NCBI GenBank assembly: GCA_977862235.1
Contig: OZ374559.1
Span: 3,038,001 to 3,102,000, forward strand
Length of the DNA: 64,000 bases
Direction of reading: 5' to 3'
Source of the DNA: Dudresnaya verticillata
Taxonomy: Eukaryota
The position numbers and the translations under genes were made by a program. A model generated the notes under the pieces. The model saw nothing but the letters and a program-made list of their open reading frames with translations, was not told where the DNA came from and ran no database searches. Each line of letters begins with the position of its first letter. The first letter of the stretch is position 1. Positions 1-64,000 of this stretch are shown one piece after another.

Positions 1-861
1 ATCGGAAAGTGCCGATGGCAATGAACGGGCAGCCCAAAGGAGATACAACAGGGCGTCTTGTACGAGTCCAGCCCCTACTGCATCCCAGATATCTCGAGTT
101 ATATTGATAGCCGGTGATGAAGAAACAGTGCGTAAGCGGAGACTTATACACTACAACTCTGGTAACTGGGAAGCGTAGTGGTCCAAAAGACAGAATTGCG
201 GCCGACCATGCTTCTTCATCTCTAACATACCTTGAATGCTACCATTTAAGCCCCCTTGAAGGGGCTCCTTGTGAACCTTCCGAATAAATTGATGTTACCA
301 TATTGTTCCAGATCTTTGTACAGCGTATTTCCGATCCTGGGGAGGTACTGATTTTCTTCCAGCTAGAATGTATCGGCCGAGCAAAATTCTTGCGGTTGTT
401 TCTCTTGCGGGAATAGAGTTCTGATCAGAAGGGCGCGGCTGAAAGCATAGGTGTAGGTTGACGGGAGATGGCAGGTTCTGAAATGTAGATGGTTGTTCTC
501 AAGTTGCATGTTTTCTTTCTCAAACCCGAACACTGGTAGGTCTTATACTAATTCGGTATGGCGTAAACCCACTAAACAACGGCATCCTTACGGCAGATCT
601 GGGCCCAATAGCCGTTGTAGGACGCGTAGGATTGTAGACCTCAATTAATACCTCTAAACTTTGATAATTATTCAACGTACTTATGACGTCAGCAGCTATC
701 TTTCTGTTTGCTGGTCTCATCCGCAAGAAAGGCCACCGAGCTTTCTTTTGTACCCAGTACATTGATCCATCTTGCTGAATACATACTTGCTAAGGGCAAC
801 AGACGTCTGACTGTTGGTCTCATTCCAACTTGCCGACCCCATGCGGGGGTGGGAAGAGCAA

Positions 862-1232
862 AATGCGTGATGAGCGCCATGCTGCTTATGCTGATCTCCA
901 ACATCCGGTTGATCCACGTGACCAGCTGCGCATGTATATTTTCGCTGATGACCTTGGCTTTGCCCCGCATGCCCATGGCTTTGATGTCTCGGTCGTCAGC
1001 CCCCACTATATTCATGGCTCCATTCGTCGCGTTGCTAGCCGGGATACCGCGTCAAACGCTCTCATTACCGCCATGTGTGTGCTAGTTTGGATATGGTTCT
1101 CCATCCTATGGTTGTAGATGTCTATGCGCGTGTCGGATCCGGCTCTGAGCTTGGCGCCCAACGTATTGCTAATTTCATTGTCAGCAAGCGCTGGACCTCT
1201 CCGTCTACGGAGAAACTTCTCCTCACTACTCG
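862..1232 (+). mobile_element. Degenerate 3' fragment of CRE-like family A retrotransposon (endonuclease region)
   Basis: Close match to ~20570-20952 (RDERHAA...DPRDQLRM...GFDVSVVSP...PMVVDVY), with indels. Confidence 0.85.
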
Positions 1233-1570
1233 AGATGGAACAAGCCCTAGCACCCACGCCACATTCTGTCATCCAGGCGCGGGTCCTCGCCGAATGGAAG
1301 TCGGCCGTCGCAGGCCGGCGGTCTGCTCCGGTCCAAGATATATCGTCCCTACCCCCCGCGTTCAGGGACCGTAAGCTTGCGGTTCGGTGGCATCTTGGCA
1401 CCTTCCCAATTCCACCCTCCTGCGCAGTGACACGTTCAGAACTTCGGGAGCAAGCCGCAGTCCTTCAAAAATTGTCACACCCCGCGAACAGCCCCGCAGA
1501 CTTTACCGCTATCTCCACCGCCATTGAAAAAAGCTGCTACAGGGTCGAATGCAGGACGTATACCAGCTTT
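1233..1570 (+). mobile_element. 3' fragment of LINE family B
   Basis: Encodes AEWKSA...LAVRWHLGTFPIPP, homologous to the C-terminus of ORF 26009-26767. Confidence 0.75.
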
Positions 1571-2072
1571 CTCGCGCCCGCACATTGTCAAAGCAAGTGA
1601 TGGACAAACTGAGGGTCACCCAAGACCTTTAGTTTTCAAACAGTTTGTGGCGAGCCTTCTGCCACTGACAGAAGAAGTGACGACAGCCGAGCGTCAAACC
1701 AATTGGAGTGTCGAACCGAGAACTTCAATGAATGAAGGGCGGTTGAGATGACAAGGGTGAGCAATAAAAAGAGCTACAGTGAGGTCCCGAAAACTGCAAC
1801 CTATCGGGAGATGGGGTCCTGTTGCAATTAGCGGGAGGTTGCACTAGAGCGGGAGGTATCATAACTTCTTAGCATCTCTTTGTGCTCTTAATTTGTCCCG
1901 TCCTGTAGCTGCTGTACCGCACAGTACTGTATCGTACACGGTCAGTAGTGGTGAAAAGAGCTGTTTTGACGTTCTAAGCATATTCTTCGGACCTTTGCTC
2001 CAAACAGGATTTGCAGCAATCCTGTTTCTTAGTTACTTTTGGGCAGGAATCTTGAGCAAGCTGGACGAATGT

Positions 2073-2098
2073 TCTTTAATAAAGGTCTCTCTCTCGCT
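2073..2098 (+). mobile_element. 26-bp extreme 3' end of family A with a 12-bp TSD
   Basis: tctttaataaaggtctctctctcgct flanked by ctggacgaatgt at 2061-2072 and 2099-2110. Confidence 0.8.
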
Positions 2099-2169
2099 CT
2101 GGACGAATGTACCTCGCTTGAGTCTTGCTAAATTAAATATGGAAGCCGATCTGTGAGCCATCGTTTCCA

Positions 2170-3335
2170 GAAGCTTAAGGATAGATGAAGCGGAGTGGAG
2201 ACAGCAGATAACCTGGACCTCGTCAGTATGGATTGTAATTAGGCTTGCGCAAGAGAAAACCTGACGTTGATGGGAGCTGTGCGTCGCTGTGTGTCAACTT
2301 TCGCGGGCCGACTAGCACGGGCAAGTCGATGTGATCGGGAGCGAAGCCTGTTTATTAGCGGATCAAGCTGGATTGTCCTTCCAGCCTTTCGCGATTCGGT
2401 TGCGATTATTAGAGATAGAACCGCAACCCGGCAACTATTATGAGAGAGAGGGAGAGAGAGAGAGAGAGGGACCTTTATTAAAGAACAAGATAGAAGCCCC
2501 TTAAGGGGGCTTAGGAAGCAGAGCTGCCGTAAAGAGGCGGAGGAGCAATCTTGCGACGGTTGATACTCATCGCGACGCATTGGAGAACTAAAGAGAGTAA
2601 ACGAGTAGTGAGGCGAAGTTTCTCCGTAGACGGAGAGGTCCCACGCTTGCTGGCTTATGAGCCTTCCATGACAGTTGGCCATGTCACGTTTCAAGCCAGT
2701 AATGAAACGAGGGCTCAGACACCTTGGAATGCCTCCGCGGTGTAACAGACGTAAACGTAGCGACAGTGGATGAAGCGCGAGAGCAAACAGAAGCATTATC
2801 AATTGGCCTTTTTTCTGAGTGTCTCTCCGGTTTCTGATGACATGGAGTCCAAAAGAAAGCAATGGCGAGGTTATAAATAGGAAATGCCCGAAGCGGGAAA
2901 TGCCCTGGTGCATGGTCAATAACAGTTTGAAGAATTAAAGAGCGTTCAATGGAGTTGAAGGCGTTCTCAGTATCAATCTTCAGTATTACAGATGGATCAG
3001 AAGATGGCGAGCAACATTCAGCGCCAATGAATATGCCCATGGGATTTACAATGGATTCGGTCGCGTTTGGGATGCCAACAGCTGGCTGATGCGGGAGTAA
3101 GTAGTTGAGAATGCTGGGGTTTGTGAAATCGCGGCCATTCAAAAGGAGAGGAACGAAACGGCAGATTATGCGCCCAATAGCTATAGGACATAGTGAGGAA
3201 GGGTCTTTCTCAAGAAAGAAAGTTCTTGGGCAGGAGCAGAAGAAGAGCTCTAGAAAACCAACACGGGTATCGACGGGTAGAACGCCGGCGGCACATTTGT
3301 GGACGAAAGCAGTGAGTGCTTAAAAGCACCACGAG
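2170..3335 (-). mobile_element. Old degenerate CRE-like RT remnant
   Basis: Broken frames give NYLLPHQPAVGIPNATESI, KIDTENAFNSIER and MLLFALALHPL, matching ORF2 at 30718. Boundaries approximate. Confidence 0.75.
2445..2654 (-). mobile_element. 5'-truncated family A copy nested in the older remnant
   Basis: Reverse complement of ~20900-21095 including hairpin and (GA)n tail; TSD ttatgag at 2438-2444 and 2655-2661. Confidence 0.85.
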
Positions 3336-3382
3336 GGTGGGCTGAGAGCCTTGAAGTTGTGATGGTGATGATGAGTCTCAGC

Positions 3383-4190
3383 CAGGGCTGTCGGGACAGT
3401 AATTGCAATAGCAATATATAGCAATATATAGCAATGCACAATAGCAACCGCACATTTTGTTATTGAATGCAAATTGCAGTTCATGTTGTAGGGACATAGT
3501 ACATTGCAAAACCTATAGGGGTTGAGTAGTAATATTGGAAGCCCTGTTGTTAAGTGCAGTATACGAGACGCATATGTGCGGTTTTGTGGGCGAGCAGCAT
3601 CTGTAGTGTTGGATCCCGAGAATACAGCGTTTTCTAGCCCCCGTGCTGAAATTAGATTGCTGTCAAGAAAGTGACGTCCCCCGTCGCTGAAAAGCTTGTT
3701 CTATTAACGTCCCTTACTACGCTTATTCTTCAATGCGTTGCAGTTTGCGTGAATCGCCGCAACCTATCCCCTCCTTCTGCTATGTGTCCTGGTATTGAGA
3801 CCCTTTCCCAGGGTTGCTCCTTAGATTAGAATAAAGGCGTGTACTTATCTTCCTCAAAATGAATGAACGGGTTTGGGACGCGTATCGTGTTTCTCAAGCC
3901 ATGCGAGCTGCTCGTTCTGCCCGTGTTGCTGCCAGACTTCAACAGCATATTTTGCAGGAAGAGCCTGGTAATTGAAGCTGTCATAATCACGTATATTGTT
4001 CCGTAGACGCATAAAACAACATCGCATTGCACAAAGGTATTACACGACGTAGGCATATATTGCAGATGTTATTGAGGAGTAATAGCGGCTATATTGCAAT
4101 ATATATTGCCGAAGGGGAGACCATTGGTGCAAGATATTGGTTATTGCATTTTTGGGAGCTATACTTCGCAATGTTATTGCTTGCAGACCT
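3383..4190. mobile_element. Putative MITE-like non-autonomous repeat, copy 1
   Basis: Non-coding, rich in attgc/gcaat motifs. Both ends are homologous (inverted) to 45509-46283 and 61685-62008. Degenerate termini cagggctg...cagacctg; no clear TSD. Confidence 0.55.
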
Positions 4191-7100
4191 GGCGTTAGGT
4201 CGCCCCGTCTACTCAGAAGGCTTTTCTGAACGGTCGAACTGGATTTCGTGTTTATGGCAGTGCGCTACTCGAAGTATATCATGTTCAGTATGAAATGTCT
4301 GTCATGCATAGTTACAGATTATGTACTCAATTCGCCTGTCAGCGCTCCTCCTCCTCGTCTACAAAGAATATACCGATACTGCCTAGCTGTACCCGAAGGG
4401 TACCCGCCAAGAACTCAGTATTTGCCTCCGTAGTCCACCCGCACTCCAATAGAAAGGAATTGAGCCATACTGTCCGGAAGATAGACATGATCAGTGAAGT
4501 CCACTGGACTTCACTCACTCCATGAAGGGAGCTTCGCCTGCTCGCAACTGCATCAAACGACCTGTGATTGGAAGGAGCGCCCCAAGAACGAAGAAAGATC
4601 AGGAATTATCTAAGGACTCGCGTCCTTTCTTCCTACGCGTGCAAAGACGAAATCCGTAATGACGCGATTGAATCGCTCGCCAGAAAAAACAGCACCAATC
4701 AACACAGCAAGAAAATGAACTTAGATCCGGGGCCAGAAAGTGGTGTACAGAAATCCCGTGTTTAGCTTTTCGTGGTCTGTTTATTAATAATATGAAGAGA
4801 AGAGCTTGCATTTTGAATCATTCAACAGGGCGACCAGGCTAATCTTCTCAGGGCTCGGGATGTTAAGATGCTCAACAGGTCTGCTACTGAAGAACTATAT
4901 CATATCTCTTCGCTCCTTGCCGTGGCCCGCAGCAATTGTAGGTGCGATAGCTGCTTACCAAAGAACGGTTTATTTTCCTGGCTGGATCTGCGGAGAACAG
5001 TTCCTCCACACCGCCGTCGGGATTCCTCCATGATGCGATCCTTTAAATATATTAGAGCACGAGCTCTCCCCTTGAGGAAACGAACACATTTATTACGAAA
5101 TGCCCTGATAACGAGCGGTGTAGACAGCCGACAGCAAATAGCGGACAAAGACGTCGGTTTGAATACCTTCATACCTTCATGTGATGTTGGCTTCTTGGTC
5201 GGAGGGTTAGCTTGTGTCTGTTGGCTTCTTTTTCGGATGAGTAGAGCAGCTACAGGACGGAAAGCATGTTTGAAACCGATGTGCACGTAGGGTCCCAAAT
5301 TTGCGTAGGTGGGTAGCAGGTACGAATTCGCGGATTAGTGCACGTTAGGTGCGTCCCGCAATGCAACCCAATTGAGTTATCCCTGACTCACTACGCTGTT
5401 GCGCTGTAGCATGAATCAGGAAAAGCACCTTATCTGTCAAAGCCGAGATTGAATTCTCGGGCGCGGCTCTTCTCGTAATGTACGACATCAATGTAAGTCC
5501 TTGTTTGTTCCTGTAGTCAGATAATACAGCTTACCTCTCTCCACTCTCTCCCAAGAGGCTAGAACAGTGCGCAATGGCTCCAACAAATAAAAATTGCGAG
5601 AAGCCTAGCGACGGGTAAAGGGGGTCGGTCCATGCGTTTCTTCGGAACACGTTCTGTGAACGGAAGCTTGTTTGCCGATGCTATGGCATTTGTTCTCATC
5701 ACAGGACGAAAAGCTCAGCTATATCGCATAAAGACACGGTATGCACACGAAGGCATTCTGGTCTTGAAGGTTTCGTCCCAACGAAGCGGACCAGATGCTC
5801 TCACGAGCGCGGGGTGCTGAGCCGTTTCCTGACGAGAATTTGGACGTTATAAAACCCAGCCTACAGGACCAGTGGTCCAATACGCGTTGCACCTTCTCGA
5901 ACCGCTCAATAATAAAAACCTCTCTTTCGTGCCTCGGAATACAATTCTTCGAATACATAGTACACAATAATCGTAGTAGCCCCTATGAACAAAGACGGTC
6001 GGAATGAATGAATGAATGAATGATGCAGTTTGGTCAAAAAGTTCTACTCAAGAATGGCCGTCCCCACGAGTATCGGTAATGCAGTCTTCGTTCAGAGGCG
6101 AACTTAAACTGCTGCGGACAGCTTTGGTACTTTTGTGATTCTAGATCTTCGTTGCAATTCGAAATGCTCGGGTGGTTAGGATGACGCCTTCGTGCATACT
6201 GTACAACGCGTCGTACGCTCGGAACTCTCGATATATCAATGTCCATAGTGGCAGTGACTATTACTGACGACTTTCCAGAGCTCGAACCACTGATTTGCGC
6301 ATTTACGCATTTGTGAATGAACTTCTGGGTAAGTTGTGGGCATCACCATCCGGATATTGCTTCTATTCAGAGCGCCTCGTCTTACACCTCCCACCCTTGG
6401 GGGCGGCAAGTTAGGTCAGGTTAGGTCACATCTCTTCTCTCTGAAAGATTACAGTTAGTCACTGCAAGTGCAAGTGACATAGAGGCGAATCACGCTCTGC
6501 CTGCCTAGCGTCTCACCTCACGATATATCCACAGTGTTAATGCGTCTTCTGTCTTCGCCATTGTTACATCTAGACCAGATGCAATCGACTCATCATCGAC
6601 GAAGCAAGGAAATAATTCGTTTTCGTTCCACAGTCTTCCGAACGGTAGTAGTTCTTATGATTTCCGTCAGGAGGATCCCGGAACACTGCATGAATGTCCT
6701 ACACCGACTGCTAAGCTGCAGTATATTCGTACAGCAACTGTATATCGTACCGTTTTGAATTTTCATACATTGTACAGCATGAGGCTTCCTAAAGAACCTG
6801 ACAAGGAGAACCCCATCCCGGTTTCTTGGGAAGAGCATCCGATTCTGCCCCAAGAGCGCTCCCTCGATCCCAAAAGGATATCTATTTCTCGTCTTTAACT
6901 CGTTTTGCTTCGTGTAAACAACTCGTTATGTTTTCCGTCCTCCCAGTAGAGCAAACCGTAGTGACCAGGCATGACCAAGCCCATCTGGGAAAATACTTCT
7001 AATATCACATGCGGAAAGAGGAACCGCACCAATCTTCTACCGACATTTGTGTCTCTTTGCAGTCATCGGCCCGACCAGATCCATTTTACACATAATTATA

Positions 7101-7567
7101 GAGCTTTGTATTCAATAAGACTCTCTTTGCGAAGAAGGGCTGCCGCGTTCGCACAGTTCGGATTCCACGTCTTACCAAAGCAAGCCGTGATTGTATTACT
7201 CCTCTTGGATCACACTACAAATTCCATGGCTAGCACAATCCCTGCAAAGCACTACAGGCTACAATGCAACTTGTGGGGAATTGTATAGGGAGCGAAGTTC
7301 GACTTTACAAAAGAAGTGGAATCTCGGACAGAGAAAGATATCTGATTGTGAAGACTCTCAATCACATGCGCAGCACTGAATGCTTCCCGCTAAGAGGCAT
7401 CTTGCCTCCCCTCTGTATATGAGCTGGACTCTTATCTCATCGGGAACCAGAATACCGGTATATAAGAACCCAATAGAAAAATCCGAAGAGCAATCCTTCC
7501 CGACCACGGACTCAGCAATATACCATCTTGGAAGTGCATTCAGCTTTGCTTCTCAGTACCTGCAACG

Positions 7568-8242
7568 ATGGTTACCGGAAGGGCGCTTGTCTTTTTCGCT
7601 CTGCTTTCCAGCTGTGTTGTGCTCGGCACTTCTGTTGCTGACGGGACGAGTGCGAAGAAGGAATCGAACCCAGCGAAGCTTGAAGGTTTGCCCAAGTCCA
7701 CCTTAAAGCTCGGGGCTGCCGATCACTCAATCTGTACCAAAGATGGATATTGTGGACATGCTACACCTTGCTGCGATGGGTATTTTTGTGGACCCAACAT
7801 TTATTGCACGAAGCGGTGCACAAAAACCGGATATTGCGGACATGGAGAAACATGCTGCGACGGGTACGTTTGTGGCTCCAACGGATACTGCAAGGAGGAG
7901 TGTACGACTGGATACTGCGGCCATGGGGAAAAATGCTGTGATGGATACTTCTGCGGGTCTGGTGGATACTGCAAAAAGAAATGCACGACTGGTTACTGCG
8001 GACATGGGGAGAAGTGTTGTGCTGGATATTCCTGTAGAAACAATGGGTATTGCAAAAAACGGTGCACGAAAGGGTACTGCGGGCACGGTGAGAAGTGCTG
8101 TAATGGGTATTTCTGTGGATCTGGGGGACGCTGCAAACGAAAGTGCTGGAAGAGGGCTTGTGGACATCCGGACCAGTGCTGCTCTGGATTCTACTGCAAT
8201 CGCAAGGGAATGTGTAGGAGGCAGAGGAGGAGGAAGCATTGA
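7568..8242 (+). CDS. Secreted cysteine-rich protein with six tandem knottin-like (C-C-CC-C-C) repeats
   Basis: ATG start, hydrophobic signal-peptide-like N-terminus, six ~27-aa repeats CTxGYCGHGEKCCxGYFCGSGGYC with synonymous codon variation between repeats, basic C-terminus. Confidence 0.85.
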   Translation: MVTGRALVFFALLSSCVVLGTSVADGTSAKKESNPAKLEGLPKSTLKLGAADHSICTKDGYCGHATPCCDGYFCGPNIYCTKRCTKTGYCGHGETCCDGYVCGSNGYCKEECTTGYCGHGEKCCDGYFCGSGGYCKKKCTTGYCGHGEKCCAGYSCRNNGYCKKRCTKGYCGHGEKCCNGYFCGSGGRCKRKCWKRACGHPDQCCSGFYCNRKGMCRRQRRRKH

Positions 8243-8956
8243 TACAAGGATTAGCGTAATTGGCGAGTAGATCAAGTAGAATTACAAATTGCTATCAAGA
8301 GCTAATAGCGTCGGAGATGAGAATGCTTGCTGTTGTTCATTCACTCCAGAGGAGGTTTTCAATTTAGCCAGATCTGGCTCTGCGTAACGCACAGAGCCAG
8401 ATCTGAATGGAAGAGGTTTCAATTAAAAAAGTCGATGCATTGATCCGGTACAACTCCTAACGGAACGGGTGTTGACGGAAGCTGCTTGTCTGCAAGGCTG
8501 GCCACCCTGCTGGACAGCTCGGCGGCTATTTCAACTGTCTTCGTCCACTGTAGGCTTTCCATTAGTGCACAACCGCTAGACTCCACGAGAGGTGAGCCTC
8601 ACTATCCAAGGCAGCTCTCTTAGGTCTCTCATGGGCGAGAGAACATACTCTCGGAAGTGAACAAAACCTTTGCTAAAAAGAATTAGTTTAGAATCCAGTA
8701 TGGTGGCCGAAAAATGGCAATAATGACAGAACAACCAGAACACATGCAAGAAAAACAACACTAAGAAGGCTATATTGTTTAGCAATGAGGGCCTTTGCTC
8801 TTGCAATAATATTTGAAGGCTATTGACGAACCGAGCCTGGCAAATAGGGTGGCCGACTAGCGTGGCAACAGAGTCTTCATAAAGAGCTATATTACAAAAG
8901 CCACCTTGTACTAGTCAAGGCTTCAGTCCTCTCTCTCATCCGCCCTTCGAACATTC

Positions 8957-8958
<2 letters not shown>

Positions 8959-9049
<91 letters not shown>

Positions 9050-9061
9050 CACACATACACA
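8959..9061. repeat. (CA)n microsatellite
   Basis: About 100 bp of almost perfect AC dinucleotide. Confidence 0.98.
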
Positions 9062-9994
9062 GGTAGACACTCTACAGACCAAAGCGACACATAGCGATTT
9101 GGTCTGGCCTCTCCAATGAAATATTCTGTCGCTTTAATTCCAGCTTTGCTAAGGTTGGTAACCCGGAAACAAAAGTAGAACTTTAGTGGTAGAAGTTTTA
9201 AAAGCGAATGCAATGTTTTCTCTACAGTGTGTTTGTTATACATTCAAAAGATGCTTTAAATATCTGCAATATGGCACTATGGACCTATCCGTGAGTTCAG
9301 CCGCAGGTTTCTCGTTCGCTTATATTTCTTCAGTGCAGACCTGCTCAGACGCCCGAACAGTACCGAGGCAAGAATTTTGGCTGCGTTCGTCATACATCAA
9401 TGTCTTTAGGCAGCAAAGCTCCTCGCATAAGCCAAACATAAAGATTCGAGCAAAGCAACAGCAGCCCTCAATTCTTTCGCAGCTCATCTGTGCAGATGTA
9501 TGGATGGATAATCGGAGTGCTATCTCTATGCGATATGTTTCTCGGTTGAAGACATATGTGATCTGATGGAAAAGAAATATTGAAAATGGCTCGCTTCGTT
9601 GCTTTAATATTAATCGTTTACCGTTCTCAAATGTGATCCGAGTCGGAGCGCAGGTCTTTGCCTCATACTACTGCAGCCTCTTTTTCGCCAAAGCGCAATA
9701 ACGAAACAGTACTGCAACACTAGAAAATGATAATATTGATTAGCAATAGACCCAAATCCGACAAAAGTATGCTTGGACTTGCGAGCAGGGCGCCTTTCCG
9801 CTGGGCGCGGGTAGTCGAGAAGAAAAGGCGGCGCAACGATGTGTTCGGTTTTGGAACAAGCCATTGGGCTTACACTCCAAGGACCCAATCATCCAATAAG
9901 GCGTCACCAGCAGTGCGAGATGCATTGCTGTGCGGCCATTCTCTGTAATGCAGATGTGATCGGATGGCGCGTGGAGTTGACGTTGAGCTGAGAG

Positions 9995-10038
9995 ATAAAG
10001 AGATGGGGACCTTTATGGTAGGGTTCGAAGGGCCCTAT
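9995..10038 (-). mobile_element. Tiny 3'-end insertion of CRE-like family A4
   Basis: Reverse complement of the terminus at ~56350-56390 (ccataaaggtccccatctct); tgagag repeated at 9989-9994 and 10039-10044. Confidence 0.65.
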
Positions 10039-10471
10039 TGAGAGCGAGCTCTGTCATGCTGCTAGAGCGATGTACATACACATTCTCGTGTACAGTATAC
10101 CACGGGCGAGTTACCGAAGCCGTGCAGAAGGCCCGTCCGCCGCTGCTCTTAAAGCCGTATGCGTAGTGGAGCACGCCGTCAATATACAAGCGGATAATCT
10201 GCCTACTGATTCAGCAGGAGCAGCCACACGGGTGATCGCCAGCGCAGGGGTCCGTGAGGCATCGCGCTTTCGGCTGGTCGCGGCACGCGTCTTCCGCGCC
10301 GCGGCGTTCGGTGAAAGTTGCCAGCCGGGTGAAGGCACGCTGTCAAGTGCACGAGCAGCTACTAGTGTGTCGGGTGCGCGTCTGCCCCCCACAGCAAAAT
10401 ATACTGGGACTAGGAGGGAAAAGAAACAAACGATAGGGGGTGCCGTCCATCTTCTCTGTGGCGGTGGTCGT

Positions 10472-11237
10472 TCCCCGATCCACGCCGAGGCACCTCTGTG
10501 TCACCTGCTATATGGGCTACCATGATCGACTTGCGTTTGGGCGCACCTGTATTTGCGCCAGATCTCCCTTGTTCTGCGTGTCTATCCGTTTCTGGGCGCG
10601 TGGTTTCTCTTGACCGTTTGGGGTATCATGCTTCGACATGTCCATGTGCCCATGGGTCCACTCGTCCACAATTCTATTAGGGATCTCCTTTTTTCTCGTC
10701 TCCGTCACCCATCTATCGGGCTTTCTGTCACGAGAGAGCAGTCCTTTCATCTACAGGACGATCTTCGACGATTGGACTTGGTGTTGGATGATCCCGCCTT
10801 TTCTGATTCATGCATTGGTTATGACCTTACTATTGTGACTCCCTCTACTGCTCGTGCTGTATCCAAGGCATCTGAAATTCCTGCAGGGGCCGCCCAAGTC
10901 GCTGAACGGGACAAGCATCGCAAGTATCGCACTGCTTGTGCAGCACATTGTATTACGTTTCAGCCGCTGGGATTCGACGTTCACGGAGGCATTGGCCCCG
11001 AATGCCGTAGCGCACTTCAAAAGCTCGCTTCTTTCCTGGCCACGCGCCGGGGAACAAATCCTACTACTGAATACCATTCGTTAGTTTCACCACTGGTTTC
11101 CCGCATTCTCCAGCTCACCGCCCTCGCCGTGAATCGTCGACGTCCCGTTAGTCCAGGCCTTCCAGTAGTTATCAGCGGCTAAGTCATTAGGGTTTCCGCT
11201 GTTCGTCTTGCTTCAATAAAGTTGTGATGATGATGAT
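10472..11237 (+). mobile_element. 5'-truncated CRE-like retrotransposon, family A3, with (TGA)n tail
   Basis: Zn knuckle (CSAC...GYHASTC), HNSIRD, RLDLV, YDLTIV, AERDKHRKY endonuclease motifs; TSD gtggtcgt at 10464-10471 and 11238-11245; empty site at ~48990-49005. Confidence 0.9.
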
Positions 11238-11664
11238 GTGGTCGTGGGTGCTGGTTGATGTAAAAAGGTGACTGCGAAGCGTGGTCGGTTGAAAGTGGTA
11301 CATACGGGCTGCAACAAGGACGAGATTCGTGTTCCGTTTTGCTATTTGTCGACAGGGAGATATTTTCCGAAGGCAGTATCATACGGCCATTAACAATAAT
11401 GGGTTAACGCGGAAACAATAACAAGAATGTTCAAGCCATCTTCTGACTCCACCTGGGTTCTATGTATAGCCTGCACCTTGGTACAATCTCAAATGTTCAA
11501 CAACCAGCCTTGTAAATATAGACAGGACACCGAGCTGAGCTTCGATGTCAATAGACAAGGACGAAATAGAAATCAGACACACTACCGGTAGTCAAGACGG
11601 CACGAGGCGAGGATCACAATGTTTGCATGGCCGCTCACCGCCTCGATCGTAGTATCCCTGCACC

Positions 11665-12030
11665 GTGGCTGGGACCCGGCCGGCCCCTGTCTACACTTCA
11701 ACACGCTTTGCGCCGGCCCTGCAATTGCAATGCACCGCTCATCGAATTCTCGCCATACGATGGCACTTAGGGACGTTCCCGATCCCTCCCCCCAACCCGG
11801 TAGCCGCCCACCGCGTCCGCCGCCTACGACCCCTATTGAATCTGCTGGCTCACCCAAACCCAACTCCCACCTCCCTCGCCCGCGTAGGCCAAGCAATTGA
11901 ACAAATCCGTCGCACGGGCCTCCAACATACTACATCCTCCGACGACCCCACCACAGCTCGATAGGGCCAGCTCTAGATACGCAGTGTGTTTGTCAATAGG
12001 CCGTTGACGCCGAGGCAAGTAAACTCTAAA
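11665..12030 (+). mobile_element. 3' fragment of LINE family B
   Basis: HRILAIRWHLGTFPIPP; near-identical to 28870-29230 and 49463-49830. Confidence 0.85.
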
Positions 12031-13277
12031 CTTTGTTGAGTACACTTTATCATCACTCCACTTTGGTTTCCACCACGCCTTCATACGCTCAGATTTCCAC
12101 TCTCCCTTTCACTTGTAAAGTGACGTTTACCCTTTCACTTCTTTGATACTCTCGCGCTCCAGTTTCATAATCTTGTTCAACCAGTTGCCAAAAAGCTTTT
12201 CAACGAATAGCTTGCCCTTTTCAGTGCCCCACAGCTCATAACTGTTTGCCCTTCGTTAAAGCGCATCCTGTATCCGTATACCAAACTTGCAATGTGTGCA
12301 AAAGACGATCATCCCCACCCTTCAAACATGGCGTTATTGCCTTGGCCCACAGTCTCGGAGCACACTTTTTCCACTTCGCTCATCATCGTCTTTGCCCATT
12401 CACTTATCTCACCCGTCGCCTGCAATTTCGCATGCAACTGGACCCAGTCTCCAGTTGTGTTCCCCACCGCGTACGGCGGACTCGTTCTGATTACGTTGTG
12501 CAAGGATCGCAGTACTACTGCATCGTCCGACTCACCTTATCCCGCTCCTGTCATTTCAAGAGTACTACAGCACCAGTGCTCGGACCATCACAGCATAAGC
12601 AGCCTCTGGGACGAACCAGTGCTTCTGCCAATCGAAGCAACGCAGAATGTACAGGCCCCCATTTCGTTGCTGCTTGTCTGTATCTGAAACCGGCCGCACG
12701 CAGCTGTCCTGTACTACAACTAGCCGAGCCTGCCGGTCTCCCGCCTAAGCCGGCAATGTGCCCGGCTAAAACCTTGACCTTGTACTGCGCCGCCAAGGTA
12801 CGTTGCCGAACATCCGCTCGCCACAGGTACCCTGCCAGGGTACACGATTGCCATCAGAGTCTTTCCATACGCCCACAGCGTTGCCGTAATGTTCCAAACG
12901 CAGCGAAAAGAACGCAAACCGTGCTATATTGGACACTTCCGGTTGCCAGAAAGACTACCCTTCCGGGTGCCAGAAAGACCATTTGCAACATGTGTGTCGT
13001 TGTATTTTATTTGTTGTTTAACGTGGTCCTAACATGTGGTACTTTATCTATGTTGTCGTACGGAACAAAGACTGCAACCATGGAGCGTGATCTGAGCCTG
13101 TCCTTGACATTAGAAATGAAAACACAGACCATGATGCTTTCGCAGGGAGCCATTGCCGGGCATTTCAGAAGATGAGTGCATTACTATTGTACAAAAAAAA
13201 GTGATGGAGGCTTTAGCGAGAAACATAGAACGATTGCGGTTGAAAGCAGCACACAGCTACACCTATGATGGCATACT

Positions 13278-16200
13278 TTATTGGATTTTTCTTAAACACG
13301 CAGACAACATTTTTGCTGCTCTCTCTGCTAACTGATTTTCCGACTCGCCTTGATCGTTCAGAGCACCAGTATACTTCGTCAGCGCCGAAAGCGTATCCAT
13401 TACCTTCGTCACTGGATTCCCGACCTCTGCGCGGTCAAAGAAGCGATTATCTTTAAACACTCGCCAAAATCGATCGTCGAACGGAAGCTGTTTGTTCCTA
13501 CAATCTCTGAACTGGAGTTTGTAGAATAGCGGGAACAGCACAAGGCGCTGTGACCCTTGTTTGCGCTTGAGAAATTCTGACAGCTCCAACATGGGCCACT
13601 TGCGAGAGACAAACGACGGTGACAGGATGAAGATGCCAGCCTTGCTGCCCCGGACTGCTGCCCCGATTCTTTCTTCGATCTTTTGCGGGGAAACCTTCAG
13701 ACACGTTTTATCCAGAAAACAACGTAGGTCCCTCTTCTCCAACGCATTCCGTAGCGGGAATGCAAGTGACTCCTTATCTTCCCCGGCATGGCTGATAAAT
13801 ACATCGTATAGCATTACGGGTTCTGGCAATCTAAAAGGGCGATGACTTGGGCCCCCAAGTACTCTCCCAAGGATGTGCACCTTCAACTGCTTGTACGTCC
13901 AAGTCTGGCAACTCTGCTCATTGCGAAGGCAAGATCCTTCTGCTCGGTCCAACGTCTCACACTTCTCACTTCTTACCCAAGCCTCAGGGATTTTCAAGCG
14001 TACGGTACTGGTACCCCCACAGCCCCCGCGAATTTCCGAAGGGCAGTCTGTCATCATATGATGACTCCAATTGGCATTACTTCCGTGCAGCGGTCCATTC
14101 AAAAATCTTTCCATACCCTGCAAACACTTGTGTGCAATCTGCAAAGCTTCATCGCTTTCCGACCTGATGGTCCACACCACCCATCTCTTCTCTGGAACAA
14201 AGCAAAATACAACCCGGCATGCTCCCTCAAGTGACAGGATGACGGCATCTTGACGAAGCTCGGGCGGTTTTGTCCGCTCTCTTCCGATGGTTCGGTGAAG
14301 GTACGCGATCAGTGACCCTGTCAGACTTGGCGGAATGGTATCAACAAACTCTGTTCGTAAAATTAGTTCACTCTCTCACTCCTTTGTGTCATACGAGAAC
14401 CCTTCCCAGCCCTTTGGCAGCAGTGAAGGTATCCCGATTAGCTCGTTCTGTTCACCGTCCGCTCCTTCCACTGCCTGAAGGCGCATGAGGATGTCAAATT
14501 GACAAAGAATGTCAAGCATGACTTTTCGGACAGCTGGTGGGTATTTACACCACAATTCATCCAGTCCCTTTCGTGGGATCAGTCCTTTCTCGTAACTTTG
14601 TGCTTCATGCTGTCCCAGAGTCTGTAAACGCCTTTCAAACTCTTTCGCTTCTTCTTCACCCAGTCGTTCTCGCATAAGTTCCGCCGGCTCCGTGACCTGC
14701 CGAATAAAGTCCAGAATTATGCTCGGATCTGGGAACACATACCATCCCTCGCCCGTCTGAACTTCGACGATATGCCCTTGTTGACTCTGGAATTGAACGC
14801 ATTTCTCAACGTCGGCTTCTCTCTCCTCCTTGTCACTAGAGAATCCGGGAAGTCTGGCAGCATGGCTCTGAACTTCTGTCATTACCAGAAAGACTTTTTG
14901 GCTTTCAGTGGCGTGCGACAAAATGGCTTCCCTGAGGCAGCCCACCGAACTGGAACTCGTTCCCTTCCGTCAACAATTTCATCACTCGCGTCCTTGATTC
15001 TCTTCTCTAGTTCCACAACGCCTGACCCGGCACGGTCTTGTTCAGCACTGCTGTTCTTGTTCTCGATGGCAACCCACCGACACTTGCATTTGTCGACATC
15101 GCCCTTCTCACGTACCCAGTCATCGTAGACAGCCCTTCCGAGATGCTTTCGCAGTTTTTGTCGCAGCTGCTGAAACAAGTCTTCAGGGCTTTCAACTTCT
15201 GCCTTCCTGGTTCCCACCAGGATCACCCAAACATTTTTCGGGGTTTGCGAAGACGCATGTGCCATTTGCATCCAGTTGCATAGTTCTAACACTTCGTCCT
15301 CTTGGGTGACTTCTGACGCAAACCTTTTCAGATCTACCACGAAAACAAAAATGGAAGCGCGGCGGATGAAGATTGTGGGAACACTGAGGTACTCTGCCTG
15401 ACCCCCAAGGTCCCAGCATTGCACCAACGCAGCTCGATTATCCGCAGGTAATGGGCCATTCATCAGCCCTTGTCGTGCTGCTTCCCAAATGGGAGACGCT
15501 TGGGAGTTTATAGACTGCGAAGCAGCAATACTGGGCGGAGCTGGTGGTTGTTGAGCAGTGGTATGGCTGCTTGCCAATGTGTCTCCACTCTGGGGAACGG
15601 TCCTCTTGGTCGGAGGAGCTCGCTTGAGCCAAGTGGGGAGTTTAAGGCGGAATCTTGCGGTGGATTTTTCACTCGGCCGCGATGATGCATCAGTTGCAGT
15701 TGGGAGAAACGCCGATCCAGCTCGAAAGGAGCCGGCATCGGATGCACTTGCTGTAGATGACGTTGGTCGTTCCGTTGGCGTGGGTAACGCTGGAATACCT
15801 GACCGTGACATGAGGGCATGGAAGGCCTCGCTGTTGAAGGCGAGCTGGTCGACATGGTCATCGTCCAACTTGGGGCCGTCCGGGACGACAAGAGTGCGAC
15901 TCAGCGACACAAAGTGTGTCGGCTGGTGGGTGGCAACGAAGGGCATGGAGCGCAGGCTCCTTACCGTGCTTGTCTTGCCGCGTGCCGCACCGCCGAGAAC
16001 AAGAAGAAAGCACTGCCGTGGCTTTGCTGTGGCGGTCTTGAGGGTGTTTTCAACAAGTGTGCTGGTGTCACTGATGCGGTTGACAAGGTATTGCGACCGG
16101 CTGCCGAAGAATTCAAGCTCAAGAGGCGTTACCTGTTGATGCGCTGCTTGTTGATGCAGTTGGGCTGCTTCGCGCTCATCGCGAGCAACACCGACATCTC

Positions 16201-16509
16201 CGCGGCCAAGCAATGTGGCGAGCTCATAGAATGCGATGCGGGTGCGATGGAGTTCGATTGAGCGTTGGAAGAGGCTCTTCGCGCGCGGCGGATCGCGCGC
16301 GTCTCCGATATGATTGGACAAAAGCATTTGGCCCAACCGAACCATATACATTGGGGCCCTCTCGTGACCGCTGTCGCAGGCGCGTTGGAGCAGTTCGACG
16401 CCGCGCGGAACGTCTCGCGGAACATCGATTCCGCCGCTCAGCAGCAATTCGCCCAAATTGGCCATTGCGACGACATTTTCGCCCTCCGCGATGGCGCGCT
16501 CGTACAGCG
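13278..16509 (-). pseudogene. Sel1-Roc-COR-TIR paralogue G1, disrupted
   Basis: Near-identical to 51076-54270. Premature TGA at ~14376, 1-bp deletion at ~14937, and 5' part interrupted by the retrotransposon array at 16510; continues at 27783-27903. Confidence 0.92.
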
Positions 16510-16830
16510 AAGCTTTTCGTTGACATTCAGTCAAGATCTTCATCCTCTGCCTTACCATTCACAAACGTACTGGACGAAGTTGCGTTTTCTGCTCCTTTGG
16601 GAACCCCAGGCTTGTTTTCCTCGCTGTTTGTCTCTACTTCTTCCCCTCCTTCTAGCGCGACTGTGCGGAGCTCTGCAACTGCGGCTCTGCCGTATTTGCG
16701 CCGGCAGCTCGCGGGGGGTTTCTTCGCCTTTCGTGGTGTTTCTGTCTCTCGTTTTCCCCTTGACCCCGCTTGTTTCCACTCGTTGTTCTTGCCACTGTCG
16801 TTTACCCTCTGTCGTGTCATCTTGTTCGTC

Positions 16831-18039
16831 ATGCCTTCAGCCAATCATACTCGTCGTTCGCTCCAAAATGTCCAACAAGAAGCTTTCGTCTCTCTCACGC
16901 ATGCCACCGTCGATTTTATTGCACTATCCGCCTCTTTATTGGATCCCGTGGTCGATCTCGGAAATGAAAATGCCTTAGACACCTTCCTTCTCCAGATCTC
17001 TGAACTACCTCGCGTTAAGGCTCTTATCTCGACATTTCAACACAATCTGCACTTTAAATCTCTTCTTCGTGTCTTTCTAAACCTCTCTGGACCTGTCCCT
17101 GCTTCTACTACTGGTCCAGCTGTGTCAAGTGCGGTCCCTCCGTCCACCCCTGTTGAAGCCTGTGTGCCGCGTTCTGCACCGGTTCCTGACTCTGAACCCG
17201 GACGTTCTGCTTCAAAATCATATCTTAATGCTGTTCGGGCGACTCAGAAGCCTACGCCCGTAGGGCGCTTGCCCCTCCTCGGTCGGAACGGGCTCGATCT
17301 ACAGTGTATCCCACCTGACGCGGCTCTTACGCATAAGTTCGCGGGAAATGTTCGTCGTACTAATCGTCGTCTATTCGGGGGAAATGAAAAACGTGTTGTC
17401 CGCGTTTCGACTGCGCAAGAGACCGATATCATCGAACATCCAGCTGAATTCCGCCGAGCTATACATCAAGGTGGATTTCCTGGCCCCTGCTCCATCCTTC
17501 GCACTACAGATCCTGCGGTTTTTTATGTCGTCGCTGCAGCCCGTGATCTTGAATCACTACAGCCAGCATATAAGGCATTCACGGATCTGGCGAAACATGC
17601 TGACAACTCTATAGTACCGACATTGGAATTCTCTGCAATCACGGACCTTCACACCTCCTTAAATACTGTCGATGCAGTTAACTCTGTTTTCCTTCCGTTG
17701 CAAAATGAGATTACGCGCCTGGAGACCTCGGCTAGCAAGTGGGGCCCCGCACCGTATTTTTCTGCTGCTCTCCGCTCCACTCATGATTTGCTTCAAGAAC
17801 GTCTTTCTCAGTGGGGTCATGATACCCATCCGTTGCCTCAACCCCCTGCAGACTACCCGAATATTGGTGCAAAGCGCCGGAGGGTATATCGTCGCCTATC
17901 TTCTCCTGATGCCGACGGTTTCGTCCGTGTTCTCCCTCGAAATGCTTCTGATGAATCCTCGCCTTCCCCGGATGCGTTACCCGCATCAACTGATCTAGGA
18001 CAACAATCGACAGACGTCGCAATGATTCCCAACGCATAA
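16831..18039 (+). CDS. Retrotransposon ORF1, 402 aa, no recognisable domain
   Basis: ATG at 16831 (MPSANH...) aligns with the start of the diverged homologue at 29618 (MSPSNQ...); its stop overlaps the ORF2 ATG. Confidence 0.85.
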   Translation: MPSANHTRRSLQNVQQEAFVSLTHATVDFIALSASLLDPVVDLGNENALDTFLLQISELPRVKALISTFQHNLHFKSLLRVFLNLSGPVPASTTGPAVSSAVPPSTPVEACVPRSAPVPDSEPGRSASKSYLNAVRATQKPTPVGRLPLLGRNGLDLQCIPPDAALTHKFAGNVRRTNRRLFGGNEKRVVRVSTAQETDIIEHPAEFRRAIHQGGFPGPCSILRTTDPAVFYVVAAARDLESLQPAYKAFTDLAKHADNSIVPTLEFSAITDLHTSLNTVDAVNSVFLPLQNEITRLETSASKWGPAPYFSAALRSTHDLLQERLSQWGHDTHPLPQPPADYPNIGAKRRRVYRRLSSPDADGFVRVLPRNASDESSPSPDALPASTDLGQQSTDVAMIPNA

Positions 18040-21000
18040 TGTCAAATGCACCACTTCAGTTCGACCCTTGTCCTCGACCAGAACTCCTCTTCCCTTTACC
18101 GATCCCCACAATTAAGTTTCTGCCAAATACGCTTCGGGCAGACTGGGACAACCTCCTATTTCAATTGTTCTCGTCTTTTGTATCTGCTCATACGCCAAGC
18201 GCTCTTGAGGAAAGCCTTTCTCGCATTTTGGCGGTAGGAAAGCTTGTTATTCGTAAGAACGGAGCGGGCGAACCGCGAAATTCGCATCGTCGCACGCTCA
18301 CTCGAATGTTGCGCGCACGCATTCGTCTAGCTCTTCTAGGTCGGTGGCATGATCTATGGGAATCTGCCACTTCTGCTTTCCCATCTCTTCCCACAGCCTC
18401 ACTTCACATTCCTTCGGATCCGTCCCGGCGCTGCCGTCAACTATGCTCTGATGGAGCTCTTAGCAAAGCAGCTGCTGCACTCTGCTCTACAACACCTCCG
18501 GTACTCCCAAATTCTTCTACCCTCCCTGCCATGGAGGCGCTTCATCCAGCCCCTGTTGAAGCGGTTCTTCCACATTGCTATTCTTCCCTACCTCCTGCAT
18601 ACGACTTCCCTGAGTCTGATATTCGCCGGGCCTTGCGGTTTCTCCCGTATCATTCCTCCCCAGGCCCAGATGGCCTTCGTCCCAGTCTTCTAAGACTTCT
18701 TGCTCACCCACCTGGAAGTACGGAGCCAAGTCGCTCTGCCTTAACTGCTCTCACTGCCTTTGTGAACAAATGCGCTGCTGGCCGTCTCCCATCTTCGTTC
18801 AGCCCGTGGTTTGCTAGCGCCCTCCTGATTGGTATTCCAAAGTCAAAACCAGGATCCCTACGTCCCATAGCTATGGGTTGCATTATTCGGCGTTTTGTAT
18901 GCCGTCTTCTTGCTCAACGTGCATCCAAGGATCCTGCTGTGATATCGTATCTACGTCCTTTTCAACTCGCTGTTGGTACCCCAAATGGAGCCGAGGCCAT
19001 CATTCATTCCCTACGAGCCTTTATTGCATCTCATCGTACTGAATCCCTCGTTTTGCTTCGCATCGATGCTAAGAATGCCTTTAATAGCATTGAGCGAGCT
19101 CATTTCTTACGGGAAGTTATTTCCCATGTTCCAGGAATTTCTAAGATGGTTCATTACCTCTATACTGCATCACCTAGACTTCTGTTCGGAGAGTTCACCC
19201 TGTTCAGCCATACAGGTACCCAGCAGGGTGACCCGTTGAGCATGATTATTTTTTGTATTGCTCTACAACCGCTTCTTTGTGCTGTTGCCTCCAGATTTAG
19301 CAGCATTAAGCTTATTACGGCTTATGCCGACGATTTGTATATCGTGCTTCCCATTTCTTCTGCTGCAGAAGTCCTACATTTTCTCTCCGATCGAGGTTCT
19401 TCTTATGGTTTTCATGTGCAGCTTGGTTCCCATAAGTCTGACGCGTGGTGGCCTCTTCTGCCTCGCCTACGCTCTTCCCCTCTTCGTAATTTACCATGCG
19501 ATGTTAACCGAAATGCTGCCATTGAGGTTCTAGGTTCCCCTATTGGGGCTGACAATGCCTGTAAGGCTATCTTGACGAAGAAACTACAGTCCGTGGCTCT
19601 ACTCTGGGATCGTTTACTTTCTCTCAGTGACCCTCAACTTGTCTTTCACCTTCTACGCTTCTGTGCTGGTGTATCAAAACTATCCTACCTGCTCCGAACT
19701 ACCCCTCCGCACTTAACCTCTTCCATTGCCGTGTCCCACGACCTTGGAATGCGACGGGTGTTTGAAGCAACTCATTGTCTCTTAACCGATTCGATTTGGA
19801 AGCTCAGTTCTCTACCGCTGCGATCTGGTGGCCTAGGACTGACTAGAGCTTCTGCTGTGGTGGATCTCAGCTATTTAGCGTCTCTCGGTTCAAGCATGTC
19901 TACCATCCGGACAGTTCTTGGTCCTTTTCCCTTCCCTGCTGACAACACCCTTGGGCCTTCCCTAGGCCGTCTACGCTCTTCTGTTGGCAAACAGTGTCAA
20001 GCCCGACTTAATGATGTAACCACGTTCTTGAATTCTTTCCATGCTACTCCTCATGACTCAAGGTCTCCCGGGTCTGTGCATCATGAGCTTTTTTCTTCTA
20101 TTAATGCCGTGGTTTTGGCCTCTGTGACCCCGTCATCCAACTCTAGTGATGATCTTCGCTGTCGTCTTCGTCTGCAATCTACCTGCACGGCCAGTTCTGC
20201 GCGCGCATTTGCCGCTGTACCTTCCTCCTTCCATGGTACTCGGGTCGAACCTGAAGTTTGGATATCAATGATCCAGCTACGACTTGGACTTCCCATCTTC
20301 AGTGGAGATGACCCATGCCCCCGTTGTGTTGATGGTACCGCTTCTGTTCCCCCTCTTCTTGATGTTTATGGGCATCATGCTACGGTCTGTTCTTCTCGTG
20401 AGGGCACGATTCGCCGTCATGATCATCTTCGGGATCGTTTAAGTGTCTTATTTCAGACTATCGCCCGCCCCCATGGCGTGCGCGTTGAAGTTGAGCATCG
20501 TTTCACTTATTCGGATGAGCATGGGCCCCGTAGCTCTGTCCCCAACGCTGCCCGAACACGTGCTGAACGCATACGTGACGAGCGTCATGCTGCTTCTGGT
20601 GGTCCCCCACAGCCTGTTGATCCACGTGACCAACTGCGTATGGATATTTTCGTTGATGATCGTGGCTTTGCCCCTCACCCCCATGGATTTGATGTCTCGG
20701 TCGTCAGTCCCCATTCTATTCATGGTTCCACTGGTCGCGTTGCTGGCCAAGCCATTGCAGCTCGCGAACGTGTCAAACGCTCTCATTACCGCCGCGTGTG
20801 CGCTAGTTTGGATATGGTTATCCATCCTATGGTTGTAGATGTCTATGGCCGTGTTGGATCTGGCTTTGAAGTTGGCGCCCAACGTATTGCTAACTTCATT
20901 GCCAGCAAGCGCGGGACCTCTCCGTCTACGGAGAAACTTCGCCTCACTACTCGTTTACTCTCTTTAGTTCTCCAATGCGTCGCGGTGAGTGTCAACCGCC

Positions 21001-21044
21001 GCAAGCTTGCTCCTCCGCCTCTTTATGGTAGCTCTGAATCCTAA
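18039..21044 (+). CDS. ORF2: reverse transcriptase + Zn knuckle + restriction-like endonuclease, 1001 aa
   Basis: SSPGPDG, LRPIAMG, IDAKNAFNS, GTQQGDPLS, AYADD, GGLGL; CPRC...GHHATVC, RRHD, RMDIFV, FDVSVV, RERVKRSHY, PMVVDVYG. Confidence 0.96.
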   Translation: MSNAPLQFDPCPRPELLFPLPIPTIKFLPNTLRADWDNLLFQLFSSFVSAHTPSALEESLSRILAVGKLVIRKNGAGEPRNSHRRTLTRMLRARIRLALLGRWHDLWESATSAFPSLPTASLHIPSDPSRRCRQLCSDGALSKAAAALCSTTPPVLPNSSTLPAMEALHPAPVEAVLPHCYSSLPPAYDFPESDIRRALRFLPYHSSPGPDGLRPSLLRLLAHPPGSTEPSRSALTALTAFVNKCAAGRLPSSFSPWFASALLIGIPKSKPGSLRPIAMGCIIRRFVCRLLAQRASKDPAVISYLRPFQLAVGTPNGAEAIIHSLRAFIASHRTESLVLLRIDAKNAFNSIERAHFLREVISHVPGISKMVHYLYTASPRLLFGEFTLFSHTGTQQGDPLSMIIFCIALQPLLCAVASRFSSIKLITAYADDLYIVLPISSAAEVLHFLSDRGSSYGFHVQLGSHKSDAWWPLLPRLRSSPLRNLPCDVNRNAAIEVLGSPIGADNACKAILTKKLQSVALLWDRLLSLSDPQLVFHLLRFCAGVSKLSYLLRTTPPHLTSSIAVSHDLGMRRVFEATHCLLTDSIWKLSSLPLRSGGLGLTRASAVVDLSYLASLGSSMSTIRTVLGPFPFPADNTLGPSLGRLRSSVGKQCQARLNDVTTFLNSFHATPHDSRSPGSVHHELFSSINAVVLASVTPSSNSSDDLRCRLRLQSTCTASSARAFAAVPSSFHGTRVEPEVWISMIQLRLGLPIFSGDDPCPRCVDGTASVPPLLDVYGHHATVCSSREGTIRRHDHLRDRLSVLFQTIARPHGVRVEVEHRFTYSDEHGPRSSVPNAARTRAERIRDERHAASGGPPQPVDPRDQLRMDIFVDDRGFAPHPHGFDVSVVSPHSIHGSTGRVAGQAIAARERVKRSHYRRVCASLDMVIHPMVVDVYGRVGSGFEVGAQRIANFIASKRGTSPSTEKLRLTTRLLSLVLQCVAVSVNRRKLAPPPLYGSSES

Positions 21045-24000
21045 GCCCATTTAAGGGGCTTCTCTCTTGTTCTTTAATAAAGGTCTCTCTCTCTCTTGAC
21101 ATTCAGAAAAGGTCCTTTCAGAACCTTTTTCTGTTCCTTTGGGAACCCCAGGCTTGTTTTCCTCGCTGTTTGTCTCTACTTCTTCCCCTCCTTCTAGCGC
21201 GACTGTGCGGAGCTCTGCAACTGCGGTTCTGCCGTATTTGCGCCGGCAGGTCGCGGGGGGTTTCTTCACCTTTCGTGGTGTTTCCGTCTCTCGTTTTCCC
21301 CTTGACCCTGTTTGTTTCCATTCGTTGTTGTTCTTGCCACTGTCGTTTACACCCTGTCGTGTCATCTTGTTCGTCATGCCTTCAGCCAATCATACTCGTC
21401 GTTCGCTCCAAAATGCCCAACAAGAAGCTTTCGTCTCTCTCACGCATGCCCCCGTCGATTTTATTGCACTATCCGCCTCTATTGGATCCCGTGGTCGATC
21501 TCGGAAATGAAAATGCCTTAGACACCTTCCTTCTCCAGATCTCTGAACTACCGCGCGTTAAGGCTCTTATCTCGACATTTCAACACAATCTGCACTTTAA
21601 ATCTCTTCTTCGTGTCTTTCTAAACCTCTCTGGACCTGTCCCTGCTTCTACTGCTGGTCCGGCTGTGTCAAGTGCAGTCCCTCCGTCCACCCCTGTTGAA
21701 GCCTGTGCGCCGCGTTCTGCACCGGTTCCTGACTCTGAACCCGGAAGTTCTGCTTCAAAATCGTATCTTAATGCTGTTCGGGCGACTCAGAAGCCTACGC
21801 CCGTAGGGCGCTTGCCCCTCCTCGGTCGGAACGGGCTCGATCTACAGTGTATCCCACCTGACGCGGCTCTTACGCATAAGTTCGCTGGAAATGTTCGTCG
21901 TACTAATCGTCGTCTATTGGGGGAAACGAAAAACGTGTTGTCCGCGTTTCGACTGCGCAAGAGACCGATATCATAGAACATCCAGCTGAATTCCGCCGAG
22001 CTATACATCAAGGTGGATTTCCTGGCCCCTGCTCCATCCTTCGCACTACGGATCCTGCCGTTTTTTATGTCGTCGCTGCAGCTCGTGATCTTGAATCACT
22101 ACAGCTAGCATATAAGGCATTCACGGATCTGGCGAAACATGCTGACAACTCTATAGTACCGACATTGGAATTCTCTGCAATTACCGACCTTCACACCTCC
22201 TTAAATACTGTCGATGCAGTTAACTCTGTTTTCCTTCCGTTGAAAAATGAGATTACGCGCCTGAAGACCTCGGCTAGTAAGTGGGGCCCCGCACCGTATT
22301 TTTCTGCTGCTCTCCGCTCCACTCATGCTTTGCTTCAAGAAAGTCTTTCTCAGTGGGGTCATGATACCCATCCGTTGCTTCAACCCCCTGCAGACTACCC
22401 GAATATTGGTGCGAAGCGCCGCAGGGTGTATCTTCGCCTATCTTCTCCTGATGCCGACGGTTTCGTCCGTGTTCTCCCTCGAAATGAATCTGATGAATCC
22501 TCGCCTTCCCCGGATGCGTTACCCGCATCAACTGATCTAGGACAACAATCGACAGACGTCGCAATGATTTCCAACGCATAATGTCAAATGCACCACTTCA
22601 GTTCGACCCTTGTGCTCGACCACAACTCCTCTTCCCTTTACCGATCCCCACAATTACGTTTCTGCCAAATACGCTTCGGGCAGACTGGGACAACCTCCTA
22701 TTTCATTTGTTCTCGTCTTTTGTATCTGCTCATACGCCAAGCGCTCTTGAGGAAAGCCTTTCTCGCATTTTGGCGGTAGGAAAGCTTGTTGTTCGTAAGA
22801 ACGGGGCGGGCGAACCGCGAAATTCGCATCGTCGCACGCTCACTCGAATGTTGCGCGCACGCATTCGTCTAGCTCTTCTAGGTCGGTGGCATGATCTATG
22901 GGAATCTGCCACTTCTGCTTTCCCATCTCTTCCCACAGCCTCACTTCACATTCCTTCAGATCCGTCCCGGCGCTGCCGTCAACTATGCTCTGATGGAGCT
23001 CTTAGCAAAGCAGCTGCTGCACTCTGCTCTACAACACCTCCGGTACTCCCAAATTCGTCTACCCGCCCTGCCATGGAGGCGCTTCATCCAGCCCCTGTTG
23101 AAGCGGTTCTTCCACATTGCTATTCTTCCCTACCTCCTGCATACGACTTCCCTGAGTCTGATATTCGCCGGGCCCTGCGGTTTCTCCCGTATCATTCCTC
23201 CCCAGGCCCAGATGGCCTTCGTCCCAGTCTTCTAAGACTTCTTGCTCACCCACCTGGAAGTACGGAGCCAAGTCGCTCTGCCTTAACTGCTCTCACTGCC
23301 TTTGTGAACAAATGCGCTGCTGGCCGTCTCCCATCTTCGTTCAGCCCGTGGCTTGCTAGCGCCCTCCTGATTGGTATTCCAAAGTCAAAACCAGGATCCC
23401 TACGTCCCATAGCTATGGGTTGCATTATTCGGCGTTTTGTATGCCGTCTTCTTGCTCAACGTGCATCCAAGGATCCTGCTGTGATATCGTATCTATGTCC
23501 TTTTCAACTCACTGTTGGTACCCAAATGGAGCCGAGGCCATCATTCATTCCCTACGAGCCTTTATTGCATCTCATCGTACTGAATCCCTCGTTTTGCTTC
23601 GCATCGATGCTAAGAATGCCTTTAATAGCATTGAGCGAGCTCATTTCTTACGGGAAGTTATTTCCCATGTTCCAGGAATTTCTAAGATGGTTCATTACCT
23701 CTATACTGCATCACCTAGACTTCTGTTCGGAGAGTTCACCCTGTTCAGCCATACAGGTACCCAGCAGGGTGACCCGTTGAGCATGCTTCTTTTTTCTATT
23801 GCTCTACAACCGCTTCTTTGTGCTGTTGCCTCCAGATTTAGCAGCATTAAGCTTATTACGGCTTATGCCGACGATTTGTATATCGTGCTTCCCATTTCGT
23901 CTGCTGCAGAAGTCCTACATTTTCTCTCCGATCGAGGTTCTTCTTATGGTTTTCATGTGCAGCTTGGTTCCCATAAGTCTGACGCGTGGTGGCCTCTTCT

Positions 24001-24831
24001 GCCTCGCCTACGCTCTTCCCCTCTTCGTAATTTACCATGCGATGTTAACCGAAATGCTGCCATTGAGGTTCTAGGTTCCCCTATTGGGGCTGACAATGCC
24101 TGTAAGGCTATCTTGACGAAGAAACTACAGTCCGTGGCTCTACTCTGGGATCGTTTACTTTCTCTCGGTGACCCTCAACTTGTCTTTCACCTTCTAGGCT
24201 TCTGTGCTGGTGTATCAAAACTATCCTACCTGCTTCGAACTACCCTTCCGCACTTAACCTCTTCCATTGCCGTGTCCCACGACCTTGGAATGCGACGGGT
24301 GTTTGAAGCAACTCATTGTCTCTTAACCGATTCGATTTGGAAGCTCAGTTCTCTACCGCTGCGATCTGGTGGCCTAGGACTGACTAGAGCTTCTGCTGTG
24401 GTGGATCTCAGCTATTTAGCGTCTCTCGGTTCAAGCATGTCTACCATCCGGACAGTTCTTGGTCCTTTTCCCTTCCCTGCTGACAACACCCTTGGGCCTT
24501 CCCTAGGCCGTCTACGCTCTTCTGTTGGCAAACAGTGTCAAGCCCGACTTAATGATGTAACCACGTTCTTGAATTCTTTCCATGCTACTCCTCATGACTC
24601 AAGGTCTCCCGGGTCTGTGCATCATGAGCTTTTTTCTTCTATTAATGCCGTGGTTTTGGCCTCTGTGACCCCGTCATCCAACTCTAGTGATGATCTTCGC
24701 TGTCGTCTTCGTCTGCAATCTACCTGCACGGCCAGTTCTGCGCGCGCATTTGCCGCTGTACCTTCCTCCTTCCACGGTACTCGGGTCGAACCTGAAGTTT
24801 GGATATCAATGATCCAGCTACGACTTGGACT

Positions 24832-26977
24832 CTTTGAGATTAGCGAGACCCCAGGAGGAACCCTGATGGGCGTGAAGGAGATAACGGTAAAACTGGTTGG
24901 CGATGTCCAGGAGCTGTTGATGTTCTGTGTTATCTTATTGTTTACTTGTGCAAGTCTTGAAGGGACTTTCCAGGAGACCTTTACGAGATCTCCTGACAGA
25001 CAATTCATTCTTCAGGTGCTGCCAACGTGAAATCAGGAATCACTTCCTGGTCCTTCCTGGAAGCTGTCAATATGTCTTCATCAAAATCCAGATGCAAAAC
25101 TTGCATCTCTTGAATTTCTCCTGTCATCCACATCAATTCCTGCAGACCTTCTGTTCTCTCTCTGGAAGTGTTGCGGAAGAACTAGCACCTTTCCAGAAGA
25201 CTGGGATGCTGGCCTGCTTGTACCAGTTCACAAAAAAGGACCCAGGGACAACCCCAGCAATTACAGGCCCCTGTGCATGCTCTCCCACCTCCGCAAGGTT
25301 GTCGAGCGCGCCATCGCCCTCGAGGTGGAGGCCGTCTTCTCCCCGCACCACATGCAGTTTGGCTTCCAGCGTAAGACGCGAACGGACATGGCTGTAGCAC
25401 TCACGCTCTCTTCCAACGCTACAGGAGACGACTACACAGCAGTTCTGGACCTTAAGCGTGCCTATGACATGGTTGATCGACAAAAACTCCTCCAGATCTG
25501 CTCTGACCGCTTGCCACCCCATTTGGTCGCGATGATCGCCACGACACTGGGAACTCTATCGATTCGAACTGCTGGTGATGTAACAAATACGACTGGTGAA
25601 ATCAGACGCGGTGTCGTCCAAGGCTCACCTCTCAGCCCAATTCTTTTCAATCTCTTCATAGATGAACTCGCCTACCGCCTCTGTGAGAAGCTGAAACGAC
25701 CTCGCACCCGCCCACCAGGACGTCTCTATGCTGACGATTGCCTGCTGCACGTCAACTCTCCTCACGAACTTCGACAGGCTCTGGAAGTATGCGAGCAATG
25801 GGCACGCGATGCTGCAATGACATGGTCGGCCCACAAGTGCACCGTGGTCCTGCCCAACCGCCACCGCAGCCGACGCAAATCCACCAAGTTCTGACTTGCT
25901 GGAGAGGTACTACCGATCCGGGACACAGTATCATATCTTGGCGTTTCCCTGTCAACAACGGGACTGACCACTCACTCAACACTTTCCCGGATCACCACAG
26001 CAAAGAGAATGCTAGGATCGCTCTCGAACTTGGGTTTCGTGTCTGCTAGAATGCCAGCCCCTGCAGTCAGGTTCGTCTACGGAACCCTCTTGCGACCCCT
26101 CTACGAACATGGCTGTGCGCTAGTCCCCTACACGAATGCTGTCACAAAAGCCATCGACAGCCTTGATGCAGCGTTCTTCCGACTGTTCATCTCACAGCGT
26201 ACCACTCGGATGCCGTCTCTGCGCCTACGGAAGCTCAGAGCGCTGTTCCGCATACCCTCGCCGAATCTCCGCCAGCGCATTGTTCAAGCGAAGCTCGTGA
26301 AGTCCCTCCAACGATGTGCCCATTCACCTAACTCCCTCTACAGATGGCGCGCCAACCAAAATCTCCAGGCTCTCTCAACTATCGGCACCCGTGCGCTCCG
26401 CACCATGGTCCAGCACCCTCCCAACCTCCCAGCACTGCACACGGATTGCATCGCTGAATGGAAATCTGCGTTCACCGGCCCACGACCAGCCCCTGTCTCC
26501 GAAACCGCAAGCCTGCCCACGGCGCTGATGCTCCCCGACTACCAAAACCGCCTACTCGCCATCCGCTGGCACTTAAGTTCGTTTCCAATTCCACCCAAGT
26601 GCCCTACCGCCCGCAAGACTCTTCAGGACCCTGCTAGACTGCTACAGAAACTATCACTGGATACCCCTTCCTCTTCGGACCTGATGGCAATATCATCGGC
26701 CATTGACACCATCCGTCAGCTGTGTGAGAGGGAATACCCTTCCCCACGCCGCCTCCCACCCCCTTAAGTGACACGGGAAACGCGCCCAGCCCTTTCCGGG
26801 CCTAGGGCCGGTGCGCCTGCAAATGGGCCTTTGTCGCCCGCGCAGGACCACCAAAAACAATCAATAAACATGAAGCATCACATCAATTCCTGACAGCTCC
26901 TGTTGCAGCTATGCCACTCCTGACATGTACCAGGAATTCCTATGCGCGACCACCGCACATACACGATACCATCAACA
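24832..26977. mobile_element. ~400-bp insertion (possible solo LTR) in copy b, itself split by LINE-B
   Basis: ggact duplicated at 24827-24831 and 26978-26982; tgttgatg at 24915 is the inverted repeat of terminal catcaaca. The first 83 bp are unexplained. Confidence 0.55.
25143..26878 (+). mobile_element. 5'-truncated LINE family B (RT + C-terminal region; clade undetermined)
   Basis: VPVHKKGPRDNPSNYRPL, LDLKRAYDMV, GVVQGSPLSP, LYADD; one in-frame TGA at 25892-25894; 14-bp TSD cacatcaattcctg at 25129-25142 and 26879-26892. Confidence 0.93.
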
Positions 26978-27782
26978 GGACTTCCCATCTTCAGTAGAGA
27001 TGATCCATGCCCCCGTTGTGTTGATGGTACCGCTTCTGTTCCCCCTCTTCTTGATGTTTATGGGCATCATGCTACGGTCTGCTCTTCTCGTGAGGGCACG
27101 ATTCGCCGTCATGATCATCTTCGGGATCGCTTAAGTGTCTTATTTCAGACTATCGCCCACCCCCATGGCGTGCGCGTTGAAGTTGAGCATCGTTTCACTT
27201 ATTCGGATGAGCATGGGCCCCGTAGCTCTGTCCCCAACGCTGCCCGAACACGTGCTGAACGCATACGTGACGAGCGTCATGCTGCTTCTGGTGGTCCCCC
27301 ACAGCCTGTTGATCCACGTGACCAACTGCGTATGGATATTTTCGTTGATGATCGTGGCTTTGCCCCTCACCCCCATGGATTTGATGTCTCGGTCGTCAGT
27401 CCCCATTCTATTCATGGTTCCACTGGTCGCGTTGCTGGCCAAGCCATTGCAGCTCGCGAACGTGTCAAACGCTCTCATTACCGCCGCGTATGCGCTAGTT
27501 TGGATATGGTTCTCCATCCTATGGTTGTAGATGTCTATGGCCGTGTTGGATCTGGCTTTGAAGTTGGCGCCCAACGTATTGCTAATTTCATTGCCAGCAA
27601 GCGCGGGACCTCTCCGTCTACGGAGAAACTTCGCCTCACTACTCGTTTACTCTCTTTAGTTCTCCAATGCGTCGCGGTGAGTGTCAACCGCCGCAAGCTT
27701 GCTCCTCCGCCTCTTTATGGTAGCTCTGAATCCTAAGCCCCCTTAAGGGGCTTCTCTCTTGTTCTTTAATAAAGGTCTCTCT

Positions 27783-27903
27783 CTCGTACAGCGCAGCGGC
27801 GCGTGGAGCGTCTTTGGCGACGCCGTCGCCATTTGCGAGGAGAAAGCTCAAACTGACCATTGCTTCGGCATCCGCAAACTCCGCAACGGCTCGTTCGTAC
27901 AGC
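27783..27903 (-). pseudogene. Detached Sel1 repeat of G1
   Basis: Translates LYERAVAEFADAEAMVSLSFLLANGDGVAKDAPRAAALYE, homologous to ~40615-40737 of G3. Confidence 0.9.
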
Positions 27904-29230
27904 CCCTAGACCCCTAAAATCAGCTATCTCGTATGATCGCAGCCACCCTTGGTCCCCTCGCTGTACGAACGGTAGGCGACAGCTCTCGGTGCACTGTAAT
28001 AGTCCACAGAAGTGTGACATAGGACTCTCCCCTGAGCCCAGACCTGTTTAACATCTACATCGAACCGCTAGCCGCAGAACTGTGTTCCAAGCTCCAATGT
28101 CCATCATCACGCCTCCCCGGTCGGCTTGTGGCGGACGACTGCCTTCTGCATCTAAACTCCCCACAAGAGTTAAGGAAGGCATTAAAAATCTGCGACGATT
28201 GGGCCCAACGCAGTTGCATGACATGGTCGGCAACAAAACGTCACCTCCTCCTCCCAACACGACATCGTCTGCGCCCGTCTTCCTCACGGTTCCGCATTGC
28301 TGGAACATACATCGAGGCGGTCCCAAGCGCACACTATTTAGGAGTCGAGTTAATTCGCAATGGAATTGGACCGTAGTCCATGCTCAACCGGATTCAGACC
28401 GCAAAAAGAACGCTTGGTATGCTGGCCAGCGCAGGACACATCACTCCCCGAATGCCGCCCAGTGCCGCTCACTTCATTTACCGCACATTTGTCGGTCCCA
28501 TTATCGAGTACGCGCTGGCTTTGACCCCACTCACCCCCGAACCTGAAGCAAACATGGACAGTCCAGGCTCTCTTCCTCCGGGTCTCAATTGGTCAGCGGA
28601 CACACTACATGCCCCAACACAGGCTCAAAAAGCTGCAAGCACTCTTTAGAATCCCAGACTCCCCCCATCGCCGCCGACAGCTACAACATTCCCTATTACG
28701 CCGGCTCCAACAACTTTGCTATTCCAATACCCCGAAAGTGTCCTGGGCTGCAGCATCAGCGCTCCACGCCGCCAAGATCTCGGGAATTGATGGCCTATGG
28801 AATACGATCGTCTCCCCACAAACGCCCCCCCAACTTCACCGTGCTCAAATTGCAGCCTGGACCCGCACACTGCCTGGGATCCGGCCGGCCCCTGTCTACA
28901 CTAACACGCTTTGCGCCAGCCCTGCAATTGCAATGCACCGCTCATCGAATTCTCGCCATACGATGGCACCTAGGGACGTTCCCGATCCCTCCCCCAACCC
29001 GGCAGCCGCCCGCCGCGTCCGCCGTCTACGACCCCTATTGAATTTGCTGCCTCACCCAAACCCAACTCCCACCTCCCTCGCCCGCGTAGGCTAAGCAATT
29101 GAACAAATCCGTCGCACGGGCCTCCAACATAGTACATCCTCCGACGACCCCACCACTGCTCGATAGGGCCAGCTCTAGATGCGCAGTGTGTTTGCAAATA
29201 GGCCGTTGACGCCGAGGCAAGTAAACTCTA
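27904..29230 (+). mobile_element. Degenerate 5'-truncated LINE family B (second subfamily)
   Basis: MIAATLGPLAVRTVGD, SPLSPDLFNIYI, ADDCLLHLNSP and LAIRWHLGTFPIPP across frameshifts. Confidence 0.88.
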
Positions 29231-29617
29231 AACTTTGTTGAGTACACTTTATCATCACTCCACTTTGGTTTCCACCACGCCTTCATACGCTCCAGTTTCC
29301 ACTCTCCCTTTCACTTCTTTGACTCTCTCTTTAGGAAGACTCTCTCTCTCTTCTCCCCTCTGCTTATTGAGCCCTTGTTTCTGCATTCTGGCCTCAATCT
29401 TTCCGTGCTTTGTTTCTACCTCTTCCCCGCCCTGCCGCGCGTTAGTGCACCGCTTTTCACTGCCGTCGCCGGCGTATTCTTCCCGCGCGCTTTGGGGCGA
29501 GAACTTGCTGTTCGAGTTCGTGCTACTCCTTTGTGTTCCGTCTTCACGCTTGGAGCTGCTTCCACTCCGGTTCGCCTCCATCTCGCACTGCTGTGCTACC
29601 CTCTCTCTTTCCCCAAT

Positions 29618-30718
29618 ATGTCGCCGTCCAATCAGGCCAAACGCTCTACCCAGGATGTACACCAAGACGCGTTTGTTGCTTTGACCCACGCTACCGTCGA
29701 TTTCATGGCTACCTCTGCTGCACTATTGGACAAGGTCGTTGACCTTCAAAATCCTACCGCTGTGGACAGCTTCCTCTCCACTCTGGCCGACCTGCCTCGT
29801 GTGAAGGCGCTCTTACCCACGTTCGAGCGCAACCCCAACTTTCAGTCCCTGCTTCGCATCTTCTCGCACTTCTCTGCTGACTCTGCTGCTTCTGCGAAAC
29901 CGTCATCCGCTCCTTCGACCCCGCCGAGACCTTCGTATTTAGCGGCTTCAACAACTGGTCCCGCCCCTGAACCGTTTCATCAGCTTCCAGTATTGGGTCG
30001 CAAGGGCCTCGTGGAGCATTCCAATGCTGGTACAACACCGCTGTCTCGAAAATTCGCAGGTTCTGTTCGCCGTACAAACCGCGTCTTGTTCGGTGGGGAT
30101 CAAAAGAGCTTTGTTGCTGTCCGTACTGCCACTGGCGCTCCCCCGCTTGCTTCACCTGCTGAATTCCGCAAAGCGCTCAAGCAAGGTGGTTTCCCTGGCT
30201 CATGTGCTATCGTCCGCTCTGAAGACCCCACCGTGTTCTATATCTGTGCTTCGCTACGTGATCTCACCTACACGGAAGCTGCGTACAATTCGTTTACTGC
30301 TCTGGCAAAAGAATCGGACAACTTCGATGCCCCCCATCTGACCTTTTCCCCACCAATCGCTCTCAAGAATGTATTGACGTCGAGTGAAGATATCAATACA
30401 ATTGCGCGACGGCTACGAAATGAGATCAATCGTCTCGACGCTACAAGCTGTACCTGGGCTCCTCGAAAATACTTTTCTCTGGCACTGCGCTCAGAGTATG
30501 AAGCACTAGAAGAACGAATGACTTCACTCGGGCGCACGCTACCGAGTCTTACCGAACCCCCGGCGGGCGCTGCTTCTTCCCGACCATCGCGTGTGTATCC
30601 CCGTTATTCTCGACCCGATTCTGATGGGTGGACCACTGTTCTTGATTCCCATCCCCCCGCTCCTCCGTCGGCTTTGTGCCCAGATGCAACCGACACTGCG
30701 ATGCCTGCGGCTGAGTAA
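29618..30718 (+). CDS. Family A2 ORF1, 366 aa
   Basis: Shares AFVxLTHATVDF, LPRVKAL, KFAGxVRRTNRxLFGG, PAEFR and QGGFPG with 16831-18039. Confidence 0.85.
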   Translation: MSPSNQAKRSTQDVHQDAFVALTHATVDFMATSAALLDKVVDLQNPTAVDSFLSTLADLPRVKALLPTFERNPNFQSLLRIFSHFSADSAASAKPSSAPSTPPRPSYLAASTTGPAPEPFHQLPVLGRKGLVEHSNAGTTPLSRKFAGSVRRTNRVLFGGDQKSFVAVRTATGAPPLASPAEFRKALKQGGFPGSCAIVRSEDPTVFYICASLRDLTYTEAAYNSFTALAKESDNFDAPHLTFSPPIALKNVLTSSEDINTIARRLRNEINRLDATSCTWAPRKYFSLALRSEYEALEERMTSLGRTLPSLTEPPAGAASSRPSRVYPRYSRPDSDGWTTVLDSHPPAPPSALCPDATDTAMPAAE

Positions 30719-33700
30719 TGGAAGAAACAACAACCCTCTTTCAAAAATGCCCTCGTCCAGACATCGTCTTTGCACTTCATATCCCCACCGTCAAATATAT
30801 TCCAAATTGTCTTCGTGCGGACTGGCACGCTTTATGCTTCCATCTTTTTAACCGCTTCGCAATCGCTTCTACATGTAATGAAAAAGAAGAACGCTTCGCT
30901 CGTGTTTGTGCTGTGGAAAAGCTCGTGCTACGGTTTAATGGACGCGGAGAACCCAGAAATGGCAATAAGGCTGCACTGATTCGCCGTTTGCGTGACCGCA
31001 TTCAACTGGCAATTCGCGGGCAAAGGAATGACCTTTGGGAGCAAGCCTCCAGTGCCTTTCCCTTGCTTCCCAATACTTCTTGCCAACCTACAGTTGATCC
31101 TTTCCGCCAATGCCGTCGGTTTATGGCCGAGGGGGCCATCAGTAAGGCTGCGCGCGCTTTGTGCTCTTCTACTTCTACTGTTATTGCTAATCCCAATACC
31201 AAGACGGTCATGGAATCTCTTCATTCGCGTCCGGAAATTCCAGTTAAACCCCGCTTGCCACAATCACTCCCAGCTGCATATACATTCAACGAGGCGGATG
31301 TAAGACGGGCTCTTAGAAGTCTTCCAGTACACAGCTCACCTGGCCCGGATGGTCTCCGTCCGCTTCATCTTAAGGCGTTAACGCATGCCCCGGGTGGTTC
31401 GGAGCCATCCCACTCTGCAATCGTGGCTCTGACCGCCTTTGTCAACAAATGTGCTACGGGCTCTTTACCTCCTCGCTACAGTGCCTGGTTTGGGGGTGCC
31501 TTGCTTCTGGGTCTTCCGAAGCACCCATCGTGTGTTTCTAAGCTTCGTCCTATTGCCATTGGTGGCATCCTTCGTCGTTTCGTTGCCCGCCTGTTGATGA
31601 AGAAGATTGCCCAGGACAGTACTATTCGTGAATACCTTCTTCCTCATCAGTTTGCAGTGGGAATCCCTCATGGAGCCGAATCTATTATTCACGCCATACG
31701 TTCTTTCGTGGAGTCTAATACTGAGCAAGACTATGTCCTTCTTAAGCTTGATGCCACCAACGCTTTTAACTGTGTTGAGCGTTCTATAATTCTCAGTGAA
31801 GTTATCGAAAGAGCTCCTGGCATTGCAAAGTTTGTGCATTTCCTTTTCTCGACTGAACCCGTTCTTCTATTTGGTCAGTTTCAGTTGTTCAGTCGGACAG
31901 GTACGCAGCAGGGTGATCCGTTGAGCATGCTACTTTTTGCTCTCGCGATTCATCCCCTGCTCAACAACATGCTTTCTACGTTCGCCTCCATCAAACTTCT
32001 TGCTGCATATGCTGATGACATTCATGTTGCTGTTCCGCGTTCTATTGCTTTCGATGTTATCCAGTTTCTAAAGACCCAAGGCCCCAAAATTGGCTTCAAT
32101 CTGCACATAGCAGTGGGGAAAACAGAAGCTTGGTGGCCTTCTTTATCGTCCCGTCGTGTTTCTCGTTCCAACTCCCTAGGTTGTCCTATCAACAATCATT
32201 CTTTTATCACAGTTCTGGGCGCCCCTATTGGCAGTACTGAGGGCTGTTTACAACATCTAAGAACTAAGCATGAGCCCATCCAATATTTCTGGGCCCAACT
32301 GAAGCAGCTTAATGAACCTCAACTCGTTTTTCATTTATTACGCTACTGTGCTGGAACTTCCAAGCTTTCATACCTACTGCGATGCACTCCCCCGCAACCA
32401 ACCCAAGCCATTTCATTAACACATGACTGTGGCATGCGTGGAGTGTTTGAACACACACACTTTCCACTGTCGGATGAATCCTGGGATATGGTTTCGCTTC
32501 CCATGCGACACGGTGGACTAGGTCTTACAAATGCCCGTCACATTGCCCATTGCAGCTATATCACCTCCGTCCTGTCCTCTCTCGCCTGGATTCGATGCAT
32601 GGTACCTTTTGATTCTCCTATTTTGCACCATTTCCTCACCCCGTTCCTTCATAACATTCACGAACAGCAACTACTCCGTGAAGATCGTGAAAAATGCAGT
32701 GTTTCTTCCATCTTGTCGGCCGCATCTTCCATAGGCCATGGTGTCGTTCTCGCATTGTCCCAAGATCTTCTTCCATAGATTCAACGAAAATTGCGACACG
32801 ACCTCCTGTCCCAGATGACTACTCAGCATAGCTCTCGTGCCCGAGTACGGATTCAATCTACCTCTACTGTCAACTCTAGCCGCCCTTGCAGTGCCCTCCC
32901 GTATGCATCTTCTTCTACCCGCGTGCAACCCGACATATGGCTCACCATGCTCAAACTCAGACTGGGTGTGGCGATCTTCCCTGGTGATCGCCCTTGTCCT
33001 GCTTGTCTCCATGGCACATCTGCTGAAGTTCCACTCCTTGATATCTTTGGACACCATGCCACAATCTGTCGATCGGGAACTGGCAGCATTCGCCGACATG
33101 ATACCCTCCGAAATCAACTTGGGGCTTTCTTTCGTAATACTGCCCGGAACCATGGCGTTACTGTTCAGCTTGAACGCAACTTTTCCTACCTAGAGGAGAC
33201 TGGGGATTCCCGAGTTATGGCGTCTTCTGCACGCACTGCTTCAGAAAGGCGTCGCGATGCCCGTCAATTACAACGTACTGAAGACCGTTTCGAAGAAGAC
33301 CGACGTGACCATCTTCGTATGGATCTCTATGTTGATGACCCTGCGTTTGCTCCCCTCCCGCAAGCATTTGACGTCTCCGTGGTGACCCCACACCACCCAA
33401 CTACACTGTCCAAAACACCTCGCTCTCAACATCAAGCTATTCACCGCCGCGAGCAAGCTAAAGCCCGTCATTATCGTCGCTTATGTTCTACCAACCGGAT
33501 AGAACTCCATCCTATGGTGATGGACATCTATGGTGCCATTGGTTCTGGGTTCGATCGAGGCGCTCATCGCGTGGCGAATTTCCTAGCTGCTATGAAGGGT
33601 ACTTCGCCGATATCTGAGAAACTATCTCTTCTCACCCACCTCACCTCTCTTGTACTTCAATCTGTCGCGGTGGCTGTTAACCGCCGTTTACTCTTCGGCC

Positions 33701-33723
33701 GTCGCCTTTCAGATGAGTTTTAG
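30718..33723 (+). pseudogene. Family A2 ORF2 (RT-RLE) with a single in-frame TAG at 32776-32778
   Basis: LDATNAFN, GTQQGDPLS, AYADD; the same frame resumes with CPAC...GHHATIC, RRHD, RMDLYV, FDVSVV, REQAKARHY. Confidence 0.9.
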
Positions 33724-33862
33724 ATAAGCCCCCTTACGGGGCTGTAGTCTTTCCTATGCATAAAGGTCTCCATCTCACTTCTTTGATACTCTCGCGCTCC
33801 AGTTTCATAATCTTGTTCAACCAGTTGCCAAAAAGCTTTTCAACGAATAGCTTGCCCTTTTC

Positions 33863-34298
33863 GTTTCATCTACAGCCTTGTATCGGAATGAAAAGGTACT
33901 CTGGGGAATAGAGAGTCCTACCGAGCGTCCTACAAAGGATCCACCTGTGCAAATATCGACGATATTCAGATTGTACTTTGTTACACATCGGAGGATAGCA
34001 TCCGATAAGCCTATCGGATCGATTGAACTAGCTCAACCCTGGCAGTGCTCTACGTCAACACTATACTAGTATTCTAAACGTATATATGGACGCTTCGAGT
34101 ATCAGCCCCTGCCAAAATCAGACAAGTTCCGTCCTTTCTCCCGCCCACCTACACCCATTTCATTCTTCTTCTGGCTTTCACCATTCAAGTTACCGTCCTT
34201 TCTGGTCATGCAGACCTTTGCACACTTTGCCCATACGGCACTTTCCTAGCATTACTCATCTCTGAAAGAAGTGCGACTTTACAATAAAGGCAACATTT
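33863..34298 (+). mobile_element. ~436-bp unclassified retro-type insertion
   Basis: Absent from paralogous flanks (~12220, ~50020); ccttttc duplicated at 33856-33862 and 34299-34305; ends near aataaagg like the CRE-like tails. Confidence 0.65.
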
Positions 34299-35335
34299 CC
34301 TTTTCAGTGCCCCACAGCTCATAACTGTTTGTCCTTCGTTAAAGCGCATCCTGTATCCGTATACCAAACTTGCAATGTGTGCAAAAGACGATCATCCCCA
34401 CCCTTCAAACACGGCGTTATTGCCTTGGCCCACAGTCTCGGAGCACACTTTTCCACTTCGCTCATCATCTTCTTTGCCCATTCACTTATCTCACCCGTCG
34501 CCTGCAATTTCGCATGCAACTGGACCCAGTCTCCAGTTGTGTTCCCCACCGCGTACGGCGGACTCGTTCTGATTACGTTGCGGAAGGATCGCAGTACTAC
34601 TGCATCGTCCGACTCACCTTATCCCGCTCCTGTCATTTCAAGAGTACAACAGCACCAGTGCTCGGACCATCACAGCATAAGCAGACTCTGGGACGAACCA
34701 GTGCTTCTTCCAATCGCAGCTACGCAGCATTTATAGGCCCCCATTTCGTTGCTGCTTGTCTGTATCTGAAACCGGCCGCACGCAGCTGTCCTGTACTACA
34801 ACTAGCCGAGCCTGCCGGTCTCCCGCCTACGCCGGCAATGTGCCCGGCTAAAACCTTGACCTTGCACTGCGCCACCAATTTCCGTTGCCGGACATCCGCT
34901 CGCCACAGGTACCCTGCCAGGGTACACGATTGCCATCAGAGTCTCTCCATACGCCCACAGAGTTTCCGTAATTTTCCAAACGCGGCGAAAAGAACGCAAA
35001 CCGTTCTATATTGGACACTTCCGGTTGCCAGAAAGACCATTTGCAACATGTGCGTTGTTGTATTTTATTTGTTGTTTAACGTGGTCCTAACATGTGGTAC
35101 TTTATCTATATTGTCGTACGGAACAAAGACTGCAACCATGGAGCGTGATCTGAGCCTGTCCTTGACATTAGAAATGAAAACACAGACCATGATGCTTTCG
35201 CATGGAGCCATTGCCGGGCATTTCAGAAGATGAGTGCATTACTATTGTACAAAAAAAAGTGATGGAGGCTTTAGCGAGAAACATAGAACGATTGCGGTTG
35301 AAAGCAGCACACAGCTACACCTATGATGGCATACT

Positions 35336-36377
35336 TTATTGGATTTTGCTTAAACACGCAGACAACATATCTGCTGCTCTCTCTGCTAACTGATTTTCCG
35401 ACTCGCCTTGATCGTTCAGAGCACCAGTATACCTCGTCAGCGCCGAAAGTGTATCCATTACCTTCGTCACTCAATTATTCCCGACCTCTGCGCGGTCAAA
35501 GAAGCGATTATCTTTAAACACTCGCCAAAATCGATCGTCGAACGGAAGCTGTTTGTTCCTACAATCTCTGAACTGGAGTTTGTAGAATAGCGGGAACAGC
35601 ACAAGGAGCTGTGACCCTTGTTTGCGCTTGAGAAATTCTGACAGCTCCACCATGGGCCACTTGCGAGAGACAAACGACGGTGACAGGATGAAGATGCCAG
35701 CCTTGCTGCCCCGGACTGCTGCCCCGATTCTTTCTTCGATCTTTTGCGGGGAAACCTTCAGACACGTTTTATCCAGAAAACAACGTAGGCTCCTCTTCTC
35801 CAACGCAATCCGTAGCGGGAATGCAAGTGACTCCTTATCTTCCCCGGCGTGGCTGATAAATACATCGTATAGCATTATGGGTTCTGGCAATATAAAAGGG
35901 CGATGACTTGGGCCCCCAAGTACTCTCCCAAGGATGTGCACCTTCAACTGCTTGTACGTCCAAGTCTGGCAACTCTGCTCATTGCGAAGGCAAGATCCTT
36001 CTGCTCGGTCCAACGTCTCACACTTTTCACTTCTTACCCAAGCCTCAGGGATTTTCAAGCGTACGGTACTGGTACCCCCACAGCCCCCGCGAATTTCCGA
36101 AGGGCAGTCTGTCATCATATGATGACTCCAATTGGCCTTACTTCCGTGCAGCGGTCTTCCTTTCAAAAAGCTTTCCATACCCTGCAAACACTTGTGTGCA
36201 ATCTGCCAAGCTTCATCGCAATCCGACCTGATGGTCCACACCACCCATCTCTCCTCTGGAACAAAGCAAACAACAACCCGGCATGCGCTCCCTCAAGTGA
36301 CAGGATGACGGCATCTTGACGAAGTTCAGGCGGTTTTGTCCGTTCCCTTCCAATGGTTCGGTGAAGGTACGCGATCA
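35336..36377 (-). pseudogene. Sel1-Roc-COR-TIR paralogue G2: 3' fragment (end of COR + TIR)
   Basis: Near-identical to 51076-~52115; premature stop at 35471-35473; homology ends abruptly at ~36377. Confidence 0.9.
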
Positions 36378-37362
36378 TTTTTATCCCCAACTTTTTTTCG
36401 GATAGCCCTGCGCCTGCGATCTAGATAGCGAGCGTACTTGCACTCGTTGAACAAACAGGTTTGTGTTCTGCAGATCGTAAAACCAAAACCGCGGTCTCCT
36501 TCCTTGCCCAGAAGCCCGTCTTCAGCTCTTTAGATGATCTCGACAATAGTCACTGAGTGATAAATTTGATGCGAATTGACGAGGTCGAAATAGAAACCGG
36601 TGCTTCAGAGCTTCGTTATATCCGGGTCACAATATTGTCTCATGGTTGCTTTCAATCTCAAACTTTTCTTCTCCTCTCATCCCTCCCCGGGTCCCGTAAA
36701 TTAATGGTCGCCGGACTGCCATTTTCCCAAGTAACCGGATACGTTTCCCGAACTCTTATTCAACTACGTCCAGACAGCCTACAGTTTTCAAGTCAAATAA
36801 GACTGGACGCCAATCTCGAAAAGAACAAAAACATCCCACAACCAGTATTGTTACTTAAATAAACAAGTTGTAGTAACAACAAGTTCTATTAAAAAATAAT
36901 GTGACATGCAGGTAGTGTATAGTATGTGGGACGTGTCCTAACTTCCGAGGATATAAATTCCGAGGGCATTGTTTGCAATGATCTGCTATCAACGCAAGCA
37001 CCAATATTCTGGCACTTCGGTCAGAGAGATAGAGGAAGCCGAGAGTAATTAATGAAACCCCTGTCTAGACTCAAGGACCATGATGCGTACTTTCAGCCCG
37101 TGCATGCAATTTTCCATCATTTCAGACGAGGATAGTCCCCCTTTCGTAAGATTATGTTCACAGGCCTTGCAATTATAGGCAAGCCTCGTCGGTATTGCTA
37201 ATAAAGGCAAAATGGTATCGGAAGTTAATTCCGAAGTCACTTGTGTTACAAGTATCTCCATTCTCTCCATCACTGGAACCTCCATGGAAAAAGTACAAGT
37301 TGGCGATCTTCAAATTGGTGCTTACGGAAACGGAAACGTTTAGCGATGTGACAGAAATTTAC

Positions 37363-40300
37363 TTAAGTATCTTCAAAACTCTCGAACAACATATCTGCAG
37401 CTCTCTTCGCGAACTGATTTTCCGATTCTCCTCTATCGTTCCGAGCACCAGTATATTTCGTCACCGCTGCAACTGTGTCCATTACGTTCGACTCTTTCCC
37501 GAACTCGCGTTCAAAGAAGTCATTCTCTTTAAACTCTCGCCAAAATCGGTCGTCGAACGGAAGCTGTTTGTCCTTACAATCTCCGTACTCGAGTTTGTAG
37601 AACAGCGGGAACAGCACAAGGCGCGGTGATCCTTGTTTGCGCTTGAGAAATGCTGAAAGCTCCAACAGCGGCCACTTGCGAGAGACAAACGACGATGACA
37701 GGATGAAGACGGCAGCTTTGCTGCCCCGGACCGCTGCCCAGATCCGTTCATCAGTTGTTTGCGTGGAAACCCTCATACTCTCTTCATCCAGAAAACAACG
37801 CAAGCCCTTCTCCATCAACGCACTTAGCAGCGGGTATGCAAGCGACTCCTTATCTGGCCCTGCGTGGCTGATGAACACATCGTACGGTGTTACTGAGTCT
37901 CGCAATTCAACAGCGCAGTGCTCTGATCCCTGAGATACTCCCTTAAGAATATGCGGCATCAATTGCCCGTAGTTCCACAGTTGATTGCAGTAGCATTTTC
38001 CTTCTACTTCATCGAGTGCCTGGCATTGTTCGGCCAAAACCCATGCCCGAGGCATCGACAGCAACACACTTTCAGAGCCACCGCAACCCCCCTGGATGTT
38101 CGAAGGACAATCGGTAACTAGATAATGATTCCGAGCTGCGCTGCTTCCGTGCGGAGGTCTTGTCAAAAAATCTTCCATAGCTTTCAAACATTCTTGAGCC
38201 ACCTGCATTGCTGAGACGGCATCGCACCTGATCGTCCACACAATCCATCTTTTCTTAGGATCGAAGCAAACAACAACGCGGCAAGTCCCCTTCAGAGAAA
38301 GAATTACAGCATCTTGGCGAAGTTCCGGTGGCTTTGTTCGCTCTCCTCCGATGGTGCGGTGAAGGAATGCAACAAAGTAGCCCACCAAGCCAGGCGGAAA
38401 GAAATCATCAAAAACTGTTCTCAAAACAATTTCGCACTCTCCTTCTTTCTTAGGGCACTGGAATCCCTCCCAGCCTTTGGGAAGCAACGACGGAATCCCG
38501 ACTAGCTCGTTCCGCTCATCACCCTCCGTCTCCGGAGAGTACAAACGCATAAGAATGCCAAACTGGCACAGAATTTCGAGCATCACATCTCGAACAGGCG
38601 GTAGGTGTTCACGCCACAGCGCATCCAGTCCCTTTCGTGTTACAAACCCATTCTGATAACTGTCTAATTCTTGCTTTCCCAGAGTTCGCAACATCCTTTG
38701 GAAACCTTCCGATTCTTCGTTACCCAGTCGTTTTCGCATAAACTCCGCCGGGCCCGTGACTTGTCGAACAAAGTCCAAAATAACTGTTGGATCTGGGAAC
38801 ACATACCATCCCTCGCCCGTCTGAACTTCGACGATATGCCCTTGTTGACCCTGGAATTGAACGCATTTCTCAACGTCTGCATCTCTCTCGTCCTTGTCAC
38901 TAGAGAATCCGGGAAGTCTGGCAGCATGGCTCTGAACTTCCCCCATTTTCAGAATGCCTTCAGTGGCGAGTGACAAAATGTCTTCCCTGAGGGCAGCCCA
39001 CCGAACGGGAACTTCTTCTCTTCCGTCAAGAATTTCATCACTGGCTTCCTTGATTACTTTCTCGAGTTCCACAATTCCTGATGCAGCACGATCTGGCCGC
39101 TGTTTTCGGAGAGATACCATACTTAAGAGATAATGAAGTAAGCCACCATGATCTTGGGAAGCAATGTTATTCTCGATGGCTACCCACCGACACTTGAACT
39201 TGTCGGCATCACCTGGGGCCGTTTCACGAACCCAATTATCGTAAACCGCCCTCCCGAGATTCTTTTCCAGCTTTTGTCGCAGCTGCTGTAATAAGTCCTC
39301 GGGGTCTCCAACATCTGCCTTCCTGGTTCCCACTATTATCACCCAAATATTTTTCGGGTTCTGCGAAGACGCATGTGCCATTTGCATCCAGTTGCACAGT
39401 TCTAAGACTTCGTCCTCTTTGGTGACTTCAGACGCAAACCTTTTCAGGTCTACCACGAAAACAAAAATGGAAACGCGGCGGATGAAGATTGCGGGAACAC
39501 TGAGGTACTCTGCCTGACCCCCAAGGTCCCAGCATTGCACCAACGCAGCTCGATTATCCACAGGAAATGAGGAACTCATGAGCCCTTGCCGTGCTGCTTC
39601 CCAAATGGGAGACGCTTGGGAGTTGATAGACTGCGAAGCAGCCATAGTGGGCGGAGGTGGTGGTTGTCGAACAGTGGTATGGCTGTTTGCCAATGTGTCT
39701 CCACTATGGGGAACGGTCCTCTTCGTCAGAGGAGCTCGGTTGAGCCAAGTGGAGAGTTTAAGGCGGAATCTTGTGTTGGATTTTTCACTCGGCCGCGATG
39801 ATGCATCAGTTGCAGTTGGGAGAAACGCCGATCCAGCTCGAAAGGAGCCGGCATCGGATGCACTTGCTGTAGATGACATTGGTCGTTCCGTTGGCGTGGG
39901 TACCTCTTGAATATCGGACCGTGACATGAGGGCATGGAAGGCCTCGCTGTTGAAGGCGAGCTGGTCGACATGGTCATCGTCTAACTTGGGGCCGTCGGGG
40001 ACGACAAGAGTGCGACTAAGCGACACAAAATGTGTCGGTTGGTGGGTGGCAACGAAGGGCATGGAGCGCAGGCTCCTTACCGTGCTTGTCTTACCGCGTG
40101 CCGCACCGCCGAGAACAAGAAGAAAGCACTGCCGTGGCTTTGCTGTGGCGGTCTTGAGGGTGTTTTCAACAAGTGTGCTGGTGTCACCGATGCGGTTGAC
40201 AAGGTATTGCCACCGGCTGCCGAAGAATTCAAGCTCAAGAGGCGTTACCTGTTGATGCGCTGCTTGTTGATGCCGTTGGGCTGCTGCGTGCTCATTGCGA

Positions 40301-41100
40301 GCAACACCGACATCTCCGCGGGCAAGCAATGTGGCGAGCTCATAGAGTGCGACGCGGGTGCGATGGAGTTCGATTGAGCGTTGGAAGAGGCTCTTCGCGC
40401 GCGGCGGATCGCGCGCGTCTCCGATATGATTGGACAAAAGCGCTTGGCCCAACCGAACCATACACATTGGGGCCCTCTCGTGACCGCTGTCGCAGGCGCG
40501 TTGGAGCAGTTCGACGCCGCGCGGAACGTCTCGCGGAACATCGATTGCGCCTCTCAGCAGCAAATTGCCCAAATTGGACATTGCGACGACATCTTCGCCC
40601 TCCGCGATGGCGCGGTCGTACAGCGCAGCGGCGCGCGGAGCGTCTTTGGCGACGCCGTCGCCGTTTGCGAGGAGAACGCCCAAATTGCCCATTGCCTTCA
40701 CATCCGCAAACTCTGCAACGGCTCGTTCGTACAGCGCTGCCGCGCGCTTTCTGTCTTTGACAAAATGGCGCCATCCGATATGGAGACGCACTCCGAGTTT
40801 GCGCAGCGACACCCCGCGCGGATCTCGCGCGTTGGCGCGCTCGACCAGCTCCGCGGCGCGGCGCTCGTCCTTGGGCACTCCCACGGCACCTTCCTTCAGC
40901 AACAGTGCAAGGCCATGCCGCGCTTCGTCATGGTCGCCCTCATGAATCGCTCGCTCGAGCAAGGCGACGGCTTGCAAAGGTAGAACAGGCCCTCCATCTG
41001 AAGCGCCCCAGCACACAAAGGCGAGTGCAACCATGTCGTCGACATCGGCATTGTCGTCGATAGCTTGGCGAAGGGCACGGCGCTGCGGTGTGGCGTCCAT
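37363..41100 (-). CDS. Sel1-like repeat / Roc GTPase / COR / TIR protein G3, 1245 aa, intronless
   Basis: About 7 Sel1-like repeats (AMGNLGVLLANGDGVAKDAPRAAALYDRA); P-loop GGAARGKTS; WDLGGQAEY; IVGTRKAD; COR-like VPVRW, IPSLLP, FPPGL; TIR YDVFISHAGPD...FILSSSFVSRKWPLLEL...LFPLFY. Confidence 0.92.
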   Translation of the reverse strand: MDATPQRRALRQAIDDNADVDDMVALAFVCWGASDGGPVLPLQAVALLERAIHEGDHDEARHGLALLLKEGAVGVPKDERRAAELVERANARDPRGVSLRKLGVRLHIGWRHFVKDRKRAAALYERAVAEFADVKAMGNLGVLLANGDGVAKDAPRAAALYDRAIAEGEDVVAMSNLGNLLLRGAIDVPRDVPRGVELLQRACDSGHERAPMCMVRLGQALLSNHIGDARDPPRAKSLFQRSIELHRTRVALYELATLLARGDVGVARNEHAAAQRHQQAAHQQVTPLELEFFGSRWQYLVNRIGDTSTLVENTLKTATAKPRQCFLLVLGGAARGKTSTVRSLRSMPFVATHQPTHFVSLSRTLVVPDGPKLDDDHVDQLAFNSEAFHALMSRSDIQEVPTPTERPMSSTASASDAGSFRAGSAFLPTATDASSRPSEKSNTRFRLKLSTWLNRAPLTKRTVPHSGDTLANSHTTVRQPPPPPTMAASQSINSQASPIWEAARQGLMSSSFPVDNRAALVQCWDLGGQAEYLSVPAIFIRRVSIFVFVVDLKRFASEVTKEDEVLELCNWMQMAHASSQNPKNIWVIIVGTRKADVGDPEDLLQQLRQKLEKNLGRAVYDNWVRETAPGDADKFKCRWVAIENNIASQDHGGLLHYLLSMVSLRKQRPDRAASGIVELEKVIKEASDEILDGREEVPVRWAALREDILSLATEGILKMGEVQSHAARLPGFSSDKDERDADVEKCVQFQGQQGHIVEVQTGEGWYVFPDPTVILDFVRQVTGPAEFMRKRLGNEESEGFQRMLRTLGKQELDSYQNGFVTRKGLDALWREHLPPVRDVMLEILCQFGILMRLYSPETEGDERNELVGIPSLLPKGWEGFQCPKKEGECEIVLRTVFDDFFPPGLVGYFVAFLHRTIGGERTKPPELRQDAVILSLKGTCRVVVCFDPKKRWIVWTIRCDAVSAMQVAQECLKAMEDFLTRPPHGSSAARNHYLVTDCPSNIQGGCGGSESVLLSMPRAWVLAEQCQALDEVEGKCYCNQLWNYGQLMPHILKGVSQGSEHCAVELRDSVTPYDVFISHAGPDKESLAYPLLSALMEKGLRCFLDEESMRVSTQTTDERIWAAVRGSKAAVFILSSSFVSRKWPLLELSAFLKRKQGSPRLVLFPLFYKLEYGDCKDKQLPFDDRFWREFKENDFFEREFGKESNVMDTVAAVTKYTGARNDRGESENQFAKRAADMLFESFEDT

Positions 41101-41191
41101 GTCGGCAGGAGCGGGCGGTCGAGCGGGTGGAGACGGTTGGAGATGGGGTGGTTGGGGTATGTGTCGGGAGCGGGTGCACCAACTGCACGGC

Positions 41192-41201
41192 GCTATTTAT
41201 G
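41192..41201 (-). promoter_or_regulatory. Candidate TATA-like box (CATAAATAGC) ~95 bp upstream of the G3 ATG
   Basis: Isolated AT-rich patch in GC-rich sequence; same motif at the same distance upstream of G4 (~54769-54778), just before the two flanks diverge. Confidence 0.45.
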
Positions 41202-41540
41202 CAGCGCGGCGCGGTGAAAAGGTAGCCATCCAAACACATCGTGTGGCCTGTCGAAGCTCCACGTTGTAGCACAACGACCGTCTTGTTGTCCCCGCCGCAG
41301 CGCTATTGTTCGGCTTTTGTCCCAACAGGAGAATCACCGGAGGACGGCTCGCTTGGCCCGCCACAACGTTCTGATAAAAAACGTACGGCCGGTGCCGTCG
41401 CCTTATGCGAGCCCTAAGCGCAAGCTACATTTCGGGCCTGTGGCCGCTGGAGCGCATGAATTTGAGGGCCCCTGCACGTTGTACATGCGCCGAGAATCGT
41501 GCAATTGTGCCTATTATCTATCGGAGTGCATCCAACAGTA

Positions 41541-41672
41541 AGAGAGATGGGGGCCTTTATGGTCGGATTCGAAGGGCACTAACTAGGTCGCCCCGTCCAC
41601 TCAAGGACCAAGGACGTACCTGAAGCGCAAGCCGACGGCGATTGATCGCCAGCGCTTGAAAGTGGAGAAGGC
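41541..41672 (-). mobile_element. 3' fragment of CRE-like family A4, abutting another (GA)n-tailed end
   Basis: Encodes LLHFQALAINRRRLALQV like 56270-56330; second tail gagagagagagatgcactttatt at ~41673-41697. Confidence 0.75.
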
Positions 41673-42749
41673 GAGAGAGAGAGAGATGCACTTTATTCAG
41701 CGCGATGCAAAAGAATATCGCGATATGGCCCAAGTAGCAATAGGCCACCAACGGAGTATGCTTAGACTTGCGAGCAAGCCCTTTGTATTGCTTCAGCAAT
41801 AGCGTAAGCGCGCGATATTTGTGCACCCCGCCGTTCGTAGGGATGCGCGAGGCGTAGTCGCGAAGAAAAGGCGGCGCAAGGAAAGTACGGCCAAGCGATG
41901 GCCCGAGTGAACCATGTACACGCCCCGATGGTCCCGGAACTCGCAACTGCCACAGCCACAACAGCAACAACAGCACCACCACTTTCGCCATTGCGAAGGC
42001 AGCCACCGCAATGGCGAAAGCAGTCAACCGCTCTTAGAACAAACTCTGGCCCATTGAATGCTTTTTAAAGTGGCGCAAGGGAGAGAGCGCAGTACGCCTC
42101 CCCAAAGCCAATCTCCGGCCTCGCCCTGGATCTGCTGCGCATCCGAGCCCGGCCGTTCCGTCCTCTGAAGCACCCGCATTTCTCGGAGTCCAGACTCCGC
42201 CTCATCGCGTAATCCATCGACCTGGTCTTCCACATTCTTCACCGTTCGCCTCCTGTCGCAGACTTGAAACCAAGAAAATCACGAAAACAATAAATCCGCC
42301 ATCCATGCCGCTTCAGCAGATGCCCAAATGTATACACCGCTTGTTGTACCACGGGCTCTTTACGAGTCTATAGCAACCATAACTGCATTGCCGGATGGTA
42401 GGCGTTTCTAGCGCTTTGCTCAGGAACGGTCACCCGCGCACTTTTGCCAAGACCGTGAGAGGCGGCCGATTTATACCCCCATCTTTTTCTTCGGATAGCC
42501 CCGTCGCCTACGATCTCAAGCGTTCAACAAACAGCCTTGTGTTCTGCAGATTAGAAAAGGACAGCTCCGGTTTCCTTCCTGTGGAACGCGCAGCAGCCCT
42601 TCTTCACCTCTTTAGGCGACCTCTAGAAAAGTCATTGAGCTCAAGTTTGATGAGAATTGACGAGGGCGAAATAGAAACCGGGGCTTCAGAGCTACGTAAT
42701 AAAAGGATATGTGCCAGCTACTGCTGTACAGGATTTTGGGTTTACTAGA

Positions 42750-43900
42750 ACATCAACCCGGAAGGACGGTTGGTGTGGAACCTCCATGACATGCTGACGG
42801 CTCTAGAGGTAACCCCAGAGCGGTTGTTGAAGATTGTAGAGTTTCTTTCGAAGCTCCAGAATGAAAAGCGTCTGTTTGCGCTAGTATTTGAAGACCCCAG
42901 CGGGGATGTGATACTGGACGAGATGGTTTCGTACATGCGGGCGGTGTGCGGGATTCCGGATGCATGCAGCTCGAATGACGGCAATCTGCTGGCGCACATC
43001 CAAGAGAAGTGCGAGTTGCAGGCCACAAACACGCTAGAGTGTTTGGCAGCAGGGTGCGACGGGATGTGGAGCTGCCTGTCCGTGGAGGGTGTGGCGATGG
43101 GGCACGCGTGCTCGACGATGGTGTTGATGAACTATGTATGGCTGGGGAATAAGAAGGTGCTGTCCAAATACCGGTGCCAGGAGTTTCGGAAGGCAGCGAT
43201 CGAGGTTACGCGGCCGACGACGCTGAAGGACCCGCACCCCAGCACTGCTCGTACGGAGATCGGTCTCTGGGCCTTGTGTTTGAATCGAGCTCGATGGTGG
43301 GGCCGGGTTCAACATGGCAGAGTTTTTCGGGAAGCGCGAGCGCGAGACGAACCGGACGACGACGCTGGAGTCACCAAACATGGTCATGAACAGGCTCAAG
43401 TACTTGTTTGGTGGCGACGTTCAGTTTACGAAGGCAATGGCGCAGAAGATGCTGGCGCAGATGCTAGTGGACCTGAACGTGGATCGGAAGGAGCGACAAA
43501 TGAGGAGGAGTACCAGAGCGCGATGGGACTGGCGGTGTTTTTCGACCTGTGCGGGGGCGGATGACGGGGATGATGAGCGAAGCGATTGCTCGCGTGCAGG
43601 TGCAGGACGCTCTCCACCAGCGGGTGACTGTGGATGCCCGGCAGATGTGGGACTTTTGCGACTCGAAGGAGGCGCGGAATCAGGACGGGGCGCTTGACTT
43701 TGAGTCATTCTACCACGGGTTTCTCGCGCCGTACTTTGGGTGCTACCCGTGCACGGACACCAAGCAGGCGCTGGCCGAGATAGACATGGACAAGGATGGG
43801 GGTGTGGACTGGGAGGAGTTTCTTGTGTACGTCAAGTGGGCTCTTGCACAATACCTCGAGACGAGCGACGCGGACACGGCGATTGAGATCGGGTTGTAGA
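42750..43900 (+). pseudogene. Frameshifted gene: TIM-barrel metallolyase-like region + two EF-hands
   Basis: EF-hand DMDKDGGVDWEEF plus a degenerate upstream partner; LAHI(Q/H)E...NTLECLAAGCDG...EG..GHA resembles the HxH region of DRE-TIM enzymes; several frameshifts. Confidence 0.6.
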
Positions 43901-43974
43901 AGGGGTTGGTCTCGGGGATGAGGGACGTTAAGGTGGATAACCCGGAGATACACACTGCATTTTACCAAAGTGTC

Positions 43975-44880
43975 CAGCTCCATTATCCCTTAATGCCACA
44001 ACTTGTGATTTCCAATGCATCCCGTAGCGGGTTGGCAACGGATCTCTTTTCCGCCCCTGCGTGGCTGATAAATATATCGTACGGCGTTACTGAGTCCTGT
44101 AGTTCAAAAGCGTAGTCGCCTGATCCCTGAGATACCCACTCAAGAATATGCGGCATCAGTTGTCCATACTTCCGCATTTTCCTTCTGCTTCGTCGAGTGC
44201 CAGGCATTCTTTAATCGAAACCCATTACCGAGGTATTGGCAACAACACACTTTTAGAGCAGCCGCAACCCCCCTGGATGCTCAAAGGACAATCAGTGACT
44301 ATAAAATGATTCCAAGCTGCGCTACTTCCGTGCGGAGGTCTTTTCAAAACATCTTGCATAGCTTTCAGATATTGTTGAGCCACCTTCATCGCTGAGACGG
44401 CAACAATCGCACCTGATCGTCCACACAATCCATCAAAGTACACAATTATGGTTGAATCCGGGAACACGTACCACCCCATACCACGCTGGTCACAACCTCC
44501 ACTATATGCGCTTTTTGACCCTGAAATTGAACACATTTCTCAACGTCTGCTTCTCTCTCCTCCTTGTCACTAGAGAATCCGACAAATATGGCAGCATGGT
44601 GCTGGATTTCTGCCGTTGTCATAAAGATTTTTTTGTTTTCTGTAGCCTGTGGACAAAATATCTTCCCTGAGGGCAGCCCACCGAACGAGAACCCCTTCCT
44701 TCCGTCAACAATTTCGTCACTCGGATTGTCTTCTCCAGTTCCGCAACGCCTCTAACCCAGCACGGTCTCGTTCAGCACTGCTGTTCTCGACAATAACCAA
44801 TCGAAACTTGTTCTTATCGACATCACCCCGGGACCCTTTCACAAACCCAATCATCGTAAAAACCCCGAGATGCTTTTGCT
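43975..44880 (-). pseudogene. Highly degenerate COR-TIR remnant related to G3
   Basis: YGQLMPHIL...SVTPYDIFISHAG, PPHGSSAAWNH, GWYVFPD; internal deletions and stops. Confidence 0.85.
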
Positions 44881-45508
44881 CTCGGAGAAACGATGAGGAA
44901 CGAGCTACAACTTTGCGCATGGCAATTAGAATCGAGGTGACGTGCGACGCTTTATGTCCGCCATTGCATGCGGCCACAACTACAATTCTGTGAATTGACT
45001 CTCCCTTCTGCCTTGAAGATGTAATACCGGTTCTTCTGCGTTGTACTGCTTCTCCCGAGTTGGCTCGCGGACCTGTTCGTTCTTCAGCACAGATGCCTTT
45101 TTTACTAGAGCTCCCAACTTCGGCTCTATTTATGCTCTCAACTCGCTGGTGCTCTTCCAATCTACGTCGTTGTCTCAAATGCAACAGTCCCTCTAAATGC
45201 AAATAGTAAATGCTAGCTCGACGGTAAAGCGTCGTATATCTCATCTGTCGTCCGCCATTTCATGAGTAAATTCATTTCCAGCTCGACCACCTTGTCCAAC
45301 ATCCATAGCTGTGTTGCTTAGCCAACATCAATTCACGATTCATCCTACTTTCTAACAAAGAGCACGATTACAATAATTCATAGCATTAGTACCGTACTGT
45401 AGCATTTGTAGCTAATGCTGGCATTCGTGATGTATTACTCCAATGGCTCGCCTTACGTAGCTATCAATTCACCAAGTTACAAAACAACATAAACACCGGG
45501 CTCTAGGA

Positions 45509-46283
45509 CAATGGCTGCAAGCAATAATATTGCAAATTATTGTAGCACCAATACTCTCCCCTTCGGCAATCTATATTGCTATATAGCCGCCATCATGCCC
45601 CAGTAACATCTGCAGAATATGCCTACGTCGTGCAATAAGTTTTTAATAGACTTAGATAGTGCGAAGGAAGCATGGGGATCCATGTTAACGTTTGTGTAAT
45701 GCGATGTCAAAACTGTTCATTCATTTTGAGGAATATAATAGCTTCAAAAAATTGGTGGTCATCGCCTTGCGATTGTCAGTTAGCACGTGCTCCGCAATGC
45801 TCCTGAGCCGGTCAACCTCGGCAACGGATCTAAGAATAAAGTTGCAGTTGATAAAAGCATCTAGTTTCCAGGGTACCTTTCGCTTCTTGGCTAAACGCTG
45901 AATGATCGATGACTTGTAAATTATAAGTCATGGTGCATCATCGACGACGATGATACTGTTGGCGAGAAAGCAGACCTGGCAACTTGTTAGTGATAAAGTG
46001 GCAATGATTTGGTACGATGCAATTTGCAGCATGGGGCTAGAAAACGTTATATTCTCGGGATCAAACCCTACAGATGCCGCTCCCCGCAAAACCGAACATA
46101 TGCTTATCGTATACTGCATTTAGCAACAGCCCTTCTAATATTACTACTTAACCCAATAGGTATTACAATATACATTGTCACTGCAATAAGAATTGCAATT
46201 TGCTATCATATCAGCAACTCAATATGCCATTGCTATTGTATATTGCAATATATTGCTACTGCTATTAATTACACGACAGCCCT
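45509..46283. mobile_element. Putative MITE-like repeat, copy 2 (inverted relative to copy 1)
   Basis: Both ends are homologous to the reverse complement of 3383-4190; ends cgacagccctg. Confidence 0.55.
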
Positions 46284-46865
46284 GGTCACCAGCCCTGACG
46301 CGACGCTTCTGCAACTTTCTGCGCTTCTTTTCCTCTTCTTCCCCTCTTTTTGCCCTTCTTTTCTGTCCTTTCTGTCCGTTTTCTGCAACCCATCCGACGT
46401 TATTAACCTTTTATCCTGTCCTGTAAGACAGCCATGGCAGGGATCAAACAGATACCTACCTTTTTGTCACCCTGTCATGTGCTCATTATGACGGCGCCAG
46501 AAAACTATTACACCGGCACTTTAATCACTCAACCCTGTTCGTATTCGAAGCAACTGTGAACAATGTCGTGGCAGAGCTGTGCGACTCTCATGCATGCGAT
46601 TTTAGACAAGTCTCCGAAGGGAGGTCCGTCGAATACCGTCGATATCCGCCCTTTTCGGTCTAACAACATCTCGAACACAAACGGGAATTGGCTTCGGTGC
46701 TGAAATGGACCGCGACCAGAGAATAGCTTTATCATTGTGTCTAGACTCCTTCGTGAAGGAAACCATGGGCGAATATATTATGTACCCATTGCGCCGATAC
46801 TCCTGAAAGTTTGGAGAGAGGAAACACGTGCTTGAGAACGAACAAAGTGTTCAAAATATTTGTCA

Positions 46866-46918
46866 ACACTTGTTCACATACTTTATCCGGACACTTGTTC
46901 ACATACTTTATCCGGACA
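46866..46918. repeat. 25-bp tandem duplication
   Basis: acacttgttcacatactttatccgg twice. Confidence 0.9.
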
Positions 46919-47169
46919 AGACTGGCGGAGACGAAACAAGAAACAGAGCCTCACTCTTCAGATCTCTTGTACTCGATCATAGTCATCAGCAAGGGAGACA
47001 TGACGTTGGACACCTCCCTGGTCGTCGAATTTGCTCTCTCCAGATACGTTTCAACTGACCAGGCCTTATCCTAGGCTGTTTACGAGACTTGCAGAAACTC
47101 TAATGTTGAATACTTGACAGGGACTGAAGTTTCTACCCGCTTTAGGGACCAGCTGTTTAACCGCCCTTT

Positions 47170-47560
47170 ATCTAGACGGAACGTTTGAGAGCCTCCGTAC
47201 CTGAACAGGGTATGTAACTGCAACAATCAAGCAGTCCGCAAGACCGGTAATATTACGCAATGGCGGAACCAAGATCCCAGAGGGGGCATTGGTGATGAGT
47301 CTTCAAAGCTGGGCAAACCTGGACCCCAAAATATGGCGCGATCCGTTGGGATTTGGTCCGGAACGGTGGGTCTACAGAACTTCTCGTAGAGAGGGTGACA
47401 AAGTCTGGCCTGGAACTTATGTTCCGTTTGGTAGTAGGTCTCGTGCTTGCGCCGGTAGGTTTCTTGCCAAGCACGACTAAGCTCTAATCCCCGCCGAATT
47501 GCATCGCAGTTTTATTTTCATGCTAGCTTCCGAGAAGAGCGAAGGAGTGGGAGTGAAGGC
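47170..47560 (+). pseudogene. Cytochrome P450 C-terminal remnant
   Basis: GGTKIPEGALV, DPKIWRDPLGFGPERW (PERF-type motif), PFGSRSRACAGRFLA (decayed heme-binding FxxGxRxCxG), followed by a stop. Confidence 0.8.
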
Positions 47561-49046
47561 TTTTGTCGAGGTTGCAAAATCACCCTCTGTGAAGGGAGGG
47601 GGATTAAAAGACGCTAAACAAGCGCGTTGGACTTCTGCCAGAACACAATACAGGAAACGCTATTTCTTTACGGCGTTAGAATACATGTGAATATTTGCCA
47701 TGTCGTTTCTGTGCTTGTTTCAGGATGGGGAGTACTGATGAGAGCTCCTCACCTCTGGAGAGACAAGTGCCACTTCCGTGAGCACAATAGCTACCCCTTC
47801 TAATAATCGATCAGAAGGAACGTTTTCTGTTTGTCCGAACTCACAAGTAGATTACACACACGTTGTCTCCGAGAGGGCCTGCGATAGATAAACTGTGGTT
47901 TAGTTTCTCGAAAGGAGGGTAACGCACAACGTACCTTGTGCCTTGTGGGCGTAGAAAGGATGTATAAGACAAGAGCCCAACTTTTATGCTGTATACTAAG
48001 TGTTGTGAATCGCAACTACTATTTTTGATAATCAGAACTCGTATCAACTGAATCGCAACTACTATTTTTGCTAACCATAACCCGTATCAATAGAACAGAA
48101 TGACATTTCGAGGAACGAAGAGGGCCATGTAGGAGGAGACGGAAGCAGCGAGAGCTCCCAGGGTGAACGGTTACGTCTGCTACCCGTCGCAACGTTCCAG
48201 CAAATTCATGAGCTCCGCTGCGGTTTAGTACATAGCCGCACACAGCCGCCACCCACACTGATACACCCACTCACCGATCCATGCGTGCCGCCACTCGTCC
48301 CTTCGAGCTACTAACAGTATATACGGGATTTTGCGTCTCAGGAGACGAGAAACTGTCTAAACATCTCACGTGGAAGTATCTTTCAAACTCACTGGGACGA
48401 GGTCGTCGCCCTCGAAGCGAATTATGTGTTCCAGACCGTACGCATCGGCAGTCTGGAGACCAAAAGCATTAAAGAAAGTGTGGCGAATACGATGGCCATT
48501 GCCCGTCTCGCGCATGCGAGCGACCATGTTCTCACCACCGGCCTGTCCAAACAGTTTGTAGGCTCTGCCTTGCTGTTGACACTTGCTCGCCCTGGAAGCT
48601 GAAGTGAGAGCCGTCAAAGCCAAACATGTCTGGATTCTTCGAGGCGAAAGCCATGCAGAAGGCCCGGATGCCGATGCTCTTAAAGTCGCATTCGTAGTGG
48701 AGCACGGCGTCAATTTGCAAGGGGACAATCTGCGTACTGATTCAGCAGGAGAAGCCACACGGGTGGTCGCCAGCGTAGGGGTCCGTGAGGCATCGCGCTT
48801 TCGGCTGGTCGCAGCACGCGTTTTCCGTGGCGCGGCGTTCGGTAAAAGTGGCCAGCCGGGTGAAGGCACGCTGTGAAGTGCACGAGCAGCTACTAGTGTG
48901 TCGGGTGCGGGCGGTCCCCCCCAGAAAATATACTGGGACAAGGAGGTAAAAGAAACAATCGATAGGGGGGTGTCGTCCATCTTCTCTGTGGCGGTGGTCG
49001 TGGGTGCTGGTTGGTGTAAAAAGGTGAGTGCGAAGCGAGGTTGGTT

Positions 49047-49074
49047 CTTGTTCTTTAATAAAGGTCTCTCCTCC
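49047..49074 (+). mobile_element. 28-bp extreme 3' end of family A
   Basis: cttgttctttaataaaggtctctcctcc, absent from the paralogous site at ~11285; degenerate TSD ttggtt/tcggct. Confidence 0.7.
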
Positions 49075-49462
49075 TCGGCTGAAAGTGATACATACAGGCT
49101 GCAGCAAGGACGAGATTCGTGTTCCGTTTTGCTGTTTGTCGACGGGGAGATCTTTTCGGAAGGCAGTACGGCCATTAACAATAATGGGTTAACGCGGAAA
49201 CAATAACAAGAGTGTTTTGTAAGCATGTTCAAGCCATCTTCTGAATCCACCTGGGTTCTATGTATAGCCTGCACCTTGGTACAATCTCAAATGTTCAACA
49301 ACCAGCCTTGTAAATATAGACAGGACACCGAGCTGAGCTTCGATGTCAATAGACAAGGACGAAATAGAAATCAGACACACTACCGGTAGTCAAGACGGCA
49401 CGAGGCGAGGATCACAATGTTTGCATGGCCGCTCACCGCCTCGATCGTAGTATCCCTGCACC

Positions 49463-49830
49463 GTGGCTGGGACCCGGCCGGCCCCTGTCTACACTTCAAC
49501 ACGCTTTGCGCCGGCCCTGCAATTGCAATGCACCGCTCATCGAATTCTCGCCATACGATGGCACTTAGGGACGTTCCCGATCCCTCCCCCCAACCCGGTA
49601 GCCGCCCACCGCGTCCGCCGCCTACGACCCCTATTGAATCTGCTGGCTCACCCAAACCCAACTCCCACCTCCCTCACCCGCGTATGCCAAGCAATTGAAC
49701 AAATCCGTCGCATGGGCCTCCAACATACTACATCCTCCGACGACCCCACCACAGCTCGATAGGGCCAGCTCTAGATACGCAGTGTGTTTGCCAATAGGTC
49801 GTTGACGCCGAGGCAAGTACACTCTAAACT
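49463..49830 (+). mobile_element. 3' fragment of LINE family B
   Basis: Duplicate of 11665-12030. Confidence 0.85.
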
Positions 49831-51075
49831 TTGTTGAGCAAACTTTATCATCACTCCACTTTGGTTTCCACCACGCCTTCATACGCACCGATTTCCACTC
49901 TCCCTTTCACTTGTAAAGTGACGCTTACCCTTTCACTTCTTTGATACTCTCGCGCTCCAGTTTCATAATCTTGTTCAACCAGTTGCCAAAAAGCTTTTCA
50001 ACGAATAGCTTGCCCTTTTCAGTGCCCCACAGCTCATAACTGTTTGCCCTTCGTTAAAGCGCATCCTGTATCCGTATACCAAACTTGCAATGTGTGCAAA
50101 AGACGATCATCCCCACCCTTCAAACACGGCGTTATTGTCTTGGCCCACAGTCTTGGAGCACACTTTTTCCACTTCGCTCATCATCGTCTTTGCCCATTCA
50201 CTTATCTCACCCGTCGCCTGCAATTTCGCATGCAACTGGACCCAGTCTCCAGTTGTGTTCCCCACCGCGTACGGCGGACTCGTTCTGATTACGTTGTGCA
50301 AGGATCGCAGTACTACTGCATCGTCCGACTCACCTTATCCCGCTCCTGTCATTTCAAGAGTACTACAGCACCAGTGCTCGGACCATCACAGCATAAGCAG
50401 CCTCTGGGACGAACCAGTGCTTCTGCCAATCGAAGCAACGCAGAATGTACAGGCCCCCATTTCGTTGCTGCTTGTCTGTATCTGAAACCGGCCGCACGCA
50501 GCTGTCCTGTACTACAACTAGCCGAGCCTGCCGGTCTCCCGCCTAAGCCGGCAATGTGCCCGGCTAAAACCTTGACCTTGTACTGCGCCGCCAAGGTACG
50601 TTGCCGAACATCCGCTCGCCACAGGTACCCTGCCAGGGTACACGATTGCCATCAGAGTCTTTCCATACGCCCACAGCGTTGCCGTAATGTTCCAAACGCA
50701 GCGAAAAGAACGCAAACCGTGCTATATTGGACACTTCCGGTTGCCAGAAAGACTACCCTTCCGGGTGCCAGAAAGACCATTTGCAACATGTGTGTCGTTG
50801 TATTTTATTTGTTGTTTAACGTGGTCCTAACATGTGGTACTTTATCTATGTTGTCGTACGGAACAAAGACTGCAACCATGGAGCGTGATCTGAGCCTGTC
50901 CTTGACATTAGAAATGAAAACACAGACCATGATGCTTTCGCAGGGAGCCATTGCCGGGCATTTCAGAAGATGAGTGCATTACTATTGTACAAAAAAAAGT
51001 GATGGAGGCTTTAGCGAGAAACATAGAACGATTGCGGTTGAAAGCAGCACACAGCTACACCTATGATGGCATACT

Positions 51076-54000
51076 TTATTGGATTTTTCTTAAACACGCA
51101 GACAACATTTTTGCTGCTCTCTCTGCTAACTGATTTTCCGACTCGCCTTGATCGTTCAGAGCACCAGTATACTTCGTCAGCGCCGAAAGTGTATCCATTA
51201 CCTTCGTCACTGGGTAATTATTCCCGACCTCTGCGCGGTCAAAGAAGCGATTATCTTTAAACACTCGCCAAAATCGATCGTCGAACGGAAGCTGTTTGTT
51301 CCTACAATCTCTGAACTGGAGTTTGTAGAATAGCGGGAACAGCACAAGGCGCTGTGACCCTTGTTTGCGCTTGAGAAATTCTGACAGCTCCAACATGGGC
51401 CACTTGCGAGAGACAAACGACGGTGACAGGATGAAGATGCCAGCCTTGCTACCCCGGACTGCTGCCCAGATTCTTTCTTCGATCTTTTGCGGGGAAACCT
51501 TCAGACACGTTTTATCCAGAAAACAACTTAGGCCCCTCTTCTCCAACGCATTCCGTAGCGGGAATGCAAGTGACTCCTTATCTTCCCCGGCGTGGCTGAT
51601 AAATACATCGTATAGCATTACGGGTTCTGGCAATATAAAAGGGCGATGACTTGGGCCCCCAAGTACTCTCCCAAGGATGTGCAGCTTCAACTGCTTGTAC
51701 GTCCAAGTCTGGCAACTCTGCTCATTGCGAAGGCAAGATCCTTCTGCTCGGTCCAACGTCTCACACTTCTCACTTCTTACCCAAGCCTCAGGGATTTTCA
51801 AGCGTACGGTACTGGTACCCCCACAGCCCCCGCGAATTTCCGAAGGGCAGTCTGTCATCATATGATGACTCCAATTGGCCTTACTTCCGTGCAGCGGTCC
51901 CTTCAAAAATCTTTCCATACCCTGCAAACACTTGTGTGCAATCTGCAAAGCTTCATCCCTTTCCGACCTGATGGTCCACACCACCCATCTCTTCTCTGGA
52001 ACAAAGCAAACAACAACCCGGCATGCTCCCTCAAGTGACAGGATGACGGCATCTTGACGAAGCTCGGGCGGTTTTGTCCGCTCTCTTCCAATGGTTCGGT
52101 GAAGGTACGCGATCAGTGACCCTGTCAGACTTGGCGGAATGGTATCGACAAACTCTGTTCGTAAAATTAGTTCACTCTCTCCCTCCTTTGTGTCATACGA
52201 GAACCCTTCCCAGCCCTTTGGCAGCAGTGAAGGTATCCCGATTAGCTCGTTCTGTTCACCGTCCGCTCCTTCCACTGCCTGAAGGCGCATGAGGATGTCA
52301 AATTGACAAAGAATGTCAAGCATGACTTTTCGGACAGCTGGTGGGTATTTACACCACAATTCATCCAGTCCCTTTCGTGGGATCAGTCCTTTCTCGTAAC
52401 TTTGTGCTTCATGCTGTCCCAGAGTCTGTAAACGCCTTTCAAACTCTTTCGCTTCTTCTTCACCCAGTCGTTCTCGCATAAACTCAGCCGGGCCCGTGAC
52501 CTGTCGAATAAAGTCCAGAATAACTGTTGGATCTGGGAACACGAACCATCCCTCGCCCGTCTGCACTTCTACGATATGGCCCTGCTGACTCTGGAATTGG
52601 ACGCATTTCTCAACGTCGGCTTCTCTCTCCTCCTTGTCACTAGAGAATCCGGGAAGTCTGGCAGCATGGCTCTGAACTTCTGTCATTACCAGAAAGACTT
52701 TTTGGCTTTCAGTGGCGTGCGACAAAATGGTTTCCCTGAGGGCAGCCCACCGAACTGGAACCTCTTCCCTTCCGTCAAGAATGTCTTCACTTGCTTCCTT
52801 GATAAACTTCTCTAGTTCCACAACGCCTGACCCGGCACGGTCTTGTTCAGCACTGCTGTTCTTGTTCTCGATGGCAACCCACCGACACTTGTATTTGTCG
52901 ACATCGCCCTTCTCACGTACCCAATCATTGTAGACAGCCCTTCCAAGATGCTTTCGCAGTTTTTGTCGCAGCTGCTGAAACAAGTCTTCAGGGCTTTCAA
53001 CTTCTGCCTTCCTGGTTCCCACCAGGATCACCCAAACGTTTTTCGGGGTTTGCGAAGACGTATGTGCCATTTGCATCCAGTCGCATAGTTCCAACACTTC
53101 GTCCTCTTGGGTGACTTCTGACGCAAACCTTTTCAGATCTACCACGAAAACAAAAATGGAAGCGCGGCGGATGAAGATTGCGGGAACACTGAGATACTCT
53201 GCCTGACCCCCAAGGTCCCAGCATTGCACCAACGCAGCGCGATTATCAACAGGAAATGGGTAACTCATGAGCCCTTGTCGTGCTGCTTCCCAAATGGGAG
53301 ACGATAGGGAGTTTATAGACTGCGAAGCAGCAATACTGGGCGGAGCTGGTGGTTGTTGAGCAGTGGTATGGCTGCTTGCCAATGTGTCTCCACTCTGGGG
53401 AACGGTCCTCTTGGTCGGAGGAGCTCGCTTGAGCCAAGTGGGGAGTTTAAGGTGGAACCTTGCGGTGGATTTTTCACTCGGCCGCGATGATGCATCAGTT
53501 GCAGTTGGGAGAAACGCCGATCCAGCTCGAAAGGAGCCGGCATCGGATGCACTTGCTGTAGATGACGTTGGTCGTTCCGTTGGCGTGGGTAACACTTGAA
53601 TCTCGGACCGTGACATGAGGGCATGGAAGGCCTCGCTGTTGAAGGCGAGCTGGTCGACAGTGTCATCGTCCAACTTGGGGCCGTCCGGGACGACAAGAGT
53701 ACGACTCAGCGACACAAAGTGTGTCGGCTGGTGGGTGGCAACGAAGGGCATGGAGCGCAGGCTCCTTACCGTGCTTGTCTTACCGCGTGCCGCACCGCCG
53801 AGAACAAGAAGAAAGCACTGCCGTGGCTTTGCTGTGGCGGTCTTGAGGGTGTTTTCAACAAGTGTGCTGGTGTCACCGATGCGGTTGACAAGGTATTGCG
53901 ACCGGTCGCCGAAAAAATGCTCAAGAGGCGTTAGCTGTTGATGCGCTGCTTGTTGATGCAGTTGGGCTGCTGCGTGCTCATCGCGAGCAACACCGACATC

Positions 54001-54675
54001 TCCGCGGCCAAGCAATGTGGCGAGCTCATAGAGTGCGACGCGGGAGCGATGGAGTTCGATTGAGCGTTGGAAGAGGCTCTTCGCGCGCGGCGGATCGCGC
54101 GCGTCTCCGATATGATTGGACAAAAGCGCTCGGCCCAAAACAACCATATACATTGGGGCCCTCTCGTGACCGCTGTCGCAGAAGCGTTGGAGCAGTTCGA
54201 CGCCGCGCGGAACGTCTCGCGGAAGATCGATTTCGCCGCTCAGCAGCAATTGGCCCAAATTGACCATTGCGTCCACATCCGCAAACTCTGCAACGGCTCG
54301 TTCGTACAGCGCTGCCGCGCGCTTTCTGTCTTTGACAAAATGGCGCCATCCGATATCGAGACGCAGTCCGAGATTCCACAGCGACACCCCGCGCAGATCT
54401 CGCGCGTTGGCGCGCTCGACCAGCTCCGCGGCGCGGCGCTCGTCCTTGGGCACTCCCGCGGCCCCTTCCTTTAGCAACAGTGCAAGGCCATGCCGCGCTT
54501 CGTCATGGTCGCCCTCATGAATCGCTCGCTCGAGCAAGGCGACGGCTTGCAAAGGTAGAACAGGCCCTCCATCTGAAGCGCCCCAGCACACAAAGGCGAG
54601 TGCAACCATGTCGTCGACATCGGCATTGTCATCGATAGCTTGGCGAAGGGCACGGCGCTGCGGTGTGGCATCCAT
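51076..54675 (-). CDS. Sel1-like repeat / Roc GTPase / COR / TIR protein G4, 1199 aa, intronless
   Basis: ATG at 54675 (MDATPQ, as in G3); same motifs as G3; one Sel1 repeat fewer; TIR YDVFISHAGED...KWPMLEL. Confidence 0.92.
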   Translation of the reverse strand: MDATPQRRALRQAIDDNADVDDMVALAFVCWGASDGGPVLPLQAVALLERAIHEGDHDEARHGLALLLKEGAAGVPKDERRAAELVERANARDLRGVSLWNLGLRLDIGWRHFVKDRKRAAALYERAVAEFADVDAMVNLGQLLLSGEIDLPRDVPRGVELLQRFCDSGHERAPMYMVVLGRALLSNHIGDARDPPRAKSLFQRSIELHRSRVALYELATLLGRGDVGVARDEHAAAQLHQQAAHQQLTPLEHFFGDRSQYLVNRIGDTSTLVENTLKTATAKPRQCFLLVLGGAARGKTSTVRSLRSMPFVATHQPTHFVSLSRTLVVPDGPKLDDDTVDQLAFNSEAFHALMSRSEIQVLPTPTERPTSSTASASDAGSFRAGSAFLPTATDASSRPSEKSTARFHLKLPTWLKRAPPTKRTVPQSGDTLASSHTTAQQPPAPPSIAASQSINSLSSPIWEAARQGLMSYPFPVDNRAALVQCWDLGGQAEYLSVPAIFIRRASIFVFVVDLKRFASEVTQEDEVLELCDWMQMAHTSSQTPKNVWVILVGTRKAEVESPEDLFQQLRQKLRKHLGRAVYNDWVREKGDVDKYKCRWVAIENKNSSAEQDRAGSGVVELEKFIKEASEDILDGREEVPVRWAALRETILSHATESQKVFLVMTEVQSHAARLPGFSSDKEEREADVEKCVQFQSQQGHIVEVQTGEGWFVFPDPTVILDFIRQVTGPAEFMRERLGEEEAKEFERRLQTLGQHEAQSYEKGLIPRKGLDELWCKYPPAVRKVMLDILCQFDILMRLQAVEGADGEQNELIGIPSLLPKGWEGFSYDTKEGESELILRTEFVDTIPPSLTGSLIAYLHRTIGRERTKPPELRQDAVILSLEGACRVVVCFVPEKRWVVWTIRSERDEALQIAHKCLQGMERFLKGPLHGSKANWSHHMMTDCPSEIRGGCGGTSTVRLKIPEAWVRSEKCETLDRAEGSCLRNEQSCQTWTYKQLKLHILGRVLGGPSHRPFILPEPVMLYDVFISHAGEDKESLAFPLRNALEKRGLSCFLDKTCLKVSPQKIEERIWAAVRGSKAGIFILSPSFVSRKWPMLELSEFLKRKQGSQRLVLFPLFYKLQFRDCRNKQLPFDDRFWRVFKDNRFFDRAEVGNNYPVTKVMDTLSALTKYTGALNDQGESENQLAERAAKMLSACLRKIQ

Positions 54676-55619
54676 GTCGGCAGGAGCGGGCGGTCGAGCG
54701 GGTGGAGACGGTTGGAGATGGGATGGTTGGGGTGTGTGTGTCGGGAGCGAGTGCGCCAAGCGCACGGCGCTATTTATGCCGCGATGAAAGTTGCGAGTGG
54801 GACGGCGGGAGGTGTTGCAGCGCGGCGTGGGCGGCGGTGTGCCGCGCGGCGGAGCTGTTTGGAGCGGATGTTGTAAAAGTCGAAAGGCGCGTTGTCACGT
54901 CAGAGCACAGTGCACGTGTATTTGGCGCTTGCGCCGATTGGCGCTCTGCGAGATGTTTCGGCCACGCACAAACGTCGTCATCGCTACAGCCCTTACAACA
55001 GAGTCGCGAGCCATCCTTCATCGCTTCGCGAGCTTCGAGCGGAACAAGACCTGCTCCCCGCGAGCCGACTCCGGCCGTGTCCGGCCATGTTTTTCTGTCG
55101 GCGTCCTGCACGCCCGAAGTCTGAGGTGTTGGACATGAGGCGCTGGCCTAGTGGCCTGTGACGCGGCCACGGAAGTCATCCAACGGGCGGCGCATTGCCG
55201 GTTGTTGGCGGAGGCGGTTGTCGTGTGCCGCGCGACGTGCGATCTCCCATCTCTTTTTGCCACACAGCAGCCGCGTCTGTATGCCGGCGGATGTTGTAAA
55301 AGTCGGCAGGCGCGTCGCGTCGTTCGACAATCAGCGGCTGTATGCCGCGGATGCGCATCACTGTATTTCTACATCTGCAGCATCTTTGTCCCACCGCAAG
55401 TGCACCTCGCGCGACAATGACGACAAACACAGCTCTCAACGCGACTCTCTCTCTCTCGATGGAAGCGCACTCGGCGATGCGCTGCCGCCGCCGACCGACC
55501 ACGCAATGCGCGCGAGGTGTTGTTTCTTTATTGGTGTGGTCGCATAGCGTCATTCCTTGTTATAAGAATGCTTCGGTAAAAGAACAAGCCTTCCGTCCAC
55601 CGATCCGGTTCCTTTGAAA

Positions 55620-56398
55620 TCAGCCAGTACAGCTCACGTATGAGGGCCACATTCCTCGATAGCAGCTCGTGCACCTTTTACTGCCCTCCCGAATACCTAT
55701 CGCGGTACTCGCTTCACCCCGGAGGAATGGATTACCGCGTGTGATATCCGCTTGGGCAACCCGGTTTTTACCGGCACTACTCGTTGTCCCCACTGTGTAC
55801 TGACGCGGGGCGTGACGCAAGCTCCTCTACTTGATCCTCTCGGGAAACATGCCATCATCTGCGCTAGGCGCGAAGGTGCTATCCGGCGTCATAACACCTT
55901 ACGCGATGTTCTAGCCAACGAATTCCGCCAGTTGGGCCTACGCCCTATCTATGTCGAATACTCGTTTCTCGCCGAACGTCATCTGCCCCCTACTTCTCGT
56001 CGCCGTATGGACGTGGTGGTTCCTATATCTGCCTTTAACCCCCGCCCTCAGGCCTTTGACGTTACGGTGGCAGCCCCGTTTGCTGCCAATTACTGCACTG
56101 CCGCCTCTCGCTTGGGTGGGGCAGCGGCGACGCTCGCTGAAAGGCCCAAAAGAGCGCATTACCAAGATCTACTCGACAGCGAGGGAATGGATTGGCCGCT
56201 TTACGTCCGAACAGAGAGGGAGTAACCCTTCGGGCGAAACGCAAGCACTCACGAATCGCATTGTATCTCATCTTCTCCGCTTTCAGGCGCTGGCGATCAA
56301 TCGCCGTCGTCTTGCCCTTCAGGTAGGTCCTTGCGTAGACGGGGCGACTTAGCGCCCTTCCAACCCTACCATAAAGGTCCCCATCTCTCCCATCTCTC
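55620..56398 (+). mobile_element. 5'-truncated CRE-like family A4
   Basis: CPHC...GKHAIIC, RRHN, RMDVVV, FDVTV, AERPKRAHY; tail ataaaggtccccatctctcccatctctc. 5' limit approximate. Confidence 0.85.
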
Positions 56399-58304
56399 AG
56401 AGCAGTGCACGTGTAGTGTATTTGGCGCTTGCGCGCGCTCCGCACGCGCCGCCATCCGACAATCATCCGCGGCGCCCATCGATCACAGTCCCATCGTCAC
56501 CTCGCGCCGCCGCCGCTGCAGCATTCTGCCGACACATCGCTACATCACGCGCTGCACCACGCTCGCCCCCCGCGGACGCACAGCACATCACATCCACAGC
56601 ACTGGCGGTGCGCAGCAGGACAATGATACCTCGTCCCTCCCCTCCGCCGCGGCAGCAAAGCAGACCCACAAAAGTGTCTAAAAAAGCATTCCAATCTCCA
56701 ATCGCATCGCCAACGCGTCAGCCCCTTACTCCATGTCGATACCGTTTTGGCAGTAGTGGTGCTCTTTAATTGATGGTTGTAGCTGTGTTGGTGGAGGTAC
56801 GTAGTTCGGTAACAATACTCTTTGGCTGAAGCACTTACTATGTTTCGCTCAGTGAAGGCACCCCGCCCTCTCACCCCAAAAAGCAGTATTGCGCCCCGCC
56901 CCGTACGCAACACAGCAGGAGAGTCAGAACGCTCAAACCGACGTCATCGCTACGGCCCTTACAACAGAGTCGCGAGCCTTCGTTCATCGCAGCGCGATGC
57001 ACGCGTATTTGGGGCTTGTGCGGATTGGCTCACTGTGGGATCTTTTGGCCACACCCAAACGTCGTCATCGTACAGCTGAACTCAGTCGCGCAATCCCATC
57101 CATCACCCACCGCAACCGCCAGCATTTCGTGCCCACCAAGCCACCTCGAGCTGCGCTCAACTCTGCCCGTGTTGCGCAGTCTCGCCGTCACACCTGCTGC
57201 CGCGCCAGACATCCCGACCACGCCTACCGCCGCTCTGCTCGCTGCAACCACCCGGCGAATCGCCCCCCTCGCTCCCATTGTACACTCACACCCCTTGTTG
57301 TCCGTTGTCCTTGGTAGCAAGACTTGCTCGCTGTGGTGCACTCGCACACCATCGCGCCCCAGCCCGCGCCACTATGTTATTCGCTCCAGGTGTTGCATAC
57401 GCTGTTTGACATTGTCGATGCTCTATAACAGCTTCTGCCCCGCGCGCGAGCGACTTGATCCCCACGATAAACATCTTGTGTCCGTAGTGGTCCACAACCC
57501 AGCGCTAGCCGCTAACCAACCTCCCTGCGTCAGCTTGTCCATCCCTGGCACCTTGTGCACTGCGCTACAGATCGACAGCGCCTTGGAAATGTCCTAGCGC
57601 AATCGCAGGATGAACCAGAAGAGCGTTGCGAGAAGGCGTGATTGGCGCGACATGGTTGCTGCCGAGGGTGGCCGGTAGGGGTGCCGTGAGGACTGTGACG
57701 GTTGTAGTGTAATGTTAGTGGGTGCTTTGATTTCGTCGGGGCCGCCTTCATACAAATACACACCGCGTATTGGTGCCCGTCGCGGATCACACCGAATTGA
57801 TCTCTCCATGTGACCAATCAATGTCCCCGAACGGCAGAGGATTACCGGCACCCCGACGCCGTCAATCGTGAGAAAAGCAGCTCCCCACACCATCACAACC
57901 GCCAAGTACGGTATGCACCACCGCGCCACACGAGCTCGCCACGCTCGACATGCCCATGTTTTAATGCCCACCTCGCGCATCCACCTTACTTCCACACGTC
58001 ATCCTCGCTCCCTTCAGCCCCAAATACTGCAATTCGACCAGGAGCCACCAGGCCGGCTTCTTCATTTCAAAGATTTTATGTTTGGCTACTACTGATATAC
58101 CTACAGCAGTTTGTAACCCAGTATCCAAACTCTTGTTGATTACATTCAGTACACACCCGCCATTGCTCTACAAAGTTGCGTGCTCCCTCGTGCCAGCGCA
58201 GTTGCACTTCTCTCCTCTACACATATGGAATGGTAACATTTTAGACATAGAAACAGCACCGTACCGGTTGAACGTTCATGAATGATAGAGTTATTCAAGC
58301 AAGC

Positions 58305-58730
58305 ATCCCTTTAATCGCAAGATTCAGAGTAAGTCCCCTTAAGGGACTTACTCTGAATCCTTAAGGGGACTTATTACCAACTGTTGCTAACGCGGCGGTC
58401 TACAAGCTTGCGCCTGTTAACAGAAAACGCGACAAACTGTAATACTAAAGATGTAAGGCGGGTAAGAAGGGAGACCTTCTCACTAGGCGGGGACGTGCCC
58501 TTTTTCTCACGAGGAAATTCGCAATGCGTTGCGCACCGCGATCATGACGGATGGAGCCATAGATGCCTATAACCATCGGATGTAGTTCGAAATGGTTGTT
58601 TTCGCAGAGGCGACGATAGTGGCGCGCTTTTTCCTTTTTACAAGATTGAATCGCAAGATGGGCTCGAGAAGAGGAAGAGTGGGGAGTTACGACTGAGACG
58701 TCAAACGTTTGAGCAGTTGGTGCGAAGCCG
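58305..58730 (-). mobile_element. Degenerate 3' fragment of a CRE-like element (shorter relative at ~62585-62745)
   Basis: FDVSVVTPH...KARHYRRLC...HPMVIGIYG...AQRIANFL; cccttaaggg hairpin end. Confidence 0.8.
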
Positions 58731-58924
58731 ATCAATGAGCGCTTCAACTGAACTGAAACAACTGATCTGAAACGCTCGTTGATTACCCGTATCGTTTTAT
58801 TCGCCTGCAGTATACTGCTGTGCATGTTAATCGTCGCCGTACTTATTCCAAACCAATAGCTTAGACACCTCTACGGAGCGTAGGATAGGCGCTACTCGGT
58901 TGTTATTATCTCTATGATAAAGCG

Positions 58925-59432
58925 ACTTCCCCCTGGTTGACAGTACCAGCGCCCAGTACCAAATGGGGACCCCGCACGGCGGGGTGGAGACGCCAAACCA
59001 GCAAAATCCCTCCTCCTACACAACGCGCCAGCCACATTCTCAGCATTCTCCTAAGGCACGACTACCGCGACAGACTGCTGGCCATTCGGTGGCATTTGGG
59101 TACCTTCCCCATCCCCCCTTCCTGCCCTACCAAACGTGCAACCCTTCGAACGCACACCCAAGCCCTCCATCTGCTCTCCAAGCCAGACGCCACCCCAGAC
59201 GATCTACACACCATTGCCAGTACGATCGCCGCCATCATCACCCTGTGCTCTGCCGAGTTTCCCTCTCTGAACACGCCGCCATCCTCCCAATCATAGACAC
59301 ACCACCGCTGTCCTTTTTTCCTTCCCGGGGTACACTACAGTGACAGCCCTCTGCCACTGTAGCTGATCCTGGTGTGCCTGCACATGGGCCTTTAAGTCGC
59401 CCGAGCGGGACCACCTAAAACAACCATTAAAA
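58925..59432 (+). mobile_element. 3' fragment of LINE family B (third subfamily)
   Basis: DYRDRLLAIRWHLGTFPIPPSCP and a 3' UTR motif matching 26810-26868. Confidence 0.85.
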
Positions 59433-61684
59433 GTTTACCATCACTTCTGCTCCCTCAACGCTACCACCCCCGCGCACCCACAATCCCTCACTACATGCAG
59501 TGCACCCATGTCACGTCACAGCCTACTCCAACACCCGTCCAAATGTGACCCACATCCGCACCGCGCCAAAGCCTACCACTACCGCGAACAGATTTCAATA
59601 CCATAAGTTCCTCAAACTGCATCATGAGCAAATTATAGCACAGCAAGTTCGCAGGCAGCTACGACTGCCACATGTCACAGAGTAGGTAATCGAACCGGGA
59701 AGAAACCCATTCTTTAAGCCTTAATCAAATCGGGACATCACAAACCCACTCGTCGTGTATTCTGCCAACCTTACAAACCTCAGTTTGAATCATCTCGTAA
59801 AGCTTAATCTCAAACTTGCGGGATTGCCACTGATGGGGTTCTGCATCCGAGCACAACTGAGCGCACAATTGAGCAAGCCAACGATATCGAAGTGCAAACG
59901 GAATGGATCCCATATCAGAACTGCATCGTAGTGCGATATCGGACTTCCGCTTGCTCCGCTGTGCAACAAAGCAAACGTCACCAGCAACCTGCCCGCCGAC
60001 GCCTGCGTTTTCTGCGTCTCGCAGCAACATCGGCAAGTTGAGGAACAGTACAACCGGTGGTACGAAATCTCATCACTCATTTTGCGTCGGGGATGGCGGA
60101 CCCGCCGAGCCCAAGAATACACACGGTGCTACTGCCGGCTTGGCAGCCAATATGTCCGGACTTTGTCCTGTTCCAGCAATCCCTTTTCCGCAAATCCGCA
60201 CTCCTCCCCAGTCGTAAGACTCGGTTACCCCGGTCTCCGGCTTCATCTACAGCCCTGTGCCGCCGCTGCCGGCAGTGTCGACTAGCGCCCGCGTCGTCGC
60301 TCGCTCGATCGTGATGCTCCACAAATCGACAAGCGACGCTTCCGTATATAGCCTATCAGGCTGTGAACGATACGCAGGCAGAGCAGTTAGTGGGATTGGT
60401 TGATGCCCCGCCGCTTAGCCATTAGTAGAACGGTCAGGGCTAGAGAAGCGGCACCGTCGGTAGCGACGGTGAGGTAGCACCGCTCCGCAGATGTAGGTGT
60501 TGTCAGTAGCCAGTACCCGCAGGTGGTATCGCTTTCGAGCACCCGCGGCCTTAAGAGTTCGGTAGAGGAGGGTCATAACATGTCTGCAAAACCTCTCAGC
60601 ATTCTTTCTACCGCAGCATTCTAACGTATTTTTCACCCATACAGCGATGAGCCGTAACAAAATGTACATGTCTTCGGGGACCGTTAGCTCCACCTGCGTT
60701 CGCCATTTCTCGCCATACTGGCTTCCCGAAGAACAAAACTGAATAAGCAGTTCCATAGACCCCAGAACTAAGCAGTTCCATAGACCAGGAGCTGGATGCG
60801 TAAGCCGAGTAAGTAATGTCGTGAAGTATTTTAGTCATTTCGGATGCTGCCAACTGGTAACGAGACTCAACGACTTTCCACTCAACTCGTATGTACTCAA
60901 CTCGTTTGCAGTCAACTCGTTTGAAACGAAATGAGAGCCTTTCCTCATGCAATAATTTTTGAAGACTATCCACAACCTCCATACCAAACCCGACAAATGG
61001 AGGAAAACTGTTACAAAATCCGGTAGCGGACCAAAATCGTATTAGCACAGCCACGTCGTACCACCCAAGGCTTCACTCCTCTCTCTCATTCGACGTTCAA
61101 ACATTCCCACCCATCCACAAACCAAACGAGGCCAAAAATAACCTTTTTGTTTGGCCTCTCTAGAGAGGTTCTGTTGCTTTAATGCCAGCTTTGCTAAGGT
61201 CGGCAACGCGGAAACAATAATAGGGCTTATGGGGTAGCAGTCACAGGATATAATTGCGAACGTGAGGGTTTCTATCCGTTTTAGGAGCATTAAAATTGCA
61301 AGTTATTGCTCGCACAAATGCAATATAGATTCGAAGAAAGAGTTCTATCTCAAGTCGATAGGAGAACGATAGGAGAACGTACTCCAAGAGTGCTACAGTA
61401 GATCACATACGAAGGGAGTCGTTCTAGGTCCGTACAGTGGGAAGAGGCCGCGTTCATCCTTCAGTCTCTGAGGGCAGCACGAGATCAAGGCAACGTGTAC
61501 GAATGCGTACGTGGATGTCTGGTGTCAGTACAGGACGTTGCCTGTGGGTTCTTGGGCGGCGAAGAGACCTTAATGGAGATCATAGGTTTCATTTCCAACC
61601 TATCCCAAAACGCATAGATTCTACTAACTGCACTTCTCTACTCCACAAAGCCATCGCTCTGGACGACGAATGACTACTAAAGAT

Positions 61685-62008
61685 AATAAGCAATATGTTG
61701 CACCAATGCCCTCCCCTTCGGCAATATATACAGTATTGCAACATAACAGCCATCATGCCCCAATAACATCTGCAATATATGCGTACGTCGTGCAATAAGT
61801 TTGTGCAATGCCGTTGATGTTGTTTTACGCGCCTACAGAACGATATATAAGATCTCGCTCGCGCACAAAGCCGCACATATGCGTATCGTATACTGCATTT
61901 AACACTAGGGCTTCCAACATTTCTACTCGACCCAATAGGTACAGTATTGCAATATACAATGTCACTGCAACAACAATTGCAATTGCAACTAATTTCCCGA
62001 CAGCCCTG
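61685..62008. mobile_element. Putative MITE-like repeat, copy 3 (internally deleted)
   Basis: Joins both ends of 45509-46283; ends cgacagccctg. Confidence 0.55.
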
Positions 62009-62744
62009 GCACTAACGGCAATGCGGTTCACTCCTTCCCGTGCACTCTAAGCTTTGTTGAGTAAACTTTATCATCACTCCTTCCCATCGCCCAGCAAATG
62101 CATCGCATACCATTTCCACGTCTTCTGCTTGCCATACACGAACCCCGCCGCGTACGGCGCACTCATTCTGATTACGTTGCGCAAGGAATGCAGTACCGCT
62201 GCATCGTCCTAATCACGATTATCCCCTTCCTACCATTTCAAGAGTACTGCAGCACCTGTGCTCAGAGCGTCACAGCATAGACATCCTCTGGGACTAACAA
62301 GCGTTAGCGTCCCTCTTGAGTTTCTGCTTAGAAACGTTCTCTCTCTATGTGATCTGTACAGTACCTGGACAAGCGTCTCTATGTCCGCATTGTACCCCGC
62401 CGGGGCATTGCATTGTACTTGTTCTACAGTACTCTGCAACTGGCCGCGCAAAGCTATCCGAGTACGCCTATGCGAGCGCGCTGGTCTCCCTCCTATGCCA
62501 CCTGACGGGCGAGTCGGGCACCCCCTGCGCCGGTTCACATCTATCCCCAAGTATCACAATCATAATCCGCAATAAGACAAGAATCCTTTTAATCGCAAGA
62601 TTCAGAGTAACTCCCTTAAGGGGGTGTAATACGCACTGTTGCTAGCGCGGCGGTCAACAAGCTTGCGCCTGTTAACAGAAACCGCGACGCACTGAAATAC
62701 TAAAGAGGTAAGGCGGGTGAGGGAGACCTTCTCGCTAGATGGGG

Positions 62745-64000
62745 CCGTTCCGTCCTCTGAAGCACCCGCATTGCTCCGAGGCCAAACTCCGCCTCATCGC
62801 GTACTCCATCACACTCGTCCTGCCACTTCTTCACCGTTCGCCTCCTGTCGCAGACTTGAAACCAAGGAAATCACGAAAACAATAGATCCGCCATCCATGC
62901 CGTTTCAGCAGATGCCCTAATGTACGTATACACCGCTTGTTGTACCACAGGCTCTTTACGAGTCTATAGCAACCATAACTGCATTGCTGTATGGTAGACG
63001 TTTCTACCGCTTTGCTCAGGAACGGTGACCCACGCACTTTTGCCAAGACCGTGAGAGGCGGCCGATTAATACCCCCATCTTTTTCTTCGAATAGCCCCGT
63101 CGCCTACGATCTCAAGCGTTCAACAACAGCCTTGTGTTCTGCAAATTGGAAAACGACAGCTCCTGTTTCCTTCCTATCCCAGCAGCCCTTCTTCACCTCT
63201 TTAGACGACCTCTAGAAAAGTCATTGAGCTCAAGTTTGATGAGAATTGACGAGGGTGAAATAGACACTGGGGCTTCAGAGCTACGTTATACGAGGATATG
63301 TGCCAGCTACTGCTGTACAGGATTTTGGGTTTACGAGAACACCAACCCGGAAGGACGGTTCGTGCTGAACCTCAGTGACATGCTGACGGCTCTAGAGGTA
63401 ACCCCAGAGCGGTTGTTGAAGATTGTAGAGTTTCTTTCGAAGCTCCAGAATGAAAAGCGTCTGTTTGCACTAGTATTCGAAGACCCTAGCGGGGATGTGA
63501 TATCGGACGAGATGGTCTCGTACATGCGGGCGGTGTGCGGGATTATGGATGCGTGCAGCTGGAATGACGGGAAGCTGCTGGCGCACATCCACGAGAAGTG
63601 CGAGTTGCAGGCCACAAACACGCTAGAGTGTTTGGCAGCAGGGTGCGACGGGATGTGGAGCTGCCTGTGCGTGGAGGGTGCGGCGATCGGGCACGCGTGC
63701 TCGACGATGGTGTTGATGAACTTTGTATGGCTGGGGAATAAGAAGGTGCTGTCCAAATACCGGTGCCAGGAGTTTCGGAAGGCAGCGATCGAGGTTACGC
63801 GGCCGACGACACTGAAGGACCCGCACCCCAGCAGTGCTCGTACGGAGATCGGGCTCTGGGCCTTGTGTTTGAATCGAGCTCGATGGCGGGGCCGGGTTCA
63901 ACATGGCAGAGTTTTTCGGGAAGCGCGAGCGCGAGACGAACCGGACGACGACGCTGGAGTCACCAAACATGGTCATGAACAGGCTCAAGTACTTGTTTGG
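62745..64000 (+). repeat. Duplicate of ~42150-43410 including the EF-hand/TIM-like gene 5' part; runs off the window
   Basis: High nucleotide similarity; this copy reads LAHIHE. Confidence 0.85.

What the first reader, a model, noticed from the sequence alone, without database searches (positions are those of the whole stretch)
37363..54675. Cluster of Sel1-Roc-COR-TIR proteins: candidate GTPase-switched innate immune receptor family
Seen: five paralogues (two intact, three broken) with N-terminal Sel1-like repeats, a Roc-type GTPase (GxxxxGKT, WDxGGQ, VGTxxxD/E), a COR-like region and a C-terminal TIR domain. Established: ROCO proteins usually carry LRR, ankyrin, kinase or death-type domains; NLRs use a sensor-repeat/NTPase-switch/effector layout and evolve by birth and death in TE-rich clusters; brown algal LRR-ROCO genes have been proposed as immune receptors. 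Inference: this is an NLR-analogous receptor with a Sel1 sensor, a Roc-COR dimerisation switch and a TIR effector. I do not know a characterised protein with this architecture, but cannot exclude unstudied database entries.
Basis: partly seen in the sequence, partly recalled or inferred. Interest (0 to 1): 0.9.

Follow-up and report, generated by a model that had tools for sequence, protein, structure and literature searches.

The report
Seaweed Sel1-Roco-TIR candidate immune receptors
A likely red-seaweed genome carries a duplicating cluster of genes that join a Sel1 repeat scaffold, an LRRK2-type Roc-COR switch fold and a TIR domain; the layout is already noted in Irish moss, but the copies here differ mostly on the scaffold's predicted binding face, so they are likely immune receptors, predicted to trigger NAD breakdown.

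Summary
The architecture is real. Two intact genes (37363-41100, 51076-54675) encode Sel1 repeats, Roc, COR and TIR. Three broken copies exist, but two lie outside the given coordinates and two have no Sel1 part. The middle region models confidently and matches LRRK1/LRRK2/CtRoco Roc-COR (Z 22.4 over 460 residues). It is not an unknown layout. Chondrus crispus has five relatives, a 2024 paper names TPR-ROCO-TIR there, and repeat-Roc-COR-TIR counter-invader proteins were predicted in bacteria. Three things are new here. Amino-acid differences among three copies fall on TPR ligand-face positions (15 of 36 versus 14 of 168). Copies are recombination mosaics. The G4 aspartate that reads guanine is absent in both intact copies and in 17 of 25 surveyed Roc sequences. 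The TIR keeps its catalytic-position glutamate. Best reading: birth-and-death intracellular immune receptors with an NADase-type output, untested. 'Dimerisation switch' is doubtful as worded, because GTP monomerises the studied bacterial Roco. Expression and dimerisation could not be tested.

The parts
37363..41100 (-). Copy A, intact, 1245 aa: Sel1 repeats - Roc - COR - Cys-rich end of COR - TIR
   Evidence: ORF; Pfam; models; fold searches
40255..40929 (-). Copy A Sel1 solenoid, six scored repeats (aa 58-282), preceded by one degenerate helix pair; carries the variable ligand-face positions
   Evidence: Pfam Sel1 5e-22; model pLDDT 87 with A-helices at 58-70, 97-108, 134-146, 171-183, 210-222, 249-261; top fold hits are Sel1 proteins; variation
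39022..40149 (-). Copy A Roc domain (aa 318-693): P-loop 331-338, switch-I Thr356, G3 524-529, G4 591-595 without Asp; low-complexity insertion between strands 2 and 3
   Evidence: Motif alignment; Pfam Roc 5e-8; insertion has pLDDT under 50 at aa 405-493
37921..39021 (-). Copy A COR-A/COR-B (aa 694-1060), ending in a segment with conserved cysteines (possible Zn ribbon, inferred)
   Evidence: Foldseek: COR-only chain 3dpt E 2.4e-9, RocCOR 3dpu E 2e-14; VIA-align Z 22.4 to LRRK1 over model 18-761; cysteines in alignment
37366..37893 (-). Copy A TIR domain (aa 1070-1245) with Glu1147 at the catalytic position
   Evidence: Pfam TIR_2 1.5e-15; best TIR hit in PDB sequences is AbTIR, 8e-13, with aligned Glu; Z 20 to RUN1 TIR
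51076..54675 (-). Copy B, intact, 1199 aa, one Sel1 repeat (37 aa) shorter than A
13278..16509 (-). Copy C, main part, broken (1-nt frameshift at the Roc/COR border, 5' part cut off by an insertion); 96% identical to B
27784..27903 (-). Copy C, one stranded Sel1 unit on the far side of the retroelement insertion; the rest of the 5' end is not in the window
16510..27783 (+). Non-LTR retroelement block (two tandem RT elements plus a nested RT element) inserted in the Sel1-coding part of copy C, with a 10-bp target-site duplication
   Evidence: Pfam RVT_1; self-comparison; duplication at 16500-16509 and 27784-27793
35336..36378 (-). Copy D, 3' fragment (end of COR and TIR) with frameshift and stop; 96.7% identical to B
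44010..44980 (-). Copy E, decayed relic with an internal deletion of most of COR; 71-80% identical to A in pieces

Best explanation
These are tandemly duplicated Sel1-Roc-COR-TIR genes of a likely florideophyte red alga that likely work as intracellular immune receptors: the Sel1 groove is predicted to bind a variable ligand, the Roc-COR unit would then change shape with its nucleotide state, and the freed TIR domains would cluster and are predicted to cleave NAD+. Shown: domain order, Roc-COR fold, intact P-loop/G2/G3, absent G4 Asp, TIR Glu, duplication, decay, sequence exchange, and variation concentrated at positions 2, 5, 6, 9, 12 and 13 of the repeats. Inferred: (1) the ligand is pathogen-derived or a pathogen-modified host protein; (2) the resting state is a COR-COR dimer that keeps the TIRs from assembling, and ligand plus NTP binding opens it, as in CtRoco, where GTP gives the active monomer; (3) the released TIRs self-associate into a higher-order assembly, since TIR NADases need self-association; (4) NAD+ loss or a nucleotide messenger leads to local cell death or defence. 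My odds: immune or self/non-self receptor about 0.7; active TIR enzyme about 0.75; Roc still binding a nucleotide about 0.8; GTP-specific about 0.5; whole chain 0.5.
For: Fold: the best Foldseek and VIA-align matches for aa 317-1060 are Roco proteins, and the profile search gives 3dpu, LRRK2 Roc, 4wnr and 6hlu for the Roc. Sensor: among A, B and C, 15 of 36 codons at the six TPR peptide-contact positions of PMC1261162 vary in amino acid, against 14 of 168 other repeat codons (Fisher p 4e-6). The unshifted set is the highest of 23 register shifts (next 12). pN there is 0.26 against pS 0.064 over codons 1-545. The model puts each A-helix at TPR positions 1-13. The Roc core (aa 318-375) has 0 amino-acid and 7 silent changes, and A-B dN/dS is 0.18-0.25 over Roc/COR, so the switch is under purifying selection. 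Exchange: A and B differ at 59 of 1107 nt in codons 176-545 but 291 of 888 in codons 800-1095. Repeat number differs between A and B. Effector: Glu at the catalytic column in 13 of 16 aligned rows; 2 rows end before the TIR and 1 has another domain. In a quick tree the TIRs sit among TIRs of NB-ARC, NACHT and Sel1-only scaffolds, and a Chondrus TIR-NB-ARC-WD40 TIR is sister to a Chondrus Roc-COR TIR (SH-aLRT 95). Relatives swap the front module: Sel1, ankyrin or a second TIR. Two Chondrus relatives lie four accession numbers apart, each on a 401,796-base contig.
Against: No functional evidence of any kind. Whole-domain dN/dS of the Sel1 span is not significant in any pair with fixed boundaries (p 0.08, 0.26, 0.20); the ratio of 5.6 depended on the boundaries I chose. 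I saw the list of variable offsets before fetching the published position set, so the enrichment test is not blind. These positions are the least constrained in any TPR, so relaxed constraint explains part of it. pS is patchy (0.047-0.153), and against the highest value the ratio falls to 1.7. Only three sequences were compared, one a pseudogene. The G4 Asp and the switch-II His seen in most relatives are missing in A and B, so the GTPase may be altered or weak. A and B are more alike in the sensor than in COR-B, the reverse of the simple NLR expectation. GTP-driven monomerisation in CtRoco does not obviously produce TIR clustering. Chondrus has only five such genes, a small family for a receptor repertoire. 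The Pyropia infection study that I read in passages lists no Roc protein (0 occurrences).
Confidence: 0.5

Rival explanations
1. They are signalling scaffolds for development, abiotic stress or protein quality control (Sel1 as adaptor, TIR as interaction or weak enzyme module). The cluster is a by-product of a repeat-rich region where segmental duplication is common.
For: Duplicated blocks include flanking DNA, retroelement pieces and an unrelated EF-hand gene relic. Sel1 fold hits include SEL1L/Hrd3 housekeeping adaptors. Whole-domain selection tests are not significant.
Against: Amino-acid change is focused on the six ligand-face positions while the Roc core is invariant. The TIR is shared with NB-ARC/NACHT scaffolds. 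Front modules are swapped across the family.
Confidence: 0.2
2. They are immune receptors, but the Roc no longer works as a GTP switch. It is a pseudo-GTPase or an any-NTP/ATP-binding scaffold, and ligand-driven clustering of the Sel1 part alone activates the TIR.
For: G4 Asp absent in A, B and 17 of 25 surveyed Roc sequences, and in two more Chondrus-type sequences. The switch-II His is replaced in A and B. Sel1-TIR proteins with no Roc-COR exist and their TIRs fall in the same clade as A and B. A changed G4 is linked to ATP preference in YchF/Ola1 (PMC8779481).
Against: P-loop Lys/Thr, switch-I Thr and G3 are intact in A and B, and the P-loop is intact in the full-length relatives surveyed by motif (P0028 is degenerate). 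The Roc core has only silent changes among copies. An acidic residue follows one position after the G4 slot in A and B and might substitute.
Confidence: 0.2
3. They are allorecognition or selfish killer-type genes (self/non-self between strains or life stages, like fungal HET NLR-like genes) rather than pathogen receptors.
For: The same sensor-switch-killer layout and repeat diversification would be expected (recalled analogy, no call). Repeat-number change and exchange are seen.
Against: No positive evidence in the window: no partner or antidote gene was recognised nearby.
Confidence: 0.1

Closest known systems
Chondrus crispus TPR-ROCO-TIR proteins (XP_005712860.1, XP_005713456.1, XP_005710386.1, XP_005710390.1, XP_005719309.1); architecture named in Teng et al. 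2024, PMC11378527
   Same: Same order Sel1/TPR-Roc-COR-TIR; 26-34% identity over Roc-COR-TIR; Pfam Sel1+Roc+TIR on XP_005712860.1 and XP_005713456.1, which also lack the G4 Asp; same long insertion in Roc.
   Different: The paper gives the architecture one clause and a count of five. In the passages I read it has no analysis of selection, motifs or clustering for the red algal genes. Here there is a young five-copy cluster with measurable ligand-face variation.
Prokaryotic AP-GTPase (Roc)-COR counter-invader proteins, Kaur et al. 2021, PMC8195603
   Same: Repeat sensor - Roc - COR - variable effector including TIR, in several paralogous copies; explicitly compared with NLRs.
   Different: LRR sensor in bacteria; here a Sel1 sensor in a eukaryote. 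Both are predictions. No bacterial Roc-COR was recognised among the named hits of my searches, but most hits are unnamed.
Brown algal LRR-ROCO candidate receptors (Zambounis et al. 2012, PMC3341825; Teng et al. 2024)
   Same: Roc-COR switch behind a repeat domain whose concave face diversifies; clustering, birth and death.
   Different: LRRs shuffled as exons and mostly no TIR; here intronless Sel1 repeats changed by unequal crossing-over and exchange, with a C-terminal TIR.
CtRoco, LRRK1 and LRRK2 (Roco GTPases with solved structures)
   Same: Roc-COR fold, Z 20-22 over about 450 residues.
   Different: 10-16% identity; no kinase; about 145-aa insertion in Roc; no G4 Asp; TIR output.
Plant TIR-NLRs and bacterial TIR NADases (AbTIR, TcpB)
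   Same: TIR fold with catalytic-position Glu; sensor/switch/effector logic.
   Different: The switch is Roc-COR, not a STAND ATPase. The TIR is C-terminal and lies outside the plant TIR clade in the quick tree. It is not an NLR by membership.
Aplysia LRR-ROC-COR-TIR and ROCO-MyD88-like proteins, PMC9334734
   Same: Roc-COR joined to TIR in an immune-gene survey.
   Different: LRR or death domains rather than Sel1; relationship not tested here.

Membership tests
ROCO proteins | Roc (Ras-like) domain | tested here: met
   Pfam Roc 33.6 bits against cut-off 27; profile hits to CtRoco, LRRK2 Roc and MbRoco2
ROCO proteins | COR (A and B) directly after Roc | tested here: met
   Model pLDDT 80.8, pTM 0.77; Foldseek 3dpt COR-only E 2.4e-9; Z 22.4, rmsd 5.4, 460 residues to LRRK1 631-1230. 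Pfam COR-A alone is below cut-off
ROCO proteins | G1, G2 and G3 motifs intact | tested here: met
   G331-T338, T356, W524-Q529 in A; same in B
ROCO proteins | G4 aspartate that reads the guanine base (typical, not used to define the family) | tested here: not met
   Ala in that slot in A and B; Asp in 8 of 25 surveyed sequences
ROCO proteins | GTP binding and hydrolysis | not testable with these tools
   needs biochemistry
ROCO proteins | COR-mediated dimer-monomer cycle | not tested
   the complex predictor was not available
Red algal TPR/Sel1-ROCO-TIR group (Teng 2024) | TPR/Sel1 - Roc - COR - TIR order, with homology to the Chondrus members across Roc-COR-TIR | tested here: met
   33% identity over 97% of aa 500-1245 to XP_005710390.1, E 2e-90; XP_005710386.1 E 1.5e-123
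Sel1-like repeats | Tandem 36-38-aa helix-pair repeats | tested here: met
TIR NADases | TIR fold with catalytic glutamate | tested here: met
   Glu1147 (A) and Glu1096 (B) align with the Glu column of AbTIR; that this is the catalytic residue of AbTIR is recalled; requirement for the Glu from PMC9806590 and PMC7282519
TIR NADases | NAD+ cleavage on self-association | not testable with these tools
   needs an assay
NLRs (STAND receptors) | NB-ARC or NACHT ATPase as central switch | tested here: not met
   No NB-ARC/NACHT Pfam hit in A or B; the central region is Roc-COR
NLRs (STAND receptors) | Works like one: diversifying repeat sensor, clustered birth and death | tested here: inconclusive
   Site-set enrichment strong, whole-domain tests not significant; cluster with three dead copies

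The most novel reading that the evidence does not exclude
Red seaweeds run a second intracellular receptor system beside their NB-ARC proteins, in which a Roc-COR module that has lost guanine specificity acts as an ATP- or any-NTP-driven switch, converging on the ATP/ADP switch of NLRs. Sel1 grooves under diversifying selection and gene conversion supply specificity, and TIR NADases are swapped between the Roc-COR and STAND scaffolds. This would be a eukaryotic Roco that directly gates a TIR enzyme, and a Roco that is not a strict GTPase.
Probability: 0.2. Interest if true: 0.85.

Novelty: new member of a known kind. Interest (0 to 1): 0.52.

Why it matters
How red seaweeds, including farmed ones, recognise pathogens is open: a review that I read in passages names NB-ARC, malectin and lectin families as red algal candidates (PMC8307928). 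This cluster offers two intact, intronless genes whose output (NAD+ cleavage) is easy to assay and whose variable residues point to a binding face. It also bears on what the Roc-COR cycle is for. A Roco with a TIR reporter would show directly whether the nucleotide state or dimer state turns the output on, which PMC11052575 calls enigmatic for LRRK2. The family-wide loss of the G4 Asp makes nucleotide preference a cheap first test. The score is held down because the architecture and the NLR analogy are already in print and nothing here is functional.

Tried and rejected
No whole genome is held for this window, so no genome-wide copy count. Sequencing runs: no RNA holder listed; one run with a 0.05 share gave a single 228-base contig identical to the TIR end of copy A, which says nothing on expression. 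The complex predictor was not available, so COR dimerisation is untested. The ESM Atlas gave no answer. The full-length homologue search returned only Sel1 matches (15 hits); the profile search returned 2 proteins among 7989 scored candidates, so taxonomic range is undersampled. The Chondrus genome paper was not held under the id I gave; its supplement, and that of PMC11378527, were not seen and may say more about these genes. Rejected: dN/dS 5.6 for the Sel1 core, which fell to non-significant values with fixed repeat boundaries. Rejected: site-specific targeting of Sel1-coding DNA by retroelements. Copy C is broken at the same motif in two successive repeats, but only one break has a target-site duplication; the other has a 12-bp inverted match 57 bases away and two events are too few. 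Rejected: assembly error as the cause of the broken copies (insertion with duplication, large deletions, stops). Rejected: the database name 'NB-ARC protein' for XP_005710390.1 as evidence of a STAND domain; Pfam finds Roc and TIR, no NB-ARC. The TIR tree is the quick one; the careful search did not finish. Earlier-findings look-ups by place, by sequence and by eight words were empty.
Full report
What is there. The window holds two long intronless ORFs on the minus strand, copy A (37363-41100, 1245 aa) and copy B (51076-54675, 1199 aa), 73-74% identical as proteins. tblastn and self-comparison show three more copies. C (13278-16509, plus one Sel1 unit at 27784-27903) is 96% identical to B. It is split by an 11.3-kb block of reverse-transcriptase elements with a 10-bp target-site duplication, has a 1-nt frameshift and lacks its 5' end. 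D (35336-36378) is a COR-end/TIR fragment with a frameshift and a stop. E (44010-44980) is an old relic with most of COR deleted. So the count of five (two intact, three broken) is right for the window, but only A, E and B lie in the stated coordinates and only A, B and C show Sel1 repeats. About a third of the window is retroelement-derived on a rough count from my own intervals (20.8 kb). The host is not given. Every named relative that matches across Roc-COR-TIR at 26% or more is from Chondrus crispus, so a florideophyte red alga is likely; that is inference.

Domains. Pfam gives Sel1 (5e-22), Roc (5e-8, above cut-off) and TIR_2 (1.5e-15) for A, and only a weak COR-A match for B. A model of A aa 300-1245 built on a 44-row alignment has mean pLDDT 80.8 and pTM 0.77, with one disordered stretch (aa 405-493) inside Roc. 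Its best Foldseek matches are LRRK2, CtRoco RocCOR, LRRK1 and the isolated CtRoco COR (E 1.7e-14 to 2.4e-9). VIA-align gives Z 22.4, rmsd 5.4 over 460 residues to LRRK1 631-1230. A model of aa 1-330 (pLDDT 87) is a Sel1 solenoid. The TIR's best PDB sequence match is the bacterial NADase AbTIR (8e-13), with Glu1147 aligned to its Glu column. That Glu is kept in 13 of 16 aligned rows; two rows end before the TIR and one has another domain.

The switch is unusual. The P-loop (331-338), switch-I Thr356 and G3 (524-529) are intact. The G4 slot that holds Asp in some relatives holds Ala in A and B. Of 157 proteins examined, 25 had recognisable G3 and G4 motifs; 8 have the Asp and 17 do not. The 25 include four near-duplicate pairs and three distant Rocos. 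Two further Chondrus-type sequences also lack it. A and B also replace a switch-II His found in most relatives. That this Asp reads the guanine base is established knowledge; in YchF/Ola1 a changed G4 is thought to explain ATP use (PMC8779481, passage). The Roc core is nevertheless conserved: 0 amino-acid and 7 silent changes among A, B and C in aa 318-375, and dN/dS 0.18-0.25 over Roc and COR between A and B. I read this as a working nucleotide site with uncertain base preference.

Evolution of the copies. A and B are mosaics: 59 of 1107 nt differ in codons 176-545 but 291 of 888 in codons 800-1095. B and C differ at 3 of 1062 nt in the 3' flank and 16 of 1341 nt in the 3' part of the gene, but at 16 of 324 in the last three Sel1 repeats (p 9e-5). 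B has one repeat fewer than A, with a hybrid junction. This is sequence exchange and unequal crossing-over among paralogues (inference). Amino-acid differences cluster in helix A: 19 of 72 codons against 13 of 150. Using the peptide-contact positions 2, 5, 6, 9, 12 and 13 given for TPRs in PMC1261162 (passages), with the conserved Leu as position 7 (numbering recalled; the model's A-helices match positions 1-13), 15 of 36 codons vary against 14 of 168 (p 4e-6). This register scores highest of 23 shifts, and pN is 0.26 against pS 0.064 over codons 1-545. Against this: whole-domain tests are not significant (p 0.08-0.26); I had seen the offsets before choosing the set; these positions are loosely constrained in all TPRs; pS ranges from 0.047 to 0.153, so the ratio runs from 1.7 to 5.6; and only three sequences were used. 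It is suggestive of diversifying selection, not proof.

The family. The search of 1.84 billion representatives gave 23 proteins at E up to 1e-30. Of 25 top hits scanned, full-length Roc-TIR forms carry Sel1 (P0021, P0024, P0025), ankyrin (P0026) or a second TIR (P0027) in front. Three are Sel1-TIR with no Roc match (P0039, P0047, P0048). Of 40 further proteins scanned, most of them TIR hits, many are NB-ARC, NACHT, WD40 or TPR proteins. In a quick tree of 45 TIR domains the window's TIRs group with Sel1-Roc-TIR and Sel1-TIR proteins (SH-aLRT 97), apart from plant TIRs (100). A Chondrus TIR-NB-ARC-WD40 TIR is sister to a Chondrus Roc-COR TIR (95). This suggests TIR exchange between STAND and Roco scaffolds; the careful tree did not finish and most rows have no named organism.

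Mechanism. I commit to an intracellular receptor with a Sel1 sensor, a nucleotide-dependent Roc-COR gate and a TIR NADase output (0.5 for the whole chain). The direction matters. CtRoco is a dimer without nucleotide and monomerises on GTP binding, the monomer being the active form (PMC11052575, abstract and Introduction). TIR NADases need the Glu and self-association (PMC9806590, PMC7282519, passages). A simple 'dimerise to activate' switch fits neither well. The likelier order is a resting COR-COR dimer that restrains the TIRs, opened by ligand and NTP so that TIRs can assemble. All of these steps are inferred. Rivals: non-immune scaffold (0.2); receptor with a pseudo- or any-NTP Roc (0.2); allorecognition (0.1).

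What is known. PMC11378527 (passages) lists 'TPR-ROCO-TIR (Chondrus crispus)' and counts five ROCOs there; I found five, two annotated as Sel1-repeat proteins and one as 'TIR domain-containing protein GTPase'. PMC8195603 (passages) predicts bacterial LRR-Roc-COR-effector counter-invader proteins with TIR among the effectors and draws the NLR comparison. PMC9334734 (passages) reports ROCO-TIR proteins in Aplysia. PMC3341825 (passages) shows concave-face selection in brown algal LRR-ROCOs. PMC12115072 (passages) lists Sel1 proteins among potential pathogen receptors of Asparagopsis. PMC6928737 and PMC8307928 (passages) discuss red algal receptors without red algal Roco genes. Six searches aimed at this family listed no paper that tests such a protein, analyses selection on red algal Sel1-ROCO genes or notes the G4 change; most subscription papers and all supplements were unseen. 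Earlier notes of this scan hold 34 Roc-COR-TIR findings in at least 30 other genomes, so the layout is widespread; these are unchecked notes.

Verdict. A real cluster and a true ROCO family. It is a new member of an architecture already noted in a red alga and predicted as immune-type in bacteria; it is not an NLR by membership but likely works like one. The added value is the ligand-face variation, the mosaic structure and the missing G4 Asp. Interest 0.52.

Noticed in passing
window 7466-8242 +: 258-aa ORF with a hydrophobic N-terminal stretch followed by about eight tandem cysteine-rich units of 19-20 aa; no Pfam match at E 0.01. It looks like a secreted cysteine-rich repeat protein or peptide precursor, 5 kb from copy C; a defence role is a guess.
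   Followed up: partly
window 42150-43900 +, 62743-64000 +, 36377-36620 +: A frameshifted gene with a C-terminal EF-hand (Pfam EF-hand_1 4e-6) occurs in two long copies (94% identical) and one fragment, each time on the 5' side of a Roco copy and facing away from it, so it seems to have been duplicated with them. Its N-terminal part had no Pfam match.
   Followed up: partly
window 16510-27783 + and 29225-33723 +: Non-LTR retroelements with an upstream ORF and an RT ORF that ends in a Cys/His knuckle and a restriction-like endonuclease-type motif (CRE-clade-like; clade label recalled, not tested). One copy (17994-21044) has an open 1016-aa RT frame and its tandem neighbour is 98% identical, so the family is young.
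   Followed up: partly
window 27892-27972: A 12-bp inverted match with a 57-base spacer at the junction between the stranded Sel1 unit of copy C and a truncated RT element; possibly a microhomology or inversion scar.
   Followed up: no
proteins P0039, P0047, P0048: Sel1-TIR proteins with no Roc match whose TIRs fall in the same clade as the window's TIRs: a switch-less form of the same sensor-effector pair.
   Followed up: partly
protein P0016 (XP_005710390.1): Annotated 'NB-ARC protein' in Chondrus crispus, but Pfam finds Roc, weak COR-A and TIR and no NB-ARC; probably a misnamed or fused gene model.
   Followed up: partly
proteins P0057, P0081: Roc-TIR proteins in the ochrophyte Chrysoparadoxa australica whose TIRs lie outside the red-algal-type group in the quick tree: possibly an independent Roc-COR-TIR fusion.
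   Followed up: partly
proteins P0031, P0043: Relatives with other modules: P0031 is Sel1-Roc-COR with a C-terminal domain that is not a standard TIR; P0043 has a KIX_2 match before Roc.
   Followed up: no
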